Shown piece by piece: positions 1 to 64,000 of a stretch of 64,000 nucleotides of DNA. The translations under genes were made by a program, and so were the position numbers. Position 1 is the stretch's first letter. Each line of letters starts with the position of its first letter. The stretch comes from a virus. The notes beneath the pieces were generated by a model. The model was not told the origin of the DNA and ran no database searches. It saw only the letters and a list, made by a program, of their open reading frames with translations. The stretch is from the IMG/VR virus record IMGVR_UViG_3300045988_081755; one strand, given 5' to 3'.

Positions 1-46
1 TAAGAAAATCTTTTTTCATGATTCTTTAATTTTAAATTCAACGAAA

Positions 47-388
47 TTATTTATGATTGCTTCGAAGCCTTATATATTTACACCACGCATAATGTTTCCG
101 AGTCTTGAGATAATTAGAATTCTCATCATTATTGTGAGCCTCTTCCTCAAGACTGACGTCATGGTACGCACAGTTCTGTTTCTTGTGAAACAGCCTTATG
201 AATAAATACTCACACCCATACCACAGATAGAAGAATATCCATAACATTTCTTTCATTTGAGCCGTATGAATTGACTCATGCGTGATTGTTGATTCCGGTA
301 ACTGTTTACGCTTGGTAAACAGTATCCCGAAGAAGTTCAATGTATGATAGCCCCCGAACGGGAACCATGTGTTATAAACTATTTTCAT
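47..388 (-). CDS. hypothetical protein with HExxH motif (possible Zn-metallopeptidase)
   Basis: 113-aa ORF with ATG start and a 4-nt overlap with the upstream gene. THESIHTAQ motif followed by a hydrophobic stretch. No further family recognised. Confidence 0.35.
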   Translation of the reverse strand: MKIVYNTWFPFGGYHTLNFFGILFTKRKQLPESTITHESIHTAQMKEMLWIFFYLWYGCEYLFIRLFHKKQNCAYHDVSLEEEAHNNDENSNYLKTRKHYAWCKYIRLRSNHK

Positions 389-1863
389 TCTTGTCCTCCT
401 TTCTTCTTTGCCTCACGACGTGCTTTCCGTCTTTCGCGTCTCGCTGCGGCTTCTGCCTCAGCTTTGTTTATATTTACCTCACCCTCTTCTTTTTGAGCCT
501 TATGACGAGCAATAGACTCACCTATGGCTCCCTTGACTCTCATACCTTTCTTTTGCTTGTAATGCTTGTTAAGGTTATAGTCAATTTCGAACTCCCCTTT
601 CGGCTCATCTTCTTCGACAGGCTCTGGTGCGAGTATAACGCCATTATCTTTGAGTTCCTCAACACTTGTATCGTCTGGGGTGAACGCATTCGCCTTGGCG
701 TCTTCCTGTGCCTTTGCTGCCTTCATTGATTTAAGCCTCATCAGCATTGATGTACGATTGCCCTCAGCCTGTTCTTGAGCCTTGTCATCCTCCTCATCTA
801 ATATTTCCGTGATAGGAGTGAACTCGGTCACGAACTGCTTAGAGGCTCGTTCTATCTTATCCCAGTCGTATTGCTTGATAAGTGCTGACGGGAGCTGAAC
901 CTGTTCACCGTCCATCAAGTTACCGTTGAATCCATTGAATTTAGCGTACCAACTCGAAGCCAACTGGGCTATCAATACAGTCGGGTTCAGTCCTGCTTTC
1001 GCAGCCGTTAAACCAACCACCAACGCATTGATTGACATCTGTTTCATTACGGACATGATGTTCGTCTCAGCGTGAAGAGTAGCATTGATGTCAATACGAC
1101 CATCAACGGTCATCTTTATTTCGTTACCCTTGACCTCTTTTCGAGCCTGTTCAATGATACGGAGTATAAGGTTACAGTAATCGACATTGCTTCCCCCTGC
1201 TGCTCTATTCTTTATCTCAACTTCTACGAGCATTTGGTTCAGCACTTCCAAACGACCTGTTTCGGTTGCTATTCTGAAGTCCTTATTCTGTAACACGTAC
1301 TCGGCTCGACGACGGGTAATCAAGTCTCGATTCTCAACGTAGAACTTCTTCAGTTCATCTTCAGGAACCTTAATCTTGTATTCCTTCGCCATCACTTTCG
1401 AGACATCCGTTACGGTGTAAAACTTCCCGAACAGCTCCATGATGGTTCCCGTATAATCTACGATGTTACGTGGCTTCCGGGAACGAACTCCCATAGCCTT
1501 ATTCAACTCCAGGACGGCACGATTGTAGGCACGGTCTAATTGAAGATACTGAAGACGCTTTGCATTAGCTGAACGCACAGCCGTAATGCCCCCACCATGG
1601 GTCTTCACTACTGCCCCCACATTCACCGTCTGTTGGAAGTCTATATTGATTATCTTCTCCTCATCTGTACCCTCGTTAAGAACGAGGTCGAAATATCGTT
1701 TAGGAGAAAGGTCTCGCTCTTCCTTTGCCCATTCGGCAGCAACATACAGGTCTTTCACCTCATCAGTCGACTCGTTGATATAGTCAGGAGCCGTCCTCAT
1801 GATACGCTCTATGTCCTGTTCTGTGATAAGTCGCTTCGGAACGGGTTTCTTCTTTTCTGCCAT
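385..1863 (-). CDS. hypothetical protein with a highly charged Lys/Arg/Glu-rich C-terminus
   Basis: 492-aa ORF in the operon frame. C-terminal tail reads AEAEAAARRERRKARREAKKKGGQE. No catalytic motif recognised. Confidence 0.55.
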   Translation of the reverse strand: MAEKKKPVPKRLITEQDIERIMRTAPDYINESTDEVKDLYVAAEWAKEERDLSPKRYFDLVLNEGTDEEKIINIDFQQTVNVGAVVKTHGGGITAVRSANAKRLQYLQLDRAYNRAVLELNKAMGVRSRKPRNIVDYTGTIMELFGKFYTVTDVSKVMAKEYKIKVPEDELKKFYVENRDLITRRRAEYVLQNKDFRIATETGRLEVLNQMLVEVEIKNRAAGGSNVDYCNLILRIIEQARKEVKGNEIKMTVDGRIDINATLHAETNIMSVMKQMSINALVVGLTAAKAGLNPTVLIAQLASSWYAKFNGFNGNLMDGEQVQLPSALIKQYDWDKIERASKQFVTEFTPITEILDEEDDKAQEQAEGNRTSMLMRLKSMKAAKAQEDAKANAFTPDDTSVEELKDNGVILAPEPVEEDEPKGEFEIDYNLNKHYKQKKGMRVKGAIGESIARHKAQKEEGEVNINKAEAEAAARRERRKARREAKKKGGQE

Positions 1864-1872
1864 GATTCCTGT

Positions 1873-1906
1873 ATATAAAAGTGGCTGGTTCTTTTATACC
1901 AGCCAC
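1873..1906 (-). terminator. rho-independent terminator candidate
   Basis: On the minus strand, GTGGCTGG-N10-CCAGCCAC (8-bp stem) is followed by TTTTAT. It lies directly after the stop of the 1923..2441 gene. Confidence 0.55.
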
Positions 1907-1922
1907 CCCTGTTCAACTTTTG

Positions 1923-2441
1923 TTACTTCTTCTTTCCTTTGGCTGGAGCTTTCGCTTCTTCCTTTGGCTTGTCGACTTCCTTTTTAGGAGCTGCCTCAGC
2001 CGTTTTCGGCTTCTTCTCCATCACAACCACGCCAGTGAATTTCGTCTTTTCAGTCTTAACAACTTCATGACTCGGGGACTCTTCATCACCTACCTCATCC
2101 GCAACAGTAATCGCTGCCTCAGGACTTTCAGCACGTACCAAAATGAAGAACGGTTCTTTTACGACTTTACCCTTGTCATTTTCGCTCAAGAGTTCAATCT
2201 TAACTTTGTAGAACGGGTCTTCCGGAACGCATCCTTCTGTCTTTTCAACACGTTGTATCTTTGACGGTTGAATCTTAGGAATTGAAAAGTCCTCTCCCTT
2301 GAATTGTTTGTTCATGAACTCAGTCACTCTGGCTTCGGCTTCGGTATAAGTTTCAACCTCAAACAGCCACAATTCCTTGACGGTCTTATACGCATTGCGT
2401 TCGGTGACGGTCAACCGTTTTGTTCTTACTTCAAAAAACAT
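1923..2441 (-). CDS. DUF4494-like protein with Lys/Pro/Ala-rich (histone H1-like) tail
   Basis: The N-terminal ~75 aa (FEVRTKR..VKELWLFEVETYTEAEARVTEFM) resemble Bacteroidota DUF4494 from memory. The tail reads KKPKTAEAAPKKEVDKPKEEAKAPAKGKKK. Confidence 0.4.
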   Translation of the reverse strand: MFFEVRTKRLTVTERNAYKTVKELWLFEVETYTEAEARVTEFMNKQFKGEDFSIPKIQPSKIQRVEKTEGCVPEDPFYKVKIELLSENDKGKVVKEPFFILVRAESPEAAITVADEVGDEESPSHEVVKTEKTKFTGVVVMEKKPKTAEAAPKKEVDKPKEEAKAPAKGKKK

Positions 2442-2460
2442 AATCGTCTCTTATTTATGA

Positions 2461-2685
2461 TTAATAATCGTCATCCTCGTTCTTGTTACGGGAGAATAAC
2501 GTGATGTCTTTTATATCAACGTACCACCACTCCGTGCGGGTTGCTACTTTGAATCTGTCGGGATATTCAACTCGTTTAGGATACACCTCAAGAACGACTC
2601 CCAACGTGTTCTCTTTGAATTGATGACCGCTATTATTATGGCGGATGCGGACAATATCCCCTCTTCGGATTTGCTTTTGACTCAT
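2461..2685 (-). CDS. small hypothetical protein (beta-rich, SH3/KOW-like appearance)
   Basis: 74-aa ORF immediately downstream of the chaperonin gene. No GroES mobile-loop motif. Confidence 0.45.
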   Translation of the reverse strand: MSQKQIRRGDIVRIRHNNSGHQFKENTLGVVLEVYPKRVEYPDRFKVATRTEWWYVDIKDITLFSRNKNEDDDY

Positions 2686-2690
2686 GGCAT

Positions 2691-4307
2691 TTACTTATTA
2701 TTTGGTTCATCGTTTGCGGACATGGCGCAGGAAGTATTCAAGAACTGAATAGCAACCGACACTGAATTTTCAAGAGACACACGTGATACTTTGGCTGGGT
2801 CAATGATACCAGCTTCAAACATATCTTCAACTTTCTCAGATACAGGGTTATAACCTACCCACCAAGCGGTTGATTGGTTAAGAAGCTCAACTTCCATTTT
2901 GACAGCGTTTACGCCAGCATTTTCACAGAGTTGATAGAACGGTGAAAGCAAAGCCTCCATAACGACATTCCAACCGATTAGGAAGTCAGGATGTTCATTC
3001 TTAACAGACTCTTCAGTTCTAAGATGTTCGGCTGCTCGTAGCTGTACAGTACCACCGCCAGGAACATATCCCTCTTCCAACGCTGCCCGTGTTGCGGCAA
3101 TAGCGTCGTCCACACGGTCTTTCCGTTCCTTCATCTCTACTTCGCTGTCCGCACCTACATATAGGACAGCAGCACCACCTGTTAGCTTTGAAATTCGCTC
3201 ACGATACTTTTCAATGTCATAAGCGTTCGAAGTGTCCTCTAATAGATGTTTGATTGACTCTACTCGGACATTTATGTCCTCTGGCGTACCTACTCCCCCA
3301 ACGAGGACTGTACGATTAGTAGAAACGACCACACGGTCGCACGCTCCAAGCCAGTCTGTTCCTAACTGGTCAACCGGACGTCCAAACTCATCCCCAACAG
3401 CCTTTGCCCCAACTTTGATAGCAAGGTCTTCAATAAGGTCTTTCTGGATTTGACCGTATCCGGGAGCTTTCACGAAACAGGCTTTCAGCCCATTCTGTTG
3501 CTGAATATTGGTTACGAGGAACTTGATAACGTCATTAGACGCATTAGGAGCAACTATCAGAACGCTGCGTTTTGCGGAATAAACTGTTTGAATGATAGGA
3601 AGGATTTCCTGGGGATAGTTAATGTTCTGTCCGAAGATGAGAATATACGGGTTATCCAACACCGCTTCAATTCTTTCAGGGTCTGTCACGAAGTACGGGT
3701 TCACCAACCCTTTCTCCCACTGGAATCCAGTAGTAACCTCAACCGTCGTTTCATTTCCCTTGCTGCTTTCTTCAACGGTAATCACACCATCGTTTCCGAC
3801 TTTACCGATTGCCTCTGTAATGATACAGCCTACTTCTTCATCGCCATTTGAACTGATAGTAGCAATCTGACGAACACGGTCAAAATCTTCTTCACCGATT
3901 TCCTTCGCCATCACCTGCATGAATTTCACGGCTTCTGATTTGGCTGCTTCCATACCCTGTTTGAACCGTTGGGGGTTCTTAACATTCGGCAGGACTTCCA
4001 TACCGTGTTTAATCAACGCACGAGTGAGGATTGTTGCTGTGGTTGTACCGTCACCAGCCTCATCACAGGTCTTTGCCGCAACCGTCTTTACAAGCGTTGC
4101 ACCCATGCGTTTCATGGTGTCGTCCGTATCATAGGCACGAGCCACCGTTACACCGTCCTTGGTGATATGAGGAACTCCGTAGCCTTTATCAATGATTACT
4201 GAATGACCTTTCGGTCCGAGAGTGGAAGATACTGCATTAGCGAGTTCATCAATTCCTTCGAAAAGAGCCTCTTGAGCAGATTTGTTGAATAAAATCTTTA
4301 CATTCAT
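2691..4307 (-). CDS. groEL: GroEL-type (group I) chaperonin
   Basis: 538 aa. TLGPKG..HITKDGVTVA and DEAGDGTTTATILT motifs, and the overall layout, are collinear with bacterial GroEL. Confidence 0.93.
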   Translation of the reverse strand: MNVKILFNKSAQEALFEGIDELANAVSSTLGPKGHSVIIDKGYGVPHITKDGVTVARAYDTDDTMKRMGATLVKTVAAKTCDEAGDGTTTATILTRALIKHGMEVLPNVKNPQRFKQGMEAAKSEAVKFMQVMAKEIGEEDFDRVRQIATISSNGDEEVGCIITEAIGKVGNDGVITVEESSKGNETTVEVTTGFQWEKGLVNPYFVTDPERIEAVLDNPYILIFGQNINYPQEILPIIQTVYSAKRSVLIVAPNASNDVIKFLVTNIQQQNGLKACFVKAPGYGQIQKDLIEDLAIKVGAKAVGDEFGRPVDQLGTDWLGACDRVVVSTNRTVLVGGVGTPEDINVRVESIKHLLEDTSNAYDIEKYRERISKLTGGAAVLYVGADSEVEMKERKDRVDDAIAATRAALEEGYVPGGGTVQLRAAEHLRTEESVKNEHPDFLIGWNVVMEALLSPFYQLCENAGVNAVKMEVELLNQSTAWWVGYNPVSEKVEDMFEAGIIDPAKVSRVSLENSVSVAIQFLNTSCAMSANDEPNNK

Positions 4308-4324
4308 ATTTATTACACTTAATC

Positions 4325-4374
4325 GATTTTTATTTAAAAACGCCCAGTCCCGGAGTCAGGTTCCGAAGACTGGG
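4325..4374 (-). terminator. rho-independent terminator after a homing endonuclease gene
   Basis: On the minus strand, CCCAGTC..loop..GACTGGG (4343..4374) is followed by GCGTTTTTAAATAAAAAT. Confidence 0.6.
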
Positions 4375-4386
4375 AAATTTCTTGAT

Positions 4387-5250
4387 TTATTTCTTCGTAT
4401 GCCTCGCTTTTATATGTTTATTCATCATGTTCCAACAAATTAACTTTCCGCAAACAGGACACACTTCTTTCCTTTCGACTTTCTTCCCCTTATTCCAAGC
4501 AGCGATTCCTTTACGGTTTTCAGAAATTTTTCCCTTTTGTTCTTCTGGCATTGAAACTCCTTTGTTCCAAGCCTTTCGACCCTTTTCACTGTTTGAAATT
4601 TTAAGCCGAACATCTTCAGGAGTCTCTAATCCTTTGTTCCATGTTTCTTGTCCTTTCTTAAATTGAGTCTTTTTAATACGTTCTTTTGTTTCAATAGGAA
4701 GATTATCCAGACCTTGCTTTGTTCTTTCAATATGTTCCAGACGCTCTTCCTCAGTCATTTCTTCATATCGCTTTTTCTGAAGTTCTGACATTCGTTTTCT
4801 ATTTTCAGGCTTTCTGGCTTCTTCGTGGGCACGACGGGTTCTACCAATCTTTTCTTCAGGATGTCTTTCGTACAAACCCTTCATCATTTCTTTCATGAGG
4901 TTTCTAATAACCTTAGATTTATGCGCCCCAGCAACACCATCGCCACCTTCCGTCAAATTATACCCATTTAAATAGGTATCTAAATGAGAAATCCAAAACC
5001 GTTCTCGATTAAAAAGCCATTTAGCCAGTCTATCCCGATTTGCATACTGTTTACTTTCTAAAACTTCTATTTTAAAAGCATCTTCACCATATTTATGAAT
5101 ATCTTCATGAAGACCAGTTCCTTTCGTTTTAGACTGTGCTAAATGCTTTTTCCATCTATTCAGATAACCTCTAATAGTTATTCCAACATATTGTTTTCCT
5201 GTAATTAAACAGGTTATAAGATAAACTTCTCCTAAAACTTTTTCTTTCAT
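4387..5250 (-). CDS. GIY-YIG homing endonuclease with NUMOD3-like repeats and a C-terminal Zn finger
   Basis: N-terminal VYLITCLITGKQYVGIT, then ..RWKKH.. and GYNLTEGGDG. Repeated WNKG..PE..K.KIS motifs. C-terminal CPVCG..H..H. Confidence 0.85.
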   Translation of the reverse strand: MKEKVLGEVYLITCLITGKQYVGITIRGYLNRWKKHLAQSKTKGTGLHEDIHKYGEDAFKIEVLESKQYANRDRLAKWLFNRERFWISHLDTYLNGYNLTEGGDGVAGAHKSKVIRNLMKEMMKGLYERHPEEKIGRTRRAHEEARKPENRKRMSELQKKRYEEMTEEERLEHIERTKQGLDNLPIETKERIKKTQFKKGQETWNKGLETPEDVRLKISNSEKGRKAWNKGVSMPEEQKGKISENRKGIAAWNKGKKVERKEVCPVCGKLICWNMMNKHIKARHTKK

Positions 5251-5266
5251 ATTTGCACCATTTTAA

Positions 5267-5274
5267 TTGATGGA
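5267..5274 (-). promoter_or_regulatory. Bacteroidota-type -7 box (TATATTTG) upstream of the homing endonuclease gene
   Basis: Minus strand reads TTATATTTGTATCC, about 17 nt before the ATG at 5250, in the gap after the RNR stop. Confidence 0.4.
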
Positions 5275-5290
5275 TACAAATATAACGTAT

Positions 5291-7639
5291 TTACTTTTTC
5301 AATCCTCTCATCTCCTCCAGGGAACACGCACCTCCGGCACAGGCTGTTGCAATTTCACTTCCTGCCTGTTTAAGCGGTTCTTCCCACTCAATATTGTCGT
5401 ACGATACAGGCTTCATTCGACAAATCAACTGCCATTTGTGATATACGTTCACGTGTTTCAAGCAATAGGAAGTCTTCACACGGTCTCCGTCCATATACTT
5501 ATCGGCAAATGAATTGAACCGTCTCACCCAATCTTTTCGACGCTCAACCCGTCGTTTCAGATAATCAATGACACAGTTCACATCTGAGAAGCATACACCG
5601 TCAATATCCACAAGGAAACGACCATCCTTAATGTTCTTCACCACGAAGTCAGATATCTCTTTATCCGTAATGTCTAACAGATTCGGAGCCAACCCTGTGG
5701 CTGCGTTACAGGCTTCCCACACGTCTTTGAACACGTCCTGAGCATCTACGATTAAACCGCTTGACAGGATAGCTCCTGCGCCATAGCGTTTCGCCAATTC
5801 CGTTTCATCAAGAACTTCGGTGTACGGTGCTTGAGGATAGTCCAAATCGCCAAATGATGATAACAGACTGATTCCCCCGAACTCACTTCTATGCTCCCAC
5901 AGGAATTCCCGTACCTCATCCCACTCTTCTGGTCTTACTGTACAGGTATTCGAAACGTTCATTCTTAATCGGGGATTTTCTTTTGTAGATGGGTGGTCAA
6001 AGTTCGTACCGAACTCAATCCAGTTTCGTTTGGTTAGGAGAACGAACTTCAGGAAGTCAATTGCTGTCAGGTTCTGTTTCAGCAACGCTCCTTCCGGAAG
6101 CGTAACAGGGAAGGCGATAACCTTTTCACGGTCTGGTGCCCATACACTTGCCTCCACCATATCCGGATTCACCCTCATCCATTCTTGAACAGCCTGTTCA
6201 GTATCCGCAGCCTGAATGTGGCGAATATAATGGCGTGAGTGTCCAGGAGTGATTCCTGACAGGGTTCCGAGGAGTTGTGAACTGTTTCCAGACGGCTTTA
6301 CAACCGTACAGCGTGCTGCCGGATTGATACCTATCATCCGTGCTACTTTCTGATTTGTTTCCTTGACAATTTCTGCTCCTCGTCTTTGGATATCAGCGTT
6401 GAACAGAATGTCGGGGTTTTCGCAAAGACCTGTAATACCAATCCCGATAAGAGCGTCTCTTTCAGCTATCTTTTGAGACCATTTCTCAAGCACACGGAAG
6501 TTTGTATAACCAGCCTGAAGTGTACAGATAACAGAGGCTGCTTCACAGGCATCATAGAAGTCCTGCTCGGTCTTTACCTTACCACCGTTAATTTCCGCAA
6601 GATTACAGAATCCCCAACCTGAGTGCCACTCACCGTTTTCGTCCTGAACACGGGGATACATTCCTACTTCCCCACACGGGTTATAAACAAACCACGGAGA
6701 GTCAATGAATACAAATCCTGGCTCGCCATACATCTTTGTATTTTCATAGATAGCGTCGAAAGCCTCCTTCGAAGTATCAGGTAGGATTGCTGCTGAATTG
6801 TTACTCCGGCACAGTTCAGGCATCGTTGATATCCAGTTTCCGGTTTTGCACGACGCCATTTCCGCATCGTCAACGTCAAAGATACTTATCATCGCTGAAC
6901 GACGAACTCCCCCTGTAACGACGCTATTCGCGCAAATACAAATGATGTAATGAAGTTCGAAAGGTCTCAACTTGCGTCCCTTGATACGGTTCACAATGTG
7001 ATGAACCTTTTCAATCGCTTGGCGCAATGGGTCTGGTCCAGGAGCCTTAAATCCCCCACGAATATATGCTCCTTTCGGGCGAATAGCTGAATAGTCGAAC
7101 TCAATGTCCGCACCACCATAGTAGTAAGCGGTCATCAGTTTTCCTACTGCCTCTGCCCATCCTTCGATTGTGTCAGGGATTAAGAACTTTTCACTCTGTT
7201 TCGTATTATCAAATCCTTTGGGAATAGGGAGTTGTTCGGTGTGAATGTGCTGAACGCTGTACCCTGTGCCAGCTCCGCATAAGAGTAGATACATAATCTC
7301 CTCAAATACTTGTACTCTATCCACATAGGTAGAGGAACAGTTGTAGAAGCGAGCGTGCTTCTCTAACATCAATTCACCACCATATTGAAGAGCACGTTGC
7401 GCTCCCAATACACGTTGCTCTCCATACAGGCTATATGCTCGTGCGAATAACGAACTGAACTCTTTTTCGTCTTCAGGCTTAATTCGCTCTGAATAACGTT
7501 TCAAGTGCATGTCCATTACTCTGTTCACGGCATCTTGCCATCCTTCCTTTTTTCCGTTGTGGGTCTGGGAGTATTTGCTCAAAAACACGTACTCTCCAAC
7601 CACTGGTCGACTGTCCTTTTCAATCATGTTTCTCTTCAA
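5291..7639 (-). CDS. nrdJ: class II (adenosylcobalamin-dependent) ribonucleotide reductase
   Basis: 782 aa. Thiyl-radical loop YNPCGEV, downstream FCNLAEIN, and a C-terminal Cys pair ACAGGAC. No separate small-subunit gene is seen in the window. Confidence 0.75.
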   Translation of the reverse strand: MKRNMIEKDSRPVVGEYVFLSKYSQTHNGKKEGWQDAVNRVMDMHLKRYSERIKPEDEKEFSSLFARAYSLYGEQRVLGAQRALQYGGELMLEKHARFYNCSSTYVDRVQVFEEIMYLLLCGAGTGYSVQHIHTEQLPIPKGFDNTKQSEKFLIPDTIEGWAEAVGKLMTAYYYGGADIEFDYSAIRPKGAYIRGGFKAPGPDPLRQAIEKVHHIVNRIKGRKLRPFELHYIICICANSVVTGGVRRSAMISIFDVDDAEMASCKTGNWISTMPELCRSNNSAAILPDTSKEAFDAIYENTKMYGEPGFVFIDSPWFVYNPCGEVGMYPRVQDENGEWHSGWGFCNLAEINGGKVKTEQDFYDACEAASVICTLQAGYTNFRVLEKWSQKIAERDALIGIGITGLCENPDILFNADIQRRGAEIVKETNQKVARMIGINPAARCTVVKPSGNSSQLLGTLSGITPGHSRHYIRHIQAADTEQAVQEWMRVNPDMVEASVWAPDREKVIAFPVTLPEGALLKQNLTAIDFLKFVLLTKRNWIEFGTNFDHPSTKENPRLRMNVSNTCTVRPEEWDEVREFLWEHRSEFGGISLLSSFGDLDYPQAPYTEVLDETELAKRYGAGAILSSGLIVDAQDVFKDVWEACNAATGLAPNLLDITDKEISDFVVKNIKDGRFLVDIDGVCFSDVNCVIDYLKRRVERRKDWVRRFNSFADKYMDGDRVKTSYCLKHVNVYHKWQLICRMKPVSYDNIEWEEPLKQAGSEIATACAGGACSLEEMRGLKK

Positions 7640-8078
7640 TTTTCTTGGTTTTCCTTTTACGAACTTGTTTCGGTTTCGGAGCTGCCTTCTCCGGCTCTTC
7701 TTTACTTACTGTTATCAAGCAGCAAGGCATAGAATTGCCAAGCGTTAAAGCCAGCACGGACGGGTTCCCCAATTTGCTGTCTTTTGCGCGAGCCTCCTCA
7801 ACAATAGACGCAAATATACTACTTTTTACTTCAAGACACAAAGGTTGGGGAACATACGTGTTCTCCTTTCCGGATTGTTCCTTCGCAATCTGTATCTTTA
7901 CCCGTTCCGCCTGGAAATGAGTTTCAAGAATTTCTTTCGTAGGAACAACCCCTGCGAAAGCCTTAATCTTCTTGCAACTCAAAAGACAAATCTTAGTCGT
8001 CTCTTTCCCTCCTTCAAATGTCGAATGTGGAACCATCAGATACAAATCGACTGGAGTCTGTTTCTTAGCTTCTTCCAT
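7620..8078 (-). CDS. hypothetical protein with Lys-rich tail
   Basis: The ORF track begins at 8144, but that start overlaps the helicase gene. Met23 (MEEAKKQ) at 8078 follows the helicase stop. The tail reads EKAAPKPKQVRKRKTKK. Confidence 0.45.
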   Translation of the reverse strand: MEEAKKQTPVDLYLMVPHSTFEGGKETTKICLLSCKKIKAFAGVVPTKEILETHFQAERVKIQIAKEQSGKENTYVPQPLCLEVKSSIFASIVEEARAKDSKLGNPSVLALTLGNSMPCCLITVSKEEPEKAAPKPKQVRKRKTKKIEEKHD

Positions 8079-8089
8079 AATCAAATTAT

Positions 8090-9544
8090 TTAACAATATA
8101 TTAAACTTTTTCTCGCACGTGTTACGGCAACAAATTGTAAACACTTCTCAGCGTATAACGCCAAATCAGTGGTTGCATATTTACTCGGTAGGAGCTCCGG
8201 CTTCAAGAAGAATATCCTATCAGCCTCCAACCCTTTACTCTTATGGATTGTGCTCAATGTAATCCCTCTATTGGCGTTCTCTACGAAGATATCGTATATC
8301 CGTGAACGTACTGTTTCCAAGTCACCAAAATATTCGTACAGACTGAGCAAGACGTTTACCTTTTCATCCAGCTTGTCATACGCTTCACACTTCATTGGAT
8401 TTTTTATCCCTTTATTCGCTAATTTCGTTTGCATGTTGGTGAGAACCTGTTCAAGTCCCCATACATCATCAACGCTATCAATTAGAGATACAAGTTCGTC
8501 GCCAAACTCCTTCCCAAGAATTGTACACTTCTTTCCCTTACGAAGTAGTGTAATGAAAGCCTCAACCAACGGTGCATTATTCCGACACAGAATGAAGTCG
8601 CCCTCTTCCGCATCCGTGAACGCTCCCTCGCCAACAAATCCCTTCTCAGCTCCCGGAGCAGCTACAATACCATCGGGAAACACTTTACAGGCTTCATCTA
8701 CGATGTCTCTTGCACACCTGTACGTCATTGATAGAGGAAGAGTAACCGTGTTCGGTGCATTCTTGATAGCCTGTAATGAATCAAGATTACTTCCCATGAA
8801 TGAGTAGATTGATTGCTTCTCGTCCCCAACAGCTATCAGGCGACCTCTGGGTGTCTTACACATCTTCACGACTTCAAACTGTAATGGGCTGATATCCTGA
8901 CACTCATCAAGCATAACGACATTATACTGTTTGAAATCTTCTTTGTGAACGTATTGAGTCGAATAATATAACATATCGGTGAAGTCCATAGGAAGTTTCC
9001 CTCCCCCACCTTTTAGGAAGTAATTATCGGCAATCCTTTTGTTAAGCATACGGAGCTCTATTGCTCTCTTAGCGAGCTCTTCGTCAACGTCCTCACCGTA
9101 CCTCTCCCCCAATGCTATTATTGCCTCTATATCGTCTGGTACGAGGTTAAATCTCATGAGGTCATAGAGCCTACATACTTTCATTATTATTCCGGGAATG
9201 CGCTTCGGGTGAACCCCTTTGAATTTCATCTTTTCTTTCGCCAGATTGAAATTCTTTGAATCACTCAGGCTGAAATTCAGGCTGAATGCTTTGCACAGGG
9301 ACGACAGCGCACAGGAGTGAAGTGTCTGAGCCTTTACCGTTCTCGGAAGCCTCTGCCCCAGCTCTTCTGCTATTGACTTGTTAAAAGCCAAGAAGATAGA
9401 ACTCTTAATAGGAGGAGTCATCTCCGCTAACTTGCACAGGGTGAATGTCTTCCCACTTCCCGCAGTCGCACTCACGAATATGTTCCTATTCGTTGATTGA
9501 TACTCATCGACTATCGCCTGTTTATATTCGTCCAATTTTGCCAT
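8090..9544 (-). CDS. UvrD/PcrA-like superfamily 1 DNA helicase
   Basis: Walker A ATAGSGKTF, Walker B MLDECQD, TIHKSKGLE, and VAVTRAR (motif VI). Confidence 0.85.
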   Translation of the reverse strand: MAKLDEYKQAIVDEYQSTNRNIFVSATAGSGKTFTLCKLAEMTPPIKSSIFLAFNKSIAEELGQRLPRTVKAQTLHSCALSSLCKAFSLNFSLSDSKNFNLAKEKMKFKGVHPKRIPGIIMKVCRLYDLMRFNLVPDDIEAIIALGERYGEDVDEELAKRAIELRMLNKRIADNYFLKGGGGKLPMDFTDMLYYSTQYVHKEDFKQYNVVMLDECQDISPLQFEVVKMCKTPRGRLIAVGDEKQSIYSFMGSNLDSLQAIKNAPNTVTLPLSMTYRCARDIVDEACKVFPDGIVAAPGAEKGFVGEGAFTDAEEGDFILCRNNAPLVEAFITLLRKGKKCTILGKEFGDELVSLIDSVDDVWGLEQVLTNMQTKLANKGIKNPMKCEAYDKLDEKVNVLLSLYEYFGDLETVRSRIYDIFVENANRGITLSTIHKSKGLEADRIFFLKPELLPSKYATTDLALYAEKCLQFVAVTRARKSLIYC

Positions 9545-9545
9545 A

Positions 9546-10256
9546 CTAAATCGTTTCTATTTGTAGTTCAACATCCAACTTCCCGCTGTAATAAGCGTCA
9601 AACAGAGCCGTTCCGTTCAGTCTGTCGAACAGTTCTTCTTCGGTCGCATAGTAACAGTCTCCTAAGAGAAGGATGTCTCCCATCTTATTCAATTCTTCAT
9701 ACCTTTCAGTCTTCTCAATAAACACAACATCAGAACCCTCATGGTGGAACCAGCTGAACCCCTCAAGAGGCTCATCCTGAACGAACTTATCCTGGGTCTT
9801 GTAATTTGCCAACGCATCCGCACAGGCATTACCAAACACCAATGGGTCATTCAAGTCTTTCCCGTGTCCATTTATCCATGATATACCAAACAACATCTTT
9901 CGACGGCTGTCAATCTCCCGTACAATTTCTTTCCACAGTTCAGCGTTCTTCACGCCAACCCAACCACACATTCGCCATTTTGAAATGGAACCATCCTTGA
10001 ATGAATTGACTACGAATTGACTGTCAGACACGATATGAACCTTTGTCCATACATCGGGGTCTATCATCTGAACTGCTGCCAATAAGGCTTTCATCTCCAT
10101 TCGTGATGTTGTCGTGTTCCAAAAGCCTCTGCGCAAATGGATTTCCTTACCACCTGTTAGGCAGTACACACCAAATCCTCCTGGCTTTAATGCTCCTTTA
10201 ACATTACAGCTCCCATCGGTGAATATCTGTATATTTATCCGCTCTTTTGGAACCAT
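9546..10256 (-). CDS. rnhA: RNase HI with a ~85-aa C-terminal extension
   Basis: FTDGSC..GGFG, EMKAL, VSDSQ and NGHGK..GNACADALA match the RNase H D-E-D-H-D pattern. Confidence 0.8.
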   Translation of the reverse strand: MVPKERINIQIFTDGSCNVKGALKPGGFGVYCLTGGKEIHLRRGFWNTTTSRMEMKALLAAVQMIDPDVWTKVHIVSDSQFVVNSFKDGSISKWRMCGWVGVKNAELWKEIVREIDSRRKMLFGISWINGHGKDLNDPLVFGNACADALANYKTQDKFVQDEPLEGFSWFHHEGSDVVFIEKTERYEELNKMGDILLLGDCYYATEEELFDRLNGTALFDAYYSGKLDVELQIETI

Positions 10257-10260
10257 AATT

Positions 10261-10431
10261 CTACTGAGCCTTTCGTATCTTTAGACCGTGAATGGTCGCC
10301 CAACCTTGTAACCGAAGAGCGTCCTCTACTTTTGCTTCACTCTCAGCCATTACGACAGTGGCTTGCTGCTTGATTTGACCTTTACGTTCCTTTGTGCCAA
10401 AGAACTTAACTTTGAATTGAATTTTGTCCAT
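10261..10431 (-). CDS. small hypothetical ORF (56 aa) below the ORF-track cutoff
   Basis: My own translation of the only sizeable gap here gives ATG..TAG, MDKIQFKVKFFGTKERKGQIKQQATVVMAESEAKVEDALRLQGWATIHGLKIRKAQ. It has the same orientation as its neighbours. Confidence 0.3.
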   Translation of the reverse strand: MDKIQFKVKFFGTKERKGQIKQQATVVMAESEAKVEDALRLQGWATIHGLKIRKAQ

Positions 10432-10488
10432 TTTTATCACTAAATTTTTGATTTACATACATAACGGTCTCGCTCCTGCTCAGGTTCG

Positions 10489-12147
10489 TCATTTCGAATG
10501 TTTTTGAAGGAATTTTCTTGCCAACAGTTCATTCTCGTTCAACCCCCTGTTCACCACACCTGTTATCAGGCTCTTATCCTTTACGGTTTCTCTCATTTCA
10601 ACGTCTATCGTTTCGGGGGATAATAGGTAAGTAATATTTATGCTATTCTTTTGACCCATTCGCTCAAGACGGCTGTTCGTTTGTTCCAAGTCCGTTGATT
10701 TGTCAGGCAACTCAATATAGAAGAGATTACTACAATTCTCCTGAAGACCGTCCGTACCTGTACCAGCCGACTGAATGTTAGCGAAGAGCAAGCGATGCTT
10801 CTTTTCGGAGAACTCATTCACAATTTGTTGCTTCTTCTCTGATGAAACTCCACCCTGTATTACGGGTGCTTTAAAGAACTTCGCCAGCTCCTGAAGCGGT
10901 TCACGGTGTACACCAAACACGACAAGTGATTCCTCTTCATTCGCCTCTAACCAATCCTTGATATACGATTGTACGAACGCCAACTTCCCTTTAATTGACA
11001 GCGTCTTGAGCGTGTTAATCATTACAAGGTGTGGAGCGTTCACTGCACTGTTTGCTTTCTCCAAGTCTATTTTCTCAAGATAGGCTATCAGGTCAGACTC
11101 GGCTCGCCTGTACTCTTTTGCGTTGGTTATAGGAACATCAACTGTTTGCTCAACCAACGGTGGAAGCTCGGTGAGGACGTCTCGCTTATTTCGTCTAATA
11201 TAACCTCCCATCCGCAACAGTTCATGGAGTTCCTCAAGATTACTGAACCCACTGAAGTCGAAGCCGTATGCCGTTTGCTTCGCATTGCAATACCTGTACT
11301 TAAAGTCGAGGTCGGCTCCGAATATATCCTCGAACCGTCTAATTATCTTGAATGGCTGAATCAGGTCTGATGGCTTATTCTGGGTCAATGTACCTGTCAA
11401 TCCCCATACGTGTTGAATTCGTTTGGCAATCTTCTTTGCCATCTTTGTACGAAGAGCCTTTTCACTCTTCAAAAAGTGTATCTCATCCATAGCACAGGAC
11501 GCCCAATACTTCCGCAACAGCTCCTTGAACTTTGCGGTCGGCTTCTCCATGTTACGTTCTCCGAGCACATCATAGTTGATGATGACAACATCGTTGTTCC
11601 ACACTTCGGGGTCAAACTTTCGTTTGCGCTCAATCACACCTATCTTTCGGTCGGGGTTCCATTTCCCCCACTCCTTCTTCCAGTTGTACTTCACAGACGC
11701 TGGAGTAATAATTAGAGCCGGAAACGCATCCATTAATTCTATGATGATAATCGTTTGAGCCGTCTTCCCCAAACCACAGTCGTCCCCATTGATACAGTTC
11801 CCATGATTAATCATATACGCAACCCCCTCACACTGGTAGGAGCGAGGCACACGTTTCAGCCCAATCTCCTTACAGGCTTGAGCCACTTCCTCTGGGGTTA
11901 TCACTTCCGGAGGCTCTTGGTAGGCTATAACGTTCGGAGAGGGAACGTAGTTCATTCCCTCTTTAAATCCGTTCGCTTCCAGCCACTTCTTCAACGGAGC
12001 CAATGTCGTTAATTGAATTGGGACGTACCATTCCCTGTTCTGAGGATTGTATCCCGCACCAGCAAACTTCTTTACAGCCGTCACCAATGCTGGGTCATAC
12101 CTAAACCCGACGTAAATATAATTTCCGTCACTGTACCAATATCTCAT
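10489..12147 (-). CDS. SNF2-family helicase with an N-terminal HARP-like domain (SMARCAL1-like annealing helicase)
   Basis: DDCGLGKTAQT, MDEIHFLK, LTGTLTQNK and SAGTGTDGLQ. The N-terminus reads MRYWYSDGNYIYVGFRYDPALV..REWYVP. The start is moved to Met45 because the upstream 44 codons overlap the homing endonuclease remnant. Confidence 0.8.
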   Translation of the reverse strand: MRYWYSDGNYIYVGFRYDPALVTAVKKFAGAGYNPQNREWYVPIQLTTLAPLKKWLEANGFKEGMNYVPSPNVIAYQEPPEVITPEEVAQACKEIGLKRVPRSYQCEGVAYMINHGNCINGDDCGLGKTAQTIIIIELMDAFPALIITPASVKYNWKKEWGKWNPDRKIGVIERKRKFDPEVWNNDVVIINYDVLGERNMEKPTAKFKELLRKYWASCAMDEIHFLKSEKALRTKMAKKIAKRIQHVWGLTGTLTQNKPSDLIQPFKIIRRFEDIFGADLDFKYRYCNAKQTAYGFDFSGFSNLEELHELLRMGGYIRRNKRDVLTELPPLVEQTVDVPITNAKEYRRAESDLIAYLEKIDLEKANSAVNAPHLVMINTLKTLSIKGKLAFVQSYIKDWLEANEEESLVVFGVHREPLQELAKFFKAPVIQGGVSSEKKQQIVNEFSEKKHRLLFANIQSAGTGTDGLQENCSNLFYIELPDKSTDLEQTNSRLERMGQKNSINITYLLSPETIDVEMRETVKDKSLITGVVNRGLNENELLARKFLQKHSK

Positions 12148-12390
12148 AATTTTTTCTCCTTTTCGCTTCAGACATTTTTCTTCGAGCCTCTTCTGAATGC
12201 TTCTTTCCAAAGAAATGATTTCTCTTTCCACGATGTGCTTCTGAAAGTTTATCTTTCCACTCTTTTGAAAAATTTCCACGTTTTACACCTGTCTTCGTCT
12301 TGCTAATTTTCTTGCGGTGTTCTTCAGAAAGAGTCTTTCCACGTAATGCACCAACATGCCCTAAATTAGCTTTCGAAATCTTTCTTTTTT
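12128..12390 (-). pseudogene. out-of-frame C-terminal portion of the GIY-YIG endonuclease (NUMOD3 repeats)
   Basis: The +1 frame after the A-rich run at 12380..12390 reads KISKANLGHVGALRGKTLSEEHRKKISKTKTG..GKKHSEEARRKMSEAKRRKNYEILVQ*. This continues the NUMOD3 pattern of the upstream ORF. Confidence 0.6.
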
Positions 12391-12875
12391 ACTTCTTCGG
12401 AATGATGTTTCCCTTTCATAGCGCATTCCCTTCCCATATTAGATTGAGAAATTTTCCTCTTTGTTTCGTCAGTGTGCTTCATCCCCCAATATTTAGACAA
12501 ACGAACTTTTGCAGCTTGTCTTGCTTTTTCTCGACGTTCTTCTGTCCATACACTTCCAACCACACCCTCACCACCATCAGTGGAATTATAACCATACTTC
12601 TTTGTTTGAAGTCTTCTAATAAGCCGTTCCTCAATGAAACAAAGTTTGGCTTTAAGAATCCGTCTATTTGGTGCTGTTATTTGAATCACCTCTTCAATCG
12701 TAAAGTTCTCCTCACCATACTTTCTGATAGCCGAATATAGCCTAAAAGGAACCCCACGTCTCGAAGCCTGTTTATGCTCCTTAAATCGTTTTTCAATCGA
12801 CTTCACTGTCTGACCAATGTACATCTTTCCATTGACCAGACAAGTAACGCAATATATGTATCCTTCAATCGTCAT
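12366..12875 (-). CDS. GIY-YIG homing endonuclease, N-terminal part (truncated by a frameshift)
   Basis: GYIYCVTCLVNGKMYIGQT, RFKEH, YGEENF and GYNSTDGGEG. The ORF ends inside a NUMOD3 repeat (GKHHSEEVKKK|DFES*). Confidence 0.8.
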   Translation of the reverse strand: MTIEGYIYCVTCLVNGKMYIGQTVKSIEKRFKEHKQASRRGVPFRLYSAIRKYGEENFTIEEVIQITAPNRRILKAKLCFIEERLIRRLQTKKYGYNSTDGGEGVVGSVWTEERREKARQAAKVRLSKYWGMKHTDETKRKISQSNMGRECAMKGKHHSEEVKKKDFES

Positions 12876-14839
12876 TTTATCATATCTTCAAAATCTTTTC
12901 TCGAAATTATTTTAATTCCATATTCTGACGCTTTTTTCATTTTAGATGACGAACTATTCATGTCGGCTGTTACCAACAGATATAAATCTTTTGATACTCC
13001 GTTTGATACCGTATATCCAAACTGAGGAAGCATCTTTTCAAGTTCTTTATCCCGAAAGCCTGTTAAACATACCTTTTTGAATCCCCCTTCCGGAATTTCA
13101 ACTTTCGGGGACTGAACATAAGTAATAACGATTCTTTTGTCCTTTCCCCTCGACAGATACGTTTTTAGACCCTTTACGAACGTCAAAGCCAGCACGTCAC
13201 CTATTCCCGGAATGAGTTCACATTCGTGCTTTAGAGCGACCGCAGACTCCGCTGTGAGCGCATAACTGTTTGGGTCACGCAACCTCTCAACGGTTTCCCC
13301 ATTCAAGCCGTCCAAAATCTTTTGACAGGTTGCTTCGGCTATCTTTCCATCAAACACGTTAATGGCAGTTAGGTAACGAGCAAGCGGTACACCAGCAAGA
13401 ACCTTTTCAATCTGGCTGAAAACTGTCTTCCCTTTAGACTTTCCTAACAGGTTCTGAAATTCTGATACGTGCGACTCAAGAATTGTATCTATTGTCTTAT
13501 AGCCATGTCCATACAAACGACGTATCGTAGGCTCTTCAAACTGTTCGCAACCCATCGTGCGGAAGAAATACACCATACCAGAGATTACTCTTTCCCTGCA
13601 CGACTCATTTGAGCAAACAAGGTCGACGTGCGTTTCGTTCCATTTAAGCGGTTCACCACAGGACGGACAGATAACAAGGTCGTCCATCATATCGGTGTAC
13701 GCATTCTCATTATATTCGATGGTCTTCAAATGTTTAGGGATAACGTCTCCACCACGTGTAACCTCAATGAACGCTCCTTCGCAAATATGTTGGTCAATCA
13801 GGTAGGCAGCATTATACGCTGTGGCTCGTGATACGGTTGCTCCGTTTATCTCAACTGGTTCAATGATGATTACAGGGTTCAAAACACCTGTCTTCCCAAC
13901 CCCCTTTTCAATGCTGATGACCTTTGTCTGGTACACATCGCACCATTCGTCTTTCTTGAACGCAATCGCATAGGCTGGATTTCCATTAGGAAGTCTTCCT
14001 AACTGTTCCCGAACCTCGTATTCGTCAACCTCAATGACCACGCCATCAATCTTGTATTCAGCGTCAAACCTGTCATGAAGTTCCTCGTCAAGCAACATAT
14101 TCATTTCCTCATCATCAAGTTCGAGGATTTCCTCTATATAGAACCCAACGAATGGGGTAACGTTGTGGTACAGGCTCTTCAGCTTATTCAACATCGTTGA
14201 TTTGCCCTCTTCCATATCCGAGCCGTATCTTACGAAGTCCACATTGGTCATGAAGCGGTTCTTCCAACCATCAGCCGAATTGAACAGTCCGGCAACCATA
14301 TTGCGTGCATTCTTATAGGTGAAGTCAGCTTGGCTGTCCTTGAGGTGGGCGAACGTTTTCTTCTTCATGATAGCCTCTCCCCACGTGTGTATCAACTGTG
14401 GTTCCGGCTCCTGCTGTTCACCATTGAACATCTTCTCGAAGTGTTTATCGCTTACCTGTCCTTCAACACCGTCCCCACGTGTCCAGGCTCTCTTTTCATC
14501 CTCATCTACGACAAGACTTATGCCGTCAAATTTAGGTGTGGCGACAATTTCCTTACAGCCTGCATTGACCATCTTTTGAAGCCACTTGCGGAAATCCTTT
14601 ACCGTCTTTATCTTCTCAAGACTATACATGGGAACAGGGAGCTCTTCCATACGGTCAGTCGCTTCCTCTACAATACCTTTCTTGAAGAACTCATCCTCCG
14701 GACTGTTCTCCCTGAGAGTTTCGACCATGTGGTCATACTCAATATCTGACACTTGAGGATTGCCCTCGCGATAAGCCTTATTCAGAGCGATAAGTTCTTC
14801 TCTCAGGCTGTTAATCTTTTCTTGTTTCATCTTTGCCAT
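12872..14839 (-). CDS. ligA: NAD-dependent DNA ligase
   Basis: 655 aa. Adenylation-site Lys in EYKIDGV, a Zn finger CPSCGEPL..CSNESC, and a C-terminal BRCT-like region, collinear with LigA. Confidence 0.92.
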   Translation of the reverse strand: MAKMKQEKINSLREELIALNKAYREGNPQVSDIEYDHMVETLRENSPEDEFFKKGIVEEATDRMEELPVPMYSLEKIKTVKDFRKWLQKMVNAGCKEIVATPKFDGISLVVDEDEKRAWTRGDGVEGQVSDKHFEKMFNGEQQEPEPQLIHTWGEAIMKKKTFAHLKDSQADFTYKNARNMVAGLFNSADGWKNRFMTNVDFVRYGSDMEEGKSTMLNKLKSLYHNVTPFVGFYIEEILELDDEEMNMLLDEELHDRFDAEYKIDGVVIEVDEYEVREQLGRLPNGNPAYAIAFKKDEWCDVYQTKVISIEKGVGKTGVLNPVIIIEPVEINGATVSRATAYNAAYLIDQHICEGAFIEVTRGGDVIPKHLKTIEYNENAYTDMMDDLVICPSCGEPLKWNETHVDLVCSNESCRERVISGMVYFFRTMGCEQFEEPTIRRLYGHGYKTIDTILESHVSEFQNLLGKSKGKTVFSQIEKVLAGVPLARYLTAINVFDGKIAEATCQKILDGLNGETVERLRDPNSYALTAESAVALKHECELIPGIGDVLALTFVKGLKTYLSRGKDKRIVITYVQSPKVEIPEGGFKKVCLTGFRDKELEKMLPQFGYTVSNGVSKDLYLLVTADMNSSSSKMKKASEYGIKIISRKDFEDMIK

Positions 14840-14850
14840 AACGAAATTAT

Positions 14851-15096
14851 TTAGTTTCTTGATTCTTTTGACAGTTTTTCAATCTTACTGATAGTCTTAT
14901 TGCCAACTTTAAACGTGTGAACACTATACAGAAGATTTTCTTCTTCCTCGTCCCATACCCAATACATAGAAGAATGATTATTGTGTTTCATCAATTCTTT
15001 ACCTTGTCTTCTTGCGATACGAGCAGCCTCTCTTGCTGATGTTGTTTCAACTGTTATTGTATCGCCTCCGTTGTACTGAATATTGAACTTTTTCAT
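14851..15096 (-). CDS. hypothetical protein
   Basis: 81-aa ORF, the first gene downstream of a strong promoter-like element. Confidence 0.45.
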   Translation of the reverse strand: MKKFNIQYNGGDTITVETTSAREAARIARRQGKELMKHNNHSSMYWVWDEEEENLLYSVHTFKVGNKTISKIEKLSKESRN

Positions 15097-15120
15097 GACC
15101 TTTGATTTTAATTGACACTA

Positions 15121-15174
15121 CAAAGGTAATGGATTCTCATGAGATTCCAAAGACTTTTCCCCCGAAAATCTTCA
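15121..15174 (-). promoter_or_regulatory. Bacteroidota-type promoter with a conserved upstream element (site A)
   Basis: Minus strand reads TGAAGATTTTCGGGGGAAAAGTC-TTTG-N19-TACCTTTGTAG. TTTG and TAnnTTTG have the canonical 19-nt spacing. Confidence 0.6.
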
Positions 15175-15211
15175 AAAGGCTGAAGAAATATTTCTATCTC
15201 CCCAGCCTTTT
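15174..15211 (-). terminator. weak hairpin or terminator candidate after the 15238..15852 gene
   Basis: AAAAGGCTG-N20-CAGCCTTTT followed by GAAGATTTT. The loop is large, so support is weak. Confidence 0.3.
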
Positions 15212-15237
15212 AACGTTAATTCGATGATTTTCGCCTT

Positions 15238-15852
15238 TTATTCTTCCATCATATTGTGGTAAAGTTCGAGTCGGATTTTAGCATACGCTGCTTCAACGTT
15301 GGTGAAGGCACGCTGGTTGTTCACCCCCTTGTCATTATATATTTCCGACTCGACTACCTTTGCCACCTGTTCAACCCATTTCGGATTGGTATAGGATGAT
15401 AATTTCTTTCCTCTGAATGTAAAGCAGTCAAACTTTGAATTTCGGTCTTCATGAAGATTGGTTAGGAGCTGTCGTATCTTCTTCGACGTGGCTTCCTTAT
15501 CCGAGATATGATTCTCCTCACAAACCCTCTTAATAATCCGACACACCCTTTCAACCGCCAAGTCAAATGCCATATTCGTGACAGTCTTGATTCGCATCTG
15601 GGTTTCGGGAACGAGTCCCTCGGATATGTTACTGAGCTGAATGTTTTGGTTCCGTGTTTCAGTCAGGAGTTCTTTAAAGGTTTCCCTCTGTGCGCTCATG
15701 GTGTCATTGATAACTTTCATGAACCAACGAAAGAACGTTACCCACATCAATGCTGACAGCACCAAAAAGAATCCGGCAGTAACCGCCATCATCCCTAAAT
15801 CTCCAATTCCTTTTCCCGCTTCCAACGCAGGATTGATTACTTCTGTACCCAT
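15238..15852 (-). CDS. membrane protein (one N-terminal TM helix); remote BhlA/holin-like N-terminus possible
   Basis: A hydrophobic helix MMAVTAGFFLVLSALMWVTFFRWF is followed by a polar helical region. Confidence 0.45.
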   Translation of the reverse strand: MGTEVINPALEAGKGIGDLGMMAVTAGFFLVLSALMWVTFFRWFMKVINDTMSAQRETFKELLTETRNQNIQLSNISEGLVPETQMRIKTVTNMAFDLAVERVCRIIKRVCEENHISDKEATSKKIRQLLTNLHEDRNSKFDCFTFRGKKLSSYTNPKWVEQVAKVVESEIYNDKGVNNQRAFTNVEAAYAKIRLELYHNMMEE

Positions 15853-15901
15853 TGTTTCTTCTTATTTTTCGTTTAAATTCCTTTGGTTAATTACTTTGGT
15901 A

Positions 15902-15909
15902 CAAAAATA
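15902..15909 (-). promoter_or_regulatory. -7 box TATTTTTG with an ATTCGAAT palindrome 8 nt upstream
   Basis: Minus strand reads ATTCGAATAGATTTATTATTTTTGTACC, in the gap before the 15852 start. Confidence 0.35.
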
Positions 15910-15930
15910 ATAAATCTATTCGAATCTCTC

Positions 15931-16263
15931 CTAACCGTTATTCAGCGTCACTTTGGTCAACCAAAGATAATTATCCGTTCCAAACTTGAAATCCTCCTTA
16001 TGAATTGACTGACAACGCTCCAAAAGACGCTGTTCTGTCATCCCTTGAGCGAAGTTGTGCCCAACATTGGCGAGGATTGTTGTGATGTCCTGTGCGTCCC
16101 GAACTTCATTGTATCGGCATTCACGGGTCTTCAACCTTACTTCCCGAGCCAAATAAGCTCTATATTCACCCAACACCTCGAGAACTAAGATGTTACATTC
16201 ACAGTTCATGACCAACCCCTTACAGGCATCCATGAATTCTTTCTTAGAAGCATCATTTTCCAT
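15931..16263 (-). CDS. hypothetical protein
   Basis: 110-aa ORF in the operon. No motif recognised. Confidence 0.45.
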   Translation of the reverse strand: MENDASKKEFMDACKGLVMNCECNILVLEVLGEYRAYLAREVRLKTRECRYNEVRDAQDITTILANVGHNFAQGMTEQRLLERCQSIHKEDFKFGTDNYLWLTKVTLNNG

Positions 16264-16585
16264 AACCTATCATTTTTTCAATTGCATTCTTTTTACGTTG
16301 TTCTTTCTCATCAGCAGCACCTCGCTTCAAGTCCTTATCAAACCGTTGGCGAAGTATCTCCTTCTTTTTGTCGTCAGGCTGTCCCTTAAATACTCCAACG
16401 GAAAATACTGGTATCTTAGAGTCTTCTTCCGCAAAAACCATTGTTTGACCGCATACGGGACATTTAGGGGGTGTGCCCATAAATTCAGGAATCATCTTCT
16501 TTAATTCCTTGTCGTACTTCATACGATAGGGTGCAAGAATTTTTTGATTCTCACACCCATCCGGACATATTACTACAAATCTCAT
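16253..16585 (-). CDS. hypothetical Zn-ribbon protein
   Basis: CPDGC..(36 aa)..CPVCG cysteine pairs and a Lys-rich C-terminal half. Confidence 0.45.
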   Translation of the reverse strand: MRFVVICPDGCENQKILAPYRMKYDKELKKMIPEFMGTPPKCPVCGQTMVFAEEDSKIPVFSVGVFKGQPDDKKKEILRQRFDKDLKRGAADEKEQRKKNAIEKMIGYGK

Positions 16586-17079
16586 AAGTAATGCCTCCTT
16601 CCATATTCAGCTATCAAAAGACTGTCTGTCAAGTTATCATCAGGCTTGGTGCAGTTAGGTGTCCTGCGCAAATCCTGTCGTGGGAACAGCCGTTTGGCGG
16701 CAAGAACCGACATGACTTTCTTGTCAGGATTCGCCTTAATTCCCTCGTACATTTCTTTCTGCCACTTCTTCGGAGTCACCAATACAATACGCAAACCGCA
16801 CATGATGAACCCCATTCGTATAGCGAAACACACCCCACCAAAGGTGAAAGTGGCTCCGGCTGCTGAACGAGGTAAAGCATGAACATCCTCTATCACGACA
16901 ACCGTATTATTCGGGTCGCAATCTTCTGATACCTTTATAATCAATTCTGACAGTTCATGCAAGTCAAGTTCCTTCCCCACTTTCGGCATCGGGTAATGGG
17001 TCACCCCCTTACTATTCATGACAGTGAAGAACCCCTGTTTTCCTGGGTCGACTCCTATAACTGTTTGATTCTGTTTCAT
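16582..17079 (-). CDS. ruvC: RuvC-like Holliday junction resolvase
   Basis: VIGVDPGKQG, VVVIEDVH and DDNLTDSLLIAEYG acidic motifs in the RuvC order. Confidence 0.7.
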   Translation of the reverse strand: MKQNQTVIGVDPGKQGFFTVMNSKGVTHYPMPKVGKELDLHELSELIIKVSEDCDPNNTVVVIEDVHALPRSAAGATFTFGGVCFAIRMGFIMCGLRIVLVTPKKWQKEMYEGIKANPDKKVMSVLAAKRLFPRQDLRRTPNCTKPDDNLTDSLLIAEYGRRHYL

Positions 17080-17083
17080 ATCT

Positions 17084-19084
17084 TTATTCTATATAACTGT
17101 AACCGTTTTCCTTCACGACAGTGAGAGTTGATACACCAGCTCGAATATTCATGACATGACTGATAACATATACAGGGTGACGAACTTCGTTCATTGATTC
17201 AAGTAGAAGAGCCAACCCCAACGGGTCTGTTCCCTCAAGAACTTCATCAATCATTAGGAAGTGAAGACCTCCCCATTCATTCGTACCATTAATCATCTCC
17301 TGAAATGCTTGTATCAGAGCCATTTCTATTCTTGCTCTTTCCCCACCGCTGAACGACCAAAATGATTTATATTCGCCCTCGCCATTGATGACTGTTACCG
17401 TAATTTCGGACTTGACTTGTCCTTTTGCATTCCGCTTGAAGCCATCAATTGAAAGCCGAAGTTCCGAACGTTGTTTCTGAAGAGACATATTTGCAAAGTT
17501 CTGAATGATTCTTAACTGTTCACAGGCAAGCGACATCTTGAACTCCTTAAATCTTAATCCCCATTGAACCATATCGGATACTTTCTTTTCGCACTCATCG
17601 TATTCCTTTTTAGCTTTCTGGAGTTTCTTCTCCGTCAGAGCAACGAGTCCTTCAAGTTCAGCTTCTTTGGTTTCCATTTCAGCCTGTTCAGCCTTTTCAA
17701 GCTGCTCAACTAACTGTTCGCTCTCATTGTTACAACGTAATTGAATCCCTTCTTGATGCTTTATATCCTCTTTGTAGGAAGATATCATTTGGTTACTTCG
17801 GGTTATCTCCCCACGAATTTTTGTTATCTCAGATTGAACATCACGAATGGCTCGAATTGTCCCCTGTTCTGAAACACGTATCTTCGTGAACTTCTCGTCG
17901 TACTTCTTCACTCGTTCCTCGAACGAATTCAATTCTTCCAACGCTGTTTTAGCAAGATTTTCCTGGGTTTCAGCTTCTTTCTTCTGTTTAGTTATCTCCT
18001 TCCGAGTGGTAGGCACATCAACAGTTTCATCAGATGTTACGAACTCCGTTCCACACTTTGGGCACTTTACAGTCCCTTTCAAAATAGCCGAAAGACGATT
18101 GGCTTCAGCAGTGTATTTTGAGGACAGTTCCTGAGCTGCTTTACGCTTCTTTCGTACTGCCTCTACCTTTGTATCGGTTGACGAGCGTTCTTTCGTTAAA
18201 GAGTCATATTGAGCCTTATAGTCAATTGCTTCTAATCCTTCCAACTTCTTAGAAGCTTCAGCAACTTTCTTCTGATTGTCTTTAATGCTCTGCTCCGCCA
18301 ACTTAATGGCTGTCTGAGAATTTTCAATCTTCTTTTCCGCTCCATCGTACTCTTGGATGACAGCGTCTATTCGCTCGTTTATACGCTCTATAAGCGATTG
18401 TCGTTCCTCCTCAAGATTACGTTCCCGCTCCGCAGCTAATTGTTCCGTATAGACGTTCAATTCACCCTCTATCGTGTGAACCTTTGCTTGGGCAGCTTGT
18501 TGCTTTTCCTGTAACGGCTTAATCTTCTCTTTTATGACATCATCCGCATCGTCTAACTGTTCAGCCTTAATGAAGCGGTTGATGAGCGAAAGTTTATCCG
18601 TATTAGAGGAGCTCACGAATGATTTGAAGTTCTCTTTATTCAAGATGTAAAAACTCTTCAGGTCTTCCGCTGAAATACCTATCCATTTCAGGATGTAAGC
18701 GTTTCCATCGTTTACGGTTGCAAACTGTACCGAACCCTCTTCTTCATTGAGCATAAGCTCCAACGTCGCTGAACCTTTCTGTCTGAGAGTCCGGTGTATG
18801 TTCAGCGTCTGTTTCCTTATCGGGCAGTAAATGTCAAGCCAAATGTCAGCTTCCTCCTCTCCCCACAAAATCAAGTCTCTGTCAAGAGTCTGTTTTTTCA
18901 AGGAGTTTGCCAGGATTGCATACGCAATCCCAGCCTCCATTGTGCTCTTCCCTGCTCCGTTTGTTTCCTTTGATTCAATCTCAGTCAAGTTCTTTCCCTT
19001 GATTAAGACAGGCTCGTTCAGGAATTTATGTTTCAACTCCTTGAACGATAAGAAATTCTTCAAACGTAAATAGGTCAGTTCCAT
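17084..19084 (-). CDS. sbcC: SbcC/Rad50-like SMC ATPase
   Basis: Walker A NGAGKST, a long coiled coil with a central CPKCG zinc hook, signature FSGGERA and Walker B LMIDEV. Confidence 0.85.
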   Translation of the reverse strand: MELTYLRLKNFLSFKELKHKFLNEPVLIKGKNLTEIESKETNGAGKSTMEAGIAYAILANSLKKQTLDRDLILWGEEEADIWLDIYCPIRKQTLNIHRTLRQKGSATLELMLNEEEGSVQFATVNDGNAYILKWIGISAEDLKSFYILNKENFKSFVSSSNTDKLSLINRFIKAEQLDDADDVIKEKIKPLQEKQQAAQAKVHTIEGELNVYTEQLAAERERNLEEERQSLIERINERIDAVIQEYDGAEKKIENSQTAIKLAEQSIKDNQKKVAEASKKLEGLEAIDYKAQYDSLTKERSSTDTKVEAVRKKRKAAQELSSKYTAEANRLSAILKGTVKCPKCGTEFVTSDETVDVPTTRKEITKQKKEAETQENLAKTALEELNSFEERVKKYDEKFTKIRVSEQGTIRAIRDVQSEITKIRGEITRSNQMISSYKEDIKHQEGIQLRCNNESEQLVEQLEKAEQAEMETKEAELEGLVALTEKKLQKAKKEYDECEKKVSDMVQWGLRFKEFKMSLACEQLRIIQNFANMSLQKQRSELRLSIDGFKRNAKGQVKSEITVTVINGEGEYKSFWSFSGGERARIEMALIQAFQEMINGTNEWGGLHFLMIDEVLEGTDPLGLALLLESMNEVRHPVYVISHVMNIRAGVSTLTVVKENGYSYIE

Positions 19085-19085
19085 A

Positions 19086-20048
19086 CTAAATTGTTTGGGT
19101 GATTAATTCTTCAAGTTCTTCAGCAAGGTCGGGGTCATTCAAGATAACCTCTCTTGCCTTTTCAGCTCCCTGTGCAAGTGTCTTTCCTTTGTACTTAAAG
19201 AACGACCCTGCCTTCTCAATAACGTTTCGTTCCACGCCAACTGATAACAGCTCTGAAGCCTTATCAATTCCTTCCCCGAAACGAATGTCGAACTCAGCTT
19301 TCCGCAAGGGAGGCGCAACCTTATTCTTCTCCACCTTTACTTTGATGTGGTTAGCGACTTCTTCACCTCTGTCACCTACCACACCCGACTTTGCAATGTC
19401 AAGCACCTGTGATGAATAGAATCCAAGAGCCTTTCCTCCGGGAGTTGTCTTCGGTGAACCGTACACCACACCAATCTTGTCACGATACTGATTAATGAAT
19501 ATCATCAACTGATTGTTCTTCTTGATGTCACCAATTACTCCCGGAAGCCATGTAGCCATAAGACGAGCAAGCACACCCATCTTAGCATCACCCACATCAG
19601 CCTCAAGATAACATTTAGGGAACATCGCAGCCACGGAATCGAGAACGATAGCACCGATTGATTTTGACTTAATCGCTTCCCGAATAATTTCGAGACACTC
19701 CTCCGCAACTCCAGGCTGGCAAAGAATAAACATCTCGGGAGAAATATTCACCCCAATTGCTTCTACATAATCCATGTCAATAGCATTTTCACGGTCAATG
19801 TAGAGAACAGCCTTGCCCGTCTGTTCCTGAATGTTTCTACAGGCTGTTAAAGCCAACGTGGTCTTTCCTGAGGATTCATACCCACGCAGTTCAATAATAC
19901 GTCCGAGAGCGTATCCGCCACCGAGAGCCAAATCTAACGACAAGCTCCCTGACGACACGAACTCGACTCCTTGCTGATTGTTTCCCGCCACTACTTCTTT
20001 TCCGAACTTCTTTTGTAGCGAGTTCACCAAATCTTCTACTCCTGCCAT
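19086..20048 (-). CDS. recA: RecA recombinase (bacterial type)
   Basis: SLDLALGGGYALGRIIELRGYESSGKTTLAL, IVLDSVAAM, ARLMA, IFINQYRDKIGVVYGSP.TTPGGKAL. Confidence 0.92.
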   Translation of the reverse strand: MAGVEDLVNSLQKKFGKEVVAGNNQQGVEFVSSGSLSLDLALGGGYALGRIIELRGYESSGKTTLALTACRNIQEQTGKAVLYIDRENAIDMDYVEAIGVNISPEMFILCQPGVAEECLEIIREAIKSKSIGAIVLDSVAAMFPKCYLEADVGDAKMGVLARLMATWLPGVIGDIKKNNQLMIFINQYRDKIGVVYGSPKTTPGGKALGFYSSQVLDIAKSGVVGDRGEEVANHIKVKVEKNKVAPPLRKAEFDIRFGEGIDKASELLSVGVERNVIEKAGSFFKYKGKTLAQGAEKAREVILNDPDLAEELEELITQTI

Positions 20049-21070
20049 TTCATTATCTGTTTTAATAGTTCATATCCTTCAGCATGGTCATAGCCTTTTT
20101 CTTCGCAAAATGCTTTGAACTTTTCGTCTATGTCCGTACCGCTTAATTCCTGAACGGCTTCGGCTTCTTCCGACTCCGTAACTTCCACGTCCGTATATTT
20201 TGCCTTCACCGAAATACCATGTTCCGTGAAGACCTTTTTATTCACTGCCTTTACAGCCTGTTGGTCTCCGACAAGTGTTATCCGAACATTGACGCCATCT
20301 GTGTTCGTTTTAGCGAGTTTTAGGAGCTCGTCCTTTGAGGTCTTAAGGACATCAACCTTTATCTCCTTATACGGAACAAAAGATGCCTTTTCAAAATCGA
20401 AGGAAGTATCATCGTACAATATCGTGAACCCCTTTTCCTCATCCTCCCCAAAATTGTTCTGGCGAGTGCTCGGCAGGTGAAACACGTTGGCTCCTGGTTG
20501 CTGAGCGTCATGATAGTGCCCTAACATCACCTTTCCATATTTCTTGAACAGGTTCAGCGGGATACGGTTGTTCACTACCTTTCCATCGTTATTGATAGAA
20601 CCCTGTACGGCTGTATGACTGAATAAGATTGATTTCTTTGAATGAGGAGTAGGAAGCTCCCCAAACTTCTCAAGCCAAATATCCTGACTGTAAAATGGAA
20701 CAAAATGACATTCCACACCCTGTATCTCAATAGTCGTAGGAACTTCAAACAGGTTGAATCCTGGGTGATACCTGTACTGGGTCAAGAAACTTTCGTCAGA
20801 CTCATAATCCGTCTTGTCATGGTTTCCAGGAATACAATAGATTGTTATGCCGGATGCGCTGTACAGTTCAATCATCTCTGTTAGACAGGTGAGAAGTTCC
20901 TGACGCTGGCTTAGTCTGGAGTCGAATATGTCACCGAGCCAAATTACAACCGAGACCCCCATCCGTTGAGCTAATGCTATTTCCTGTTCCGCTATATCAA
21001 GCAATTCAACAGCATTCGACTCCTGAAGATGTTTGTCTGTACTAATTATTGCGATTGGTTCTTTATTCAT
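20036..21070 (-). CDS. sbcD: SbcD/Mre11-like nuclease
   Basis: Calcineurin-type phosphoesterase motifs STDKH, LGDIFD, PGNHD, SHTAV and LGHYH. Confidence 0.85.
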   Translation of the reverse strand: MNKEPIAIISTDKHLQESNAVELLDIAEQEIALAQRMGVSVVIWLGDIFDSRLSQRQELLTCLTEMIELYSASGITIYCIPGNHDKTDYESDESFLTQYRYHPGFNLFEVPTTIEIQGVECHFVPFYSQDIWLEKFGELPTPHSKKSILFSHTAVQGSINNDGKVVNNRIPLNLFKKYGKVMLGHYHDAQQPGANVFHLPSTRQNNFGEDEEKGFTILYDDTSFDFEKASFVPYKEIKVDVLKTSKDELLKLAKTNTDGVNVRITLVGDQQAVKAVNKKVFTEHGISVKAKYTDVEVTESEEAEAVQELSGTDIDEKFKAFCEEKGYDHAEGYELLKQIMKWQE

Positions 21071-21140
21071 TGTCGAAATATTTAAAATGAAAGTCCAAGT
21101 GTATAACGCTTGGACTCTCTTTCTGTACCTGAATCAAATG

Positions 21141-22586
21141 TTACTTTTTCTTCGCACGCATAGCACGGATACGGTCAATGGCACTTTGACCAGATGCGCT
21201 ACCAGCGTCGGCTGGAGCTTTTACTCCGGGAGCCGGAGTTTCATCTTCTGGTTCGGGGTCGTCACCAGCGTCACCGCTATCGTCAGGGTCTTCCCCACCG
21301 TTGTCATCACCCCCATCACCGTCGTCGGAACCATCCCATCCGGGAACGTGTTCAATGTCGTATCCGAGGTCTTCGTGTTTGACAGCCAGCTGATAAGCCT
21401 CTTCAAGTTCTTCACCCTCAAGCTCCAACTCTTCGTATCCTTCACCGTACTGGCGAATGAACTCTTCGTTGACAACTTTCAGTTTCTCTTCCGGAGTAGG
21501 TTCAGCAGGTTTCTTTTTCGCTGCGGCTTTCTTCGGTGCAGGAGCCGGAGCCTTGGCTGTCGGTGCTTTCTTAGAAGCAGGAGCTGCAGCAGGTTTCTTT
21601 TCCTCTTCACTCGGACCGAAAGGTAGGTCATCAGCCCCAGACGGCTTATCACCTGTCTTTTCTTCCACCATTTCCTGAAGTTGTTCAATCATGTCAAGGA
21701 AGTCATCCTGTGCGAAAATCTGATACTGGTTAGCATCGTCGAAACGCTTCAGACCGTCAAGAGCATAATCGAAGTCCCTCTTGGTATAACAGTCCACATA
21801 CAGTTTCTGGAGGCTGGGGAGACCGTCAAGTTCTTCCAATACCTTATCAGGCACAGCGTTCTTGTCGAAGTAGTCTTCCCAAGTCTGACCCATTTTCAAC
21901 GGCAACGATTTCAGCGTTTCCACTGTCTTGTTATTGTCGTCTTTTCCACGACTCCATTGAATAGGGAAGCCAGTTGATGGGTCACTGAACATATCCACGG
22001 CAGCGGTATCGTTCTGAGCACAAAGGTCAGCAGACTCTTTGTTCAGTGCTTCCATTTGTTTCGGTTTCAGGCTGTCTCGCCAAATCTTTCCTTCAATGAG
22101 CGCATAATACACGTATTCAAGCTGCGGACGAATTCCGGGAACCCATGTACCGTTCTTGCCACCCATACGATAACCCGTAATCGGGTTCAGGAAGCGAGCA
22201 CGCTCATCTTTGTCCTGAAGTTGTTCAGCCTGTTCGTAGACACGTTTGATATACTCCTCGATGATATCGTAGGGATACCCACCGTGAAGAGTAGCCAAGA
22301 AGATTTTCTTGTTAGCAATTTTCTTGCCGATTACGGTTCCGTCTTTGTCCTTATCATCAACTTCGCATTTCAGCATCGCTGTGAGCATAGGAACATACGG
22401 AGAGTCTCCTGGTTCATGAGCCGGAAGAACTCGTTTCACTGTGATTCCGTCTTTCTGTTTCCAGAATTGTGCATAATCACCTTCACCACCAAAATAGGTG
22501 TCGAACTGTTTGGTTTGCTGAACCGTCTCACTCACTTTGGAGAGAGACGCAGCTTTGTACTTTGAACGGTCGAATGCCATAATCAA
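21141..22586 (-). CDS. putative gp32-like ssDNA-binding protein with a long AKP-rich and poly-acidic tail
   Basis: The N-terminal half resembles T4 gp32 locally (ITVKRVLPAHEPGDSPYVP; GKIWRDSL). The tail has KKPAAAPASKKAPTAKAPAPAPKKAAAKKKP followed by DGSDDGDGGDDNGGEDPDDSGDAGDDPEPEDE. Confidence 0.4.
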   Translation of the reverse strand: MIMAFDRSKYKAASLSKVSETVQQTKQFDTYFGGEGDYAQFWKQKDGITVKRVLPAHEPGDSPYVPMLTAMLKCEVDDKDKDGTVIGKKIANKKIFLATLHGGYPYDIIEEYIKRVYEQAEQLQDKDERARFLNPITGYRMGGKNGTWVPGIRPQLEYVYYALIEGKIWRDSLKPKQMEALNKESADLCAQNDTAAVDMFSDPSTGFPIQWSRGKDDNNKTVETLKSLPLKMGQTWEDYFDKNAVPDKVLEELDGLPSLQKLYVDCYTKRDFDYALDGLKRFDDANQYQIFAQDDFLDMIEQLQEMVEEKTGDKPSGADDLPFGPSEEEKKPAAAPASKKAPTAKAPAPAPKKAAAKKKPAEPTPEEKLKVVNEEFIRQYGEGYEELELEGEELEEAYQLAVKHEDLGYDIEHVPGWDGSDDGDGGDDNGGEDPDDSGDAGDDPEPEDETPAPGVKAPADAGSASGQSAIDRIRAMRAKKK

Positions 22587-22608
22587 ATGAAATTTAAAAT
22601 ATGAATAA

Positions 22609-22935
22609 TTATTTTGATTCTTTCACTATTCTTGTAACGTTTTCGAGGAATTTCTCCTCATAACTCTTTATAGTTTCCATGAGCTCGAGGATGTCAGTTG
22701 CATCCTGTCCAGCCTTTGCGTGGGCAATCAGTTGAAGAGCTCTGGGAAGTGAACAACCATAAGCCATATCATCCATCTTTCCGTTTGGGTGTCTCGGACT
22801 GTCTGACTTCTTTAACTGATACACGTCATAAGACGTTCTGTGTGCCTCTACTTGTTTAAGGTAGAAATCCTCTGTTACTTGGATATAACCTTTAAATTCT
22901 TCTGAAACGCTGGGTTGAGTTGCTTTCTTTGCCAT
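22609..22935 (-). CDS. hypothetical protein
   Basis: 108-aa ORF, the first gene after promoter site B. Confidence 0.45.
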   Translation of the reverse strand: MAKKATQPSVSEEFKGYIQVTEDFYLKQVEAHRTSYDVYQLKKSDSPRHPNGKMDDMAYGCSLPRALQLIAHAKAGQDATDILELMETIKSYEEKFLENVTRIVKESK

Positions 22936-22966
22936 AACTAAATTGTTTAATGATTTAACGATGATA

Positions 22967-23018
22967 CAAAGGTAATGGATTGATTCGAATTATACAAGAG
23001 TTTCCCCGAAAATCTTCA
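22967..23018 (-). promoter_or_regulatory. Bacteroidota-type promoter with a conserved upstream element (site B)
   Basis: Minus strand reads TGAAGATTTTCGGGGAAACT-CTTG-N20-TACCTTTGTATC. The 16-nt and 18-nt blocks are identical to site A. Confidence 0.6.
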
Positions 23019-23026
23019 GAAAAATT

Positions 23027-23560
23027 TTATTTAAACCCTTTCTTCGCAATCAAGAAACTGTTTACCTTTCCCTCTACGAGCTCGCTCAGGAACTCCTGGG
23101 GAGTAACAGGCTTGAGGAGGTTGTTCAGCTTCTTTGACTTGTCTTGTACCGACCACTGAAGAGCGTCAAGGACACTGAAGTTCTTTTGCGCCTCAATGTA
23201 TTCCAGACAGAGTTTCTGGTAATCTTCATCAAGTAGGAGTGTCTCATCAAGAGCCTTTTCTGACAGCTTGATTTCTTCATCTTCGATAGTGAACTTCCCA
23301 CCATTACGGTTCGCCTCACGTCGCCAACCTTTCTTCATGTCGGCTTCGTAAACTTCTTTCTCGAGCTTCTTTTCTGACACGGCACGCTCGGCTTCCGCAC
23401 GCAGCAACCCTACTTTGTTCAGGAGTGCGCTGACTGTCACGGCTTCGCCATATAAGTTACTATAATCAATTGAGGTCAATTTGTCGATGTCGACAGTTTC
23501 CTCGAATCCATTAGTAACAAGCGTCACGGGGACGTCATTGAAATGTACAAGAATTTCCAT
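23027..23560 (-). CDS. hypothetical protein; tentative UvsY-like recombination mediator
   Basis: 177 aa, helical. Loose collinearity with T4 UvsY (GGKFTIEDEEIKLSEKAL..DYQKL..VLDAL). Weak support. Confidence 0.25.
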   Translation of the reverse strand: MEILVHFNDVPVTLVTNGFEETVDIDKLTSIDYSNLYGEAVTVSALLNKVGLLRAEAERAVSEKKLEKEVYEADMKKGWRREANRNGGKFTIEDEEIKLSEKALDETLLLDEDYQKLCLEYIEAQKNFSVLDALQWSVQDKSKKLNNLLKPVTPQEFLSELVEGKVNSFLIAKKGFK

Positions 23561-23585
23561 TTTGTTCTTCTTTAAATTCGTAAAT

Positions 23586-26500
23586 TTATAACGTTAAAGT
23601 AACGATATTCGTTTCGTAGTTCGCTCTCAGGACATTCACTTCTTTCCTCTTATCATAAGATAGTGAGCCATTCATAAGAATAAGGTTCGCTCTGACACAA
23701 GACAATAACGGCTCTAACTGTTCATATTCCTGTTGGAAGATAATTACTTCCAGGAACTCATAGTTTGACTCTAATATCAAGCGACACATCGTATCACCTT
23801 TCTTTGTCTTCTTCACCTCGAGTTCGGCAATAAATCCTGCAACAACGACATACCCATTGTTCGGCAGATATTCCGTATTGAGACAGGCTTCCATTCCTTG
23901 GTATTCATACATATCAGGGAACTCGTCTTTAAACCTGTCATAAAGAGCCTGATAGTCAAAGAACGCCAACCCTGACAGTTTCTTTTGAAGTAATCCCCAC
24001 CACCAAGCGTCATTCGCATGATAGTCCGCTCCTGTCAATACAGCGTCGTCTTCTTTGACGGCACTCTTAGTTGAGCCGAGGAAACTAACCAATAGGTCTA
24101 TTCGCTGAGCTGGAGCTTCAACCCCCTCAAGACGGTCAAACGCACCAGCCAATATCAGGTTTCTGATGATACGGCTGTTCACGGCTGAACCCTTCCATTT
24201 GTGTCGGGTGATGAAGTCGTCTAACGACCAATATTGACCGTTCTCTGTACGTTCCTTTAATATTTGGGTTGCAGCCTTTTCTGCGACCTGTTTGACCCCT
24301 GTAATTGACCAATACAAGGCTTTCTCCTCAAAGTTGATAATAACATCGGTCTCCGATATATTGATATCCACAGGTCGTACCGTACAGACGCCAGTCTTAT
24401 TGATTTCCGCAATATAGCGGGAATAGTCGGCTTCCTGAGCATACTTAAACGCAACCGACCAATATTCAATAGGATAGTGAACTTTTATCCACTGAGAGAT
24501 ATAACCTGTTATCGCATAGGCAGCAGCATGACTTCGGTTGAACAGGTACGTCGAAGCCTTATCAATAGCGTCCCACACCTTTTCGCTGTATTCCTGCGTG
24601 ACTCCGTAGTTATCACGATAATACGGGATAAACCGTTCTTTATATTGCTGGAGAGCCTCATACTTCTTCTTCACCATCGCTTTACGAACGTCATCGGCTT
24701 CTACCAACGACAATCCCCCAAGTTCACGGCAAAGTTGCATGATTTGTTCCTGATAGGCAAACACTCCATAAGTATTGTTCAGAATCTTGTCTGTACCTGT
24801 GAAATACTCAACTTTTCTCTGACCCTCTTTACGCAAGACATATTCGTTATGGAAGTTGTTCTCCATCGCTCCTGGGCGATATAGCGAGATAGCAGCGATA
24901 AGGTCTTCAATATTGTCAGGCTTCATCTGTCGACAATAACCTATCAGACCGGAGCTACCAAAGTGAAAGTTATCCTCGTTCCAACCATTCTTGAAATACC
25001 TGTACACCTCTGGGTCATCCAACGGTACACTGAAGATGTCTAAATCAACATTCTCATGCTCCTTTATCAAGCGTACCATGTCCTGGAACTTGTCAAACTG
25101 TTTCACCCCAAGAACGTCCTCTTTCAGGAACCCTGCTGCGTCCATTTCACCACCTTCCCACTCGGTTACATACTCACCCCCATTCTTACGAATAGGAACC
25201 CAATGAAACATATCATGTTCCTCCGGGAACACCATCATCGCACAGGCATGAATTGACTGTGCCTTAGGAGCTGGCATGATAAGCATAACCTCGTTAATCA
25301 GGTCAGAATGCTCAATAACAAAGTTCTTCACCCGTGAATGCGCACAGGCTATTTTGAACAGGTCTTCAGGCTTCCTGTCTTTCACGTCAAAGAGCTTCAT
25401 CATTTCGTTTGTTTCCTGGAAGTCTAACCCATATACACGAGCCATGTCCTTAATCGCTGCACGGAGCTGCAATGCGCTGTACGTTCCCACGGAACATACC
25501 TGTTTCCAGCCGTACCGTTCTTCCATGTACTTCTTCACACGAGGTCGGTCTTCACCTGGATAGTCGCAGTCAATATCAGGGAGTGATACTTTCACACGTC
25601 CTGCATTCAGGAAACGCTCAAAGAGTAGGTCATATTTCATCGGGTCTAACTTCGTAATCCCTAACAGGTAGGAAACAAGACAACCACCTGCGGAACCACG
25701 ACTGATACCCGTCATAATCCCATTACGATGGCACCAGTTGATAATATCCCAAGTAATTAGGAAGTAATCAATTGCCTCACCTAACTTGATAACGCCCACC
25801 TCTCGGTCTATTCGCTCCATAATAACATCTTCACCCCAATCCTCAATGAGGTCTGGGTGACGGTCAAGACCGTCGGCTATAAGAGCCCAAAAGAGGTCTT
25901 CATTTGTTTCATAAGTTTTCGCTTCCTGTTCCGTCATCTTATAGTGGGGCAAGTGTCGCTTCTGGACGTCGATTACAAAGGTAATCGCCTCAGCTATATT
26001 TTCAAGGAACTCCAACCCCTCTGTGAAACGGCTGTACACGTCCATGAACCCCTCATCGGTATCAGGGAACATCGCTGCTATTTCAAGGAACAGTTCATCG
26101 TTCGTCTTGAAATACTGATTGTCGCTATCGTAGGCAGTTGTCCCACCAATACTTTGAAGACGAGGTCTGATACAACTGTACTCCTCGTCAAGATACCACG
26201 CATCTACTGACGGAACAGCTAACAAGTTTCTATCAAGGAAAAACTTCTTCAGGTTCTTCAGATACCACTCATCACGGCTGTTCTCAACGTATTCGCACGG
26301 GTCAAGCTGATACACGGCTGCGTCTACTTTCAAGTCTTTCAACTTGTCATAGTCGGTTGTCTTCGGGTCAAGAAACAATATCAAGTCATCATTATTTCTC
26401 GTGATAGCATTGAAGTCATCGAGACCAATATACTTCGGATTATCGCAATTGATGAACTTGTTTATAGTAAGCAAATCTCGCCAACCCTTTTCATTCCGAG

Positions 26501-27086
26501 CATACACCTTGACAGTAAAGCGATAGTCACGAGGCTGGTCATACACCACGCACTCCATACCTATCACGCTCTTGATACCGTTCTTCTGACACTCGGCTTG
26601 AAACTTCAGCGCACCAGCCAACGAATTCTTTTCACAGATTCCCAACGTGTGAACTCCTAAGAACTTTGCCTTTTTACACCAGTCGGCATAAGTTCCTGTG
26701 CCGGACATCATTTCATATTGACCATGAACACCAAGGAACACCGGAGTAGGAATCTCTTGCTTTGCTGACCCAACATATTTCAGCCGTGTCAGTTTCACGT
26801 CGTTCTCTTTACCTTTGGCGAGCATATAGTAAACTCCTCCAAAACTGAACGCATAGAAATCGCAAGCCGTTTCAACTGTTTCCTCTCCTGAACCTTTTCG
26901 GTTCGGGTCGGCTGGGATTCCTACAAAGTTGAACCCGTCATCAAACAGCGCACCATCGTAGGCTGATTGATACAGTTCGAAGGTCTTTCCCCCTATCTCG
27001 ACCACATAGTCTGAAACAGGGGTAAAGTCCATAAAATTCTTCTTCAGATATTTCTTGAATTTATCCATTGATTTTCTCCTTAACAA
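23586..27086 (-). CDS. dnaE: DNA polymerase III alpha subunit (DnaE-type) with an N-terminal extension
   Basis: SRGSAGGCLVSYLLGITKLDP, the catalytic LPDIDCDY and FNRSHAAAYA are collinear with DnaE. The PHP HxH position reads GVHGQYE. The start may instead be Met7 at 27068. Confidence 0.9.
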   Translation of the reverse strand: MLRRKSMDKFKKYLKKNFMDFTPVSDYVVEIGGKTFELYQSAYDGALFDDGFNFVGIPADPNRKGSGEETVETACDFYAFSFGGVYYMLAKGKENDVKLTRLKYVGSAKQEIPTPVFLGVHGQYEMMSGTGTYADWCKKAKFLGVHTLGICEKNSLAGALKFQAECQKNGIKSVIGMECVVYDQPRDYRFTVKVYARNEKGWRDLLTINKFINCDNPKYIGLDDFNAITRNNDDLILFLDPKTTDYDKLKDLKVDAAVYQLDPCEYVENSRDEWYLKNLKKFFLDRNLLAVPSVDAWYLDEEYSCIRPRLQSIGGTTAYDSDNQYFKTNDELFLEIAAMFPDTDEGFMDVYSRFTEGLEFLENIAEAITFVIDVQKRHLPHYKMTEQEAKTYETNEDLFWALIADGLDRHPDLIEDWGEDVIMERIDREVGVIKLGEAIDYFLITWDIINWCHRNGIMTGISRGSAGGCLVSYLLGITKLDPMKYDLLFERFLNAGRVKVSLPDIDCDYPGEDRPRVKKYMEERYGWKQVCSVGTYSALQLRAAIKDMARVYGLDFQETNEMMKLFDVKDRKPEDLFKIACAHSRVKNFVIEHSDLINEVMLIMPAPKAQSIHACAMMVFPEEHDMFHWVPIRKNGGEYVTEWEGGEMDAAGFLKEDVLGVKQFDKFQDMVRLIKEHENVDLDIFSVPLDDPEVYRYFKNGWNEDNFHFGSSGLIGYCRQMKPDNIEDLIAAISLYRPGAMENNFHNEYVLRKEGQRKVEYFTGTDKILNNTYGVFAYQEQIMQLCRELGGLSLVEADDVRKAMVKKKYEALQQYKERFIPYYRDNYGVTQEYSEKVWDAIDKASTYLFNRSHAAAYAITGYISQWIKVHYPIEYWSVAFKYAQEADYSRYIAEINKTGVCTVRPVDINISETDVIINFEEKALYWSITGVKQVAEKAATQILKERTENGQYWSLDDFITRHKWKGSAVNSRIIRNLILAGAFDRLEGVEAPAQRIDLLVSFLGSTKSAVKEDDAVLTGADYHANDAWWWGLLQKKLSGLAFFDYQALYDRFKDEFPDMYEYQGMEACLNTEYLPNNGYVVVAGFIAELEVKKTKKGDTMCRLILESNYEFLEVIIFQQEYEQLEPLLSCVRANLILMNGSLSYDKRKEVNVLRANYETNIVTLTL

Positions 27087-27708
27087 GTTGAGTTATATCG
27101 TCACCATCCTTACAGCCCAAGCCGATAAAGTATTGAGCGAACTTCTCACTGATATGGTCATTCAATTCGTAGGAATCTGAGTGAAAGTCACAGAAGATAA
27201 TCTGAACTTCCTTTCCCGTCGTTTCCGCAACCTTAAACAGTGCTTCCGCTTCACAGTCAAACCGCAATGAACCGAATACGATATCACAGTCGTGAGCCTC
27301 GCTTTCAGACATCTTTGCCCAAAGATTAGCTACATAGTTTGCCGTCCAACGTGCCCACACATCTTCGCCAGCTAACTTCTTGAGGAATTCCCCAGTCCGC
27401 TGTAACAAGTTACGACCGTCCACCAATGTAGTTTCCAAAATATTCGGACCATCGGCTTCCGGCTTGAACGGAATAAAAACACTACTGCTCAACCGTTTCC
27501 AATCAGCATATTCCTTGGACGTACAGTCAATTCGCTTGTCCTCTCCTACTAAGATTTCCATCAACGTTCTACGAATGCCTTCACTGAAATCCCCCATAAT
27601 CATAGGACGCTCTTCACAGGCAGCACCAACCATCAGTGCTTCCGCATTGTAAGACTTACCACTACCGATAACCCCTACTAATCCATATATCTTTCCTTTA
27701 CGGTTCAT
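27061..27708 (-). CDS. P-loop deoxynucleoside monophosphate kinase-like protein
   Basis: P-loop GVIGSGKS. 215 aa. Located between the polymerase and the nucleotide-modification genes. Confidence 0.5.
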   Translation of the reverse strand: MNRKGKIYGLVGVIGSGKSYNAEALMVGAACEERPMIMGDFSEGIRRTLMEILVGEDKRIDCTSKEYADWKRLSSSVFIPFKPEADGPNILETTLVDGRNLLQRTGEFLKKLAGEDVWARWTANYVANLWAKMSESEAHDCDIVFGSLRFDCEAEALFKVAETTGKEVQIIFCDFHSDSYELNDHISEKFAQYFIGLGCKDGDDITQLVKEKING

Positions 27709-28237
27709 ATTGATTCATGAATTTTTGAATGCTCTTGAACAGCTTCCAATCCTCAGAATATCTGCTCAACAGTTCTTCACAGTTTTTAATACAAGTTAGG
27801 AGTTTCGCTGACGAGTTTCCAAGAGCCTGTTCATTCCGGCAGAATATCCATAGGTCAAGATAATCACACATCTTAAACAGTTTGTATTGGAGCTCCGTCA
27901 TCGTCTCTTTGATTGACTCATCAGAATAGGGGAGAAGATTGGGGTCACCATGACAGATTTCCCATTCAATAATATCCCATGCCGCAGCCGTGTTATCATT
28001 GAACTTCTTTACACAGACATTGAGGTCGCCTGTTACACTTTCAACATAGTCGTGGAGTAATACCTTGTCGAATACATTTATGTCGTAAGCAACGTCCTCT
28101 TCTGAGGCAAACCAACGGAATAGCATACCTACGACCAACCCGTGTTCCAGGAGGTTGTACCCCCGATGATGGGGGGTGTTGGGCAACCTCTGGATGTCTT
28201 TCATTCCTAACAGAATGTCAATTTTCTTGTAATTCAT
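27698..28237 (-). CDS. HD-domain phosphohydrolase, YfbR-like 5'-deoxynucleotidase
   Basis: LLEH (first His) and LLHDYVESVTGD match the YfbR-type HD..E..TGD motif. Confidence 0.65.
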   Translation of the reverse strand: MNYKKIDILLGMKDIQRLPNTPHHRGYNLLEHGLVVGMLFRWFASEEDVAYDINVFDKVLLHDYVESVTGDLNVCVKKFNDNTAAAWDIIEWEICHGDPNLLPYSDESIKETMTELQYKLFKMCDYLDLWIFCRNEQALGNSSAKLLTCIKNCEELLSRYSEDWKLFKSIQKFMNQYEP

Positions 28238-28269
28238 ACGAAATCGTCTTTAATTTGATACTTTATTTC

Positions 28270-29376
28270 TCACCCGATAAACAGTTCGTTCAGTAACGGG
28301 TTTCTGAACTCAACAGGTTGTTTCGTCCAATAACGATAAATAACCTTTGCCCAGTCAAGGAACATTTCATCGGTAAACTCATTGAGCATTTCCTTCAGTT
28401 CCTTTTCGTCGAAGTTTCCACAACGGCACAGTTCCTCGTATCGTGATAACTGGTCGATAAGCCTGTCGAACCCATCCAATGATGTAAACGTAGTCTGGTA
28501 GGAAAAGTTCACTCCGGAAGGATACGAATTTACGTCTCTTTTAGCGATTTCTTCAGCCAACGGAATGAAGCCCTTATAGACATGAAGATTGTCTGCCTTG
28601 TGGTAGTATTTGCCGACAGGCACGCCCACTATCGCTGCGACGTACTCCTGCATCAATGTAAAGTTGAACACGTTCACCGCACTGAACCCCCAAATCAGGT
28701 CATTCGAGCGCATATCAACGTAACAGTTCATCTTCCCACCCACAATCATAAAATGAATTGACCGTGTGCAAGGTGTGTCCTTTGTAAGAAGAATTGGAGC
28801 CTGTTCACCGTCTTCCAAGTTTCCATTGAAATTGTCAGAGATAGGGTCGTGAATTGTGATTACCGCCTCACGAGTGTCAATATCCTGTTTGAACTTTTCA
28901 ATCACGAAACGCAACTGGTCAGTCACGTTCTGATACGTGGTAGGCTTCCGCAATTTAGTTTGACGACCGTTATCGTCTGCCTTGCCATTCTTGTACTGGC
29001 GTGGAAGTAACTGTCCGGACAATGTTACCATCGACTCAAAATTGTCCCCGTAACGACGTATTCTGGGTCCATATCCAGCTCTCATGAACTTACCATCATC
29101 TGAGAAGTTTACAAGGTTCTTCACATAGCTGGCAGGCATCTCCAAACTGTTATCCCCACGAGCGAGCCACAGGCTTTCAATCCAACCAAGTGTCTTATTC
29201 CATTTGCGCTCCGGCACACGAACATAGCGGTCAGTCGGGTTGGTGATTTCAACCAATACTGCTCCGGGAAACTCCCGACACTGATACCCTCTTCGGGTGA
29301 CATCAACTCCGCTCTCCATGAGTCCTTTACACAGCATTACGAGAGCACTACTCAAATTTTCTGCTTGAAAATACAT
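28270..29376 (-). CDS. thymidylate synthase-family pyrimidine hydroxymethylase (candidate dUMP hydroxymethylase)
   Basis: Collinear with ThyA: TRRGYQCREF, IESLWLARGD, nucleophile DTPCTRSIHF, and MRSNDLIWGFSAVNVFNF with Asn at the dUMP-specifying position. 368 aa, with insertions and a C-terminal extension. Confidence 0.7.
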   Translation of the reverse strand: MYFQAENLSSALVMLCKGLMESGVDVTRRGYQCREFPGAVLVEITNPTDRYVRVPERKWNKTLGWIESLWLARGDNSLEMPASYVKNLVNFSDDGKFMRAGYGPRIRRYGDNFESMVTLSGQLLPRQYKNGKADDNGRQTKLRKPTTYQNVTDQLRFVIEKFKQDIDTREAVITIHDPISDNFNGNLEDGEQAPILLTKDTPCTRSIHFMIVGGKMNCYVDMRSNDLIWGFSAVNVFNFTLMQEYVAAIVGVPVGKYYHKADNLHVYKGFIPLAEEIAKRDVNSYPSGVNFSYQTTFTSLDGFDRLIDQLSRYEELCRCGNFDEKELKEMLNEFTDEMFLDWAKVIYRYWTKQPVEFRNPLLNELFIG

Positions 29377-29390
29377 AAGTTTCTTTTTAA

Positions 29391-30422
29391 TTATTCAACA
29401 ATAAATTTTCCTGGTTCGGGGAGAACCGCTTTCCATTTAGGAGGAAACACGAACTCAATCTTCTTTGGGCTCTTTTCGTAGGTGTGTTTGATACGCTCGT
29501 TTCTTCCTTTGTTGAAAGACGCACCTAATCCCTTGGCAAACTTACTTGTTTCACAGAAACAGTTCTGTAGATTTGTCAGTGTCGGCACAGGCTCCCAAGG
29601 CAACGGATTCCACTTCATACCTGTTTCCCTGCAAAAGTTACCCATCAATTCTTCGAAATTTTCGTGAACCCATTTGATTACTCCCACATAATCATAACGC
29701 TTCCCCGACGCTCCGTCAAATGTCCATCCAATCCCCTTTAAAGAACCTGGACCAGTGATTACAAAATCGTTCTCACTGAAGTTGTACAACGGAGAATAAT
29801 TCAGGTCGATACAATATTGCTGAGCCGTGAAGTCCCCATATATCTTCATCTTACGGAATACCCAATACAAGTCCTCAAAGGTCTTCGCCTCTAAGAAGTC
29901 ATACAAGTGTCCGTTCTGAAAGATTTCATCTTCGAAGATACGAAAGTGAGCACGATGCTTGCTCATCCCTGTAATATGTTTATATTCGGGATATTGATAG
30001 AAGAAGCAATTCACGATGTAGGCATTACCATATATCGTGTCTCCGCCATCAACAACCTTGTCAAGAAACTTCGCAATATTCTCCAAGCCTGTTTCATAGG
30101 TGATATCCCCAAATTCCTTCTCGAGTAAATCCCACGTCTCATTCTTATTGAAGTGCTTGAAAAGCAATATGCGAAAGAACATATCTTCGGGTTCGTACTG
30201 TTTACCATTGTAGATTACACGGCTCAACAGGTATTGACTCACACGGTCAAGACAGCGGTACACTGACGTGAATTTATAATTCTGCAATATAGGGTCTTGA
30301 GTCCACGGTTGCGGTTCTCCATTATATTTCTTCCACCAAATATTTTGCCTTTCACAAATCCAATAAAGATAATGAAAAAAGTTATCATTTGGCTTCGGAA
30401 TAAATTTTTCTTTCTGTTTCAT
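29391..30422 (-). CDS. candidate alpha-glutamyl/putrescinyl thymine pyrophosphorylase-family (aGPT-Pplase) DNA base hypermodification enzyme
   Basis: The N-terminal ERQNIWWKKYNGEPQPWTQDPILQNYKFTSVYRCLDRVSQYL matches the W-T-DPIL..(Y/F)(R/K)F(T/C)N.YR..DRV(S/T) signature I recall for this family. The gene neighbourhood also fits. Confidence 0.6.
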   Translation of the reverse strand: MKQKEKFIPKPNDNFFHYLYWICERQNIWWKKYNGEPQPWTQDPILQNYKFTSVYRCLDRVSQYLLSRVIYNGKQYEPEDMFFRILLFKHFNKNETWDLLEKEFGDITYETGLENIAKFLDKVVDGGDTIYGNAYIVNCFFYQYPEYKHITGMSKHRAHFRIFEDEIFQNGHLYDFLEAKTFEDLYWVFRKMKIYGDFTAQQYCIDLNYSPLYNFSENDFVITGPGSLKGIGWTFDGASGKRYDYVGVIKWVHENFEELMGNFCRETGMKWNPLPWEPVPTLTNLQNCFCETSKFAKGLGASFNKGRNERIKHTYEKSPKKIEFVFPPKWKAVLPEPGKFIVE

Positions 30423-31024
30423 ACCAAAATTTTTCTTGAATACATACCATTGCGTTCCCCTGATACAGCCTGCCCAATTTTTCTTCTATGCTCCTCAGAA
30501 AAAGGTTTTCCTCTGCGCCCATCTCCTAATTTCTTCTGAACTTCTGGAGTCAATAAAGCAATCTTCGAGGCTTCACGTTGCTTTTTAACGAATAATTCGT
30601 TTTCACGCAATTTATTCATAAGCATAGATTTCTCTTCCCGAAATTTATCGGTGCAACGTTTCTTTGCAGACTCTGACATTTTGCGCCTGGACTCTTCAGA
30701 AAATATCCTCCCAAATTGCCCTTCGCCTCCCAATGTCATATTGTACCCGTTCCGAAATGTGCTGAACTTCTTGATAAGCCGAATTTCAACATAATCGAGT
30801 TTGGCTTTCAAAGCCTCTTTCGTAGGAGCGGAAACTGTCAGGACTTCCTCAACGACAAAGTTCTCCTCACCATACTTTCGTATGGCTCGGTGGAACTTAT
30901 AATTACTCCCTGAGTGAGCCTCCTGAATATGACGTTCCCATCGTTTTTCAATCAAACGAATTGTTTGACCAAAATACAGTTTCCCAGTCAAAAGACAAGT
31001 CACGCAATAAATGTATCCTTTCAT
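30419..31024 (-). CDS. GIY-YIG homing endonuclease
   Basis: GYIYCVTCLLTGKLYFGQT, RWERH, YGEENF, GYNMTLGGEG and a NUMOD3-like GKPFSEEHRRKIG. It has 4-nt overlaps with both neighbours. Confidence 0.85.
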   Translation of the reverse strand: MKGYIYCVTCLLTGKLYFGQTIRLIEKRWERHIQEAHSGSNYKFHRAIRKYGEENFVVEEVLTVSAPTKEALKAKLDYVEIRLIKKFSTFRNGYNMTLGGEGQFGRIFSEESRRKMSESAKKRCTDKFREEKSMLMNKLRENELFVKKQREASKIALLTPEVQKKLGDGRRGKPFSEEHRRKIGQAVSGERNGMYSRKILV

Positions 31025-31758
31025 TTACCTTTCTCGAATGTTTCAAAGGAGTTTCGCTCTATATAGTCAGAGTTCTCACAGAACTTGACAAAATCATCAC
31101 ACAAATCCTGAAGTTCGAAAAAGTTCAAGATGTGAACACCCAAGTCCCATACGGGAGCGTCATACGGCTGGTCGTGTAACACTACATTGCCGCCAGCTTC
31201 ATTCACCTCTTTTCCTTCTCTTACAGCCTTTTCGTAATCGTGCATAAAGGTACGGTGCTTCCGCCACATGCAATCCCCCTTAGGAGGCTCGCCAGACCTG
31301 TATGCTATACGAGCACAATATTCATCCCATTGGTCATCTCGGTAATCATACCGAACGTGAAGAATGTTAGTGAATTCACTCTCACCACACAAATCCAAGG
31401 GACGTAGTCGCCATGATACGGTTGTTCCCGCACCGTCAATCAATACTCCATGTCCTGCTTTTGAGGTTTCCTTCAGGAAGTGAGACAGTCCCTCAGCCTT
31501 GCACAGTCGCGACGTCATACTGTCGTAACCTTGCCAACGCTTGATACCACCGTTCTCGTAGAACTTCCCTACGAACACCATGTTAAAGTCTTCAGAATAC
31601 ACTCCGACTTCCTTTTCCTTTCCGTCAAGAGTTGTAAACTTATACGGACGGAGTTTCATACCTAATGATTCCAGGAACTCCAGGAAGAGATAAACCCTTG
31701 TGGATTTACCGCTCCCTGAAATTCCCTTCACCAATACTATTGATTCCCCGTCTACCAT
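31021..31758 (-). CDS. P-loop kinase, candidate 5-hydroxymethyl-dU DNA kinase (5-HMUDK)
   Basis: P-loop GISGSGKST. 245 aa. Separated from the aGPT-Pplase candidate only by a homing endonuclease gene. The assignment rests on context. Confidence 0.45.
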   Translation of the reverse strand: MVDGESIVLVKGISGSGKSTRVYLFLEFLESLGMKLRPYKFTTLDGKEKEVGVYSEDFNMVFVGKFYENGGIKRWQGYDSMTSRLCKAEGLSHFLKETSKAGHGVLIDGAGTTVSWRLRPLDLCGESEFTNILHVRYDYRDDQWDEYCARIAYRSGEPPKGDCMWRKHRTFMHDYEKAVREGKEVNEAGGNVVLHDQPYDAPVWDLGVHILNFFELQDLCDDFVKFCENSDYIERNSFETFEKGK

Positions 31759-32477
31759 TACTTCTTCTTTGGAGTTTTCTTTGCGGGAGCAGCTTTGGTT
31801 TCCTCAGCCAGTTCAAGAGCTGTAACACGTTTCTTGATAGGCTTGTCGTCACCGAACTTCACCATACACTTCTCTTTTCCATCACCGGATTTGTACAGAC
31901 GTGTGATTTCACCAACAGCGTCTTCGCCTTTCAGTTTCACCTGAGAGCCAACTTTCATTCCCGGAATTTCTTCTGACTCTTCCAAGTTCTGACGTTTGGT
32001 TTCACGAGGAGTCTTGTCAGCTTTCGCTGCCTTTTCCTTCTTCATACCTTTGTCAGACTTCGAAGGAGTCTTGCGGTTTTTCTGACGTTCTTCGTACTCA
32101 GCCTCAGCCTCTACCAAACGAGCTTCCTCTTCCGGAGTCAGTTGTTCTTCCGACTGATAGGTTGAGTTACGTTTGTTCTGACGCTGCATAGCAGCTTCGG
32201 GTGAACCGTCTTCAGGGTCAGGGTCTTCGGCAGTTTCTTCTTTCGCAGCTTTCTTAGGAGCAGCCTTTTTATCAGCTTTCTTTTCAGCGACTTTCTTGGC
32301 TGGAGCTTTCTTAGGAGCTTCCTCTTCTTGAGCGGTTTCGCCACCTAACTTGTCAAGGAACTCTTGAGCTACCTTAACTTCCAATTCACTTGAATTCTCA
32401 TCGTTGATGATTTCTTCGAGCTTTTCAGCGTCGAACTTTCTGTACTTCATCCGAAGTGCTAATGCATTACTTGCCAT
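31758..32477 (-). CDS. Lys/Glu/Ala-rich, largely low-complexity protein with a C-terminal SH3/KOW-like segment (histone H1-like repeats)
   Basis: APKKAPAKKVAEKKADKKAAPKKAAKEE, then a small globular-looking GMKVGSQVKLKGEDAVGEITRLY..KCMVKF, then AAPAKKTPKKK. Confidence 0.55.
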   Translation of the reverse strand: MASNALALRMKYRKFDAEKLEEIINDENSSELEVKVAQEFLDKLGGETAQEEEAPKKAPAKKVAEKKADKKAAPKKAAKEETAEDPDPEDGSPEAAMQRQNKRNSTYQSEEQLTPEEEARLVEAEAEYEERQKNRKTPSKSDKGMKKEKAAKADKTPRETKRQNLEESEEIPGMKVGSQVKLKGEDAVGEITRLYKSGDGKEKCMVKFGDDKPIKKRVTALELAEETKAAPAKKTPKKK

Positions 32478-32541
32478 AATCGTTTTTTACTTTTAATTAT
32501 TAAAATTGTTTTTCTGTGATGTTTTATCACTTATCTCGCTA

Positions 32542-32592
32542 CAAATATAACTGGAAATTTTCGAAAAGGTTTGATTTTCTCCCCGAAAAATC
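32542..32592 (-). promoter_or_regulatory. promoter with a conserved upstream element (site C) heading the modification/polymerase operon
   Basis: Minus strand reads CGATTTTTCGGGGAGAAAATCAAACC-TTTTCGAAAA-N8-TATATTTGTAGC. Confidence 0.5.
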
Positions 32593-32596
32593 GAAA

Positions 32597-33046
32597 TTAT
32601 TTTTTGCCGGAATGACCAAATCCACCCGCACCTCTCTCAGTGTCAGTGAGTTCTTCGACTGAAGAAACTTCGACAACTTCCTCGGCTTTTGCATACGGAG
32701 CAAAGACGATTTGGGCAATTCTGTCACCATTCTCGATTGTTTGTGGTTCTGTCGACAGGTTAATCAACGGAACACCTACTTCCCCACGATAGTCAGCATC
32801 GATTGTTCCGGGAGCATTGATTACGGTCAAACCTTGTTTCACGGCACAACCGCTGCGAGGTCTAACTTGTCCTTCGTGTCCGGGTTCGATTTCCATGTAC
32901 AGCCCAGTCGGAATAATTTTTCTTTCCATAGGGTTCAACACGATTGAGCCTTCCGGAAGATAAGCTCTTAAATCCATTCCTGAACTGTCAGGAGTTTTGT
33001 ACTCGGGAAGCGCATTCCCACTCTTGTTTACGATTTTCAGTTTCAT
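32597..33046 (-). CDS. dut: trimeric dUTPase
   Basis: SGMDLRA, PRSG, GTIDADYRGEV and the C-terminal ERGAGGFGHSG motifs. Confidence 0.92.
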   Translation of the reverse strand: MKLKIVNKSGNALPEYKTPDSSGMDLRAYLPEGSIVLNPMERKIIPTGLYMEIEPGHEGQVRPRSGCAVKQGLTVINAPGTIDADYRGEVGVPLINLSTEPQTIENGDRIAQIVFAPYAKAEEVVEVSSVEELTDTERGAGGFGHSGKK

Positions 33047-33049
33047 CTT

Positions 33050-33556
33050 TTAAATAAATTTGAAATTGTTGATTAAAGATATCTGTATATATTTAACGGA
33101 ATATTCTCCTTTCGAGCCTCGAAGTTTTAAAGTCTCCGTTGACGGATTGTTACATACTACTTCCATAACCTCATCTTTGTACATCACTTGCGTTCCTCTG
33201 TAAAGAATATACCATTTGTCATAATTCCCTTGAACTCGACGCTGTTCATCATCCTTGTACTGAAATAGAGGCAAGCCATACGGTTGCCAGAAATTCCTTT
33301 CAATAAACTCTGATACATTATATCCTGGAGTGAATATTGTATCAACGTGGAACTTCGCACTCAGTTCCTCAATCTTTGCACGTTTCTTAGCAGCTATATC
33401 CGCTGCAACACTTGCATACGTCTGGTTCTGATAAATAACCGACCGCAGTTTGTGAGTCAAATACTCTAACTGCAAGCTGGTTAGGAACGAACGATGTTTG
33501 TTCTCTGTCCTTCCGTGTGTACAGGCTTCTTCTTTAACTTTGTCCATACTTCTCAT
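33050..33556 (-). CDS. hypothetical protein
   Basis: 168-aa ORF between the primase and the dUTPase. No motif recognised. Confidence 0.45.
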   Translation of the reverse strand: MRSMDKVKEEACTHGRTENKHRSFLTSLQLEYLTHKLRSVIYQNQTYASVAADIAAKKRAKIEELSAKFHVDTIFTPGYNVSEFIERNFWQPYGLPLFQYKDDEQRRVQGNYDKWYILYRGTQVMYKDEVMEVVCNNPSTETLKLRGSKGEYSVKYIQISLINNFKFI

Positions 33557-34602
33557 AATTTTATTTCGACTTTATTATAAAAGAAGCTAATCGGGTCAAC
33601 TGCACCCCTCAAGACTTCTTCAAGATATTCTAAATCAATATTTCCAGGGTCTATTCCTGGCTTCCTTATCGCTGTCACATACACTCTGTCGAATAGCTCC
33701 CGCATCTTTAATGCCGAGTCTTTGCTCTCGTTTATAGTTCCAAAATCGTATAACAGGATAACCGTCTTGACACCTTTACGACGCATCATGTTAATCTGTC
33801 CTTGACCGATATTGTTCCCGAACGTAAAGCAACACTTGATATCATCTAAATGCTGAAGACCTAACAGGTTGTCAATGTTCACTTTATCGAAAATGCCCTC
33901 AACGATTATCACCGTCTCAGTCTTCCCCTTGATTATTTCATCGCAACCCCCCAACAGGTCTTGAAAGTTATTCTCCGAGTTTCTGTAACGTAGTACCAAA
34001 TCAGCTTCATGACGCTTGTATGCCTCAAGATTTTCTTTATGCCATTCTTTTGAGTACCTACTTCGTGCCCACCATGCCACGCACACGCCATCAATCTTCA
34101 TTTTGAAAATAATGAAGTTCTTCAGCTTCGCCTCCAACGGTGTGTTAGTATAGGACGGTTCAAACTCCGCATAATGTTCAGGCTGGAATCCACGATTATT
34201 TAGATACTCATCGTCCTCCAACGGTTTCAGACGTAATGGTAAATGAACAGGTTTCAACTCTTCCTGTTCAGCCACTTCTTCACCCTCTTTCATCCAGTTT
34301 GACATTTCCCCTTGAAAGTCTTCACCAATCTTAGGACACGTGTCAAGTTCATTCGGCTTAACTGTATAGGAGCGTTTCGCAAGGTCAGTCCGGTTGAGCT
34401 TCTTTAAGAACTCATAGACGGACACCTTTCTCGGACACTTCCAACAGTGGAACGTCGCGACTCCGTTCATGTTGAAGATGATACCCCACTTCCCTGCCTT
34501 GCCGCAGAACGGACATTCCATGTCCTTGTTTGTGAGCCACCCCTGTGAACCGAACGGAGTCAGATTGAAATCCGATATTATTTGTTCCTTGTCGTACCTC
34601 AT
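33553..34602 (-). CDS. DNA primase (Zn-ribbon plus Toprim)
   Basis: CPFCG..(19 aa)..CWKCP zinc ribbon. Toprim motifs VIIVEGIFDKV and ILLYDFG. Confidence 0.72.
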   Translation of the reverse strand: MRYDKEQIISDFNLTPFGSQGWLTNKDMECPFCGKAGKWGIIFNMNGVATFHCWKCPRKVSVYEFLKKLNRTDLAKRSYTVKPNELDTCPKIGEDFQGEMSNWMKEGEEVAEQEELKPVHLPLRLKPLEDDEYLNNRGFQPEHYAEFEPSYTNTPLEAKLKNFIIFKMKIDGVCVAWWARSRYSKEWHKENLEAYKRHEADLVLRYRNSENNFQDLLGGCDEIIKGKTETVIIVEGIFDKVNIDNLLGLQHLDDIKCCFTFGNNIGQGQINMMRRKGVKTVILLYDFGTINESKDSALKMRELFDRVYVTAIRKPGIDPGNIDLEYLEEVLRGAVDPISFFYNKVEIKL

Positions 34603-34609
34603 AACGAAA

Positions 34610-36244
34610 TTATTTTCTTCGGGGGACAGGTTTCTTTTCAGGTTCCCGAGCTCCCTTTGCCGATAAATATTCTTTTAACGACTGTTTTGTTTGCTTCTTA
34701 TTTAACGTCTCTTTTGGCTCTTGCGGGACACTTTCCCCCTCGCCCACTACCTTTGTACCAAATACTCCTGGAGCTATCTCTACTCGCTCCTTTCGTTCCC
34801 CAACAGCCGACTCACCGTTTCCCTTCTTAGAGCGACGGCTTTCCAACTTGTCAAGAGCTGACATATCAAGAACCGCCTCTTCAGTTGTTGAACGTGAAAT
34901 ATCGTAGAAGAAGCCATTCTCGTAATTAGTAGGAATGCGAATGATAATTCCGTTGTTCTTATAGTTACGGAGTTTATCACAATAAATACGAGCGATGTTC
35001 TTCTTTCCTTCTTCGATAGTTATGTTACCCGTGAACACGAATGAGAATGGCTTGATAAGTGTACGGTCGCCCTCTGTATTCTGACGAGTGATTACTCGTG
35101 TTGGGTCATTCCACACTTCGAAGGGAACATCCCCTGTTTGAGTAGCTGTTATCACCACACAGTCATACTTCTTCGCAATATCCTTGAGCCGTTGGGCACA
35201 CTTCTGTAACCTGTATTTGAGAAAGCTGGGGTCGAAGTCTATCTTCTTGTTTTCCCCCGACAGTAACAGGTCAAGCGAGTCGATACATATCAAGTCAGGA
35301 TAGTAACCATACTCTTTCTTATAGTCCTCAATCGCCTGCACCAAATCCGCTATCGTCATGTCCATCATCTCTTCTGAAGCATACACGTCAATATCGGAGT
35401 TCACGGTTGCTGCCCTCTTGATGAGAGCTGATATTCGTGAACGTGTCTCATCGGTGATTTCACCCCTCATTATCTTTGAATAGGTAGTGTTCGCGAGCAT
35501 TTGGTCAAACTTCACCACGCACTCTTCACGACCACCCTCTAACTGAAAGTGAAGACAGTGATTATGGGCGATTGATGTATTGTACCACGAGAAGTATTTC
35601 AGAGCGGTTGATTTACCAACTCCGGAGCGCATAATAATCAATGCAGTATCCTGTCGGGGAATACCACCGTCAGTCAGTTCGTCTATCGTTGAAATTCCTG
35701 TCGGTATCTTTGCCCGACGAGTTTCATCCTCGGCTTTCATTTGTGCCGTTCCTATGTTACGATAGAAATCCCTGTACACACGGGAAAACTTCCCACGAAA
35801 TTTATCAAGAGAAAAAGCGTTAATTTCCGCCATTCTTCTTTCCAGCAAAAGCATCGCCTCTTCCGGCTTTCCTTCATTATACATATCCCCGACCTCGTGC
35901 TGAGTAGCCACGAATGTCTGACGTCTAATAAAGGTTTCAAGCTGCCTGACCATAGGGTCGTATTCAGGGAGCTTGATAGCTTTCACATCTTCAATTTTCT
36001 TGAGCACATCCTTGTTAGAAGGAAAAGCCATTTCAACCATGCCAAACGTTGCCAAGTTACCCGACTTCTTCATCGTGTCTGACAGAACTTTCAGCATAGC
36101 TTTACAGCCTCCCAACTCTCTCGGGAAGTTACTCAAGTCGAGATTATCTACAACCAACGCAGCGAACTGTTTATTCGCGAACGCCAGTCGTAGCATTTCC
36201 TCTACGAAATTCGGACTCAATATTGCGTCAACCTTTTTTGCCAT
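34610..36244 (-). CDS. DnaB/gp4-like replicative helicase with a basic C-terminal tail
   Basis: Walker A MRSGVGKST and Walker B DLICIDSLD in a RecA-like core, with an N-terminal helical domain. The tail reads ..GAREPEKKPVPRRK. Confidence 0.72.
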   Translation of the reverse strand: MAKKVDAILSPNFVEEMLRLAFANKQFAALVVDNLDLSNFPRELGGCKAMLKVLSDTMKKSGNLATFGMVEMAFPSNKDVLKKIEDVKAIKLPEYDPMVRQLETFIRRQTFVATQHEVGDMYNEGKPEEAMLLLERRMAEINAFSLDKFRGKFSRVYRDFYRNIGTAQMKAEDETRRAKIPTGISTIDELTDGGIPRQDTALIIMRSGVGKSTALKYFSWYNTSIAHNHCLHFQLEGGREECVVKFDQMLANTTYSKIMRGEITDETRSRISALIKRAATVNSDIDVYASEEMMDMTIADLVQAIEDYKKEYGYYPDLICIDSLDLLLSGENKKIDFDPSFLKYRLQKCAQRLKDIAKKYDCVVITATQTGDVPFEVWNDPTRVITRQNTEGDRTLIKPFSFVFTGNITIEEGKKNIARIYCDKLRNYKNNGIIIRIPTNYENGFFYDISRSTTEEAVLDMSALDKLESRRSKKGNGESAVGERKERVEIAPGVFGTKVVGEGESVPQEPKETLNKKQTKQSLKEYLSAKGAREPEKKPVPRRK

Positions 36245-36254
36245 ATCATTTCAA

Positions 36255-38354
36255 TTATACTGCATCAACTTTAATTAGAACGGTGCTCTCTCGTAGCTTG
36301 TTAATTGCCATGAAAGATGAAGAAACTGTATCATCGTGCCCACTGATACTCTCAAGAGTTCCCTTATCGCTTCGAAAAGCAACACTATTGAACTCCCCAA
36401 ACATCTGGTCTACTTTTTGCTTCGTATCCGGATGATACGGGCACTTGATAGCTCCTCTCTCATATAACGCTGCGAGCGACGCCCATCCTGTTCTCAAATC
36501 CTTTTTATTCCCGGAAGTAGTCGTGAATGGCGTGATGTTCTTTATTCCCATTTGAACGCACATATCAGCCAAAATACTTTGAAAGCCGTTGTTCTCAACT
36601 ACTATCTCATTTGGCTTAAATACACGGTTCAACAAATCTATCTTTGATATCTGTTCATTATGGGATAAGCCTTTCTCACGGTAAATGTGCAACAGGTAGT
36701 AATTTCCTTGGATATCCTTTCCCCAAACTGTATAGCAGGTATAGTCGGCTCCCACGTTACCCGACACGGCAAAGTCGCAACCAATCACCACCCGTACCAA
36801 CTTGATAGGAAAAGACTCAATATTATCTACCAACCTGATGTTTTCCATCCCGATTGTACTCCTCTTTAATATCTCCCAAGGGAATATTGTACTGTCGTCG
36901 GAAATAGGTACGACAAGGTACTCACGAGAGAATACCATCGTCCCCAGAGACAGTTTTTCCTCCATTAGCTTATTCCATGTGAAGCGGTCAGGAGCTAACA
37001 GACGTCCGTCCGGAAATATTGCAGGGTACTCAAAGACCTTGAACTTCGGGTCTTTCTTTAATTCGGCATATAAGTCCTCCTGCTGATACGGTGTACCATC
37101 AACGAGATTATACCCATACGGCTCAACAATAGGAGTGATAGCACCTTTAAACAGGTCTCTCAGCTTCTCACGCTGTTCCAGCGAATAGATACTACTTTCG
37201 TCAGGCAAGTCATCACTGACTGCTGCCCCAACGTGAAGACCACGAATAAACCCGTCCTTTCCACGTAGGTGTAATTTCGTACCATTTTCACATTCTATAC
37301 TCGTCGCTGCCAGTGAAGCCTTCCCAGTAGGGTTCAGTTTCGCTGCCAACGCTTCATTCACACGAATTTCCTCTACCACCTTGTCGATATGCTGTTTACC
37401 CAGCTTCTCCGTATTGGTGATAATACAGGTTTCCTGACGATTCTTATTATCTGGAATGTCAGGTCTCATAAACGTTGGTCGTCTATAACTATACAGCCTC
37501 CACAACGGAAACGCCATACAGAACTCATAGGAGTTGTGAACAACGGTTCCATCCTCTAATTGAAACAGGTGGTCACCATCGCACATAAATCCATAATAAG
37601 ACTCTTCCCCTATCGGTGAAACTGTTATATTACTCCTTTCTAAGACAGGCTTATCAAATGAGAAAACTCTGTACCCCTGAAATCTTCTTTGTTTCTTTTC
37701 AGGATACTTCAGGAATTGACCCATTTCAATCTCAACATATTTCTTTCGCTTCGTATCCCACAGGCACATCACGTGTGCTCGGTTCACCGCATATGGCATA
37801 CCGTTTTCTTGCTCAACCCTGAACATCTGTGCCCGACCTATATGCCGAGTCAGAACTTTTCGAGGTGTAAAATCAATTCCCATGACTTCCATTCCGGGAT
37901 AAATGTCTTCAACGTTCTTCACGGAAAAGTCCGCCATTAAGATACGAGTCCCTCTGGCAAAACACTTTCCGTGAGAACGAGCAGCAAGATAAGCACTGTT
38001 CGGATATAGTTGAACCATGTTCCCCCATTCAAGATTTCTCCAACCTTGACGAAAATTAGGAAGCATAGTCGTTTTGAAATAGTTGTACGACTGAACCTTT
38101 AAGGTCTCATCCATTGATTCCTCTAATTGGTCAATGTAGTTAAGCCGTTCAGTCTCAAGAGTAGTATTTAGGGAAAGAACATTATTTGTCTGAATGAAGA
38201 TTTCTGATAGGAGTGCGTCCACATCACCCCCATAGCCGTTCATCAACTGATTTACAGCCACAGGTGGTAAAGACTCTATAACGTTGAACGCAGTAGAAAA
38301 GACGGTGTCCAACTGTTTATATGATAGCTTCAAATCTTCATTAAAATGTATCAT
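36255..38354 (-). CDS. terL: terminase large subunit interrupted by a mini-intein
   Basis: The exteins total ~555 aa. Walker A reads LAARSHGK|S across the intein. The C-terminal nuclease region carries VVIGCDFAVSG. Confidence 0.78.
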   Translation of the reverse strand: MIHFNEDLKLSYKQLDTVFSTAFNVIESLPPVAVNQLMNGYGGDVDALLSEIFIQTNNVLSLNTTLETERLNYIDQLEESMDETLKVQSYNYFKTTMLPNFRQGWRNLEWGNMVQLYPNSAYLAARSHGKCFARGTRILMADFSVKNVEDIYPGMEVMGIDFTPRKVLTRHIGRAQMFRVEQENGMPYAVNRAHVMCLWDTKRKKYVEIEMGQFLKYPEKKQRRFQGYRVFSFDKPVLERSNITVSPIGEESYYGFMCDGDHLFQLEDGTVVHNSYEFCMAFPLWRLYSYRRPTFMRPDIPDNKNRQETCIITNTEKLGKQHIDKVVEEIRVNEALAAKLNPTGKASLAATSIECENGTKLHLRGKDGFIRGLHVGAAVSDDLPDESSIYSLEQREKLRDLFKGAITPIVEPYGYNLVDGTPYQQEDLYAELKKDPKFKVFEYPAIFPDGRLLAPDRFTWNKLMEEKLSLGTMVFSREYLVVPISDDSTIFPWEILKRSTIGMENIRLVDNIESFPIKLVRVVIGCDFAVSGNVGADYTCYTVWGKDIQGNYYLLHIYREKGLSHNEQISKIDLLNRVFKPNEIVVENNGFQSILADMCVQMGIKNITPFTTTSGNKKDLRTGWASLAALYERGAIKCPYHPDTKQKVDQMFGEFNSVAFRSDKGTLESISGHDDTVSSSFMAINKLRESTVLIKVDAV
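37533..37964 (-). mobile_element. 144-aa mini-intein (no endonuclease domain) in the terminase P-loop
   Basis: Starts with CFARGTRILMADF (block A). Block B-like AVNRAHVMCL. Block F/G YYGFMCDGDHLFQLEDGTVVHN, followed by +1 Ser. Codon positions were checked against the DNA. Confidence 0.8.
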
Positions 38355-38357
38355 ATC

Positions 38358-39041
38358 TTAAACCAATTGGAACTTTTCTATGAATCTTGATTCTTTTCTG
38401 GTTGATGAAATTGTCGGAGCTGCGGAGCCACCTGTTCCTCTCATGTGCTCAATGTACTTCAGCATCAATAAAGCATTGGCTCTCGTATCAATAAGCGCAC
38501 GGTGGGCATCTACCAATTCAACACCCTCAAGTCGGCAGCAGGTTCCGAGTTTATAGTTCTCTTGCTCAATGGCTCTGTAATACGCCAATTTCTGAGTATC
38601 CTCAACCCAGCGAACATAGTTGTAGACGTCATCTTTATTCCATTTGAACATCTCCTCTATGAACGGCATATCGAAGCCTTGAAAGTTGTGTCCGCACAAT
38701 ACGGCTCCAACTTTTGTATTCTTGTATTTTGACAGAATAGAGGCATAACCCCTGTATGCTTCTTTGATATCAACTCCGTTCTTAAACAGGTTTTCTTGGG
38801 ATAACCCATGAACGGCTTCTGCCTGTGGTGACCATTGATATTTGTCGACATACGGTTTAATCAGAACATCGAACTCTTCGACTATCTTCATATCCCAAAT
38901 ATCAATAACAACTGCTGCAACCTCTATGAGCAGAATGTCATGAAATGCTAATACAGGCTCTTTTCCTTTACCACCTTTCGATGGTAAGCCTGATGTCTCG
39001 GTATCACTAACCGTGATGTACCTCAAATTGCTTTTTGCCAT
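38358..39041 (-). CDS. dnaQ: DnaQ-like 3'-5' proofreading exonuclease
   Basis: Exo I VSDTETSG, Exo II CGHNFQGFDMPF and Exo III HRALIDT. Confidence 0.85.
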   Translation of the reverse strand: MAKSNLRYITVSDTETSGLPSKGGKGKEPVLAFHDILLIEVAAVVIDIWDMKIVEEFDVLIKPYVDKYQWSPQAEAVHGLSQENLFKNGVDIKEAYRGYASILSKYKNTKVGAVLCGHNFQGFDMPFIEEMFKWNKDDVYNYVRWVEDTQKLAYYRAIEQENYKLGTCCRLEGVELVDAHRALIDTRANALLMLKYIEHMRGTGGSAAPTISSTRKESRFIEKFQLV

Positions 39042-39054
39042 AATCGTCTTTATT

Positions 39055-39441
39055 TTAAGAAATCATAAATTTCAAATCTTCTAAATCTCGGTCTCTGACC
39101 TCAACATCGTCGTAAACCAATACAAGGTTTAAGACAGGGTTCTTTTCACCTTTCAATCCCAAGGGAAAGTCATTTAACACTATCGTAGGCTCACCCTCCA
39201 TTGTAATATCAGCACGACACTGAATCACATAAAACTTGATGACAGCCTGTTCAGTTCTGTCATGAAATTGAAACAATTTTGAATTGAACTTCTTTTCAAG
39301 TTTCTCAATAAACTTGCTGAAAGATTCAATAAACTTTTCTTCGGTTTCGCTATTGCCCCCATCAATTAGGAGGTCAGCCAACCGCTTCGCCCCGAACAGT
39401 AAGCAAAGCCTCATGAGAATACCTGTTATTCTTTCATCCAT
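39055..39441 (-). CDS. hypothetical protein
   Basis: 128-aa ORF. No motif recognised. Confidence 0.45.
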   Translation of the reverse strand: MDERITGILMRLCLLFGAKRLADLLIDGGNSETEEKFIESFSKFIEKLEKKFNSKLFQFHDRTEQAVIKFYVIQCRADITMEGEPTIVLNDFPLGLKGEKNPVLNLVLVYDDVEVRDRDLEDLKFMIS

Positions 39442-39448
39442 TGTGCTA

Positions 39449-39456
39449 CAAATTTA
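39449..39456 (-). promoter_or_regulatory. -7 box TAAATTTG very close to the next start codon
   Basis: Minus strand reads GTAAATTTGTAGCACA-ATG. This implies a leaderless or very short-leader mRNA, if the box is functional. Confidence 0.3.
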
Positions 39457-39460
39457 CTAA

Positions 39461-39874
39461 TTAAATATCATCTTTACAAACCGATGTTCTCGTCCCAAAC
39501 TCATACTCCTGATGACACTTTGGGCACGTGAGTTCTATGTTTGTTTTCTCAAGCCTTAACTCGGGAAATGCTCCTTTGGATTTAATGTGGCTAAAATATA
39601 TCGGTTTTAGAGGCTCAGGGAGCTTTGCGCCACAATGCGTACACACGTGAGCACGCTCCGCCCATATTTCCTTAAAGAGAGCCAATTCACCCGTTGCTGG
39701 TCGGAGTTTAGGTTTCTTCGCCTTATTCCTTTCCGCACGAACCTCAAATCGGGACTTCCCTTTGTGGAGCCTCTTATAGTTACAGTCGTCACAAAGGCAC
39801 TTCGTCTTATTCACGATGTAACGGTATTTGCCGCACTCCTTACAGTTCTGAAATGGTTCGTTATTCTTCGCCAT
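39461..39874 (-). CDS. Zn-finger / HNH-like nuclease (NinG-like)
   Basis: CKECG..CLCDDC, then CTHCG, SHIKSKG..N..CPKCH. The pattern is compatible with an HNH fold. Confidence 0.4.
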   Translation of the reverse strand: MAKNNEPFQNCKECGKYRYIVNKTKCLCDDCNYKRLHKGKSRFEVRAERNKAKKPKLRPATGELALFKEIWAERAHVCTHCGAKLPEPLKPIYFSHIKSKGAFPELRLEKTNIELTCPKCHQEYEFGTRTSVCKDDI

Positions 39875-40520
39875 AATCTGTCATCCTTGATATTTCCCTT
39901 AATGTAACGTGCGTCCCGTTTAGCTGTTTCAGCTCCTCATCGCTTTTATCCGCTTCAGACGCTTTTTGATATAGATTCTTCCCACTCTTGTCCTTTACGA
40001 ATAACATTTCACAGTCTTTCTTGAACGGACACGAATAGCATATATCGTCATCAGGATTATACGGGTTATCACCAAATTTCGCAGCGCAAAAATTCGGACC
40101 AGATATTCTTGACATCCTCAACCGTTCCCGTCTAAACACGTCATCTGATACAGGCTGATAATTCGTAGATGCCACAGGGTTCTTCAACCCCTTTTCTCTT
40201 GCCCACTCCTTTGCGTGCCACTTTGCTTCTTCCGAATATTCCTTCCAGCGTTTCCATGCTTCTTTTCCCATAAACCAGCTCGGCATAGGTTTCAGCTCAT
40301 GTTCTTGGGATGAATACACATGGAATTGAAACAATAAAAAGTCCCAAATGAAATCCGCTCCTGCTGATGGTGGAAGGCTACCAAGAAAAGATACAACCGT
40401 AGAACGGTGTAAAGGTTTATTCATCTTTATCGTTCTCGGCTGTACCTTTGTTGCCCTCACCTGAAGATATTCATATATCCGCAGGACAATCTTTAGAGAA
40501 GTGTTATAATCATACAGCAT
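39861..40520 (-). CDS. hypothetical protein
   Basis: 219-aa ORF. Trp/Lys-rich centre and a CYSCPFKKDC motif. No family recognised. Confidence 0.45.
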   Translation of the reverse strand: MLYDYNTSLKIVLRIYEYLQVRATKVQPRTIKMNKPLHRSTVVSFLGSLPPSAGADFIWDFLLFQFHVYSSQEHELKPMPSWFMGKEAWKRWKEYSEEAKWHAKEWAREKGLKNPVASTNYQPVSDDVFRRERLRMSRISGPNFCAAKFGDNPYNPDDDICYSCPFKKDCEMLFVKDKSGKNLYQKASEADKSDEELKQLNGTHVTLREISRMTDYGEE

Positions 40521-40537
40521 AATCGTCTTTAATTTAG

Positions 40538-40561
40538 GAAGAGGGAAATTACTCCCTCTTC
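40538..40561 (-). terminator. hairpin or terminator candidate
   Basis: GAAGAGGGA-N6-TCCCTCTTC (9-bp stem), immediately after the stop at 40565. Confidence 0.45.
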
Positions 40562-40564
40562 ATT

Positions 40565-41134
40565 TTACTCCCAATCTATCGTCACGTCAATTGACTCCTG
40601 TTGGGGGTGGGTTACAGGTTTATAACGTCGTCCCGTCGGGTCTTGGGGGTCTGGCTCACAGACGTCATTATATTGCTGTTTGGCAGCATCCACATCAACG
40701 TGTCGACAGAACCATAAACCTATCTCATCTCCGGGATTCAAATCACCAACCTCAAGAACCGCATCTTCCGTCATATCAATGAACTTTGCCCTGAATGGTT
40801 TATTATTCGGGGATAGTACATTCTCCATTGACTTCTGATTGTATTTGTTCACAACGTTCATCTCCCCAATAGCTAATTTGTAGGAACAAATCGCATCCTC
40901 GGGACGTGTTATCTTTATCGTAATGTTTCGAGCTGGCTGCTGAAATTCATTCTTCAAAACGATAGCACGATATTCGTCTCTTCCTGACTTCATTGTCATC
41001 AATGATATCTCGTCAAACAAGTTCCCAAAGTCATCATTTGAAACAGGGGTGGAGGATTTAAATCCTCCTAATGAACGTTCCGGGTTCGGCTGTTCATTGT
41101 TTGCCCCAGTTGTTGTCGTATAGTACAGTTGCAT
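40565..41134 (-). CDS. hypothetical protein (possibly virion-associated)
   Basis: 189-aa ORF at the edge of the structural block. No motif I can name securely. Confidence 0.4.
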   Translation of the reverse strand: MQLYYTTTTGANNEQPNPERSLGGFKSSTPVSNDDFGNLFDEISLMTMKSGRDEYRAIVLKNEFQQPARNITIKITRPEDAICSYKLAIGEMNVVNKYNQKSMENVLSPNNKPFRAKFIDMTEDAVLEVGDLNPGDEIGLWFCRHVDVDAAKQQYNDVCEPDPQDPTGRRYKPVTHPQQESIDVTIDWE

Positions 41135-41137
41135 AAT

Positions 41138-41740
41138 TCAAGACAATTTTAGTTTTAAAATCTTATTTCTTCTCATTATCTGAGCCTCAGACAATTTACG
41201 TCTATGCTCCTCGGTCATCTTTTTACCAAAGAATGGGTGATTCTTTCCACTCTTTGAAGCGGACATTTTCTTACGAGTATCTTCCGAATGTCTTTTATGG
41301 TAGAAGGGATTCTTCTTTCCAATTTTTGACTCAGAAAGCCTCCTTCTTTTCTCTGGGGTTAAATTTTCTCTTCTTTTAGATTCAGCCATCTTTTTAATGG
41401 CGTCTTCAGAAAGACTCATCCCCAAAGTTCCCTCACCACCATCGGTTGAATTATAACCATGTTTTCGGGTGTCGAATTTCTGAATGAAATACTGTTCGAG
41501 AAAATCGAGTTTCTTCTTAAGAACGTCTTTCGTAGGAGCGGAAACTGTCAGAACTTCTTCAACCAGGAAGTTCTCCTCACCATACTTTCGTATGGCTCGG
41601 TGGAACTTGTGGTCGGAGCCTCGTTCGGTTGAACAAATATGCCTCCTCCATCTATTTTCTATGGAGTAAACTGTCTGCCCAAAGTACCATTTCCCAGTGG
41701 GCAGACAGGTGACGCAATATATTCGACCATTGAAGCTCAT
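41138..41740 (-). CDS. GIY-YIG homing endonuclease
   Basis: GRIYCVTCLPTGKWYFGQT, RWRRH, YGEENF and GYNSTDGGEG, plus three NUMOD3-like K(R/K)HSE..R.K.S repeats. Confidence 0.85.
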   Translation of the reverse strand: MSFNGRIYCVTCLPTGKWYFGQTVYSIENRWRRHICSTERGSDHKFHRAIRKYGEENFLVEEVLTVSAPTKDVLKKKLDFLEQYFIQKFDTRKHGYNSTDGGEGTLGMSLSEDAIKKMAESKRRENLTPEKRRRLSESKIGKKNPFYHKRHSEDTRKKMSASKSGKNHPFFGKKMTEEHRRKLSEAQIMRRNKILKLKLS

Positions 41741-41742
41741 AA

Positions 41743-43128
41743 TTAATCGTCAGATTTTACCTTCACCATCACACCCTCGTATTCACCCGTTCCAGCCGGA
41801 GTTGGTACAGTAAACAGTTCTGAGCCACCGTTTGAAGTCGTAGTTTCGAAGTCCCAATAATCAGCCTGAGTGTCCTCTACGAACGTAGCTGTGTAAACAG
41901 TATCAGCAGAAGCCACAACGTCCTGAATTGCGGTTTGGTTGAACGCCACACCACCTTTCAGCCAGCCAGCAAACTTGTATCCAGGAACAGCCTGTGCGCA
42001 TATCTGTACAGTTGTGCCCATAGGAACGGAAATTGACTCTTCGGCTTTCGTTATCGTCGCTGAATTGTTAATTGAAACAGCTCCTTGAGATACACCACCG
42101 CTGGCTGTCTTGACGGTAATCTTCACATCTTGAATCGGGTCGGGGTCTTCTTCGAGAACAATATTCAAAGTTTCATTCTTTCCAATTACAGTATAGTTTC
42201 CGGACTTCGTCAAGTATCCTGGCTTGGATACTGACCAAATCAAAGTACGACCATCTATCGCCTCTACGCTGTTAGTAACCACACCATCAATGATTACTTT
42301 CGCATCCGCCGGAGTCGGGTTGATTGTTATCGTATAAGTCTGACCAGAACCTCCAGAGCCACCCAATGTCCAGTATTGAGTTCTTTCATCCAATATCGTT
42401 ACTGAACCACCATTGTTACGGATACGAGCAATGTAATACTCATTGGCATCCTTTGGCGGCATAGTGCCCTCTGATGGCTCTGGTACGAGAGTCAATTTAT
42501 ACGTGTCAAACGTATATAAGCCTTCCAACTGTTCGTCGGTAAAACGACGTCCCATCGGTATGCTACCCAATACGATAACTCGAAGTTGAGTTTCAGCTTG
42601 AAACGCCACACCGCTCGAAAGAACAACGTTATTCGCATTGATGATATCTACAATCTGATAGACCTGATTGTTTAAAGGCTGTGAACCGTCATCCTTCACA
42701 AACCGAATGCAGGTAGGAACGCCAGAACTTTGCCCTCTAACAATTCCCTGAAAATTGACAGTTCCGGAAACGTTTCCGGAAGTATCTACTTGAACATATC
42801 CGTTCTCGTAATTTCTTGAATCGGGACTAACTTTCAACCAGTAATATTTCTGGTCATTAGGAATCGGGAAGTCAAGCTGGTTATCAACTCGGTATCCTTT
42901 CAAGTCAGAACCGATAACGTAGCCACCCACCATATTGATTGCTCCCAATGTGGTAGACGCTGTTACCTTAAATGCTGACCCTGCTTTTCCTCCTGGAGAT
43001 ACCAAACCGAAGGAGAGGGAAGCGGCAAAGATTGCCGACACTTCAGGTTTCTCGTTCAGGAATGTCATCATCCGAGTGAGCTCTTCCTTTTCGAGGAACG
43101 TACCTCTGTGAATGTTTATCTTACTCAT
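41743..43128 (-). CDS. fibre or receptor-binding-like structural protein (PEGA-like domain plus one InlB B-repeat)
   Basis: NPTPADAKVIIDGVV..GYLTKSGNYTV (PEGA-like) and a C-terminal PGYKFAGWLKGG..TVYTATF repeat. Confidence 0.45.
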   Translation of the reverse strand: MSKINIHRGTFLEKEELTRMMTFLNEKPEVSAIFAASLSFGLVSPGGKAGSAFKVTASTTLGAINMVGGYVIGSDLKGYRVDNQLDFPIPNDQKYYWLKVSPDSRNYENGYVQVDTSGNVSGTVNFQGIVRGQSSGVPTCIRFVKDDGSQPLNNQVYQIVDIINANNVVLSSGVAFQAETQLRVIVLGSIPMGRRFTDEQLEGLYTFDTYKLTLVPEPSEGTMPPKDANEYYIARIRNNGGSVTILDERTQYWTLGGSGGSGQTYTITINPTPADAKVIIDGVVTNSVEAIDGRTLIWSVSKPGYLTKSGNYTVIGKNETLNIVLEEDPDPIQDVKITVKTASGGVSQGAVSINNSATITKAEESISVPMGTTVQICAQAVPGYKFAGWLKGGVAFNQTAIQDVVASADTVYTATFVEDTQADYWDFETTTSNGGSELFTVPTPAGTGEYEGVMVKVKSDD

Positions 43129-43142
43129 ATTATCAAAATTTA

Positions 43143-45491
43143 TTACTGTCCTTGTTGGTCAATTTCAATTCTTATCGGAGTGTCTCCAGCATCGCCTGAT
43201 GACGGTGTCACTTTTGCCCAATCTTCTGGTAACGGGTCAAGTGCCCATTTCTTAGAAGATGAAACAACGATTGTCTGGATACCACCTGTTGCCGGAAGTT
43301 GTACAGCCGACGGAGTAAACCTCAATTCGCTATTTCTTTCGAAAACAGCTTGAATTTCAAGGTCATGGTCTCCAATCCAATATTGAGTCGGGTTTCGAGT
43401 ATCCTCTGTAGAGTCGGTGATAATTCGCCATTTTAAGAACGTATAACCCGGACTTGGTGTTGCTGTAAGGGTTATCTCGGTTCTCGGTAAACGGCTTCCC
43501 TCAACGGTCGCTGTTCCCCATCCTGGCTCGATTATCTCAACATCTACATTCATAGGCAAGTTCATAACGACATTGACTGTTTGGTCTTGAGACATCATTA
43601 TGCTACCATCCGTTGAAACACCTCTGGAAGATACAGTATAATAAACCATATTATCCATTGGAACTTCAAAACGAACATAGCCATTTGAATCTGTCTTGGA
43701 TTCAAAGCCATTACTCAATGTAATAACTGCACCCTCTACTGGTGCACCGTCAAGTTCTCGCTTAACATTGAACGTCAAGAAGTAGGAAGTTCTCACTACC
43801 CAATCCAACCAAGTGTACGATACGACATTCTTGTAGGAAACAAGATACCGTCTTACGAACTCTTCAATATCATCTTTCGTTCTTGCTGATTTGATTTGAG
43901 CATACATCGCTATCACATTCTTCTGTCCGAGATACCCCTGTGAAAATGGAAGGTCAAGAGGTTTCAACACTATTCCTGCAATTTGAATATCGGCAGAAAT
44001 CATGTCTCGATTCTGAACGATATATGGAGCCATATACTTCACATCACCGATAAACCTCAGCGGTCTTCCATTTTCAAAATTCAAATACAGGCTTTCGTCT
44101 TTCTCCTCAAGAATGTTATAGATGATTCCTCTCAAACGATAATATATTCCTGGAACTTTACATGGACTCTGGTAACGGTCTCCAGTAAAGAAACTGTTCG
44201 TTTCGCGCCAATCAGTGATTCTAACCTGATTGATAAGATTCATATTGGCATCGTAACAGTTCACCCCGAACTCGATGTTCTGGTCACCCATACTCAACGA
44301 CTTCACCCAAACAGTCATTTCGTAATCAAGTCCTGGATAGACCTCCATCGCCTTGCTTGTATCGGCTTCGGTTGATATACCTACTCTTCCCGAGCCTGTT
44401 GGTTGAAAGACGTACAGATTATCAACAAACTTTCTCCGAACATCTCCCAATATAGGGTAATCTTTCAGTGGTCCAACTCCAACCGTATAAGACTCGGAAA
44501 ACTCAGCCGGAACATCTTCTCCAGTATAGATTTGCCAAGGATACTTTGTTTGAATCTCGTTTTCAACAGGAGAACCCGTTCTCTTCATTTGTAGTTCATC
44601 TTCCTTGAACTGTATCAAGTCGGCAAACGTATCACCTGCATAGTCTGGTCCATAATCCCAACCTTTCGAAACAGCATTGACAGTTTCTGTCCCATACCAA
44701 GTAGGAGAAGACCATCCTAAACACCACCCCACATTTTGCGGAGCCAATACAGCAAAGATGAACTCATTTGGTTTTGAATAACCCACCAGACGTCTTAGTT
44801 CCCCCTCTATCGTTCCCCCTGTATCAACTATCTGATACGTTCCTCGTTTGTAGAACTCTTGAATCCAATTATTAAACAGGTAACGACGCTGGTCAAGTGT
44901 ATCGATGTTTTCGTACACCAATCCCCAACCCTCAATAAATTCCTTCATCAAGAGGTCGCTGTTCTCTAACTGTCTAAATTGACGAGCATAAATTACGATG
45001 AACGCAAAGTAGTGCGTAATTGTCAGGAAGAATGTATTATAATCGTCCTCGTTATTACGGCTCACGTACAATGGGACTATTCCAGGCTCAAACAGCTTCT
45101 CTAAGACATTTATTGCCCATATCAGAACCTGTGGGTCGTTGCTATCAAAGAACGTCTTAAAAATCGTCTTATCGTAAATCGTTGATGATAGGGGTTCGTC
45201 GTATGGGGAAATTAATGCTCTTGTCTTGGGAAAGCCATACGGCTCTACCACATACTCGAGTACCAAATCAAAACTATCAGTGAGCCGACCCAGCTCACTG
45301 AATGTTTCTTTTGTCAGAGTCGTCCAATCGGTGAACGATTCACCCCCATCTTTTGAGTACCGAAACAGATTGGTCTCACCCTGTCGTGCTGCTCGCAATA
45401 CAGGTATAAGTCCAGCTGGCGGAATCACTTGAGTATGAATCGTGAACCCCTTTCCGACTCTGGGAAATTCTTTATACTTTATTGTTGCCAT
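43143..45491 (-). CDS. large structural protein (fibre or baseplate-distal) with CarboxypepD_reg-like, InlB-B-repeat and BACON-like C-terminal domains
   Basis: GAPVEGAVITLSNG..TDSNGYVRF, GYTFLKWRII and TGGIQTIVVSSSKKWAL..EDWAKVTPSSGDAGD. Confidence 0.45.
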   Translation of the reverse strand: MATIKYKEFPRVGKGFTIHTQVIPPAGLIPVLRAARQGETNLFRYSKDGGESFTDWTTLTKETFSELGRLTDSFDLVLEYVVEPYGFPKTRALISPYDEPLSSTIYDKTIFKTFFDSNDPQVLIWAINVLEKLFEPGIVPLYVSRNNEDDYNTFFLTITHYFAFIVIYARQFRQLENSDLLMKEFIEGWGLVYENIDTLDQRRYLFNNWIQEFYKRGTYQIVDTGGTIEGELRRLVGYSKPNEFIFAVLAPQNVGWCLGWSSPTWYGTETVNAVSKGWDYGPDYAGDTFADLIQFKEDELQMKRTGSPVENEIQTKYPWQIYTGEDVPAEFSESYTVGVGPLKDYPILGDVRRKFVDNLYVFQPTGSGRVGISTEADTSKAMEVYPGLDYEMTVWVKSLSMGDQNIEFGVNCYDANMNLINQVRITDWRETNSFFTGDRYQSPCKVPGIYYRLRGIIYNILEEKDESLYLNFENGRPLRFIGDVKYMAPYIVQNRDMISADIQIAGIVLKPLDLPFSQGYLGQKNVIAMYAQIKSARTKDDIEEFVRRYLVSYKNVVSYTWLDWVVRTSYFLTFNVKRELDGAPVEGAVITLSNGFESKTDSNGYVRFEVPMDNMVYYTVSSRGVSTDGSIMMSQDQTVNVVMNLPMNVDVEIIEPGWGTATVEGSRLPRTEITLTATPSPGYTFLKWRIITDSTEDTRNPTQYWIGDHDLEIQAVFERNSELRFTPSAVQLPATGGIQTIVVSSSKKWALDPLPEDWAKVTPSSGDAGDTPIRIEIDQQGQ

Positions 45492-45492
45492 T

Positions 45493-45978
45493 TCATTTCT
45501 TGAATTTTCTCAATAGCCAAAAGACTCCTCCACCCACTGTTGCTATACCAGCGTAGAAGAATATCTTCTCCCACCAGCGAAGCGGCATACGGGTTGGCAC
45601 CTCGACTTTCTTCTCAACTTCAACAGGATAGGGAGCCGGAATTTCCTTGATAACTTCCCTGTCTTTATACACTACTTTGACAGGGATGCTATCCTGTTTG
45701 TTTTCAATATCATGCTCAAGCAAACCTGACTCTCCATGATATGTTGCAGTCGAACGAGCATACTTCGTTTCAACCGTGCTTGTCGTGTCAGGTGTAATGT
45801 TCTTGACATACTCCTTTTCAATCTGAACCTGAACGACCGTGTCCCTCACTGTTTCCGTTACAGTAACCGTCTTTTCAACAGGAATATAAATCTTACGACT
45901 GCACGCAGCAATCATAAGAACTATCCCAACCAGCATAAGAGCCTTTTTCAAAATACTTTTCATAATCTTTTTATTCAA
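45493..45978 (-). CDS. unimolecular spanin candidate (N-terminal lipoprotein signal plus C-terminal TM anchor)
   Basis: Signal peptide with lipobox LMIAAC. Beta-rich middle. C-terminal helix IFFYAGIATVGGGVFWLL followed by RKFKK. Overlaps the upstream lysis-enzyme candidate by 8 nt. Confidence 0.5.
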   Translation of the reverse strand: MNKKIMKSILKKALMLVGIVLMIAACSRKIYIPVEKTVTVTETVRDTVVQVQIEKEYVKNITPDTTSTVETKYARSTATYHGESGLLEHDIENKQDSIPVKVVYKDREVIKEIPAPYPVEVEKKVEVPTRMPLRWWEKIFFYAGIATVGGGVFWLLRKFKK

Positions 45979-46429
45979 TGGTTATCCACACTTCTCGCCC
46001 TGCTTTGATAGCTTCACGAACCATTTTCTTTACCCTTTCGGACGCATTAAATTGATTCTGTAACCGCTCTCTTCCAGGAACTCTATCCCCAACAAGAATA
46101 CATCCTTCAGTATGCCCAGCGTTGGCTCCAGCATGAATAAGTATCCCCAAGAAATGAGGCACGTTTTCCAAAGCAGGATACTCTTTCCCAAATTTAGGAG
46201 AGTACCGATATATTACTTTATAACGTCCTGCCGGAATACAGGTTTCTCCATACACCTTTTCAGGGCATTTACACGCAACTCCCCTTGGAGTATTAGGACA
46301 GGTATCCGGAAGTTTGCGCTGAGTATCTTCCAGAGTGTCAGCTATCCTCAACCCATCATGAGATAAAACTCCCATTGTCGCAGTTGGGGAAAATTCCTGA
46401 CGAATAAGTTTTAATTCTAAATTGCCCAT
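45971..46429 (-). CDS. DUF5675/YkuD-like putative cell-wall enzyme (endolysin candidate)
   Basis: ILIHAGANAGHTEGCILVG resembles the His..(S/T)xGC catalytic motif of L,D-transpeptidase-fold enzymes. Adjacent to the spanin candidate. Confidence 0.35.
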   Translation of the reverse strand: MGNLELKLIRQEFSPTATMGVLSHDGLRIADTLEDTQRKLPDTCPNTPRGVACKCPEKVYGETCIPAGRYKVIYRYSPKFGKEYPALENVPHFLGILIHAGANAGHTEGCILVGDRVPGRERLQNQFNASERVKKMVREAIKAGREVWITIE

Positions 46430-46490
46430 ATCGTTTATCTTTTAAAATTCAACAGCGTAAAAATACAGCAAAAATTCTCTTGAAACAAGT

Positions 46491-47663
46491 CTAATTTGCG
46501 GGATAGAACACGGGTGAGAACTCGTTTGACGAGTCAAACATCACATTTCCTTCCAAGTCTCTCATTATGAATTTCTTGATTCTTGGTAGCATGAAATCTG
46601 ATACAGGCTCATCGACAGACGGCTTGAACCATTCAGAAGCCACATAGCGAACCCCCTCTGTATTCTTAACTATCTCTAACAGGTTATCCCACTCAACTCG
46701 CTGACCAGCTTCCCAGAAACGGAAGTCAAGATACTTCGTCATTCCAACCTGTATGTTCTTTCTTACGACAGCCGTATCGTAGCCAGCTTCCAACTCACAA
46801 CGAAAATCAACTCCGGCTTCACCACCGACCTCATACCATGTTGCATTCTCAAGTTTAATCCCCATTAGCTTGCCAGATACTATCATATCCCCAATTCCGA
46901 AATACGGAGTAGCCTTATCAAGCAAGGTTTTCAACTCTGCGTAGGAAAGCTCTTGACCGTTCTGAGTCGCTAACTGAATATGAATGAATGAGTCTTCCAT
47001 AATTCCAACAAACATAATCTTGAGAATTCGATTATCGAAATTTTGAAAGATTTGTGTCAGCTTCTCTATCGTGGCTGTCGCATACACGTTTTGATGATTC
47101 AGGATTCTCCTCCTGAACATTTCATCACTTTCAGTATCACGACCACCAATTGCATAATATTCATTCGTACACTCGTAATGACCCTGCGGAATTGGATTCA
47201 CGGTTGTGATACTATTCGCATCTACATTCGTAAACCGTCCTATTGCCTCGCTTCGCACCTTTACATAACCATACCCCGACTCGCCAACTGTAAGAGAGTT
47301 TTCGATGGCGAAACGAACCCCATTAGTGCTGACAAAGGTATTCACTCCAGCCGTGTACGTTGTTCCTGGTTCAGCATACACTCGTATATAAGTAGAAGAA
47401 CCCAACGCACCATAACGAGCCGTCACCCCAAACAAGGACGCTGCCCTATCAAGATAATCCCCAGAAGCGGTTTCTGGAAAGATTTGTGTCTCGACTATCG
47501 CCACATCCTTGATAGCCTTTTGCGCAACTTTTGCCGATGCATATGCAGCGGCATTCAAGACGGAATTATCAGTGATGTCAGATACCTTGTCCGTCTTGTT
47601 TAAGAATGTTTCAACCCAAAGATTCTTCAGGAATGAAATAGTATTATTTACTTTTGTTATCAT
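46491..47663 (-). CDS. baseplate wedge protein (gpJ/gp6-like, assigned by position)
   Basis: 390 aa, the last gene of the tail/baseplate string. The assignment rests on size and order only. Confidence 0.4.
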   Translation of the reverse strand: MITKVNNTISFLKNLWVETFLNKTDKVSDITDNSVLNAAAYASAKVAQKAIKDVAIVETQIFPETASGDYLDRAASLFGVTARYGALGSSTYIRVYAEPGTTYTAGVNTFVSTNGVRFAIENSLTVGESGYGYVKVRSEAIGRFTNVDANSITTVNPIPQGHYECTNEYYAIGGRDTESDEMFRRRILNHQNVYATATIEKLTQIFQNFDNRILKIMFVGIMEDSFIHIQLATQNGQELSYAELKTLLDKATPYFGIGDMIVSGKLMGIKLENATWYEVGGEAGVDFRCELEAGYDTAVVRKNIQVGMTKYLDFRFWEAGQRVEWDNLLEIVKNTEGVRYVASEWFKPSVDEPVSDFMLPRIKKFIMRDLEGNVMFDSSNEFSPVFYPAN

Positions 47664-48580
47664 ATCTGAATATTTGTTACAAGAAAATTATTCGTTACTG
47701 TCTTCACCTGTATCTTCATGAAGATAGCGTCTTCCTTCCTGTACAGGTCAAGAAGATTTACTGATACCCACCGAGCGTCCCTTTGAAACATATTCACCAA
47801 GTGTTTGAACAGGGACGGATACTGTATGGCATTCACGGAAGAACCGATAGCCTCATTAGGAAGCCCATAATTCGGAAACTCCGGAATTGTACCTTTCAAA
47901 GCATGAATGATTGTGTCCAAAGCCTGCCCAATAGCAGCCTCGTATTCAAGCGTCGCCAAGTCATCGTTCTCAAACCGAAAGTTCTTATCGATGTCCTTAC
48001 CGAGTATCTTTTCAGAATCAAGGTTATCAACAATATTCGGAATATTGAAATTCCCCGATGTTCTGATATTAATCTTGAACATTCCTCCACCTGTATTCGC
48101 ATCGTAGTCCTCTTCCTCTACTGCGTTATTTCGAGCAATATCTACCCAATCATCCTGAGGATTGTTCGAGCCTAACTGTGATGATACATTCTCAAACGTT
48201 TCCCGAGTCTTAAGAACTCTTTGAAGAGCAACATTCATTCCGTACCGTCCAATAATAGCTGAACGCAACCATCGTGATGAATTGTCTATCGTCCACAACT
48301 TCGTTTGGCATTCAGTGAACATATCAAGCAATTCCCAAGAATCAATCCTGGAAAGACCTGTCGCCTTTAATGTGAACAACGGCTCAATTTCCTGCGATTG
48401 CTTCATCAGGGTGTCAAGCCTACCAAACGAGTCCCCAATATTGACATCGTCTTGACCTGTATAGTAAGCAACTATCAGTGGATAGTAGGAGTTGCAAAAC
48501 AATGCAAACGACTCAAAGTACGATTGAATGTCGTACCCTGTTTGTTTCTTAAATGTCTCTAATGCGTCTCTCATAACCAT
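47660..48580 (-). CDS. baseplate component (by position)
   Basis: 306-aa ORF, translationally coupled to its neighbours. Confidence 0.3.
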   Translation of the reverse strand: MVMRDALETFKKQTGYDIQSYFESFALFCNSYYPLIVAYYTGQDDVNIGDSFGRLDTLMKQSQEIEPLFTLKATGLSRIDSWELLDMFTECQTKLWTIDNSSRWLRSAIIGRYGMNVALQRVLKTRETFENVSSQLGSNNPQDDWVDIARNNAVEEEDYDANTGGGMFKINIRTSGNFNIPNIVDNLDSEKILGKDIDKNFRFENDDLATLEYEAAIGQALDTIIHALKGTIPEFPNYGLPNEAIGSSVNAIQYPSLFKHLVNMFQRDARWVSVNLLDLYRKEDAIFMKIQVKTVTNNFLVTNIQI

Positions 48581-49365
48581 CCCTCCAATACTGTTTCGGT
48601 CACAGGCTGTAAAGCATCTGTCACCACTGACGCAACTTCATTGACTCCTGTCTGTATCATCGAAGGAAGTAACTTGTCCAACAAGGATTTATCATTCTTG
48701 TTAGACACGGCTTCCAACGGAGCCAACGCAATCATCGTCATATTATAGTTCCATACCATATTCTTCGACAAGTCCTGTGAAAACTGCACTCCGGATGGCG
48801 GAATAGAAACGAGGTAACTTTCCCCGAGTGCCATATTATAGAAGTACAGCCTCAATGGTCTCCCACTTTCATCAAGACCAACGCTCTTACTTATCATTGC
48901 TTGAAGTATCTTCATCACGCCATAACCTGTCTTAACATTCAGATTGAAATTCGAAAATGCAAGTCCTGAAATTGAACCGCTCTTCTTAGTGATGTCAAAC
49001 AAATGATATTTTCCTGCACTGACGCTTTTGCTTGACGCATCAATGCTCACGGATGGCTTCGGATTAATTAGTATCTTGAACTGCCGACCAAAACTCCCCT
49101 TAATGTTAATTTCCTGAGGCGAATAGGAAGGAGTCGACAATACTGTTACTCCTGCCATCGACTTCTTGATATTAGTTCGGGTTGGTTCTGTCTTCGATAT
49201 AGAATCCGGCATTATAGGAAACGTCAGATAATCTATCGTGTTGTCGTTACTATCCGCAAGTTCCAAAGCAACCATGTACCATTCGAAGTCATTAGGATAC
49301 AAGCTCGCAAGAGCCTGTCCCCCGATTGACTTCGCCATGTTCATAACTGTATCTAATGCAGACAT
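48571..49365 (-). CDS. baseplate component (by position)
   Basis: 264-aa ORF. Confidence 0.3.
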   Translation of the reverse strand: MSALDTVMNMAKSIGGQALASLYPNDFEWYMVALELADSNDNTIDYLTFPIMPDSISKTEPTRTNIKKSMAGVTVLSTPSYSPQEINIKGSFGRQFKILINPKPSVSIDASSKSVSAGKYHLFDITKKSGSISGLAFSNFNLNVKTGYGVMKILQAMISKSVGLDESGRPLRLYFYNMALGESYLVSIPPSGVQFSQDLSKNMVWNYNMTMIALAPLEAVSNKNDKSLLDKLLPSMIQTGVNEVASVVTDALQPVTETVLEGWL

Positions 49366-49382
49366 ATCTTTTAAATTTTCTA

Positions 49383-49390
49383 CAAATATA
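49383..49390 (-). promoter_or_regulatory. -7 box TATATTTG
   Basis: Minus strand reads TACTATATTTGTAGAAAA, 17 nt before the ATG at 49365. Confidence 0.3.
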
Positions 49391-49398
49391 GTAAATCT

Positions 49399-49620
49399 CT
49401 ACAAAATTTTTCCCGTACTTGTCGTTGCCCCTGTCTGAGCAGCAGCAGTACCAGTGGTCGAAACAGTGATTCCAGGTTGAACCTCTCCCGTCTTGACAAA
49501 CGTATCAATCGCATCCGCCATGCCGTTTGCAAACTTACTATCGTCAATCTCAGTTTCTTTTCTTATTTGCGTCATCAATGAAAGTATTGATTGCGCAAGT
49601 CCTGCTTTATCTAATGGCAT
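49399..49620 (-). CDS. small hypothetical structural-module protein
   Basis: 73-aa ORF. Confidence 0.35.
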   Translation of the reverse strand: MPLDKAGLAQSILSLMTQIRKETEIDDSKFANGMADAIDTFVKTGEVQPGITVSTTGTAAAQTGATTSTGKIL

Positions 49621-49624
49621 AATC

Positions 49625-50665
49625 TTATTTATTAAAAAATTGTTTCAATAAACCGTTTAACTCAGTTGTCTTCTGTATCGTAGGAGGTAATGGTGTCCCG
49701 CTCGGTCCAACAGCCGTTGAAACTGTTAGCGTGGCGATAGCATCTACAATTTTTGTCAGGAGTTCATTCAACCCTGTCCCTCCATTGATAATTGACATCT
49801 TTCCATTTCTTATTTCAATCATTGCATCGCCCTGAGACAGAGTAGCTTTCTTATCCTCGAAACGCAGGGTGCAATCAAAGATTGTCGTCTCCGCTTTATT
49901 CTCGTTGACGGTATGATTATACTGGGTTTCCCCCACCTTTGTTTCTGTCACGAACCCTTGCTCGGTTATAGTCGTTTTTGAGAAGTTTTTATCGTCTCCC
50001 TCACCATACGTAGCAGAAACGGTCATTTCTTCCTTATTGATGCTTATTCCCGACTCATTTTCGGTGACAGGGTCTATCAGTTTAGCAGTGAGCTCTTCGA
50101 AAGCCTCTACTTCCACTTTCTTGTTAGCGGAAACTTTCACTGTACCCGTTGAACCTACCTCAAGAAGAGCGTTCTCGTCTCCAAGCGCATTTATCTTAAG
50201 AGTCCCGAACTGTTGCCCTCTAATTGAAATGAACAACGTTCCTCTCTTTGCACTACCTGTAATGCTCAAAGAACCCTTATCCCATTCACGAAGAATTGAA
50301 AACTCTTCATCGCTTCTCATAGGGATACGACCATTCGTTGAAATAAAGGTTCCGATAATCATCGGCTGGTTCATGTACGATTGTGCTATCCACATCACCG
50401 GAGTTCCCTTCTCCCCAACCTTTCTTGGAAAGGTTATATTCTGAAGAGCCTCGTTTGAAATGAAGCATTCGTGAATGACGTTCCCTTCACTATCATCAAT
50501 GATTGATATCTTATTCGTTCGAAAACAGGTGTCAACGAACTTATCACGGTCGACTCCTTCCGGAATTAGAACGTATCCAAATCCAGTTGTTTGCTGAACC
50601 GTTCCTTGCTTACGAACAGGGGAAACTCCTTGTTTCCCCACCTTTTTGACTCTAATCGTTGCCAT
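49625..50665 (-). CDS. baseplate hub or spike-like protein (by position)
   Basis: 346 aa, beta-rich, and the second gene downstream of the tape measure gene. Confidence 0.3.
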   Translation of the reverse strand: MATIRVKKVGKQGVSPVRKQGTVQQTTGFGYVLIPEGVDRDKFVDTCFRTNKISIIDDSEGNVIHECFISNEALQNITFPRKVGEKGTPVMWIAQSYMNQPMIIGTFISTNGRIPMRSDEEFSILREWDKGSLSITGSAKRGTLFISIRGQQFGTLKINALGDENALLEVGSTGTVKVSANKKVEVEAFEELTAKLIDPVTENESGISINKEEMTVSATYGEGDDKNFSKTTITEQGFVTETKVGETQYNHTVNENKAETTIFDCTLRFEDKKATLSQGDAMIEIRNGKMSIINGGTGLNELLTKIVDAIATLTVSTAVGPSGTPLPPTIQKTTELNGLLKQFFNK

Positions 50666-52817
50666 CTTTAAACATTTCTCTTTCTAAGAAGAAGTTAAAC
50701 ACATCGATATTCACACCAAACTTCGTCGAAGACGGAGCTATCACATCGTCCTTATGCTTGGGGTCTCGCTTCTGAATATCCGCCCGAATTCCGTCAATAT
50801 CAACGATGTTGAAATAATTTTTCGCGGCATTAGTGATGTACTCAAGAAGCATCCCCCTCTCAACTGTCAGAACAGTAACACGGTCAATTACATCATTTGT
50901 GAATGTAATTGTATTGTTCACCGCTGTCACGTAGAAGAGCTCCTGCGTGCTCTCTAATATAACGAAAGTACCAACCTTAATACGTCTGTCCCCATTTATT
51001 GTTATCGTTCCTTTACGAGTGAACGGGAGATACGAGGTGGTCTCAACCACATACAGTAAATCATTCAACAACGCTTGAGACATTGTATTGATATTCTTTT
51101 CGTCGTCTTTCCCTTTCAGGCTCTTTTCAGACAGATAGATATCATTCGTGATGCACCGCTTATTTCCGAAACGTTCAACATACTCATTCAAGAAGATAAT
51201 AGGAACCAACGCCAGTGAGGAGAACTGTGAACTACCTGTCAATGCGTTCTGTGGCATGATTCGATACCACGCATAAGCACGGTTATCATACTCAAGCGAA
51301 AACGATAACAGGTCTTTCGGTTCTATTCCTATAAATTCTTTTGAATTGACAACGTTCTGAATTGCCGTCTTCGTAAACGGAGGCTGGCGTATCATCAGGT
51401 CGAATTCGTTCCCCCACGTATCTCCCCAAAATTCAACGAACGGTTGCTGGCATATCTTATTGAAGAAATCAAGCAACGTTCCTTCGGGGTTCGTCAATGA
51501 ACGGTCAACAATTCTTCTGTCTGATAGCTGTCCGTCCACCCACAGGGTAATCATCTGCCACACCCCCTTTGCATCAGGACGCTTCGCGCAATGAGAAAAC
51601 AGGCTGTTAGGAACGATTCCAATGTTTGACAACTGATTCACGATAAACGATGACACGGTGTCAATCTGCTGAAACTCATAAGCGAAATAATAATCGTACG
51701 AACCTGTCACCATGTTACGCTTGAACCACGAGGATTCGGGGTCTCCCCCATAGAACCACCTGTCTGGGCTTCCCTCTACAAATTTCAAAGGAATAAAGTA
51801 GGAACCATCCTCAACTAACAGTTTCATCAAGTCCCGACCAGATATTGATACAGAGTAATCCGTACTTTCGGAATCAACATTTGTTGAAACAGTATCTATC
51901 AGACCCATCATATCCCATATCAACTTGTCATTCAGTTCTGACGGTTCAATGATGTGGGTGCTTGATTGGCGTTTTCCCATATCCTCATACTTCTCCTTCT
52001 TCAACTTTTCGAAACGAATAAATATCATATCGTTGTTCTGAATGAACTTCGAAAACCAGTCACGATGAATACTTCCTCGCTTATCTGTAATATTAAAATG
52101 ATTAGCAAAGTCTTCGCCAAATGTCTGGATTGTAAGCGTATCAGTTGGAACGAGCTCAATAGAGAATGTCCCCATTGATATATCTTTATTCGTCGAACAG
52201 GTTCTTATCCAAGAACTGATATCATACACTTTATTGAAGGCACGTGAATAGACCCAAACTTTGATGTTTAAGGCTTTCATCTGAACATGGTATTCTTTGT
52301 TCTCATCGCCCGAACCTGACGCTGCGGCACGCTTCTTCGCTGCGTAAGAATCATTGATTGGCTTTGAGCTACTCGAATCACCATTGTTCGTAGGAGAGTC
52401 CCAAGGCACATATTCGGGGTCTTTCAGGAGCTCTTTTTGTTTCGTTGACCAAAACGCTGAGAAGCTACTATACTGCCTCATAAACAGGTCAGAAGCAAGT
52501 ATCTCTTGCAGCTCTGCGGTTATCTGTTTGTTTGGTATTGCGTACCATGTTCCCACCATTATCAACGGTGGCTTATTCTGCTCTATTTCACTCTTATATT
52601 TCTCCTTCATTTGAGGAGAATAACTGTTTATAATTATCTCAGCATTCGTCCAATGACCATCGGTAAATTTTAGGAAGTCATCAACGGTCAAGTCCTCTTG
52701 ATACCCTTGCTTCTTCAAATCATCAAGGAAATCTTGGATAGTCGCTGGTTCGCGACTATCTTCGATTCCTTTGAACCAATCGGTTGAATACGGAGGTATT
52801 TTCTTTTCTTCTGCCAT
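50652..52817 (-). CDS. large tail or baseplate hub protein (by position)
   Basis: 721-aa ORF immediately downstream of the tape measure gene. Confidence 0.3.
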   Translation of the reverse strand: MAEEKKIPPYSTDWFKGIEDSREPATIQDFLDDLKKQGYQEDLTVDDFLKFTDGHWTNAEIIINSYSPQMKEKYKSEIEQNKPPLIMVGTWYAIPNKQITAELQEILASDLFMRQYSSFSAFWSTKQKELLKDPEYVPWDSPTNNGDSSSSKPINDSYAAKKRAAASGSGDENKEYHVQMKALNIKVWVYSRAFNKVYDISSWIRTCSTNKDISMGTFSIELVPTDTLTIQTFGEDFANHFNITDKRGSIHRDWFSKFIQNNDMIFIRFEKLKKEKYEDMGKRQSSTHIIEPSELNDKLIWDMMGLIDTVSTNVDSESTDYSVSISGRDLMKLLVEDGSYFIPLKFVEGSPDRWFYGGDPESSWFKRNMVTGSYDYYFAYEFQQIDTVSSFIVNQLSNIGIVPNSLFSHCAKRPDAKGVWQMITLWVDGQLSDRRIVDRSLTNPEGTLLDFFNKICQQPFVEFWGDTWGNEFDLMIRQPPFTKTAIQNVVNSKEFIGIEPKDLLSFSLEYDNRAYAWYRIMPQNALTGSSQFSSLALVPIIFLNEYVERFGNKRCITNDIYLSEKSLKGKDDEKNINTMSQALLNDLLYVVETTSYLPFTRKGTITINGDRRIKVGTFVILESTQELFYVTAVNNTITFTNDVIDRVTVLTVERGMLLEYITNAAKNYFNIVDIDGIRADIQKRDPKHKDDVIAPSSTKFGVNIDVFNFFLEREMFKDGND

Positions 52818-52819
52818 AA

Positions 52820-55003
52820 TTATTCCGATTGAATTGTTATGTTATTCAATGACTTTCCAACTCCTTCTTTAACCCCCTGAGAAACATTCTCCCGGATTTT
52901 CTGTAACTGTTCATCGGTAAACTGTATAGCAGGGAATCCACCCTGTTGCCCTGTACCTGAGCCAGCACTTCCTGGAGAGGGAGCTACGATTGTAACAGGT
53001 ATCGGACCCTCGTCTTTGATTGCTTTAACAACCGCAGCGATAGAACCTTTTCCACCAAGAATTTCTTCATATCCATCCTTAATTTTTCGATTCTGTGTTG
53101 CGGCAGTAGATGCGGCAATGTCACCAACCTTACTTCGAGCATCAGCCTCAGAATATTCAGCACCCGTTGAACGACCACGCTGAAATATTTTCTTCGCATC
53201 GTTTCCAGTTGCCTTTTCCAAGTCAATAATATCAGTCATTGACAAATTAGGGAAGATTTGTTTCATCACCTGACGACCCATTTCGCCCCCACCCGTCATC
53301 TTCTGTATTCTTTCGAAGAACTGTTGCTGAAGTTCAGGTTTCTCCGGCATCTGTTCAATCATCGCTTGTAAATCTGATAATTGAGCATCGGGACCAGCAA
53401 CCTCTCTTGCGGTTCTCAAAAGCAACGCTTGGCTGACGTCATCTTGACTTACATTGTTTCCCATTAAAGAGTTCTGTACACGCTCTAATTGGCGACCCTC
53501 CATCCCAGTAGCATTCTGTATGCTTGTCATGGAACGTACAATCCCAGCCGTATTGAGTGAACCTGTTCTGTTAAGAACATTCTCTCCCATGCGATTGAAC
53601 GATTGTAAATACTCCCCAAGTGTCGAAGCGATGTACTGGTCACTCTTTCCGAGTCCCTGTAAGTTGGTGTCAAAAGCCTGTACAACGTTGGCTCCTGTAC
53701 GACCTGAACGGTCAAACCGTGTTGTCGCTAATACAGAAGCAGCATCATCTTCAGATAAGCCTCGAATCTTTCCAGCCATTAACAGTTGATTCACATCATG
53801 AAGGGAAGTGTTCCGTTCATAGACTCCAGCCTTTTGAAGAGTTGTAACCTGAGACAGATAATCTGTCATATTCAAGCCCAACGTCCGTGAAGCCCATGTA
53901 GGAAGCTCATCTTTATCAGTTACCAACCCTGCCTTATCAGCACTTCTTAATTGCTGTCTCTTTTGACCGTATTCCCAATCTTTCCAAGCCTCAGCCTCTT
54001 GTTGCGTTTTTGGAAAGGCAATTGCCGATAAATCAAGTGTTCCTGGTTCCTTTGGTTGTGATTGCTTCTGTCTATACGACCAATCCGTCGCCATCTTATA
54101 ATCATGAAACGTAGTGTTCCCACCCGTAACATAATCAACATTATCACCAAATGAATCAACGAATTGGCTCCCCAACGCTTCACGATAGGAAATGTTATGT
54201 AAAGCAGAATAATCCCCCAACGCTCTATCGTTCTGGGTTGCTGCCATACGTCCGACTTCCTTCTTTTCAGCTTCGGCTCCCGATATGCCGAATGTCAGCA
54301 TATTCAACAACCAATGATTACCCCTGTTATTCCGACGTTGAAATTCGTTTTCCGCACCATACTGTGCAGCCTCATACTTCGCTTGCTGACCCAATATTGT
54401 TCCAATCCCCATAATAAGCGCACCGAAAGGAAGCATTCCCATCAATCCACCCATACTCGTAGGGAGCTTGAACCCTTTTCCAAACATTCCAGCACCACCC
54501 TGTCCGGGAGTCGGAACCTCTGGAGTTGCCGGAGGTGGAGCTTGAGGAGGTTCCCCTCCGCCAGCCGAAGGAAGAACACCATTCGTGTCATCCCGCTGGG
54601 TCTTTTCCATTGTGTCCGCTATCCGGACAACTTCTGACAGTATCTTATCAAGAGTCGTTTGTTGGCGTTCAGTAAGCTGGGTATTTAAAGCACGACCAGA
54701 AGTTCCTGGAGATACAACTCCACCCGAACCACTTAAAGGTCGCCCAGTATAAGGGTCTATAAGGGTCGGTCGTCTTTCGGTCGGGGTATCATTAGGGAAG
54801 CCACCTTGCATTCCCCCTGAGAGAGCGTTTCGCTCCTTTAACAGGTCGATTTGCTTTTGAATGACTCCAACAGTTTGCTCAGCGATGTCCTTGAACGTAC
54901 TTTCCATCTTATTGAAGTCGTTCCACAAGGCTTGAGCGTTTTGCCGGAGCTCCTGAAGAGGTGACGCATCAGCCGATACCCGTATTCTCTTGTCTTCCGC
55001 CAT
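52820..55003 (-). CDS. tail tape measure protein
   Basis: 727 aa, helical and Gly/Gln-rich, with a hydrophobic segment GGLMGMLPFGALIMGIGTILG. Located after the tube and chaperone genes. Confidence 0.68.
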   Translation of the reverse strand: MAEDKRIRVSADASPLQELRQNAQALWNDFNKMESTFKDIAEQTVGVIQKQIDLLKERNALSGGMQGGFPNDTPTERRPTLIDPYTGRPLSGSGGVVSPGTSGRALNTQLTERQQTTLDKILSEVVRIADTMEKTQRDDTNGVLPSAGGGEPPQAPPPATPEVPTPGQGGAGMFGKGFKLPTSMGGLMGMLPFGALIMGIGTILGQQAKYEAAQYGAENEFQRRNNRGNHWLLNMLTFGISGAEAEKKEVGRMAATQNDRALGDYSALHNISYREALGSQFVDSFGDNVDYVTGGNTTFHDYKMATDWSYRQKQSQPKEPGTLDLSAIAFPKTQQEAEAWKDWEYGQKRQQLRSADKAGLVTDKDELPTWASRTLGLNMTDYLSQVTTLQKAGVYERNTSLHDVNQLLMAGKIRGLSEDDAASVLATTRFDRSGRTGANVVQAFDTNLQGLGKSDQYIASTLGEYLQSFNRMGENVLNRTGSLNTAGIVRSMTSIQNATGMEGRQLERVQNSLMGNNVSQDDVSQALLLRTAREVAGPDAQLSDLQAMIEQMPEKPELQQQFFERIQKMTGGGEMGRQVMKQIFPNLSMTDIIDLEKATGNDAKKIFQRGRSTGAEYSEADARSKVGDIAASTAATQNRKIKDGYEEILGGKGSIAAVVKAIKDEGPIPVTIVAPSPGSAGSGTGQQGGFPAIQFTDEQLQKIRENVSQGVKEGVGKSLNNITIQSE

Positions 55004-55310
55004 TTTGTTCTAATTTAAGCATTTCTTCAATTTCTCTTTCAGCCTCAGTAGAGAAGTCCTCAATCGTAGTCGAAGCCTTAAAGATGTCCCCAATTCCGGG
55101 AATATACTTATCCTCATCTTTCCCACGTTCAGTCTGAAACTCTTTTAAATACAGCTTGTCTTCTTCGAATTCCATTAGCTGGTATAAAAAAGAAGATTCC
55201 CGATGAGCAGGGGACATAAATGAAACATTATGCTTTATTCGCCACCACCTGTCCAACGGGAATCTATTGTTCCAGCTGACAACACCCTGTATCAGCTCGG
55301 AATGTTTCAT
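54969..55310 (-). CDS. tail assembly chaperone candidate (second ORF)
   Basis: 113 aa, between the first chaperone-like ORF and the tape measure gene. Confidence 0.35.
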   Translation of the reverse strand: MKHSELIQGVVSWNNRFPLDRWWRIKHNVSFMSPAHRESSFLYQLMEFEEDKLYLKEFQTERGKDEDKYIPGIGDIFKASTTIEDFSTEAEREIEEMLKLEQNGGRQENTGIG

Positions 55311-55311
55311 A

Positions 55312-55680
55312 TTACTCCTCCTTCTTTACGTCATCACTTTCATCACCTTTCAGGAGGTCAGTAATTTCTTTAAAGAACGGAGCAACCGTCTTGAAGTATT
55401 CATCGCGGATAAGTTTGTAGTCCCTGACGTCAAGTTCCGAAAAGTTTTTCACTTTCATATCCTCTATCAATTTCGGACACAAAACAGCAATCGCTGCTTC
55501 AATATCAATCATGTCAAGAGCATGCTGAGCCATAGCTGAAGGACTCATGACCATTGAGTTATAGAACCCTCTGGACAGGTTTTGCTTCATTGCTTCAATC
55601 TGATAGAACTGACCCACATTAGGGAACTTCACTGGGTAACTGTGCCCCTTGATTTCAATTGTTACTTCATCTTTTATCAT
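55312..55680 (-). CDS. tail assembly chaperone candidate
   Basis: 122 aa with an acidic C-terminus (GDESDDVKKEE), directly after the tube gene. Confidence 0.4.
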   Translation of the reverse strand: MIKDEVTIEIKGHSYPVKFPNVGQFYQIEAMKQNLSRGFYNSMVMSPSAMAQHALDMIDIEAAIAVLCPKLIEDMKVKNFSELDVRDYKLIRDEYFKTVAPFFKEITDLLKGDESDDVKKEE

Positions 55681-55702
55681 AATCTTCTTTTATTTAAAGC
55701 AA

Positions 55703-55719
55703 GGCAGGATTATCCTGCC
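55703..55719 (-). terminator. hairpin overlapping the tube gene stop codon (attenuator or terminator candidate)
   Basis: GGCAGGA-TAA-TCCTGCC on the minus strand, followed by TTGCTTTAAATAAAAG. Confidence 0.4.
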
Positions 55720-56198
55720 ATGCTGATTGGTTCAAGATAAATACCACTGATGTCGGTTCCTGCAAGTCCAGCCTCCTGGATGCTGAATGACTGAGTATTC
55801 AGTAAACAGCCTTGCAAGCGAGCAATGGTTTCACCCGTGTTATCAACTTCGGTAACAAGTTTCGTCGCTGCGTCTTCGCTTGATACCGTTTTCGCATACA
55901 CCGTAATGTCAAAAGCAATGTCCCCCAATACGAGGCTATTCTTTATCTCCGCTATGCTTCCGAACTTCTTGAGCATCTTCTTCATAATCGGAGTATTGAA
56001 TGAAATGAAGTATTGTGATACACTCCATTGACAAGTGTACGCCACAGGGGGTGCTTCCTGATAAGTCAGGCTTCCCAACCCCTGAACGTTGGCACGCTGT
56101 ACGTTTTCCGAGAATGTCAGGTTGCGGACGTATCCTGCAACCTCGTTATCTATTTTGATAAACGCTTTCGGTGCTGTAAAAACTCTTCCTCTTGCCAT
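55710..56198 (-). CDS. tail tube protein
   Basis: 162 aa, immediately downstream of the sheath gene. Confidence 0.6.
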   Translation of the reverse strand: MARGRVFTAPKAFIKIDNEVAGYVRNLTFSENVQRANVQGLGSLTYQEAPPVAYTCQWSVSQYFISFNTPIMKKMLKKFGSIAEIKNSLVLGDIAFDITVYAKTVSSEDAATKLVTEVDNTGETIARLQGCLLNTQSFSIQEAGLAGTDISGIYLEPISMAG

Positions 56199-56210
56199 AT
56201 CTTTTTAATT

Positions 56211-57869
56211 TTAGTTTTTCAACAAGAATCCGGTGAAGAAAATCTTAGTGATTTCACTGTTCACCACCACCTCATAGGTGACATCGTAATAGTCCTCAAC
56301 TCGAGTCGCAACAACGTTCTGGAACCGCTGAATCAAGTTGTCTTGATTTTCAGTCGCAACACGTGATTGCAAGAAGTTAATTGTCCAAGTCTCAAGAGCT
56401 CCCTTTGACAAAGTATTCAGGTTCACACCGTTTTCATCGCCCAACAGGTCAATCTCAGCATTCACGACACACTCTTTGTTCAACTGTGCAAGCACACGCA
56501 TGAACTGAATAGAGAAGGACAATCCCTTCTTATTGAAGAGCGTCTTGTTATCCTGAAGAGTTGTAACACCCTGAAGAACCACGAACCTCATCAAGTAAGG
56601 ATTCGGATAAACAACAACCAAACCAGCCTTGACAGCTTTCTCCATTTCCTTTTCGTCAGGAATGTGCTGAAGTTTGTCGCCACCGATTGTTTTGTTTGTT
56701 ACCGGAATATAAGGTGGTTTGCCACTCACACGACCGATTACTTGGCACAGGTTATAGAATACACCCCACCAACGTACTTTAGACGCTACCATGTCGCTTG
56801 CAGTGCCAATACCACCGTGAACACAAACCACGTATGCATTGTTGAACTGTCTTGCCATAGCAAGCGAGTCATTGAACTTCAACTTGCTGTCGTACGCACC
56901 GACATACACAAATTTGTCGAACTTCGCTTGAGTGTTGCGGTGAGCGATAACCTTGTTATTCGTAGCACCAGCACCCGAAGCACCGATTTGGTCTGTGAAT
57001 ACGATATTATACTCAACATCAGTGATTTGAGCTAACAGGTCGTCGAGGTCAGTCGGCTTATACTGTTCAGTCGCTCCAGTAGCTACTTGCCATCCTTCAT
57101 TGTCAGCAATGTCAGAAGCATCTACTGAACCGTCACCTGTGATTTTGCTTGAATCATCAAGAATGAATCTTGACCCAAAGTTCTCATCGGTTTGGCACCA
57201 CTGAATAACCTGAGCCAACGTAGTACATTCCGGAGTCTGACAAATCAGATACGGGTCAGCCTGTTCAACTGTCAATTCATCGTAGGAAAGTTCAACCCCT
57301 GTAATCGGGTCTTTATAAAGACCTGTAAAGGTTCCTCTCCAGAATTTCATAATGAACGCATTCGGGTCTTCCGTTCCGGCTTCAATTGTCCACGCATAAC
57401 CTGTTTTCAGGAAATCGCCTTCAACCTCGCCATTTGCATTCAATCCTTCGTCGATAGTTTTCACTACCAGCGTACCACCTTTCGAACCACCACCAGTCGG
57501 GGTGAACGTCATAGTTGCGGGAGTTGTCGTACAGGCACGAGCATACAGTAACTTACTGATACCAACCGCATCCGCATTATACGGGTCGGGAGTAAACAGA
57601 GCCTCTGCGCATTTCCAGAACATTCCGCCTTTCACGAAGTCACGAAAATCTGATAATGTCTCGAACTCATAGACAGCGTCCTTTCCTTGCTTGTCGGTGC
57701 CATTAACACCTGAACCTCCACCGAAGCCAGCACCATAAACACCCGTGTCAATCAAGAGCACGGTTCCATAGTCCAAATTTCGGGAAGCACTACTCTCTCC
57801 GGAAGTTATCGTTGAATATACTCCGGGAAGAGTTCTCAATTTTCCATTGAAATAAACGCTTGTTGCCAT
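56211..57869 (-). CDS. contractile tail sheath protein
   Basis: 552 aa. N-terminal LPGVY motif typical of sheath proteins. Gene order sheath-tube-chaperones-TMP. Confidence 0.72.
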   Translation of the reverse strand: MATSVYFNGKLRTLPGVYSTITSGESSASRNLDYGTVLLIDTGVYGAGFGGGSGVNGTDKQGKDAVYEFETLSDFRDFVKGGMFWKCAEALFTPDPYNADAVGISKLLYARACTTTPATMTFTPTGGGSKGGTLVVKTIDEGLNANGEVEGDFLKTGYAWTIEAGTEDPNAFIMKFWRGTFTGLYKDPITGVELSYDELTVEQADPYLICQTPECTTLAQVIQWCQTDENFGSRFILDDSSKITGDGSVDASDIADNEGWQVATGATEQYKPTDLDDLLAQITDVEYNIVFTDQIGASGAGATNNKVIAHRNTQAKFDKFVYVGAYDSKLKFNDSLAMARQFNNAYVVCVHGGIGTASDMVASKVRWWGVFYNLCQVIGRVSGKPPYIPVTNKTIGGDKLQHIPDEKEMEKAVKAGLVVVYPNPYLMRFVVLQGVTTLQDNKTLFNKKGLSFSIQFMRVLAQLNKECVVNAEIDLLGDENGVNLNTLSKGALETWTINFLQSRVATENQDNLIQRFQNVVATRVEDYYDVTYEVVVNSEITKIFFTGFLLKN

Positions 57870-57959
57870 ATTATCTTTATTAAAAGTTTACTAACTTATT
57901 TCGGAATAAAGGTATAAAAATTTTCCAAAACATCAATAACCACAAATCTTTTTGAGGAA

Positions 57960-57983
57960 GGGCAAGAGCCGAAGCTCCTGCCC
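57960..57983 (-). terminator. GC-rich hairpin with a UUCG loop after the giant repeat-protein gene
   Basis: Minus strand reads GGGCAGGAGC-TTCG-GCTCTTGCCC (one G-T pair), followed by TTCCTCAAAAAGATTT. The U-tract is poor. Confidence 0.45.
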
Positions 57984-57990
57984 AAACTCA

Positions 57991-60900
57991 TTAAGAAATT
58001 TTCCAGCTCGTATTCGTCGTTATCTTGAACGTTTGTGAACCACCCGTTGCGCCATAAGACAGGCTCGTTGGAGTGACTTCAAGATACAGAATCTTCGCTA
58101 CCAGTGTTCTCGCACCTGTTACCGTGAACTGATAGGAGAGACTTGTGCTCACCCGTGTGCTGCCCTCGTACCATCCGTCAAACACGTCAGCACTATTGGT
58201 CTTGGTACATACAACCGTTGCCGAAGCACCATAGTTATAAGACCCACCGCCAGATACTGAACCACGTCCCGCAGCCGAACTGTCAAGACTGACAGATATT
58301 GTATAGGAACGAGTTGTTCTATTTCCTCGAGCCTCAACCGTAACATTTCCAGTAATAGTTCCTGGAGAATAAGTTACAGAGGTGGACACTCTGGTTGAAC
58401 CATTGTACCATCCGTCGAAGCTATAAGAATATTGAGCAGTAGTTGCCGGAAGCGATGCAGTAGAACCAGCAGCCGTACCACCATAAGAAACCGACTCGCT
58501 TGCACGACTCACAGAGGCAATATACGCATTCTTATTATAGGTGACAGTATAACTTCTCAGGCTTCTCGTTCCCTTCGCAGTGTACGTTGCATTAGCTGTT
58601 ACACCAGTCGGAGCATAAGTTGCTGAAGATGTTATCTTAGTCGCTCCGTTATACCAACCATCAACCCCATAGGAGTATTGAGCAGTCGTAGCGGAAACAG
58701 TCATCGTTGAACCAGTAGCGTTGGCTCCGTGAGCAACACGTTCTGAAGTTCTACTCAGACTTGCGACATAATCACCAGCCGAATAAGTTATCGTATAATA
58801 TTTCTTCGTGAAGCGAGCATATACGGTCATCGAGGCTGTTACACCTGAAATCGCATACGATGCTGAACTACTCAACAAAGAACCACCTGATGCACCAGCA
58901 GAATACCAACCATCAAACTGATAACCAGCAGCAGCCGAAGCCGTGACAGTTATACTTCCTCCGTGATTTACACTTCCACCACCTGAAACTGTTCCACCCG
59001 TTGTTCCGGCTGTATAGTTTCCTGTGCCGTCTGTATTACGATAATACGCTGACGGGGAGACTGTATATGAGTTAATGGTCGCTTTCGCTGTAAGAGACAA
59101 ATTAGACTTAACAGCCGTCGGAGCATACGTCAATGATGTTGAAACTCTGGTTGCGCCATTGTACCAACCGTCAAATGTATATCCCGCAGTGACTGTGGCT
59201 GTACAGCCAGTCGCATTAGCTCCCCAACTTACAACTTCAGAAGTCTTACTGATTGTGGCGATACCTGTTCCCTTGACATAAGTCACGGTATAAGTGTTCG
59301 TCGTATATTCAGCCGTATAAGTTGCATTCGCTGTAACAGTAATCTCACGAGAAGCAGTTGTTACACCATCAGACCACTTAGAGAATGTCTTTCCTTCTAT
59401 CGTAGAAGCTGTCAGAGTAACCTTTGTTCCATAATCATAAGTTCCCCCACCAGAACCATTGTTCACGGTAATTGTGTACTTATTGACTGTGGCTGTTCCT
59501 CTGGCTTCGAAAGTTCTCGCAGCCGTAATGTTCGCAACGCTCAACGCAAGAGCCGTACCAACCTGAGTGCTTCCTTCGTACCATCCCGCAAACGTGTATG
59601 TATATTGGGCAGTATTAGCAGGAAGAGTCGCTGTACAGGTCGCAGTTCCACCGTAATTTACGGATTCACTCGTCTTACTGATAGAAGCGATATTCGCATT
59701 CTTTGTATAAGATACTGTATAGACGTTAATTGTCGCAGACGCTGTCAATGTACAGTTAGACTGAATTGCTGATAGAGTTGCCTTACCAGCTGAAACTGTC
59801 AATGTACCTGTTCCAGAAGTCTTCGTCCAAGTCGGAGTATTGTAACCAGTAGAAGCAACCGCAGTATCTGAAGTCACTGAACCATTATACGCTACTCGCT
59901 CAGTCGTCTTCGTCAGAGCATTTACACCTGTTCCCCTCACATAAGTCACAGTAAACCAATTCTTTTGGAATCGAGCATAAACTGTTACCGCAGCCGTCAC
60001 ACTTGCTATCTCATAAGTCGCGGACGTGCTGATTTGTGTACCACCAGCGTCGTACCAACCTTGGAATGTATAACCTGCCTTCGCAGCAGCCGTTAAAGTC
60101 GCTTTAGAGCCATAGTTATATGTTCCCGAGCCTGTTACCGTACCGCCATTCGTTCCGCTCGTAAACGAGCCAGTAGAATCCGTATCACGGTATTGAGCCG
60201 TTCCTGTGATTGCAAATGTTTTCAACACTCCCTTAGCAGTGAGCGTCATGTTTCCAGTAACGTTGGTTGGTCCATAAGTAAGAGCCGTGCTGACACGAGT
60301 ATCACCGTTGTACCATCCATCGAAATTGTAACCTGTCACCAATGCCGCAGTAGAACCCTTCGCATTTGAACCGTGTTCAACTGTTTCACTCGCTGGAGTA
60401 ACCGAAGCAATTCCTGTGCCTTTCGCATACGTGATAACATAGGTATTGATTCCGAACGATGCAGCATAAGTTTCATTTGCCGTAACATTCGTGACGGTCA
60501 ATTTAGCTGTCTTGGTTCCATCACTCCATCCACTGAACGTGTATCCTGTCGAAGCGGTTGCAGTTGAAGATGCTTCGCCACCATACTGTACTCGAGCCGA
60601 TGTCGGCGATACTGAACCACCTGTTCCGGCTGTGAATGTTACTGTAAACCATTGACGCTGGAACCGTGCTGTCAAGCTGCGAGCTCCTGTTGCGGTGAAT
60701 GTATAGGAAGCGGAATCCGAAACTTTCGAATCGCCCTCATACCACCCAGCGAAACTGTACCCAGTTGCCGGAGTTGCTTTCGCAGTGACTGATGTTCCGT
60801 GATTGAAAGTTCCTCCTCCGGAAACAGTACCACCCGTCGTCCCTGATGTAAAGTCGCCCGATTCAGCCACACGAAATTGAGCAGCCAAATTGATAGCATA

Positions 60901-61875
60901 GCTCTTAATCGTGAACACCGCTTGAATCGTGCGGTTCTTAGTAATCTCCCATCCAGGATACGGGTTCGTCGTTGATTCAACCCCCTCTTCATCAACCCAT
61001 TTCGTAAAGTTGTAACCAGTAGCAGGGGTTGCAGTTGATTTAATGCTCGAACCATAGTCATAAGTTCCTCCTCCGGATACCGTTCCCGCACCTGTCGGGG
61101 TAATGGTAAACGCAAGAGAATACCTGTTAAGCGTTCGAGAACCAATTGCTGTGAATGTTCTGTTTGCTGTTATATTTGCCACGCTCAATGACAACGACGA
61201 AGAAATCTTCGTGTCGCCCTCATACCATCCTAAGAATGAATATGAGTATTGAGCCGTATTCGCGAGCAGTGTTGCAACCGCAGTTGCGGTATTTCCCCAA
61301 TTAATCTTCTCGGAAGTCTTATTAATCGTATTGATATAATCTCCTTTCGAATAGGTAACAGTCCAAGTCGAAGTTGCTTGAGTAACTGTTACCGTCCCAA
61401 CGACAGAAGCGATTGAACCCGTAACAGTTATCTTCCCTGTACGTCTTCCAACCGTGTTCTTAGGAATGGGGATTTGGGCACTGAATATAAACTCATCAAC
61501 GGCTCCTGGGTCATCAGGAATTGATGTCCCATTCACCGTCAATAAGCCATTCGCAGTATAATTAGCAGGCAAAACAATAGGGATATCATTCCCCGAACCA
61601 AGAGCGAAAGTAATCTTCGGTGAGTTGCTCTTTCCAGAAACAGTTATCGTCGAAGCTCCTTCGCCTACCTCAAATGAAGTCTTGTCCAAAGTAATGTATT
61701 CAGCAGTTGGCTCTTGCTTAACTTGGTAAGATTTTGCCGCTTCAATTCCTTTGACCACAGCCGTAACAACTGTCTGACGTTCAAGACGACCTTTATGTAT
61801 CGTGCCTGAATTGGTCAGAGTAGCGTCACCCTCTCCGGTCATTGGATTAACGGTCAACCAAGAATCTTTCGCCAT
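57991..61875 (-). CDS. giant virion-surface repeat protein (BACON-half termini plus ~14 InlB B-repeats)
   Basis: 1294 aa. N-terminus MAKDSWLTVNPMTGEGDATLT. 14 occurrences of the (Y)xF.GW(Y).G motif, about 70-80 aa apart. C-terminus LEVTPTSLSYGATGGSQTFKITTNTSWKIS. Confidence 0.8.
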   Translation of the reverse strand: MAKDSWLTVNPMTGEGDATLTNSGTIHKGRLERQTVVTAVVKGIEAAKSYQVKQEPTAEYITLDKTSFEVGEGASTITVSGKSNSPKITFALGSGNDIPIVLPANYTANGLLTVNGTSIPDDPGAVDEFIFSAQIPIPKNTVGRRTGKITVTGSIASVVGTVTVTQATSTWTVTYSKGDYINTINKTSEKINWGNTATAVATLLANTAQYSYSFLGWYEGDTKISSSLSLSVANITANRTFTAIGSRTLNRYSLAFTITPTGAGTVSGGGTYDYGSSIKSTATPATGYNFTKWVDEEGVESTTNPYPGWEITKNRTIQAVFTIKSYAINLAAQFRVAESGDFTSGTTGGTVSGGGTFNHGTSVTAKATPATGYSFAGWYEGDSKVSDSASYTFTATGARSLTARFQRQWFTVTFTAGTGGSVSPTSARVQYGGEASSTATASTGYTFSGWSDGTKTAKLTVTNVTANETYAASFGINTYVITYAKGTGIASVTPASETVEHGSNAKGSTAALVTGYNFDGWYNGDTRVSTALTYGPTNVTGNMTLTAKGVLKTFAITGTAQYRDTDSTGSFTSGTNGGTVTGSGTYNYGSKATLTAAAKAGYTFQGWYDAGGTQISTSATYEIASVTAAVTVYARFQKNWFTVTYVRGTGVNALTKTTERVAYNGSVTSDTAVASTGYNTPTWTKTSGTGTLTVSAGKATLSAIQSNCTLTASATINVYTVSYTKNANIASISKTSESVNYGGTATCTATLPANTAQYTYTFAGWYEGSTQVGTALALSVANITAARTFEARGTATVNKYTITVNNGSGGGTYDYGTKVTLTASTIEGKTFSKWSDGVTTASREITVTANATYTAEYTTNTYTVTYVKGTGIATISKTSEVVSWGANATGCTATVTAGYTFDGWYNGATRVSTSLTYAPTAVKSNLSLTAKATINSYTVSPSAYYRNTDGTGNYTAGTTGGTVSGGGSVNHGGSITVTASAAAGYQFDGWYSAGASGGSLLSSSASYAISGVTASMTVYARFTKKYYTITYSAGDYVASLSRTSERVAHGANATGSTMTVSATTAQYSYGVDGWYNGATKITSSATYAPTGVTANATYTAKGTRSLRSYTVTYNKNAYIASVSRASESVSYGGTAAGSTASLPATTAQYSYSFDGWYNGSTRVSTSVTYSPGTITGNVTVEARGNRTTRSYTISVSLDSSAAGRGSVSGGGSYNYGASATVVCTKTNSADVFDGWYEGSTRVSTSLSYQFTVTGARTLVAKILYLEVTPTSLSYGATGGSQTFKITTNTSWKIS
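58090..61383 (-). repeat. tandem array of ~14 divergent InlB B-repeat (Listeria-Bacteroides repeat) coding units
   Basis: Periodic motif ..TGY.F.GWY.G...VS....Y......N.T..A.. counted by eye in the translation. Boundaries are approximate. Confidence 0.7.
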
Positions 61876-61901
61876 ACCCTAATTTGTTTTTAAAATTGTT
61901 T

Positions 61902-62438
61902 CTAACTGACAGTCCAGTTCACATTGGTTGAAACTTGGAATGTCTTACTTCCACCAGCGGCATCGTAGTCCAAAGATGTAGGTGTGACATCAAGATAGAA
62001 TATCTTAGCGACAAGGCTCACGGCTTCAGTGGCTGTGAACGTATATGTCGCACTCGAACTCACCTTGGTGGCTCCCTTATACCATCCATCGAATACGTCA
62101 CCACTCTTCGTCAGATTACATTTTGCAGTCACCTGACTTCCAGCACTTACCTCCGCAGACGCAGTAGCACCAGCAGCACCACCGTTCAACTGAACCGTAC
62201 CACGACTCGTAACGTCTGAATTGATTGACAGAGCAACTTGGAATGTACCCTGTGCAATGTCCTTCAACATTACATAATCGTTATTGCCGTAGGAAGCCAA
62301 CGCATCAGCGTCAAACTTTCCTGTCGCAACAAGTTCTTTCTTGCGGACGTAATTATTAGCAGGAACACCTATTACGTCGGGAGTTATCCCAACGGTGTCC
62401 GCTGCCTGTTTTGATGTCGCATACGGATTATTTGCCAT
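61902..62438 (-). CDS. small paralogue of the repeat protein (one InlB B-repeat plus a BACON first half at the C-terminus)
   Basis: SGDVFDGWYKGATKVSSSATYTFTATEAVSLVAKIFYLDVTPTSLDYDAAGGSKTFQVSTNVNWTVS closely parallels the C-terminus of the 1294-aa protein. Confidence 0.65.
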   Translation of the reverse strand: MANNPYATSKQAADTVGITPDVIGVPANNYVRKKELVATGKFDADALASYGNNDYVMLKDIAQGTFQVALSINSDVTSRGTVQLNGGAAGATASAEVSAGSQVTAKCNLTKSGDVFDGWYKGATKVSSSATYTFTATEAVSLVAKIFYLDVTPTSLDYDAAGGSKTFQVSTNVNWTVS

Positions 62439-62440
62439 AA

Positions 62441-62692
62441 TTAAGTAGTTTTTCCGGCACTTGCCTGACAGTCCACAAACTTCGTGAAAGCGATATTTCC
62501 AGAAACAGTATTGATTTTATCAACGATTTGTTGCCCCGTCAATTTGCTCATAATACCAGCCCCAGTCAGCTTATCAAGAATATTCTTCTCCGTCAATCCA
62601 TCAAGAATAGAAGACGGATTCTGTTGCTGATTCTGAACTATTGTCAGTAACTCATCAACTTTTGCTCCTGTGAATTTCGATTTATACGCCAT
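62441..62692 (-). CDS. hypothetical protein
   Basis: 83-aa ORF in the structural string. Confidence 0.4.
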   Translation of the reverse strand: MAYKSKFTGAKVDELLTIVQNQQQNPSSILDGLTEKNILDKLTGAGIMSKLTGQQIVDKINTVSGNIAFTKFVDCQASAGKTT

Positions 62693-62711
62693 AATCTTAT
62701 TTATTATTGGT

Positions 62712-62969
62712 TTATTCTTTTAACACCCCAAAATCGCTTCCAGTTGAATCCTGGAACCCCTCATCACTATCAGCAGGAATGAACGGCTCACGGAGACCCA
62801 ATTGAGTGATTGTAAACGATGATTCCAAAGGGATTGTTCCTTCGGTGATTTTACCTGTAACGGTCATCGTTCTGTCGAACCCCTCATTCGTTTCAACAGC
62901 AAGCGGGACAGCAGCCGACATTGCTGTCGGCTGTGCCACTTTCTTTGCCTTTTTCAACCGTTTTCCCAT
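62712..62969 (-). CDS. hypothetical protein
   Basis: 85-aa ORF in the structural string. Confidence 0.4.
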   Translation of the reverse strand: MGKRLKKAKKVAQPTAMSAAVPLAVETNEGFDRTMTVTGKITEGTIPLESSFTITQLGLREPFIPADSDEGFQDSTGSDFGVLKE

Positions 62970-62980
62970 ATTCTAATAGA

Positions 62981-63616
62981 TTAGGAAAGTTCCCAAGAAG
63001 TATTAGAAATGATTGTCTGAGATACGGCTGCACCGCTTGCTTCCAGAGTGATTGTATCATTACCGAATGCAAACGTCGGGTCACCAGCAGATTGCTTAAT
63101 CTGAATTTGCTGAGACTGCCCTCCAGCGGTCGTAACTTTCATGGCAGCGGTCAATTCATCAACCGATGTATTGGCTGCGATACCTGTGAAAGTAATACTG
63201 AACTCGAACTCCTGAGTCGCTCCAGGGTCACCAGTGATAGCCACATTATTAGTGGTCTCAACTCCACCAGCGGTGTATTTGCTCGGAAGAGTCAATTCCA
63301 AACCTCCCTCAACGACCGCACGAGTTTTCAAATCGACAAGTTCGAAATTCAACTTAGAAGAGTTGGATTTACCTGTGATTGTCAGGGTTCCACCTGCTTT
63401 TCCAACAGTTGTTTCAGCTCCGTCGTTGAACGAAACGAACTCTGCCTTTCCCTTCTGGATTACGGTGTACGTCTTATTCGGAGATACGCCCACTGCCACA
63501 CCAGTCACCGTGGTAGTACGTTGTTCACGACCAGTGTGAACTGTACCTGTGTTCTGAACTGTCGCATTACCATTTCCCGAAGCGGGAGCGACGGTCAGCC
63601 ATACTGCTTTTGCCAT
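62981..63616 (-). CDS. Ig/BACON-like virion protein, paralogue of the N-terminal module of the 1294-aa protein
   Basis: MAKAVWLTVAPASGNGNATVQNTGTVHTGREQRTT.., GKSNSSKLNFEL and DPGATQEFEFS align with the first ~170 aa of the giant protein. The C-terminus reads ..SQTIISNTSWELS. Confidence 0.65.
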   Translation of the reverse strand: MAKAVWLTVAPASGNGNATVQNTGTVHTGREQRTTTVTGVAVGVSPNKTYTVIQKGKAEFVSFNDGAETTVGKAGGTLTITGKSNSSKLNFELVDLKTRAVVEGGLELTLPSKYTAGGVETTNNVAITGDPGATQEFEFSITFTGIAANTSVDELTAAMKVTTAGGQSQQIQIKQSAGDPTFAFGNDTITLEASGAAVSQTIISNTSWELS

Positions 63617-63648
63617 AAATTCACTATTTTAAACGTTAAACAAAATTT

Positions 63649-63656
63649 TTCTCACC
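63649..63656 (-). promoter_or_regulatory. -7 box TATCTTTG
   Basis: Minus strand reads TACTATCTTTGTTGG, in the 70-nt gap before the ATG at 63616. Confidence 0.35.
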
Positions 63657-63686
63657 AACAAAGATAGTAATATTAGAGCGAATTCC

Positions 63687-64000
63687 CTACTCAAGCCTCC
63701 AAGCGGTCTTCGCTTCAATATCCTGTTCCCCTTGATTATTCATTTCATCCAGCCACACATATCCCGACTTAAACTGAAACAGTTCGTTCCCTGTCTGAAG
63801 AACCCAATCTGTATTTGAATAGATAGTATTTTCTCCATTATTAGTAAGCTGGTCGAGCCACACATACGGGTGTGAAAATTCAAAATATTTGTCAATAGGA
63901 GGTGGATTCCAACTTGGGTCTGACCCAACAGGTATCGCATCCTCTATCACAAATCTCCTCACAATTTCAGGTCTAACGATTGAAGCATAATCTCCTATGT
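63687..64000 (-). CDS. partial CDS running off the right edge; C-terminus has two tandem ~32-aa BACON-first-half-like repeats
   Basis: The track start at 63962 is a GTG, and the frame stays open to position 64000. Repeats FEFSHPYVWLDQLTNNGENTIYSNTDWVLQ and FQFKSGYVWLDEMNNQGEQDIEAKTAWRLE. Confidence 0.5.
   Translation of the reverse strand, partial: IGDYASIVRPEIVRRFVIEDAIPVGSDPSWNPPPIDKYFEFSHPYVWLDQLTNNGENTIYSNTDWVLQTGNELFQFKSGYVWLDEMNNQGEQDIEAKTAWRLE

Follow-up and report, generated by a model that had tools for sequence, protein, structure and literature searches.

The locus described here raises the question of whether any group gets appended to thymine in a phage whose genes point to the synthesis and phosphorylation of 5-hydroxymethyl-dU (5-hmdU) in DNA, and in which the one enzyme family proven to attach a group afterwards was not found. 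The phage infects gut Bacteroidota, has a genome of roughly 109 kb and is known from metagenomes only; the window, i.e., the whole stretch of DNA that was analysed, comprises 64,000 nucleotides.

A first-pass annotation had described a string of eight genes, all of which were found on the minus strand (23586..33046), at the coordinates given there. Their order is dUTPase, Lys-rich protein, P-loop kinase, 343-aa PF18723 protein, thymidylate synthase (TS)-family enzyme, YfbR-like HD nucleotidase, dNMP kinase and Pol III alpha. That list left out a gene for a 201-aa GIY-YIG + NUMOD3 homing endonuclease (30419..31024, minus strand), which lies between the kinase and PF18723 genes and shares a 4-nt overlap with each of them. 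Many close relatives have no homing endonuclease; in these, the kinase gene runs at its end into the start of the PF18723 gene, and the two are translationally coupled. The homing endonuclease is a mobile insert outside the pathway. The string had also been called promoter-headed, which is plausible, as a Bacteroidota-type -7 promoter box (TATATTTG) is located at 32549..32542 (minus strand), 65 nt upstream of the gene for the Lys-rich protein. Across the window, this motif is about 8-fold enriched between genes (10 of its 27 coding-strand copies fall within the 4.6% of the sequence that is intergenic), and the next box on the coding strand is found at 22974..22967. Judging from the sequence, the box at 32549..32542 is the probable start of a transcription unit reaching about 23000. 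The gene order is kept in about 40 related contigs, with identity down to about 55%, and the dN/dS values of the operon are 0.03–0.14 (kinase, 0.03; PF18723, 0.06); therefore, the arrangement is no chance juxtaposition.

The family assignments made with Pfam and NCBIfam passed curated cutoffs, and PHROGs profiles were also searched. The trimeric dUTPase (149 aa, 32597..33046), located just upstream of the promoter box, matches PF00692 (1e-27) and reaches equivalog level (NF001862, 174.3 bits vs. a cutoff of 103); it is predicted to supply dUMP and to remove dUTP. The next protein (239 aa, 31758..32477) is rich in Lys, Ala and Glu, contains AKKxA repeats and ends in a small conserved domain. 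It has no family match in Pfam, PHROGs or NCBIfam, its gene keeps its position in relatives (dN/dS 0.10), and DNA binding is a guess at its role.

The TS-family enzyme (368 aa, 28270..29376) matches PF00303 (2e-15) and phrog_5131 (1e-61). It falls under every ThyA equivalog cutoff (TIGR03283, 63.8 bits vs. 174.55; TIGR03284, 40.4 vs. 108.35), and its identification as a ThyA equivalog was rejected on these scores. The top PDB match is the MilA hydroxymethylase (3.5e-19; TS, 8e-9), whereas the nearest phage homologues are the annotated hydroxymethylases of SPO1-like phages, which are 5-hmdU phages, and the enzyme of SP10. The catalytic Cys203, R223-S-N-D226, N235, H265 and Y267 are common to this protein and the annotated SP10 dUMP hydroxymethylase. 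In HMMER alignments, Asn235 aligns with the uracil-specific Asn of TS and with the Asp of MilA; a dCMP/CMP hydroxymethylase was rejected on this basis, as Asn, not the MilA-type Asp, occupies the base-specificity position in the alignments with MilA, TS and SP10. The protein looks like a dUMP 5-hydroxymethylase, closer in sequence to hydroxymethylases than to ThyA.

The HD-domain YfbR-like 5'-deoxynucleotidase (179 aa, 27698..28237) matches PF12917 (1e-13, 51.6 bits vs. a cutoff of 25.9), and its score with the NCBIfam equivalog NF003009 (29.9 bits vs. a cutoff of 122) supports family membership only. In every related locus, its gene comes directly after that of the TS-family enzyme, and the predicted role of the protein is the removal of dTMP or other dNMPs that compete. 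The dNMP-kinase-like P-loop protein (215 aa, 27061..27708) matches phrog_139 (6e-9) only, with no match in Pfam or NCBIfam; the position of its gene is conserved in relatives, and it may convert 5-hm-dUMP to 5-hm-dUDP. The DnaE-type Pol III alpha (about 1160 aa, 23586..27086) contains PHP, DNA_pol3_alpha, finger and HHH_6 domains, shares 36–40% identity with its closest relatives, which occur in phages of Tenacibaculum, Cellulophaga and Chryseobacterium, and is predicted to be the phage replicase, which would incorporate 5-hm-dUTP.

The P-loop kinase (245 aa, 31021..31758) belongs to the HMUD2 family (5-hmdU DNA kinase 2; PF18747, 2e-23); the score is 83.4 bits (cutoff, 25), and the match covers only profile positions 3–176 of 298. 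In tblastn it matches ViI gp243 (YP_004327565), which itself scores 561 bits with PF18747. Invariant between the two proteins are the Walker A residues G12/S14/G17/K18 and arginines, and conserved Arg/Asp and lid residues are also kept. ViI gp243 is a proven 5-hmdU DNA kinase, as is SP10 gp186, and the product of such kinases is a monophosphate, 5-phosphomethyl-dU (5-PmdU), not a pyrophosphate (PMC8989533). The assignment of the 245-aa protein as a DNA-level 5-hmdU kinase is thus upheld by homology to a proven enzyme, and the protein is predicted to convert 5-hmdU in DNA to 5-PmdU; the displacement of a pyrophosphate, which had been part of the original proposal, is not consistent with this chemistry.

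The 343-aa protein (29391..30422) matches PF18723 with 252 bits (E-value, 9e-75) over profile positions 4–273 of 281. Profile searches thus placed the three key proteins in PF18747 (245 aa), PF18723 (343 aa) and PF00303 (368 aa), and none in an unrelated family. PF18723 is the former aGPT-Pplase clade 1, named HMUDK_hel (5-hmdU DNA kinase helical domain) in Pfam, and includes ViI gp160 and the C-terminal half of SP10 gp186. The proven amino-acid:DNA transferases (AADT) belong to clade 2 only (PF18724: M6 gp51, ViI gp247, PaMx11 gp46 and PhiW-14 gp109), and the 2021 study (PMC8989533) does not include ViI gp160 in its list of enzymes with a function. Although labelled aGPT-Pplase-like, the 343-aa protein is therefore not one of the proven clade-2 transferases; it gave no PF18724 match at E ≤ 0.1. 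R25, R56, D59, R60, G224/226/230, C290, E291 and K294 are invariant with the SP10, ViI-type and actinophage members, and C290-E291-x-x-K294 is kept at identities of 21–54%, also in SP10 gp186C and in proteins of the ViI gp160 type. The AlphaFold2 model (pLDDT 92.5) is all-helical and resembles HhH glycosylases; its top structural match is SP10 gp186 (TMq 0.75), and the fold is also matched by the PhiW-14 protein C9DG43. After PF18723, the next fold family is AADT (prob 0.85–0.99 in BFVD), and among PDB structures PaMx11 gp46 (8z2m) had the highest TM-score, although at only 0.41–0.47. A weak hhalign alignment (E 0.13) places C290 on the catalytic Cys and K294 on K291 of AADT, while Q-N takes the place of the metal ligands E-T of AADT (E243/T244 of PaMx11, with catalytic C247). 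Statistically, the link between PF18723 and AADT is weak (Foldseek E > 0.03). The 343-aa protein is remotely related to AADT but lies outside PF18724; from sequence and model, it is predicted to be an enzyme acting on 5-hmdU or 5-PmdU in DNA.

PF18724 was absent from the window (among the matches listed) and from the whole ~109-kb genome of a relative 94–99% identical, both scanned with Pfam. As reported initially for the window, PLP, radical-SAM (rSAM), acetyltransferase (GNAT) and oxidoreductase genes are missing; neither these nor FAD and glycosyltransferase genes were found among the matches listed for the window or in the whole genome of the same near-identical relative. A custom AADT HMM matched four distant relatives (L039, L153, L155 and L156), whereas the window lineage was negative. 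In the distant relatives, transferase and tailoring genes sit between the kinase and PF18723 genes, the slot that here holds the homing endonuclease only. The cassette-bearing relatives (L039, L153, L155, L156; L135, L164; L136, L146-150) have the same frame of dUTPase, HMUD2, insert, PF18723, TS, HD and dNMP kinase, which adjoins Pol III alpha as in the window. The inserts are GATase, AADT, amidoligase-like and GNAT genes, a Pplase3-like set, or choline-kinase-like, nucleotidyltransferase and TAGT glycosyltransferase genes. The locus had been read as following the established logic of hypermodification. Its pre-replicative steps agree with the family assignments, but the final transfer step does not: since PF18724 is absent and the protein in the window belongs to clade 1, the operon is a new, transferase-less variant of the known thymine-modification system. 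As the proven group-attaching family is missing, the end product is not readable from the sequence, and a direct adduct, canonical T or 5-PmdU are the candidates.

The reading that we tentatively prefer, at rather less than an even chance, is that the operon is a working 5-hmdU thymidine-replacement module whose post-replicative stage is reduced to a one-step adduct made by the PF18723 protein. By family assignment, dUTPase would provide dUMP, the TS homologue would convert it to 5-hm-dUMP, the phage dNMP kinase and host NDP kinase would raise this to 5-hm-dUTP, the HD nucleotidase would drain dTMP, and the phage Pol III alpha would build 5-hmdU DNA. The HMUD2 kinase would then form 5-PmdU in DNA, as its homology to ViI gp243 suggests. 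The PF18723 protein may flip the base out, attack C6 with the invariant Cys290 and expel the phosphate, and a nucleophile would add at the exocyclic methylene. Because the genome has neither a transferase of the proven family nor a tailoring enzyme, an abundant nucleophile of the cell would be added in a single step, giving a product comparable to the glutamyl-T of SP10. There is nearly an even chance that the kinase and the PF18723 protein form a complete, self-sufficient post-replicative system, with PF18723 as a second class of Cys-dependent DNA-base enzyme that adds a new group or rebuilds T. If so, either a new group is attached directly to the methyl carbon of thymine in abundant human-gut Bacteroidota phages, or PF18723 is the activity that restores canonical thymine from 5-hmdU in DNA. 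Biochemical descriptions of a thymine-rebuilding activity in SP10 and PhiW-14 go back to about 1980. Several findings count against the one-step adduct. No activity of the PF18723 family was reported in the literature searched, the family usually co-occurs with AADT, a pairing that a role as second transferase does not readily explain, and two proteins (481 and 492 aa) have no family match. In addition, glycosyltransferases accompany PF18723 in clusters that have no HMUD kinase at all (L136, L146-150 and LuckyBarnes), and thus phosphate displacement is not its universal role.

It is possible, but on the whole unlikely, that the PF18723 protein instead returns phosphorylated 5-hmdU to T through Cys attack, phosphate loss and reduction of the methylene. 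Mature virion DNA would then contain ordinary T because the transferase is absent, with 5-hmdU and 5-PmdU transient in replicating DNA. Such a role suits the virion DNA of SP10, PhiW-14, M6 and ViI, which is free of 5-hmdU; after replication, every 5-hmdU becomes a hypermodified base or T, with no T-forming enzyme named (PMC8989533). PF18723 is present in SP10, PhiW-14 and ViI, and in M6-like phages according to PMC9599517; two fates of the base would account for its pairing with AADT, and thymidine has been obtained from 5-PmdU by M6 gp51 with borohydride, hence the chemistry is feasible. However, the all-helical model shows no evident reductant- or folate-binding domain, glycosyltransferase-type clusters carry PF18723 without any kinase, and plain T would be a costly net result for a pair that many transferase-less lineages maintain under strong purifying selection. 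We consider it somewhat less probable still that the pathway ends at 5-hmdU/5-PmdU, with PF18723 assisting the kinase non-catalytically or just by base flipping, which its Pfam name implies; the packaged DNA would contain 5-hydroxymethyl-dU, partly as the phosphomethyl ester. The fusion of the two in SP10 gp186 and their translational coupling in this phage group agree with a partnership, phosphorylation alone shields DNA from a restriction enzyme (PMC8989533), and, speculatively, the Lys-rich protein at the operon head could offset the added negative charge. On the other hand, the SP10 kinase domain is fully active without the PF18723 half, 5-PmdU is regarded as an intermediate, and 5-hmdU is absent from the packaged DNA of the four phages in that study (PMC8989533). 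The family-wide invariant Cys-Glu-x-x-Lys points to catalysis, and the kinase-free clusters have PF18723 as well.

Transfer in trans is very unlikely, either by the host or by the product of a DUF2400/TIGR02757 HhH-glycosylase-like gene, which might alternatively excise unmodified bases. This gene is conserved in > 60 related contigs; structural matches to the model of its product (pLDDT 93) include HhH-GPD glycosylases and the Qng1/DUF2419 enzyme, and the protein contains a PLDTHV Asp motif together with invariant Lys/Arg residues. Nevertheless, no relation of the protein to AADT or PF18723 was detected (the 50 structural matches listed do not include 8z2m), its gene is located with early genes about 50 kb away from the operon, and homologues are common in Bacteroidales chromosomes with no link to 5-hmdU. 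An equally slight chance, if not slighter, is given to ordinary nucleotide metabolism, i.e., a divergent thymidylate synthase, kinases acting on free nucleotides, and unmodified DNA. Homologues are labelled 'thymidylate synthase' and 'guanylate kinase' in PHROGs and many GenBank records; however, the TS homologue lies closest to hydroxymethylases and below the ThyA cutoffs, the kinase and PF18723 families are tied to thymidine-modifying phages, with ViI gp243 and SP10 gp186 as proven DNA-base kinases, and AADT, GNAT and amidotransferase genes are inserted into the same frame in relatives.

The closest known layout is that of phage SP10, whose module consists of gp186 (an HMUD1 kinase fused to PF18723) and the dUMP hydroxymethylase gp188, the product being alpha-glutamylthymidine plus T. 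In both phages, a TS-like hydroxymethylase (predicted in the window) adjoins the kinase and PF18723, which form one unit, fused in SP10 and encoded by overlapping genes in this phage group; the kinase in the window is a separate polypeptide of the HMUD2 type. SP10 likewise has no detectable PF18724 transferase in the 97% of its genome that was searched, and its DNA nonetheless carries glutamyl-T (PMC8989533). Host phylum (Bacteroidota here) and replicase (DnaE here) differ, and identity is only about 21%. A second kinase and gp185 (896 aa) are found in SP10 only, with no counterpart here. The latter, reportedly called radical SAM by Lee in 2018, was assigned to no family in this work and could instead be the transferase of SP10, which weakens the case for a one-step adduct.

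The ViI pathway includes the kinases gp67/gp243, the serine:DNA transferase gp247, the PLP decarboxylase gp226 and gp160 (PF18723). A pre-replicative stage based on dUMP hydroxymethylase is common to ViI and the window, and gp243 (PF18747) and gp160 (about 27% identity) are the homologues of the kinase and the 343-aa protein; in contrast to ViI, where the genes are scattered, those of the window are clustered and include no gp247-type AADT, PLP enzyme or second kinase. The clusters of Pseudomonas phages M6 and PaMx11 combine 5-HMUDK and AADT with rSAM/PLP or FAD/acetyltransferase genes. They resemble the locus in that 5-hmdU DNA is phosphorylated before the C5-methylene is processed and in that the module adjoins hydroxymethylase and polymerase genes, but the window has no counterpart of their AADT (structure 8z2m) or of any of their tailoring enzymes. 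Pairs of TS and aGPT-Pplase1 genes also occur in HTVC023P-type pelagiphages and in actinophages (PMC9599517). These phages, among them the actinophages LuckyBarnes and Montesquieu, have genome types unrelated to the phage studied here and either have no HMUD2 kinase or carry added glycosyltransferases or AADT; PF18723 lies directly beside the TS-like gene in them, sometimes together with a 5'-deoxynucleotidase gene, as it does here.

All genes of the 64-kb window are located on the minus strand. The gene string at 23586..33046 comprises genes for a dUTPase (33046..32597; PF00692, 1e-27; 174 bits for the Dut equivalog, cutoff 103), a 239-aa Lys/Ala/Glu-rich protein with no family match (32477..31758), a 245-aa P-loop kinase (31758..31021; PF18747 HMUD2, E-value 2e-23), a 201-aa GIY-YIG/NUMOD3 homing endonuclease (31024..30419; family matches), a 343-aa PF18723 protein (30422..29391; E-value 9e-75), a 368-aa protein of the thymidylate synthase (TS) family (29376..28270; PF00303, 2e-15), a YfbR-like HD protein (28237..27698; PF12917, 1e-13), a dNMP-kinase-like protein (27708..27061; phrog_139, 6e-9) and a DnaE-type Pol III alpha (27086..23586; domain matches). 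Every gene listed in the first-pass annotation was found, and the profile searches proposed there placed the 245-, 343- and 368-aa proteins in PF18747, PF18723 and PF00303, respectively; the homing endonuclease was the sole omission. Low-complexity segments rich in AKKxA/PAP and belonging to no family were observed in the 239-aa protein (31758..32477, minus strand), which heads the operon, and in a 481-aa protein (21141..22586, minus strand).

The 120-nt gap between the dUTPase gene and the Lys/Ala/Glu-rich gene contains a -7 box, TATATTTG (32549..32542, minus strand). Most intergenic gaps contain the Bacteroidota -7 promoter box TAnnTTTG, in many cases with a TA after it (e.g., on the coding strand at 49390..49383, 39456..39449, 22974..22967, 15909..15902 and 5284..5277), and 10 of the 27 coding-strand copies of the box fall within the non-coding 4.6% of the window. 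Because of this strong intergenic enrichment, the earlier description of the gene string as promoter-headed and the proposed Bacteroidota host are both reasonable. Further clues to the host are the viral BACON and Listeria-Bacteroides repeat domains identified in the window by Pfam, and the nearest Pol III alpha proteins, which are those of Tenacibaculum, Cellulophaga and Chryseobacterium phages.

The 368-aa TS homologue reached no ThyA equivalog cutoff in NCBIfam, which speaks against a canonical ThyA. Its best solved relative in the PDB is the hydroxymethylase MilA (3.5e-19, versus 8e-9 for the best TS), and among its best phage relatives are annotated SPO1-like deoxyuridylate hydroxymethyltransferases and, sharing Cys203, R223-S-N-D226, N235, H265 and Y267 with it, the annotated dUMP hydroxymethylase of SP10. 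HMMER aligned Cys203 with the TS nucleophile and Asn235 with the uracil-specific Asn of TS, a position occupied by Asp in MilA; Asn235 speaks against a dCMP hydroxymethylase. A putative dUMP hydroxymethylase is the best reading of this protein. Based on family membership and residues, the hydroxymethylase, nucleotide kinase, nucleotidase and polymerase incorporation steps are predicted to be encoded by the operon.

Current Pfam names differ from those of the older literature, and the two were equated via proteins of known phages, the equivalence of the aGPT-Pplase clades being set through annotated phage proteins. Gp243 of ViI, a proven 5-hmdU DNA kinase (PMC8989533, Table 1), belongs to PF18747; it is matched by the window kinase in tblastn, and the two proteins have the Walker A motif and several invariant Arg/Asp residues in common. 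The predicted DNA kinase step rests on homology to proven enzymes. Gp247 of ViI, a proven serine:DNA transferase, belongs to PF18724 ("ADDT"), i.e., the old aGPT-Pplase clade 2, here termed AADT (amino-acid:DNA transferase). The members of PF18723 include the 343-aa protein, Maynard_81 (the orthologue of ViI gp160), a Montesquieu protein annotated as "aGPT-Pplase clade 1" and the C-terminal half of SP10 gp186, the N-terminal half of which is an HMUD1 kinase. A PF18723 homologue is also known from Psychrobacter. Hence the earlier label "aGPT-Pplase-like" is right for the superfamily but wrong for the clade, as the 343-aa protein falls into PF18723 together with the clade 1 protein of Montesquieu. 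The clade-1 protein was found in the classic model phages examined. Transferase activity has been demonstrated for clade 2 only, a 2021 study (PMC8989533) does not include ViI gp160 among the enzymes to which it gives a function, and no activity assigned to PF18723 was found in the literature searched. Outside phages, the DefensePredictor study (PMC13092281) counts a TS and a 5-hydroxymethyluracil-kinase domain among the domains that it newly validated in defence systems of E. coli, so these families are not phage-only; the key to Fig. 3 of that study also names a dNMP kinase.

Pfam scans covered all minus-strand ORFs of ≥90 aa in the window, along with the remaining ~45 kb of the genome of its relative IMGVR_UViG_3300045988_073438, and revealed no PF18724, PLP enzyme, radical SAM enzyme, flavoenzyme, GNAT, amidoligase or glycosyltransferase (in one batch, among the matches listed). 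The first-pass annotation had seen no tailoring enzyme in the window, and the scans extend this to the rest of the relative's ~109-kb genome. Its suggestion that the modification is finished by genes outside the window found no support, the Pfam matches in that part of the genome being to HU, NUDIX, portal, lysin, protease, Rep3 and DUF2400 only. Its hypermodification reading is partly supported: it holds for a 5-hmdU-type modification operon, but the established pathway breaks off at the transferase step, with PF18724 absent from the sequences scanned. No family was assigned to two window proteins of 481 and 492 aa; the former looks like an SSB with a long acidic tail, no cofactor motif was seen in the latter, and both were rejected as hidden enzymes. 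The only further candidate for a nucleic-acid enzyme, encoded outside the window (at 10915-11667 of L077, the relative's contig), is a conserved DUF2400/TIGR02757 protein of 250 aa. A PLDTHV motif is present in this HhH-GPD glycosylase-like protein, and its model (pLDDT 93) is similar to HhH-GPD glycosylases and to the queuosine-5'-phosphate glycosylase Qng1/DUF2419, the latter being closest in fold.

The DNA of SP10 bears alpha-glutamyl-T, and both alpha-glutamyl-T and T are formed from 5-hmdU after replication (PMC8989533). AADT HMMs found no AADT at E ≤ 1 in the 97% of the SP10 genome searched, in agreement with the "none detected" entry for SP10 in Lee 2018, and within the same 97% PF18723 occurs only in gp186. 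Thus, for a kinase and PF18723 unit without an AADT, as in the window, there is a precedent in a phage whose hypermodified base is proven. In SP10, gp185 (896 aa) remains an alternative catalyst.

Across 21 PF18723 sequences (21-54% identity), 15 positions are invariant; C290, E291 and K294, which lie in the final long helix, are among them, as is an HhH-like loop, G-P-G...G. The invariants of AADT are E282-T283...C287...K290-K291 in ViI numbering, E282-T283...C287 being equivalent to E243/T244/C247 of PaMx11 (PMC11472151). In a non-significant hhalign alignment of PF18723 with AADT (E-value, 0.13), C290 lies on the catalytic Cys, K294 on K291, and Q286-N287 of the 343-aa protein at the metal-ligand positions. 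Alignment of the 343-aa protein with the single sequence gp247 found nothing, and phmmer against the PDB gave no relevant match. Foldseek of its AlphaFold2 model (pLDDT 92.5) against the PDB returned nothing significant, and the best TM-score (0.41/0.47) was obtained for PaMx11 gp46 (8z2m), among HhH glycosylases. In BFVD, the top match of the model was SP10 gp186 (E-value, 3e-12; TMq, 0.75), followed by other PF18723 proteins, including C9DG43 of PhiW-14, and then by AADT-domain proteins as the next family (probability, 0.85-0.99). PF18723 is inferred to be a remote relative of AADT that retains the nucleophilic Cys.

The leading, still tentative, proposal is that the PF18723 protein would replace the phosphate with a cellular nucleophile in one Cys-mediated step, in an SP10-like manner. 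Reductive restoration of T by a predicted PF18723 activity is unlikely; in its favour, PF18723 is present in SP10, PhiW-14 and ViI, as found here, and is carried by M6-like phages (PMC9599517). The main difficulty for both one-step substitution and T restoration is the occurrence of PF18723 in kinase-less clusters of the glycosyltransferase type. Slightly less probable again is that no further chemistry takes place and the DNA remains 5-hmdU or 5-PmdU (phosphorylated 5-hmdU). It is improbable that the DUF2400 protein or the host supplies the step: given its Qng1/HhH-glycosylase-like fold and the lack of any link to AADT or PF18723, the DUF2400 protein was rejected as a hidden transferase. Its homologues (~45% identity) reside in Bacteroidales chromosomes. 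Ordinary nucleotide metabolism is the most improbable reading; the operon most probably serves 5-hmdU-type thymidine modification.

The order dUTPase, Lys-rich protein, kinase, PF18723, TS, HD protein and dNMP kinase is constant in ~40 related contigs. The homing endonuclease is variably present, and where it is missing, the kinase and PF18723 genes overlap end to start. Against an 89% relative, the kinase has a dN/dS of 0.03, PF18723 one of 0.06 and the TS homologue one of 0.14; strong purifying selection acts on the kinase and the clade-1 protein. More distant relatives carry differing cassettes between the kinase and PF18723: a GATase, a PF18724 AADT, an amidoligase-like protein and a GNAT in contigs L039 (6207-10966), L153, L155 and L156; a weakly Pplase3-like 397-aa protein and two unknown proteins in L135 (3660-9014) and L164; and, where the kinase is lacking, a choline-kinase-like protein, a nucleotidyltransferase (CTP-transferase) and a TAGT glycosyltransferase in L136 (7568-12372), L146-150 and L157. 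The window lineage is therefore the "empty-cassette" form of a modular locus. Whatever the downstream chemistry, PF18723 constantly adjoins the hydroxymethylase, in agreement with the TS and Pplase1 pairing in pelagiphages (PMC9599517); the pairing also occurs in actinophages LuckyBarnes and Montesquieu. In another contig (L152:153-1835), an N6/N4 DNA methylase match and a kinase match lie in one stop-to-stop frame.

Thymidine hypermodification protects the DNA of phages against nucleases, restriction enzymes included, and is a source of DNA-labelling enzymes. To our knowledge, all known hypermodification pathways run via the clade-2 transferase. With the kinase and the clade-1 protein as all that it has retained, this phage lineage is a natural minimal system in which clade-1 activity could be read without interference, and the interest lies mainly in a clade-1 candidate enzyme isolated in an abundant gut phage lineage. 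Contigs of 101.5-109.5 kb in several ENA assemblies encode the 343-aa protein in identical form, one window protein has exact copies in over 1000 assembly blocks, and the phage group is widespread in gut metagenomes. These data suggest that modified thymine may be present in a common class of Bacteroidota phages, in which case sequencing, restriction-based and nanopore analyses of gut viromes would be biased.

The operon proteins of the IMG/VR relative (109,370 bp) are 94-99% identical to those of the window, and, since its map closes on itself, the genome is circularly permuted and measures ~109 kb. Among 50,697 phage records, Megablast of the region gave no cultured DNA-level relative, and an exact 31-mer was not found in IMG/VR. 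The large terminase (36255..38354, minus strand) contains an intein, with a Hom_end-associated Hint domain and a Terminase_6C nuclease domain in one 699-aa ORF. Free-standing GIY-YIG/NUMOD3 homing endonucleases are encoded at 30419..31024, 12366..12875 and 4387..5250 (minus strand), as well as in related contigs L003, L004 and L007; their presence and insertion point vary among near-identical genomes, e.g., after Pol III alpha or before dUTPase. The replication/repair gene complement is large for a ~109-kb phage (window 2691..4307, 5291..7639, 19086..20048 and 17084..19084, minus strand), including GroEL, a B12-type class II ribonucleotide reductase, RecA, SbcC, an Mre11-type phosphoesterase, an NAD-dependent ligase, UvrD and an SNF2 helicase. 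A 433-aa NUDIX protein with weak MutT and pyrimidine-dNTP-diphosphatase matches, encoded beside the major capsid gene upstream of the window's right end (L043:368-1669), could be a dTTPase-type pool sanitiser. Downstream of the left end (L041:12429-17996), a ferritin-like protein, a sigma-70 family factor and a Tad2-like/Sequestin protein are encoded, the family name of the last suggesting an anti-Thoeris role.

Follow-up and report, generated by a model that had tools for sequence, protein, structure and literature searches.

What does a protein of the former aGPT-Pplase clade 1 do in a phage that has a 5-hmdU DNA kinase, genes that probably supply the 5-hmdU, and no recognizable clade-2 transferase? 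The question is raised by an ORF of 343 aa at 29391..30422 (minus strand) of the IMG/VR virus record IMGVR_UViG_3300045988_081755, of which a stretch of 64,000 nucleotides, here called the window, was analysed. In the ORF listing, the reading frame starts with ATG. Clade 1 is large and is present in the classical thymidine-hypermodifying phages, and nature has provided a clean test case in this locus, where a clade-1 protein and a DNA kinase occur with genes for 5-hmdU synthesis and without a recognizable clade 2. The protein belongs to a known phage family that accompanies thymine-replacing and thymine-decorating enzymes, and the gut phage that encodes it is abundant and uncultivated.

The source is a gut-metagenome phage of ≈109 kb whose closest cultured relatives infect Bacteroidota. 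Contigs of ≈109 kb from this lineage are found in many metagenome assemblies, and a composite genome of that size was made from the window and a relative that is 94–100% identical to it. A megablast comparison of 13 kb of the window with GenBank phages gave no match, and the phage thus has no close isolate.

Family Assignment

The ORF gave one Pfam match, PF18723 ("HMUDK_hel"), with E = 9.1e-75 and a score of 252 bits (cut-off 25). The match is nearly full-length, extending over residues 15–297 of the protein and positions 4–273 of the 281 in the profile, and no family other than PF18723 was matched even at E ≤ 10. The preliminary description, made from the letters and ORF translations, had pointed to an aGPT-Pplase signature near the N-terminus, left the rest of the protein unassigned, and considered that it might represent a divergent clade, perhaps with a different donor substrate. 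The family was named correctly, since PF18723 is the former aGPT-Pplase clade 1, and the profile search suggested there, which might have returned no aGPT-Pplase match and a confident match to another fold, gave the opposite result. In fact, the whole ORF is a single PF18723 domain (residues 15–297), and it sits well inside clade 1, not in a divergent new clade. PF18723 was found in all of its 3,260 close homologs. The ORF also matched PHROG 2396 (E = 1.3e-52), the function of which is unknown, and NCBIfam has no model for it. A PDB search with the family profile gave no relevant match; with the single protein, only otulin was matched (E ≈ 0.01 over 66 residues), which was judged spurious.

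PF18723 is the family that was named aGPT-Pplase clade 1 in the literature of 2018–2022 and in UniProt entries. SP10 gp186C and ViI gp160 are listed as aG/PT-PPlase1 in Table 3 of Lee 2018, and residues 313–598 of SP10 gp186 match PF18723. The same match is made by CBA120 orf156, a relative of the ORF from a ViI-like Ackermannviridae phage that may be orthologous to ViI gp160, and by YuA gp14, encoded directly after the kinase gp13. The SN1 genome note gives the name aGPT-Pplase1 to the M6-type gene that adjoins the kinase, and among the predicted-structure matches of the ORF are UniProt entries called "Pplase1 ... clade 1". Both families have been renamed in Pfam, where clade 2 is now "ADDT" (PF18724).

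As a label for the function of the ORF, "pyrophosphorylase" is outdated, because the kinases make a monophosphate and transferase activity has been shown for clade 2 only (PMC8989533). In the searchable literature, no clade-1 protein has a reported biochemical activity. The Pfam and NCBI labels, "helical domain" or "nucleotide kinase domain", probably undersell clade 1. Taken literally, the second label would make the ORF product a nucleotide kinase, as in the NCBI/UniRef names of cellular homologs: those from Psychrobacter, with ≈41% identity, are called "nucleotide kinase domain-containing protein". However, the ORF has no P-loop (the Walker A motif G/AxxxxGK[ST] is absent) and matches no kinase family, and the name was inherited from the Pfam label of a domain that is joined to a kinase in some proteins only. 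A nucleotide kinase is effectively refuted by the sequence, and we give it practically no weight.

Conserved Residues and Candidate Active Site

Conservation was assessed in 150 PF18723 representatives with pairwise identities of <50%, using the residue numbering of the window protein. R25 (144/144), R56 (146/146), D59 (147/147), Q202 and D206 (both 150/150) are essentially invariant; C290 is found in 145 of 147 representatives, and E291 and K294 in 147 of 147. The window protein carries the family residues R25, F51, R56, D59, F198, Q202, D206, G226, C290, E291 and K294.

The N-terminal signature occupies residues 29–70 (WWKKYNGEPQPWTQDPILQNYKFTSVYRCLDRVSQYLLSRVI; 30213..30338, minus strand), and translation confirmed both the ORF and the peptide quoted from it in the preliminary description. 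It includes the invariant F51, R56 and D59 and the near-invariant R60. The sequence pattern that had been given there matches residues 40–62 in a relaxed form, but fails in its literal form, both at the spacer from DPIL to Y-K-F, which is x2 in the ORF instead of x3, and at Ser53. The family consensus over this region reads TxDPILxxxKFTNVYRxLDRVSQYL. The residue corresponding to Ser53 is a near-invariant Asn in the family (143 of 146 representatives), and in alignment A2 a Ser is seen only in the window protein and in P0001, a relative with 91% identity.

Further along the protein, the segment FTAQQYCID (29805..29831, minus strand), delineated from conservation and profile alignment, contains the invariant F198, Q202 and D206. 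It is followed by a glycine-rich loop, GPGSLKG (29733..29753, minus strand), in which G224, G226 and G230 are near-invariant. Judging from its sequence, this is possibly a DNA-backbone loop of the helix-hairpin-helix (HhH) type, because it has a GxG pattern and an HhH/glycosylase-like fold is described in PMC8989533. The candidate active site is QNCFCETSK (29541..29567, minus strand), comprising Q286, N287, C290, E291 and K294, which falls in helix 282–298 of the AF2 model. Its Cys-Glu-x-x-Lys motif is essentially invariant in the 150 representatives.

Gene Neighborhood

The ORF is part of a 5-hmdU module with the gene order dUTPase, HMUD2 kinase, ORF, thymidylate synthase (TS)-like hydroxymethylase, HD nucleotidase, dNMP-kinase-like protein and Pol III alpha, and the arrangement around the ORF is conserved in relatives. 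The coordinates given in this section all refer to the minus strand. The kinase gene, upstream of the PF18723 gene, is its conserved partner and encodes an HMUD2-type P-loop 5-hmdU DNA kinase of 245 aa (31021..31758; PF18747 HMUD2, E = 2.1e-23) with the Walker A sequence GISGSGKS. In the relatives L005–L008, which have no homing endonuclease at this site, the two genes abut or overlap, the overlap being 1–20 nt. In the window, a GIY-YIG/NUMOD3 homing endonuclease of 201 aa (30419..31024; Pfam, PHROG) is inserted exactly at the junction, with an ATGA overlap on either side; relative to L005 and L007, the insertion is clean and amounts to ≈600 nt. We considered the possibility that the kinase, the endonuclease and the ORF represent a split fused gene. 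This was rejected, since the relatives without the endonuclease have two separate, overlapping genes.

Directly upstream of the kinase is a Lys/Ala/Glu-rich protein of 239 aa (31758..32477) with no Pfam or PHROG match, the position of which is kept in the relatives L005–L009, and beyond it lies the dUTPase (149 aa; 32597..33046; PF00692, E = 1.1e-27). On the other side of the ORF, a TS-fold enzyme of 368 aa (28270..29376; PF00303, E = 2.4e-15) shares 31% identity with the SP10 dUMP hydroxymethylase (E = 2e-35) and 28% with YuA gp17. By its sequence, this is probably a dUMP hydroxymethylase and the source of 5-hmdU. It is followed by an HD-domain, YfbR-like 5'-deoxynucleotidase (179 aa; 27698..28237; PF12917, E = 1.2e-13), a candidate for editing of the dTMP/dNMP pool, and by a dNMP-kinase-like protein (215 aa; 27061..27708) that matches PHROG 139, deoxynucleoside monophosphate kinase (E = 6e-9), and no Pfam family, and is a candidate 5-hmdUMP kinase.

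Distribution of the Family

At 50% identity, the PF18723 family falls into 5,181 clusters. In SP10 gp186 the domain and the validated kinase form one protein, and in YuA the two are adjacent. Other fusion partners are a group 1 glycosyltransferase, DNA methylases of the N6_N4 and MT-A70 types, and MazG/MazG_C. The immediate neighbors at 37 diverse loci were surveyed by a Pfam scan of two genes on each side (25 of 61 families listed): TS-like genes were found at 15 loci, DNA polymerase A at 11, TET-associated glycosyltransferases at 5, and HMUD2 at one. Since the kinase is so rarely an immediate neighbor, the role of the family may not always require phosphorylation.

Fusions of this variety would be expected of a reusable DNA-targeting module, that is, a non-catalytic accessory domain that binds DNA or flips 5-hmdU and presents the base to a partner enzyme, which would be the kinase here and glycosyltransferases or methyltransferases elsewhere. 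The Pfam name now in use, "5-hmdU DNA kinase, helical domain", implies such a role, and the fusion or proximity of the domain to P-loop kinases agrees with it. Moreover, glycinyl-thymine still formed without M6 gp55 when its synthesis was reconstituted in vitro with lysates. (ViI gp160 was one of the five ViI lysates.) However, the SP10 kinase domain is active alone, so that the PF18723 domain is not needed for phosphorylation. The near-absolute conservation of Cys-Glu-x-x-Lys, together with Arg, Asp and Gln residues, is typical of an active site and not of a scaffold, and the nearest solved fold is that of an enzyme with a Cys at the aligned position (see Predicted Structure, below). On balance, we regard a purely accessory role as unlikely.

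Predicted Structure

The AF2 model of the ORF is all-α, with a pLDDT of 94.6 and a pTM of 0.92. When the model was compared with BFVD by Foldseek, a comparison that the preliminary description had recommended, it matched members of the family with TM scores of 0.62–0.73: SP10 gp186 (TMq 0.73, E = 5.8e-12), PhiW-14 C9DG43 and two "Pplase1 clade 1" entries. The ADDT proteins come next after the family itself, with weak scores (E = 0.019–0.35, TM ≈0.41–0.46). Among 350,542 PDB chains, the top fold match, also weak (E = 0.74, TM 0.38/0.43), was 8z2m, the PaMx11 gp46 glycinyltransferase that acts on 5-phosphomethyl-dU (5-PmdU).

Alignment of the clade-1 and clade-2 profiles (A2 against A4) with hhalign was not significant (probability 0.24%, E = 0.25), and with Foldseek TM scores <0.5, homology between the two clades is not statistically established. 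The residue pairing is thus a lead only; such an alignment tends, by construction, to match conserved columns with each other. It places W146, K150, F173 and D175 of gp46 opposite F198, Q202, F215 and E217 of the ORF, and E243, T244 and C247 opposite Q/E286, N287 and C290. In gp46, Trp146 stacks on the base, Lys150 binds the glycine amine, and the catalytic Cys (C247) has a metal-binding Glu-Thr pair (E243, T244) at −4/−3 (PMC11472151). The ORF has Q286/N287 at −4/−3 from C290, a likeness to gp46 that rests on the non-significant alignment.

The literature gives the aGPT-Pplase families a DNA-glycosylase-like HhH fold, and OGG1-type enzymes were among the weak Foldseek matches, as might be expected if the protein were an HhH-superfamily glycosylase/lyase that excises a base, for example from host thymine-containing DNA or in repair. 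However, the OGG1 matches were very weak (TM 0.18–0.27, E > 4), and there was no Pfam glycosylase match at E ≤ 10. Modification of the base, not its excision, is indicated by the conserved Cys-Glu dyad and by the linked genes for 5-hmdU synthesis, and we consider excision very improbable.

Proposed Mechanism

The reading that we favor, with modest confidence, is that the ORF product is an enzyme that acts on DNA and uses Cys290 to process the 5-PmdU made by the kinase, as suggested by its conserved residues and by analogy with clade 2. The phage would make 5-hmdUTP and replicate with 5-hmdU replacing T, and the HMUD2 kinase would phosphorylate the 5-hmdU in DNA to give 5-PmdU. The PF18723 protein would then flip the modified base into a pocket, with F198 stacking on the base and the G224–G230 loop on the backbone. 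Cys290 would attack C6 of the pyrimidine, aided by Glu291/Lys294 and Q286/N287, and departure of the phosphate would leave an exocyclic methylene on C5. Addition of a nucleophile to this methylene would yield a hypermodified thymine, whereas its reduction would yield thymine. The Cys-C6/exocyclic-methylene chemistry has been demonstrated for the clade-2 transferases.

Profile searches detected no clade-2 transferase (PF18724) in the window, its flanks or the rest of the ≈109 kb composite, and thus the ORF would be the only 5-PmdU-processing enzyme of the phage. Lee 2018 detected no clade 2 in SP10 either, although SP10 makes glutamyl-thymine. A DUF2400 protein in the genome of the relative showed no link to clade 1 or clade 2. 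More tentatively, we propose that the two-gene module of HMUD2 kinase and clade-1 protein, without clade 2, might carry out all DNA-level 5-hmdU chemistry in this lineage. Clade 1 would then be catalytically autonomous, and its active site, though related to that of clade 2, would differ from it in chemistry. If this is true, the outcome would be a thymine modification not described before or else the long-sought conversion of 5-hmdU to thymine on DNA. Modified thymines in common gut phages, if present, might affect restriction, sequencing and virome analysis.

The second of these outcomes can be stated as a sub-case of the favored enzymatic reading, in which the protein is a thymine-forming enzyme that reduces the methylene intermediate on DNA, returning non-hypermodified 5-PmdU to thymine. 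PhiW-14, SP10, ViI and M6 turn the 5-hmdU of their DNA into a hypermodified base or into thymine (PMC8989533), and Table 3 of Lee 2018 gives each of these four phages a clade-1-type gene, its M6 assignment (gp51 vs. gp55) being in conflict with the 2021 paper. The clade-2 M6 gp51 yields thymidine with borohydride, the invariant Gln202 aligned with the amine-binding Lys150 of gp46 would fit a non-amine co-substrate, and the phage has the kinase without a detectable clade-2 transferase. However, Pfam showed no motif or domain in the ORF for hydride donation or cofactor binding, and merely regenerating T from 5-hmdU would profit the phage little without another modifying activity. We consider a dedicated thymine-forming role decidedly unlikely.

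Comparison with Known Systems

The HhH-GPD glycosylases, such as OGG1, have a helical DNA-binding fold and are the evolutionary source proposed in the literature, and a glycine-rich loop is likewise found in the ORF. They differ from it in that the structural matches are marginal, there is no profile match, and the ORF has no sign of glycosylase catalytic residues.

The clade-2 proteins (M6 gp51, ViI gp247, PaMx11 gp46, PDB 8z2m/8z2n, and YuA Pplase2, PDB 25qc) are all-α, like the ORF. By the weak profile alignment, the ORF resembles them in having [E/Q]-x-x-x-C on the C-terminal helix, with the same spacing as E243...C247 of PaMx11 gp46, and in placing aromatic and acidic residues where the base is stacked and the nucleoside contacted. 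Both belong to the same pathway, and by analogy the substrate, 5-PmdU in DNA, is probably common to them. According to the same alignment, however, the metal ligands Glu-Thr of clade 2 correspond to Gln-Asn in the ORF, the glycine-amine-binding Lys150 to Gln202, and Lys248, after the catalytic Cys, to Glu291. Of clades 1 and 2, activity has been demonstrated for clade 2 only.

The closest counterparts are the clade-1 members of cultured phages, namely the C-terminal domain of SP10 gp186, ViI gp160, YuA gp14 and PhiW-14 gp72, with which the ORF shares 20–33% identity. The ORF is distinguished by its pairing with an HMUD2-type kinase, whereas the cultured-phage members are paired with the HMUD1 type (PF18748 HMUDK_HMUD1), by a genome without a detected clade-2 partner, by a Ser at position 53 instead of the family Asn, and by its lineage, a gut phage related to Bacteroidota phages. 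In addition, Gln286 is replaced by Glu in CBA120 orf156, SP10 gp186C and YuA gp14. In common with the cultured-phage members, the ORF has the family profile and the invariant residues, an all-α predicted fold (TM 0.62–0.73), and the company of a 5-hmdU DNA kinase and a dUMP hydroxymethylase, the latter probable in the window.

Identity of the 343-Residue Protein

The ORF at 29391–30422 on the minus strand starts with ATG and encodes 343 residues according to the ORF listing of the window, in which all long ORFs lie on the minus strand and the GC content is ≈0.41–0.47 throughout. The preliminary description had recognized an aGPT-pyrophosphorylase (aGPT-Pplase) signature near the N-terminus. 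Translation confirmed the peptide concerned at residues 29–70 (nt 30213–30338), and a slightly relaxed form of the proposed motif fits residues 40–62; the literal form fails, with a spacer of two rather than three residues and Ser53 instead of Asn. Codon 53 (30264–30266) thus encodes Ser in place of an Asn found in 143 of 146 family representatives, and within the clade 1 alignment this Ser is common only to the ORF and its 91%-identical relative.

The family itself had been named correctly. The Pfam search gave a single match, to PF18723 (“HMUDK_hel, 5-hmdU DNA kinase helical domain”; E = 9.1e-75, 252 bits), spanning residues 15–297 and profile positions 4–273 of 281, with no second family even at E ≤ 10. 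The suggestion of a divergent clade was not borne out, the protein being a typical clade 1 member. PHROGs matched it to phrog_2396 (function unknown), and no NCBIfam model matched.

HMUDK_hel and aGPT-Pplase clade 1 are the same family despite their dissimilar names. SP10 “gp186C” and ViI gp160 are listed as aG/PT-PPlase1 in Table 3 of Lee et al. 2018 (PMC5889632), and PF18723 is matched by residues 313–598 of SP10 gp186 and by CBA120 orf156, a relative of the ORF from a ViI-like Ackermannviridae phage. The M6-type cassette in the SN1 genome note consists of Nmad5, aGPT-Pplase1, a nucleotide kinase, rSAM, PLP and aGPT-Pplase2 (PMC9476957); in YuA, Pfam assigns gp10 to PF18724 “ADDT”, gp13 to HMUDK_HMUD1 and gp14, the next after gp13, to PF18723. 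Since Lee et al. 2021 (PMC8989533) give the Pfam name of M6 gp51 as “aGPT-Pplase2”, Pfam has renamed clade 2 ADDT and, by inference, clade 1 HMUDK_hel. BFVD Foldseek matches include UniProt entries still titled [quoted passage not shown]. Together, these correspondences bear out the proposed family and establish the ORF as a bona fide PF18723 protein. It adds a further member to an already known family, for which an exhaustive search found 5181 cluster representatives, 3622 of them at E ≤ 1e-10. Cellular homologs from Psychrobacter, ≈41% identical, carry the name “nucleotide kinase domain-containing protein”, though the domain lacks a P-loop.

The 5-hmdU Gene Module

In this widespread, uncultivated phage, the ORF belongs to a conserved 5-hmdU module and is paired with an HMUD2-type kinase. 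In transcription order, all on the minus strand, the module starts with a dUTPase (32597–33046), followed by a Lys/Ala/Glu-rich 239-residue protein with KKAPAKK-type repeats (31758–32477), the HMUD2-type 5-hmdU DNA kinase with Walker A motif GISGSGKS (31021–31758), a free-standing GIY-YIG/NUMOD3 homing endonuclease (30419–31024), the PF18723 ORF, a thymidylate-synthase-fold enzyme (28270–29376) with 31% identity to the SP10 dUMP hydroxymethylase (E = 2e-35), an HD YfbR-like 5′-deoxynucleotidase, a dNMP-kinase-like protein and, last, Pol III alpha (23586–27086). The Lys-rich protein matches no family and may bind DNA; its position directly upstream of the kinase is kept in all relatives examined.

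The endonuclease is an insertion between the kinase and the ORF. In relatives with 75% and 66% identical orthologs, the kinase gene shares 20 nt and 1 nt, respectively, with the PF18723 gene, and relatives L005–L008 have no endonuclease between them. DNA alignment of the window with relatives showed a clean insertion of ≈600 nt exactly at this junction, and ATGA overlaps flank the inserted gene on both sides. Gaps of 601–786 nt at the same site in other relatives (L054, L058, L059, L065 and L073) suggest repeated homing.

The phage genome appears rich in homing endonucleases: two further window ORFs match GIY-YIG and NUMOD3, and precomputed tables give a weak GIY-YIG match for a 287-residue ORF (4387–5250, minus). 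The 699-residue large terminase (36255–38354, minus) carries a Hom_end-associated Hint (intein-type) domain and Terminase_6C. Pol III alpha is a single intact ORF in the window (1166 residues from TTG; 1160 in the gene called in the related locus L009); in the 66%-identity relatives (L007 11310–16412; L008 4699–9801) it forms two ORFs split by an inserted 290-residue ORF, the second part bearing an intein-splicing domain.

The Phage and Its Relatives

A protein identical to the ORF occurs in 106–109 kb contigs from several metagenome assemblies, and one window protein is present in >1000 index blocks of the collection. Megablast with 13 kb of the window found no close relative among GenBank phages. 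The nearest Pol III alpha relatives, at 30–40% identity, come from Tenacibaculum, Cellulophaga, Chryseobacterium and Bacteroides phages, and the window encodes Listeria-Bacteroides repeat (Flg_new) proteins. We infer a host among the Bacteroidota.

Other window ORFs match Cpn60/GroEL (2691–4307, minus), RecA (19086–20048, minus) and NAD-dependent DNA ligase by Pfam scan and, for the first two positions, precomputed gene tables; our guess for the ligase is 12872–14839 (minus). In the flank beyond the window start (L012 17460–17996), a 178-residue gene has precomputed matches to the Sequestin and Tad2-like families, which are anti-defence proteins; nearby are a sigma-70-like gene (14915–15526) and, on the opposite strand, a ferritin-like gene. 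Outside the window, the 109-kb relative IMGVR_UViG_3300045988_073438 encodes a 250-residue full-length DUF2400 protein (PF09674, E = 1.2e-62; L050 10439–11191, plus), for which no solved relative was found and which profile comparison linked to neither clade.

Predicted Structure and Comparison with Clade 2

The AF2 model of the ORF is confident (pLDDT 94.6, pTM 0.92) and all-alpha. In the model comparison that had been proposed, BFVD family members matched at TM 0.62–0.73; the next group comprised “Amino acid:DNA transferase” proteins (E = 0.019–0.35, TM 0.41–0.46). Among 350,542 PDB chains, the top match was 8z2m, the clade 2 5-PmdU glycinyltransferase PaMx11 gp46, a weak one (E = 0.74, TM 0.38/0.43). 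OGG1 glycosylases ranked next, and we consider it highly improbable that the PF18723 protein is itself a glycosylase.

Profile–profile comparison of the two clades with hhalign was not significant (probability 0.24%), and the resulting pairing sets gp46 functional residues on conserved clade 1 positions: W146 (base stacking) on F198, K150 (glycine amine binding) on Q202, F173 (wedge) on F215, D175 (nucleoside contact) on E217, the metal ligands E243/T244 on Q/E286 and N287, and the nucleophile C247 on C290 (gp46 roles from PMC11472151; clade 1 residues in window numbering). This is a lead and not proof, because profile alignment favours the pairing of conserved columns.

No ADDT was found among the Pfam families listed for the window ORFs (25 of 33 in one scan), in the six-frame translation of the window (best E = 2.5 against the ADDT HMM), in the 10-kb flanks on both sides (precomputed Pfam), or in the remaining ≈30 kb of the 109,370-nt relative IMGVR_UViG_3300045988_073438, covered by loci L020, L050 and L047; the search thus combines the window with a 94–100% identical relative. 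SP10 likewise had no detected clade 2 protein in Lee et al. 2018 (PMC5889632).

Conservation and Proposed Function

Over the best 150 representatives, mutually <50% identical, conservation was found at R25 (144/144), R56 (146/146), D59 (147/147), R60 (144/147), Q202 and D206 (both 150/150), C290 (145/147), and E291 and K294 (both 147/147), with F51, F198 and G226 essentially invariant too. Reconstitution with lysates did not require the clade 1 protein M6 gp55. The SP10 kinase domain was active on its own (PMC8989533). That the ORF encodes a non-catalytic, DNA-targeting partner is unlikely: the near-invariant polar constellation speaks for catalysis and against a helical domain with a passive, accessory role. 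A kinase is excluded, because the ORF has no P-loop.

In DNA, 5-hmdU receives a single phosphate from the 5-hmdU DNA kinases, and in clade 2 enzymes a Cys attacks C6, the phosphate is expelled, and the exocyclic methylene captures glycine, serine or a polyamine (PMC8989533, PMC11472151, PMC13458397). No paper in the searchable literature assigns clade 1 an activity. The clade 1 protein ViI gp160 was among the five ViI lysates. On balance, we favour a DNA-acting enzyme that would process kinase-made 5-PmdU via Cys290 by clade 2-like chemistry, and that would be the only such enzyme in the phage. Its product would be either a hypermodified thymine or regenerated thymine. PhiW-14, SP10, ViI and M6 enzymatically turn part of the 5-hmdU in their DNA into plain thymine (PMC8989533). 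That the ORF encodes specifically a thymine-forming reductase seems to us quite unlikely. For clade 1 function, the locus offers a clean test case, which is the main, if moderate, interest of the find.

Fusions and Neighbours

About a quarter of the best 150 representatives are multidomain. The ten examined carry a thymidylate-kinase-like P-loop domain, a group 1 glycosyltransferase, MazG with MazG_C, NADAR with N6_N4 DNA methylase, or MT-A70. In the predicted defence systems highlighted by a machine-learning study, the uncharacterised domains include aGPT-Pplase, MazG and MazG-C (PMC13092281).

Two genes on each side were scanned in 37 diverse IMG/VR loci. Among the families listed, the commonest neighbours were TS-like proteins (15), DNA polymerase A (11), TET-associated glycosyltransferase (5) and ADDT (4), with HMUD2 at one locus. 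By these counts, hydroxymethyl-pyrimidine DNA is a more consistent companion of PF18723 than the kinase is. TS is paired with aG/PT-PPlase1 in pelagiphages (PMC9599517), and the neighbour pattern echoes this pairing as well as the gene order of Brevibacterium phage LuckyBarnes.
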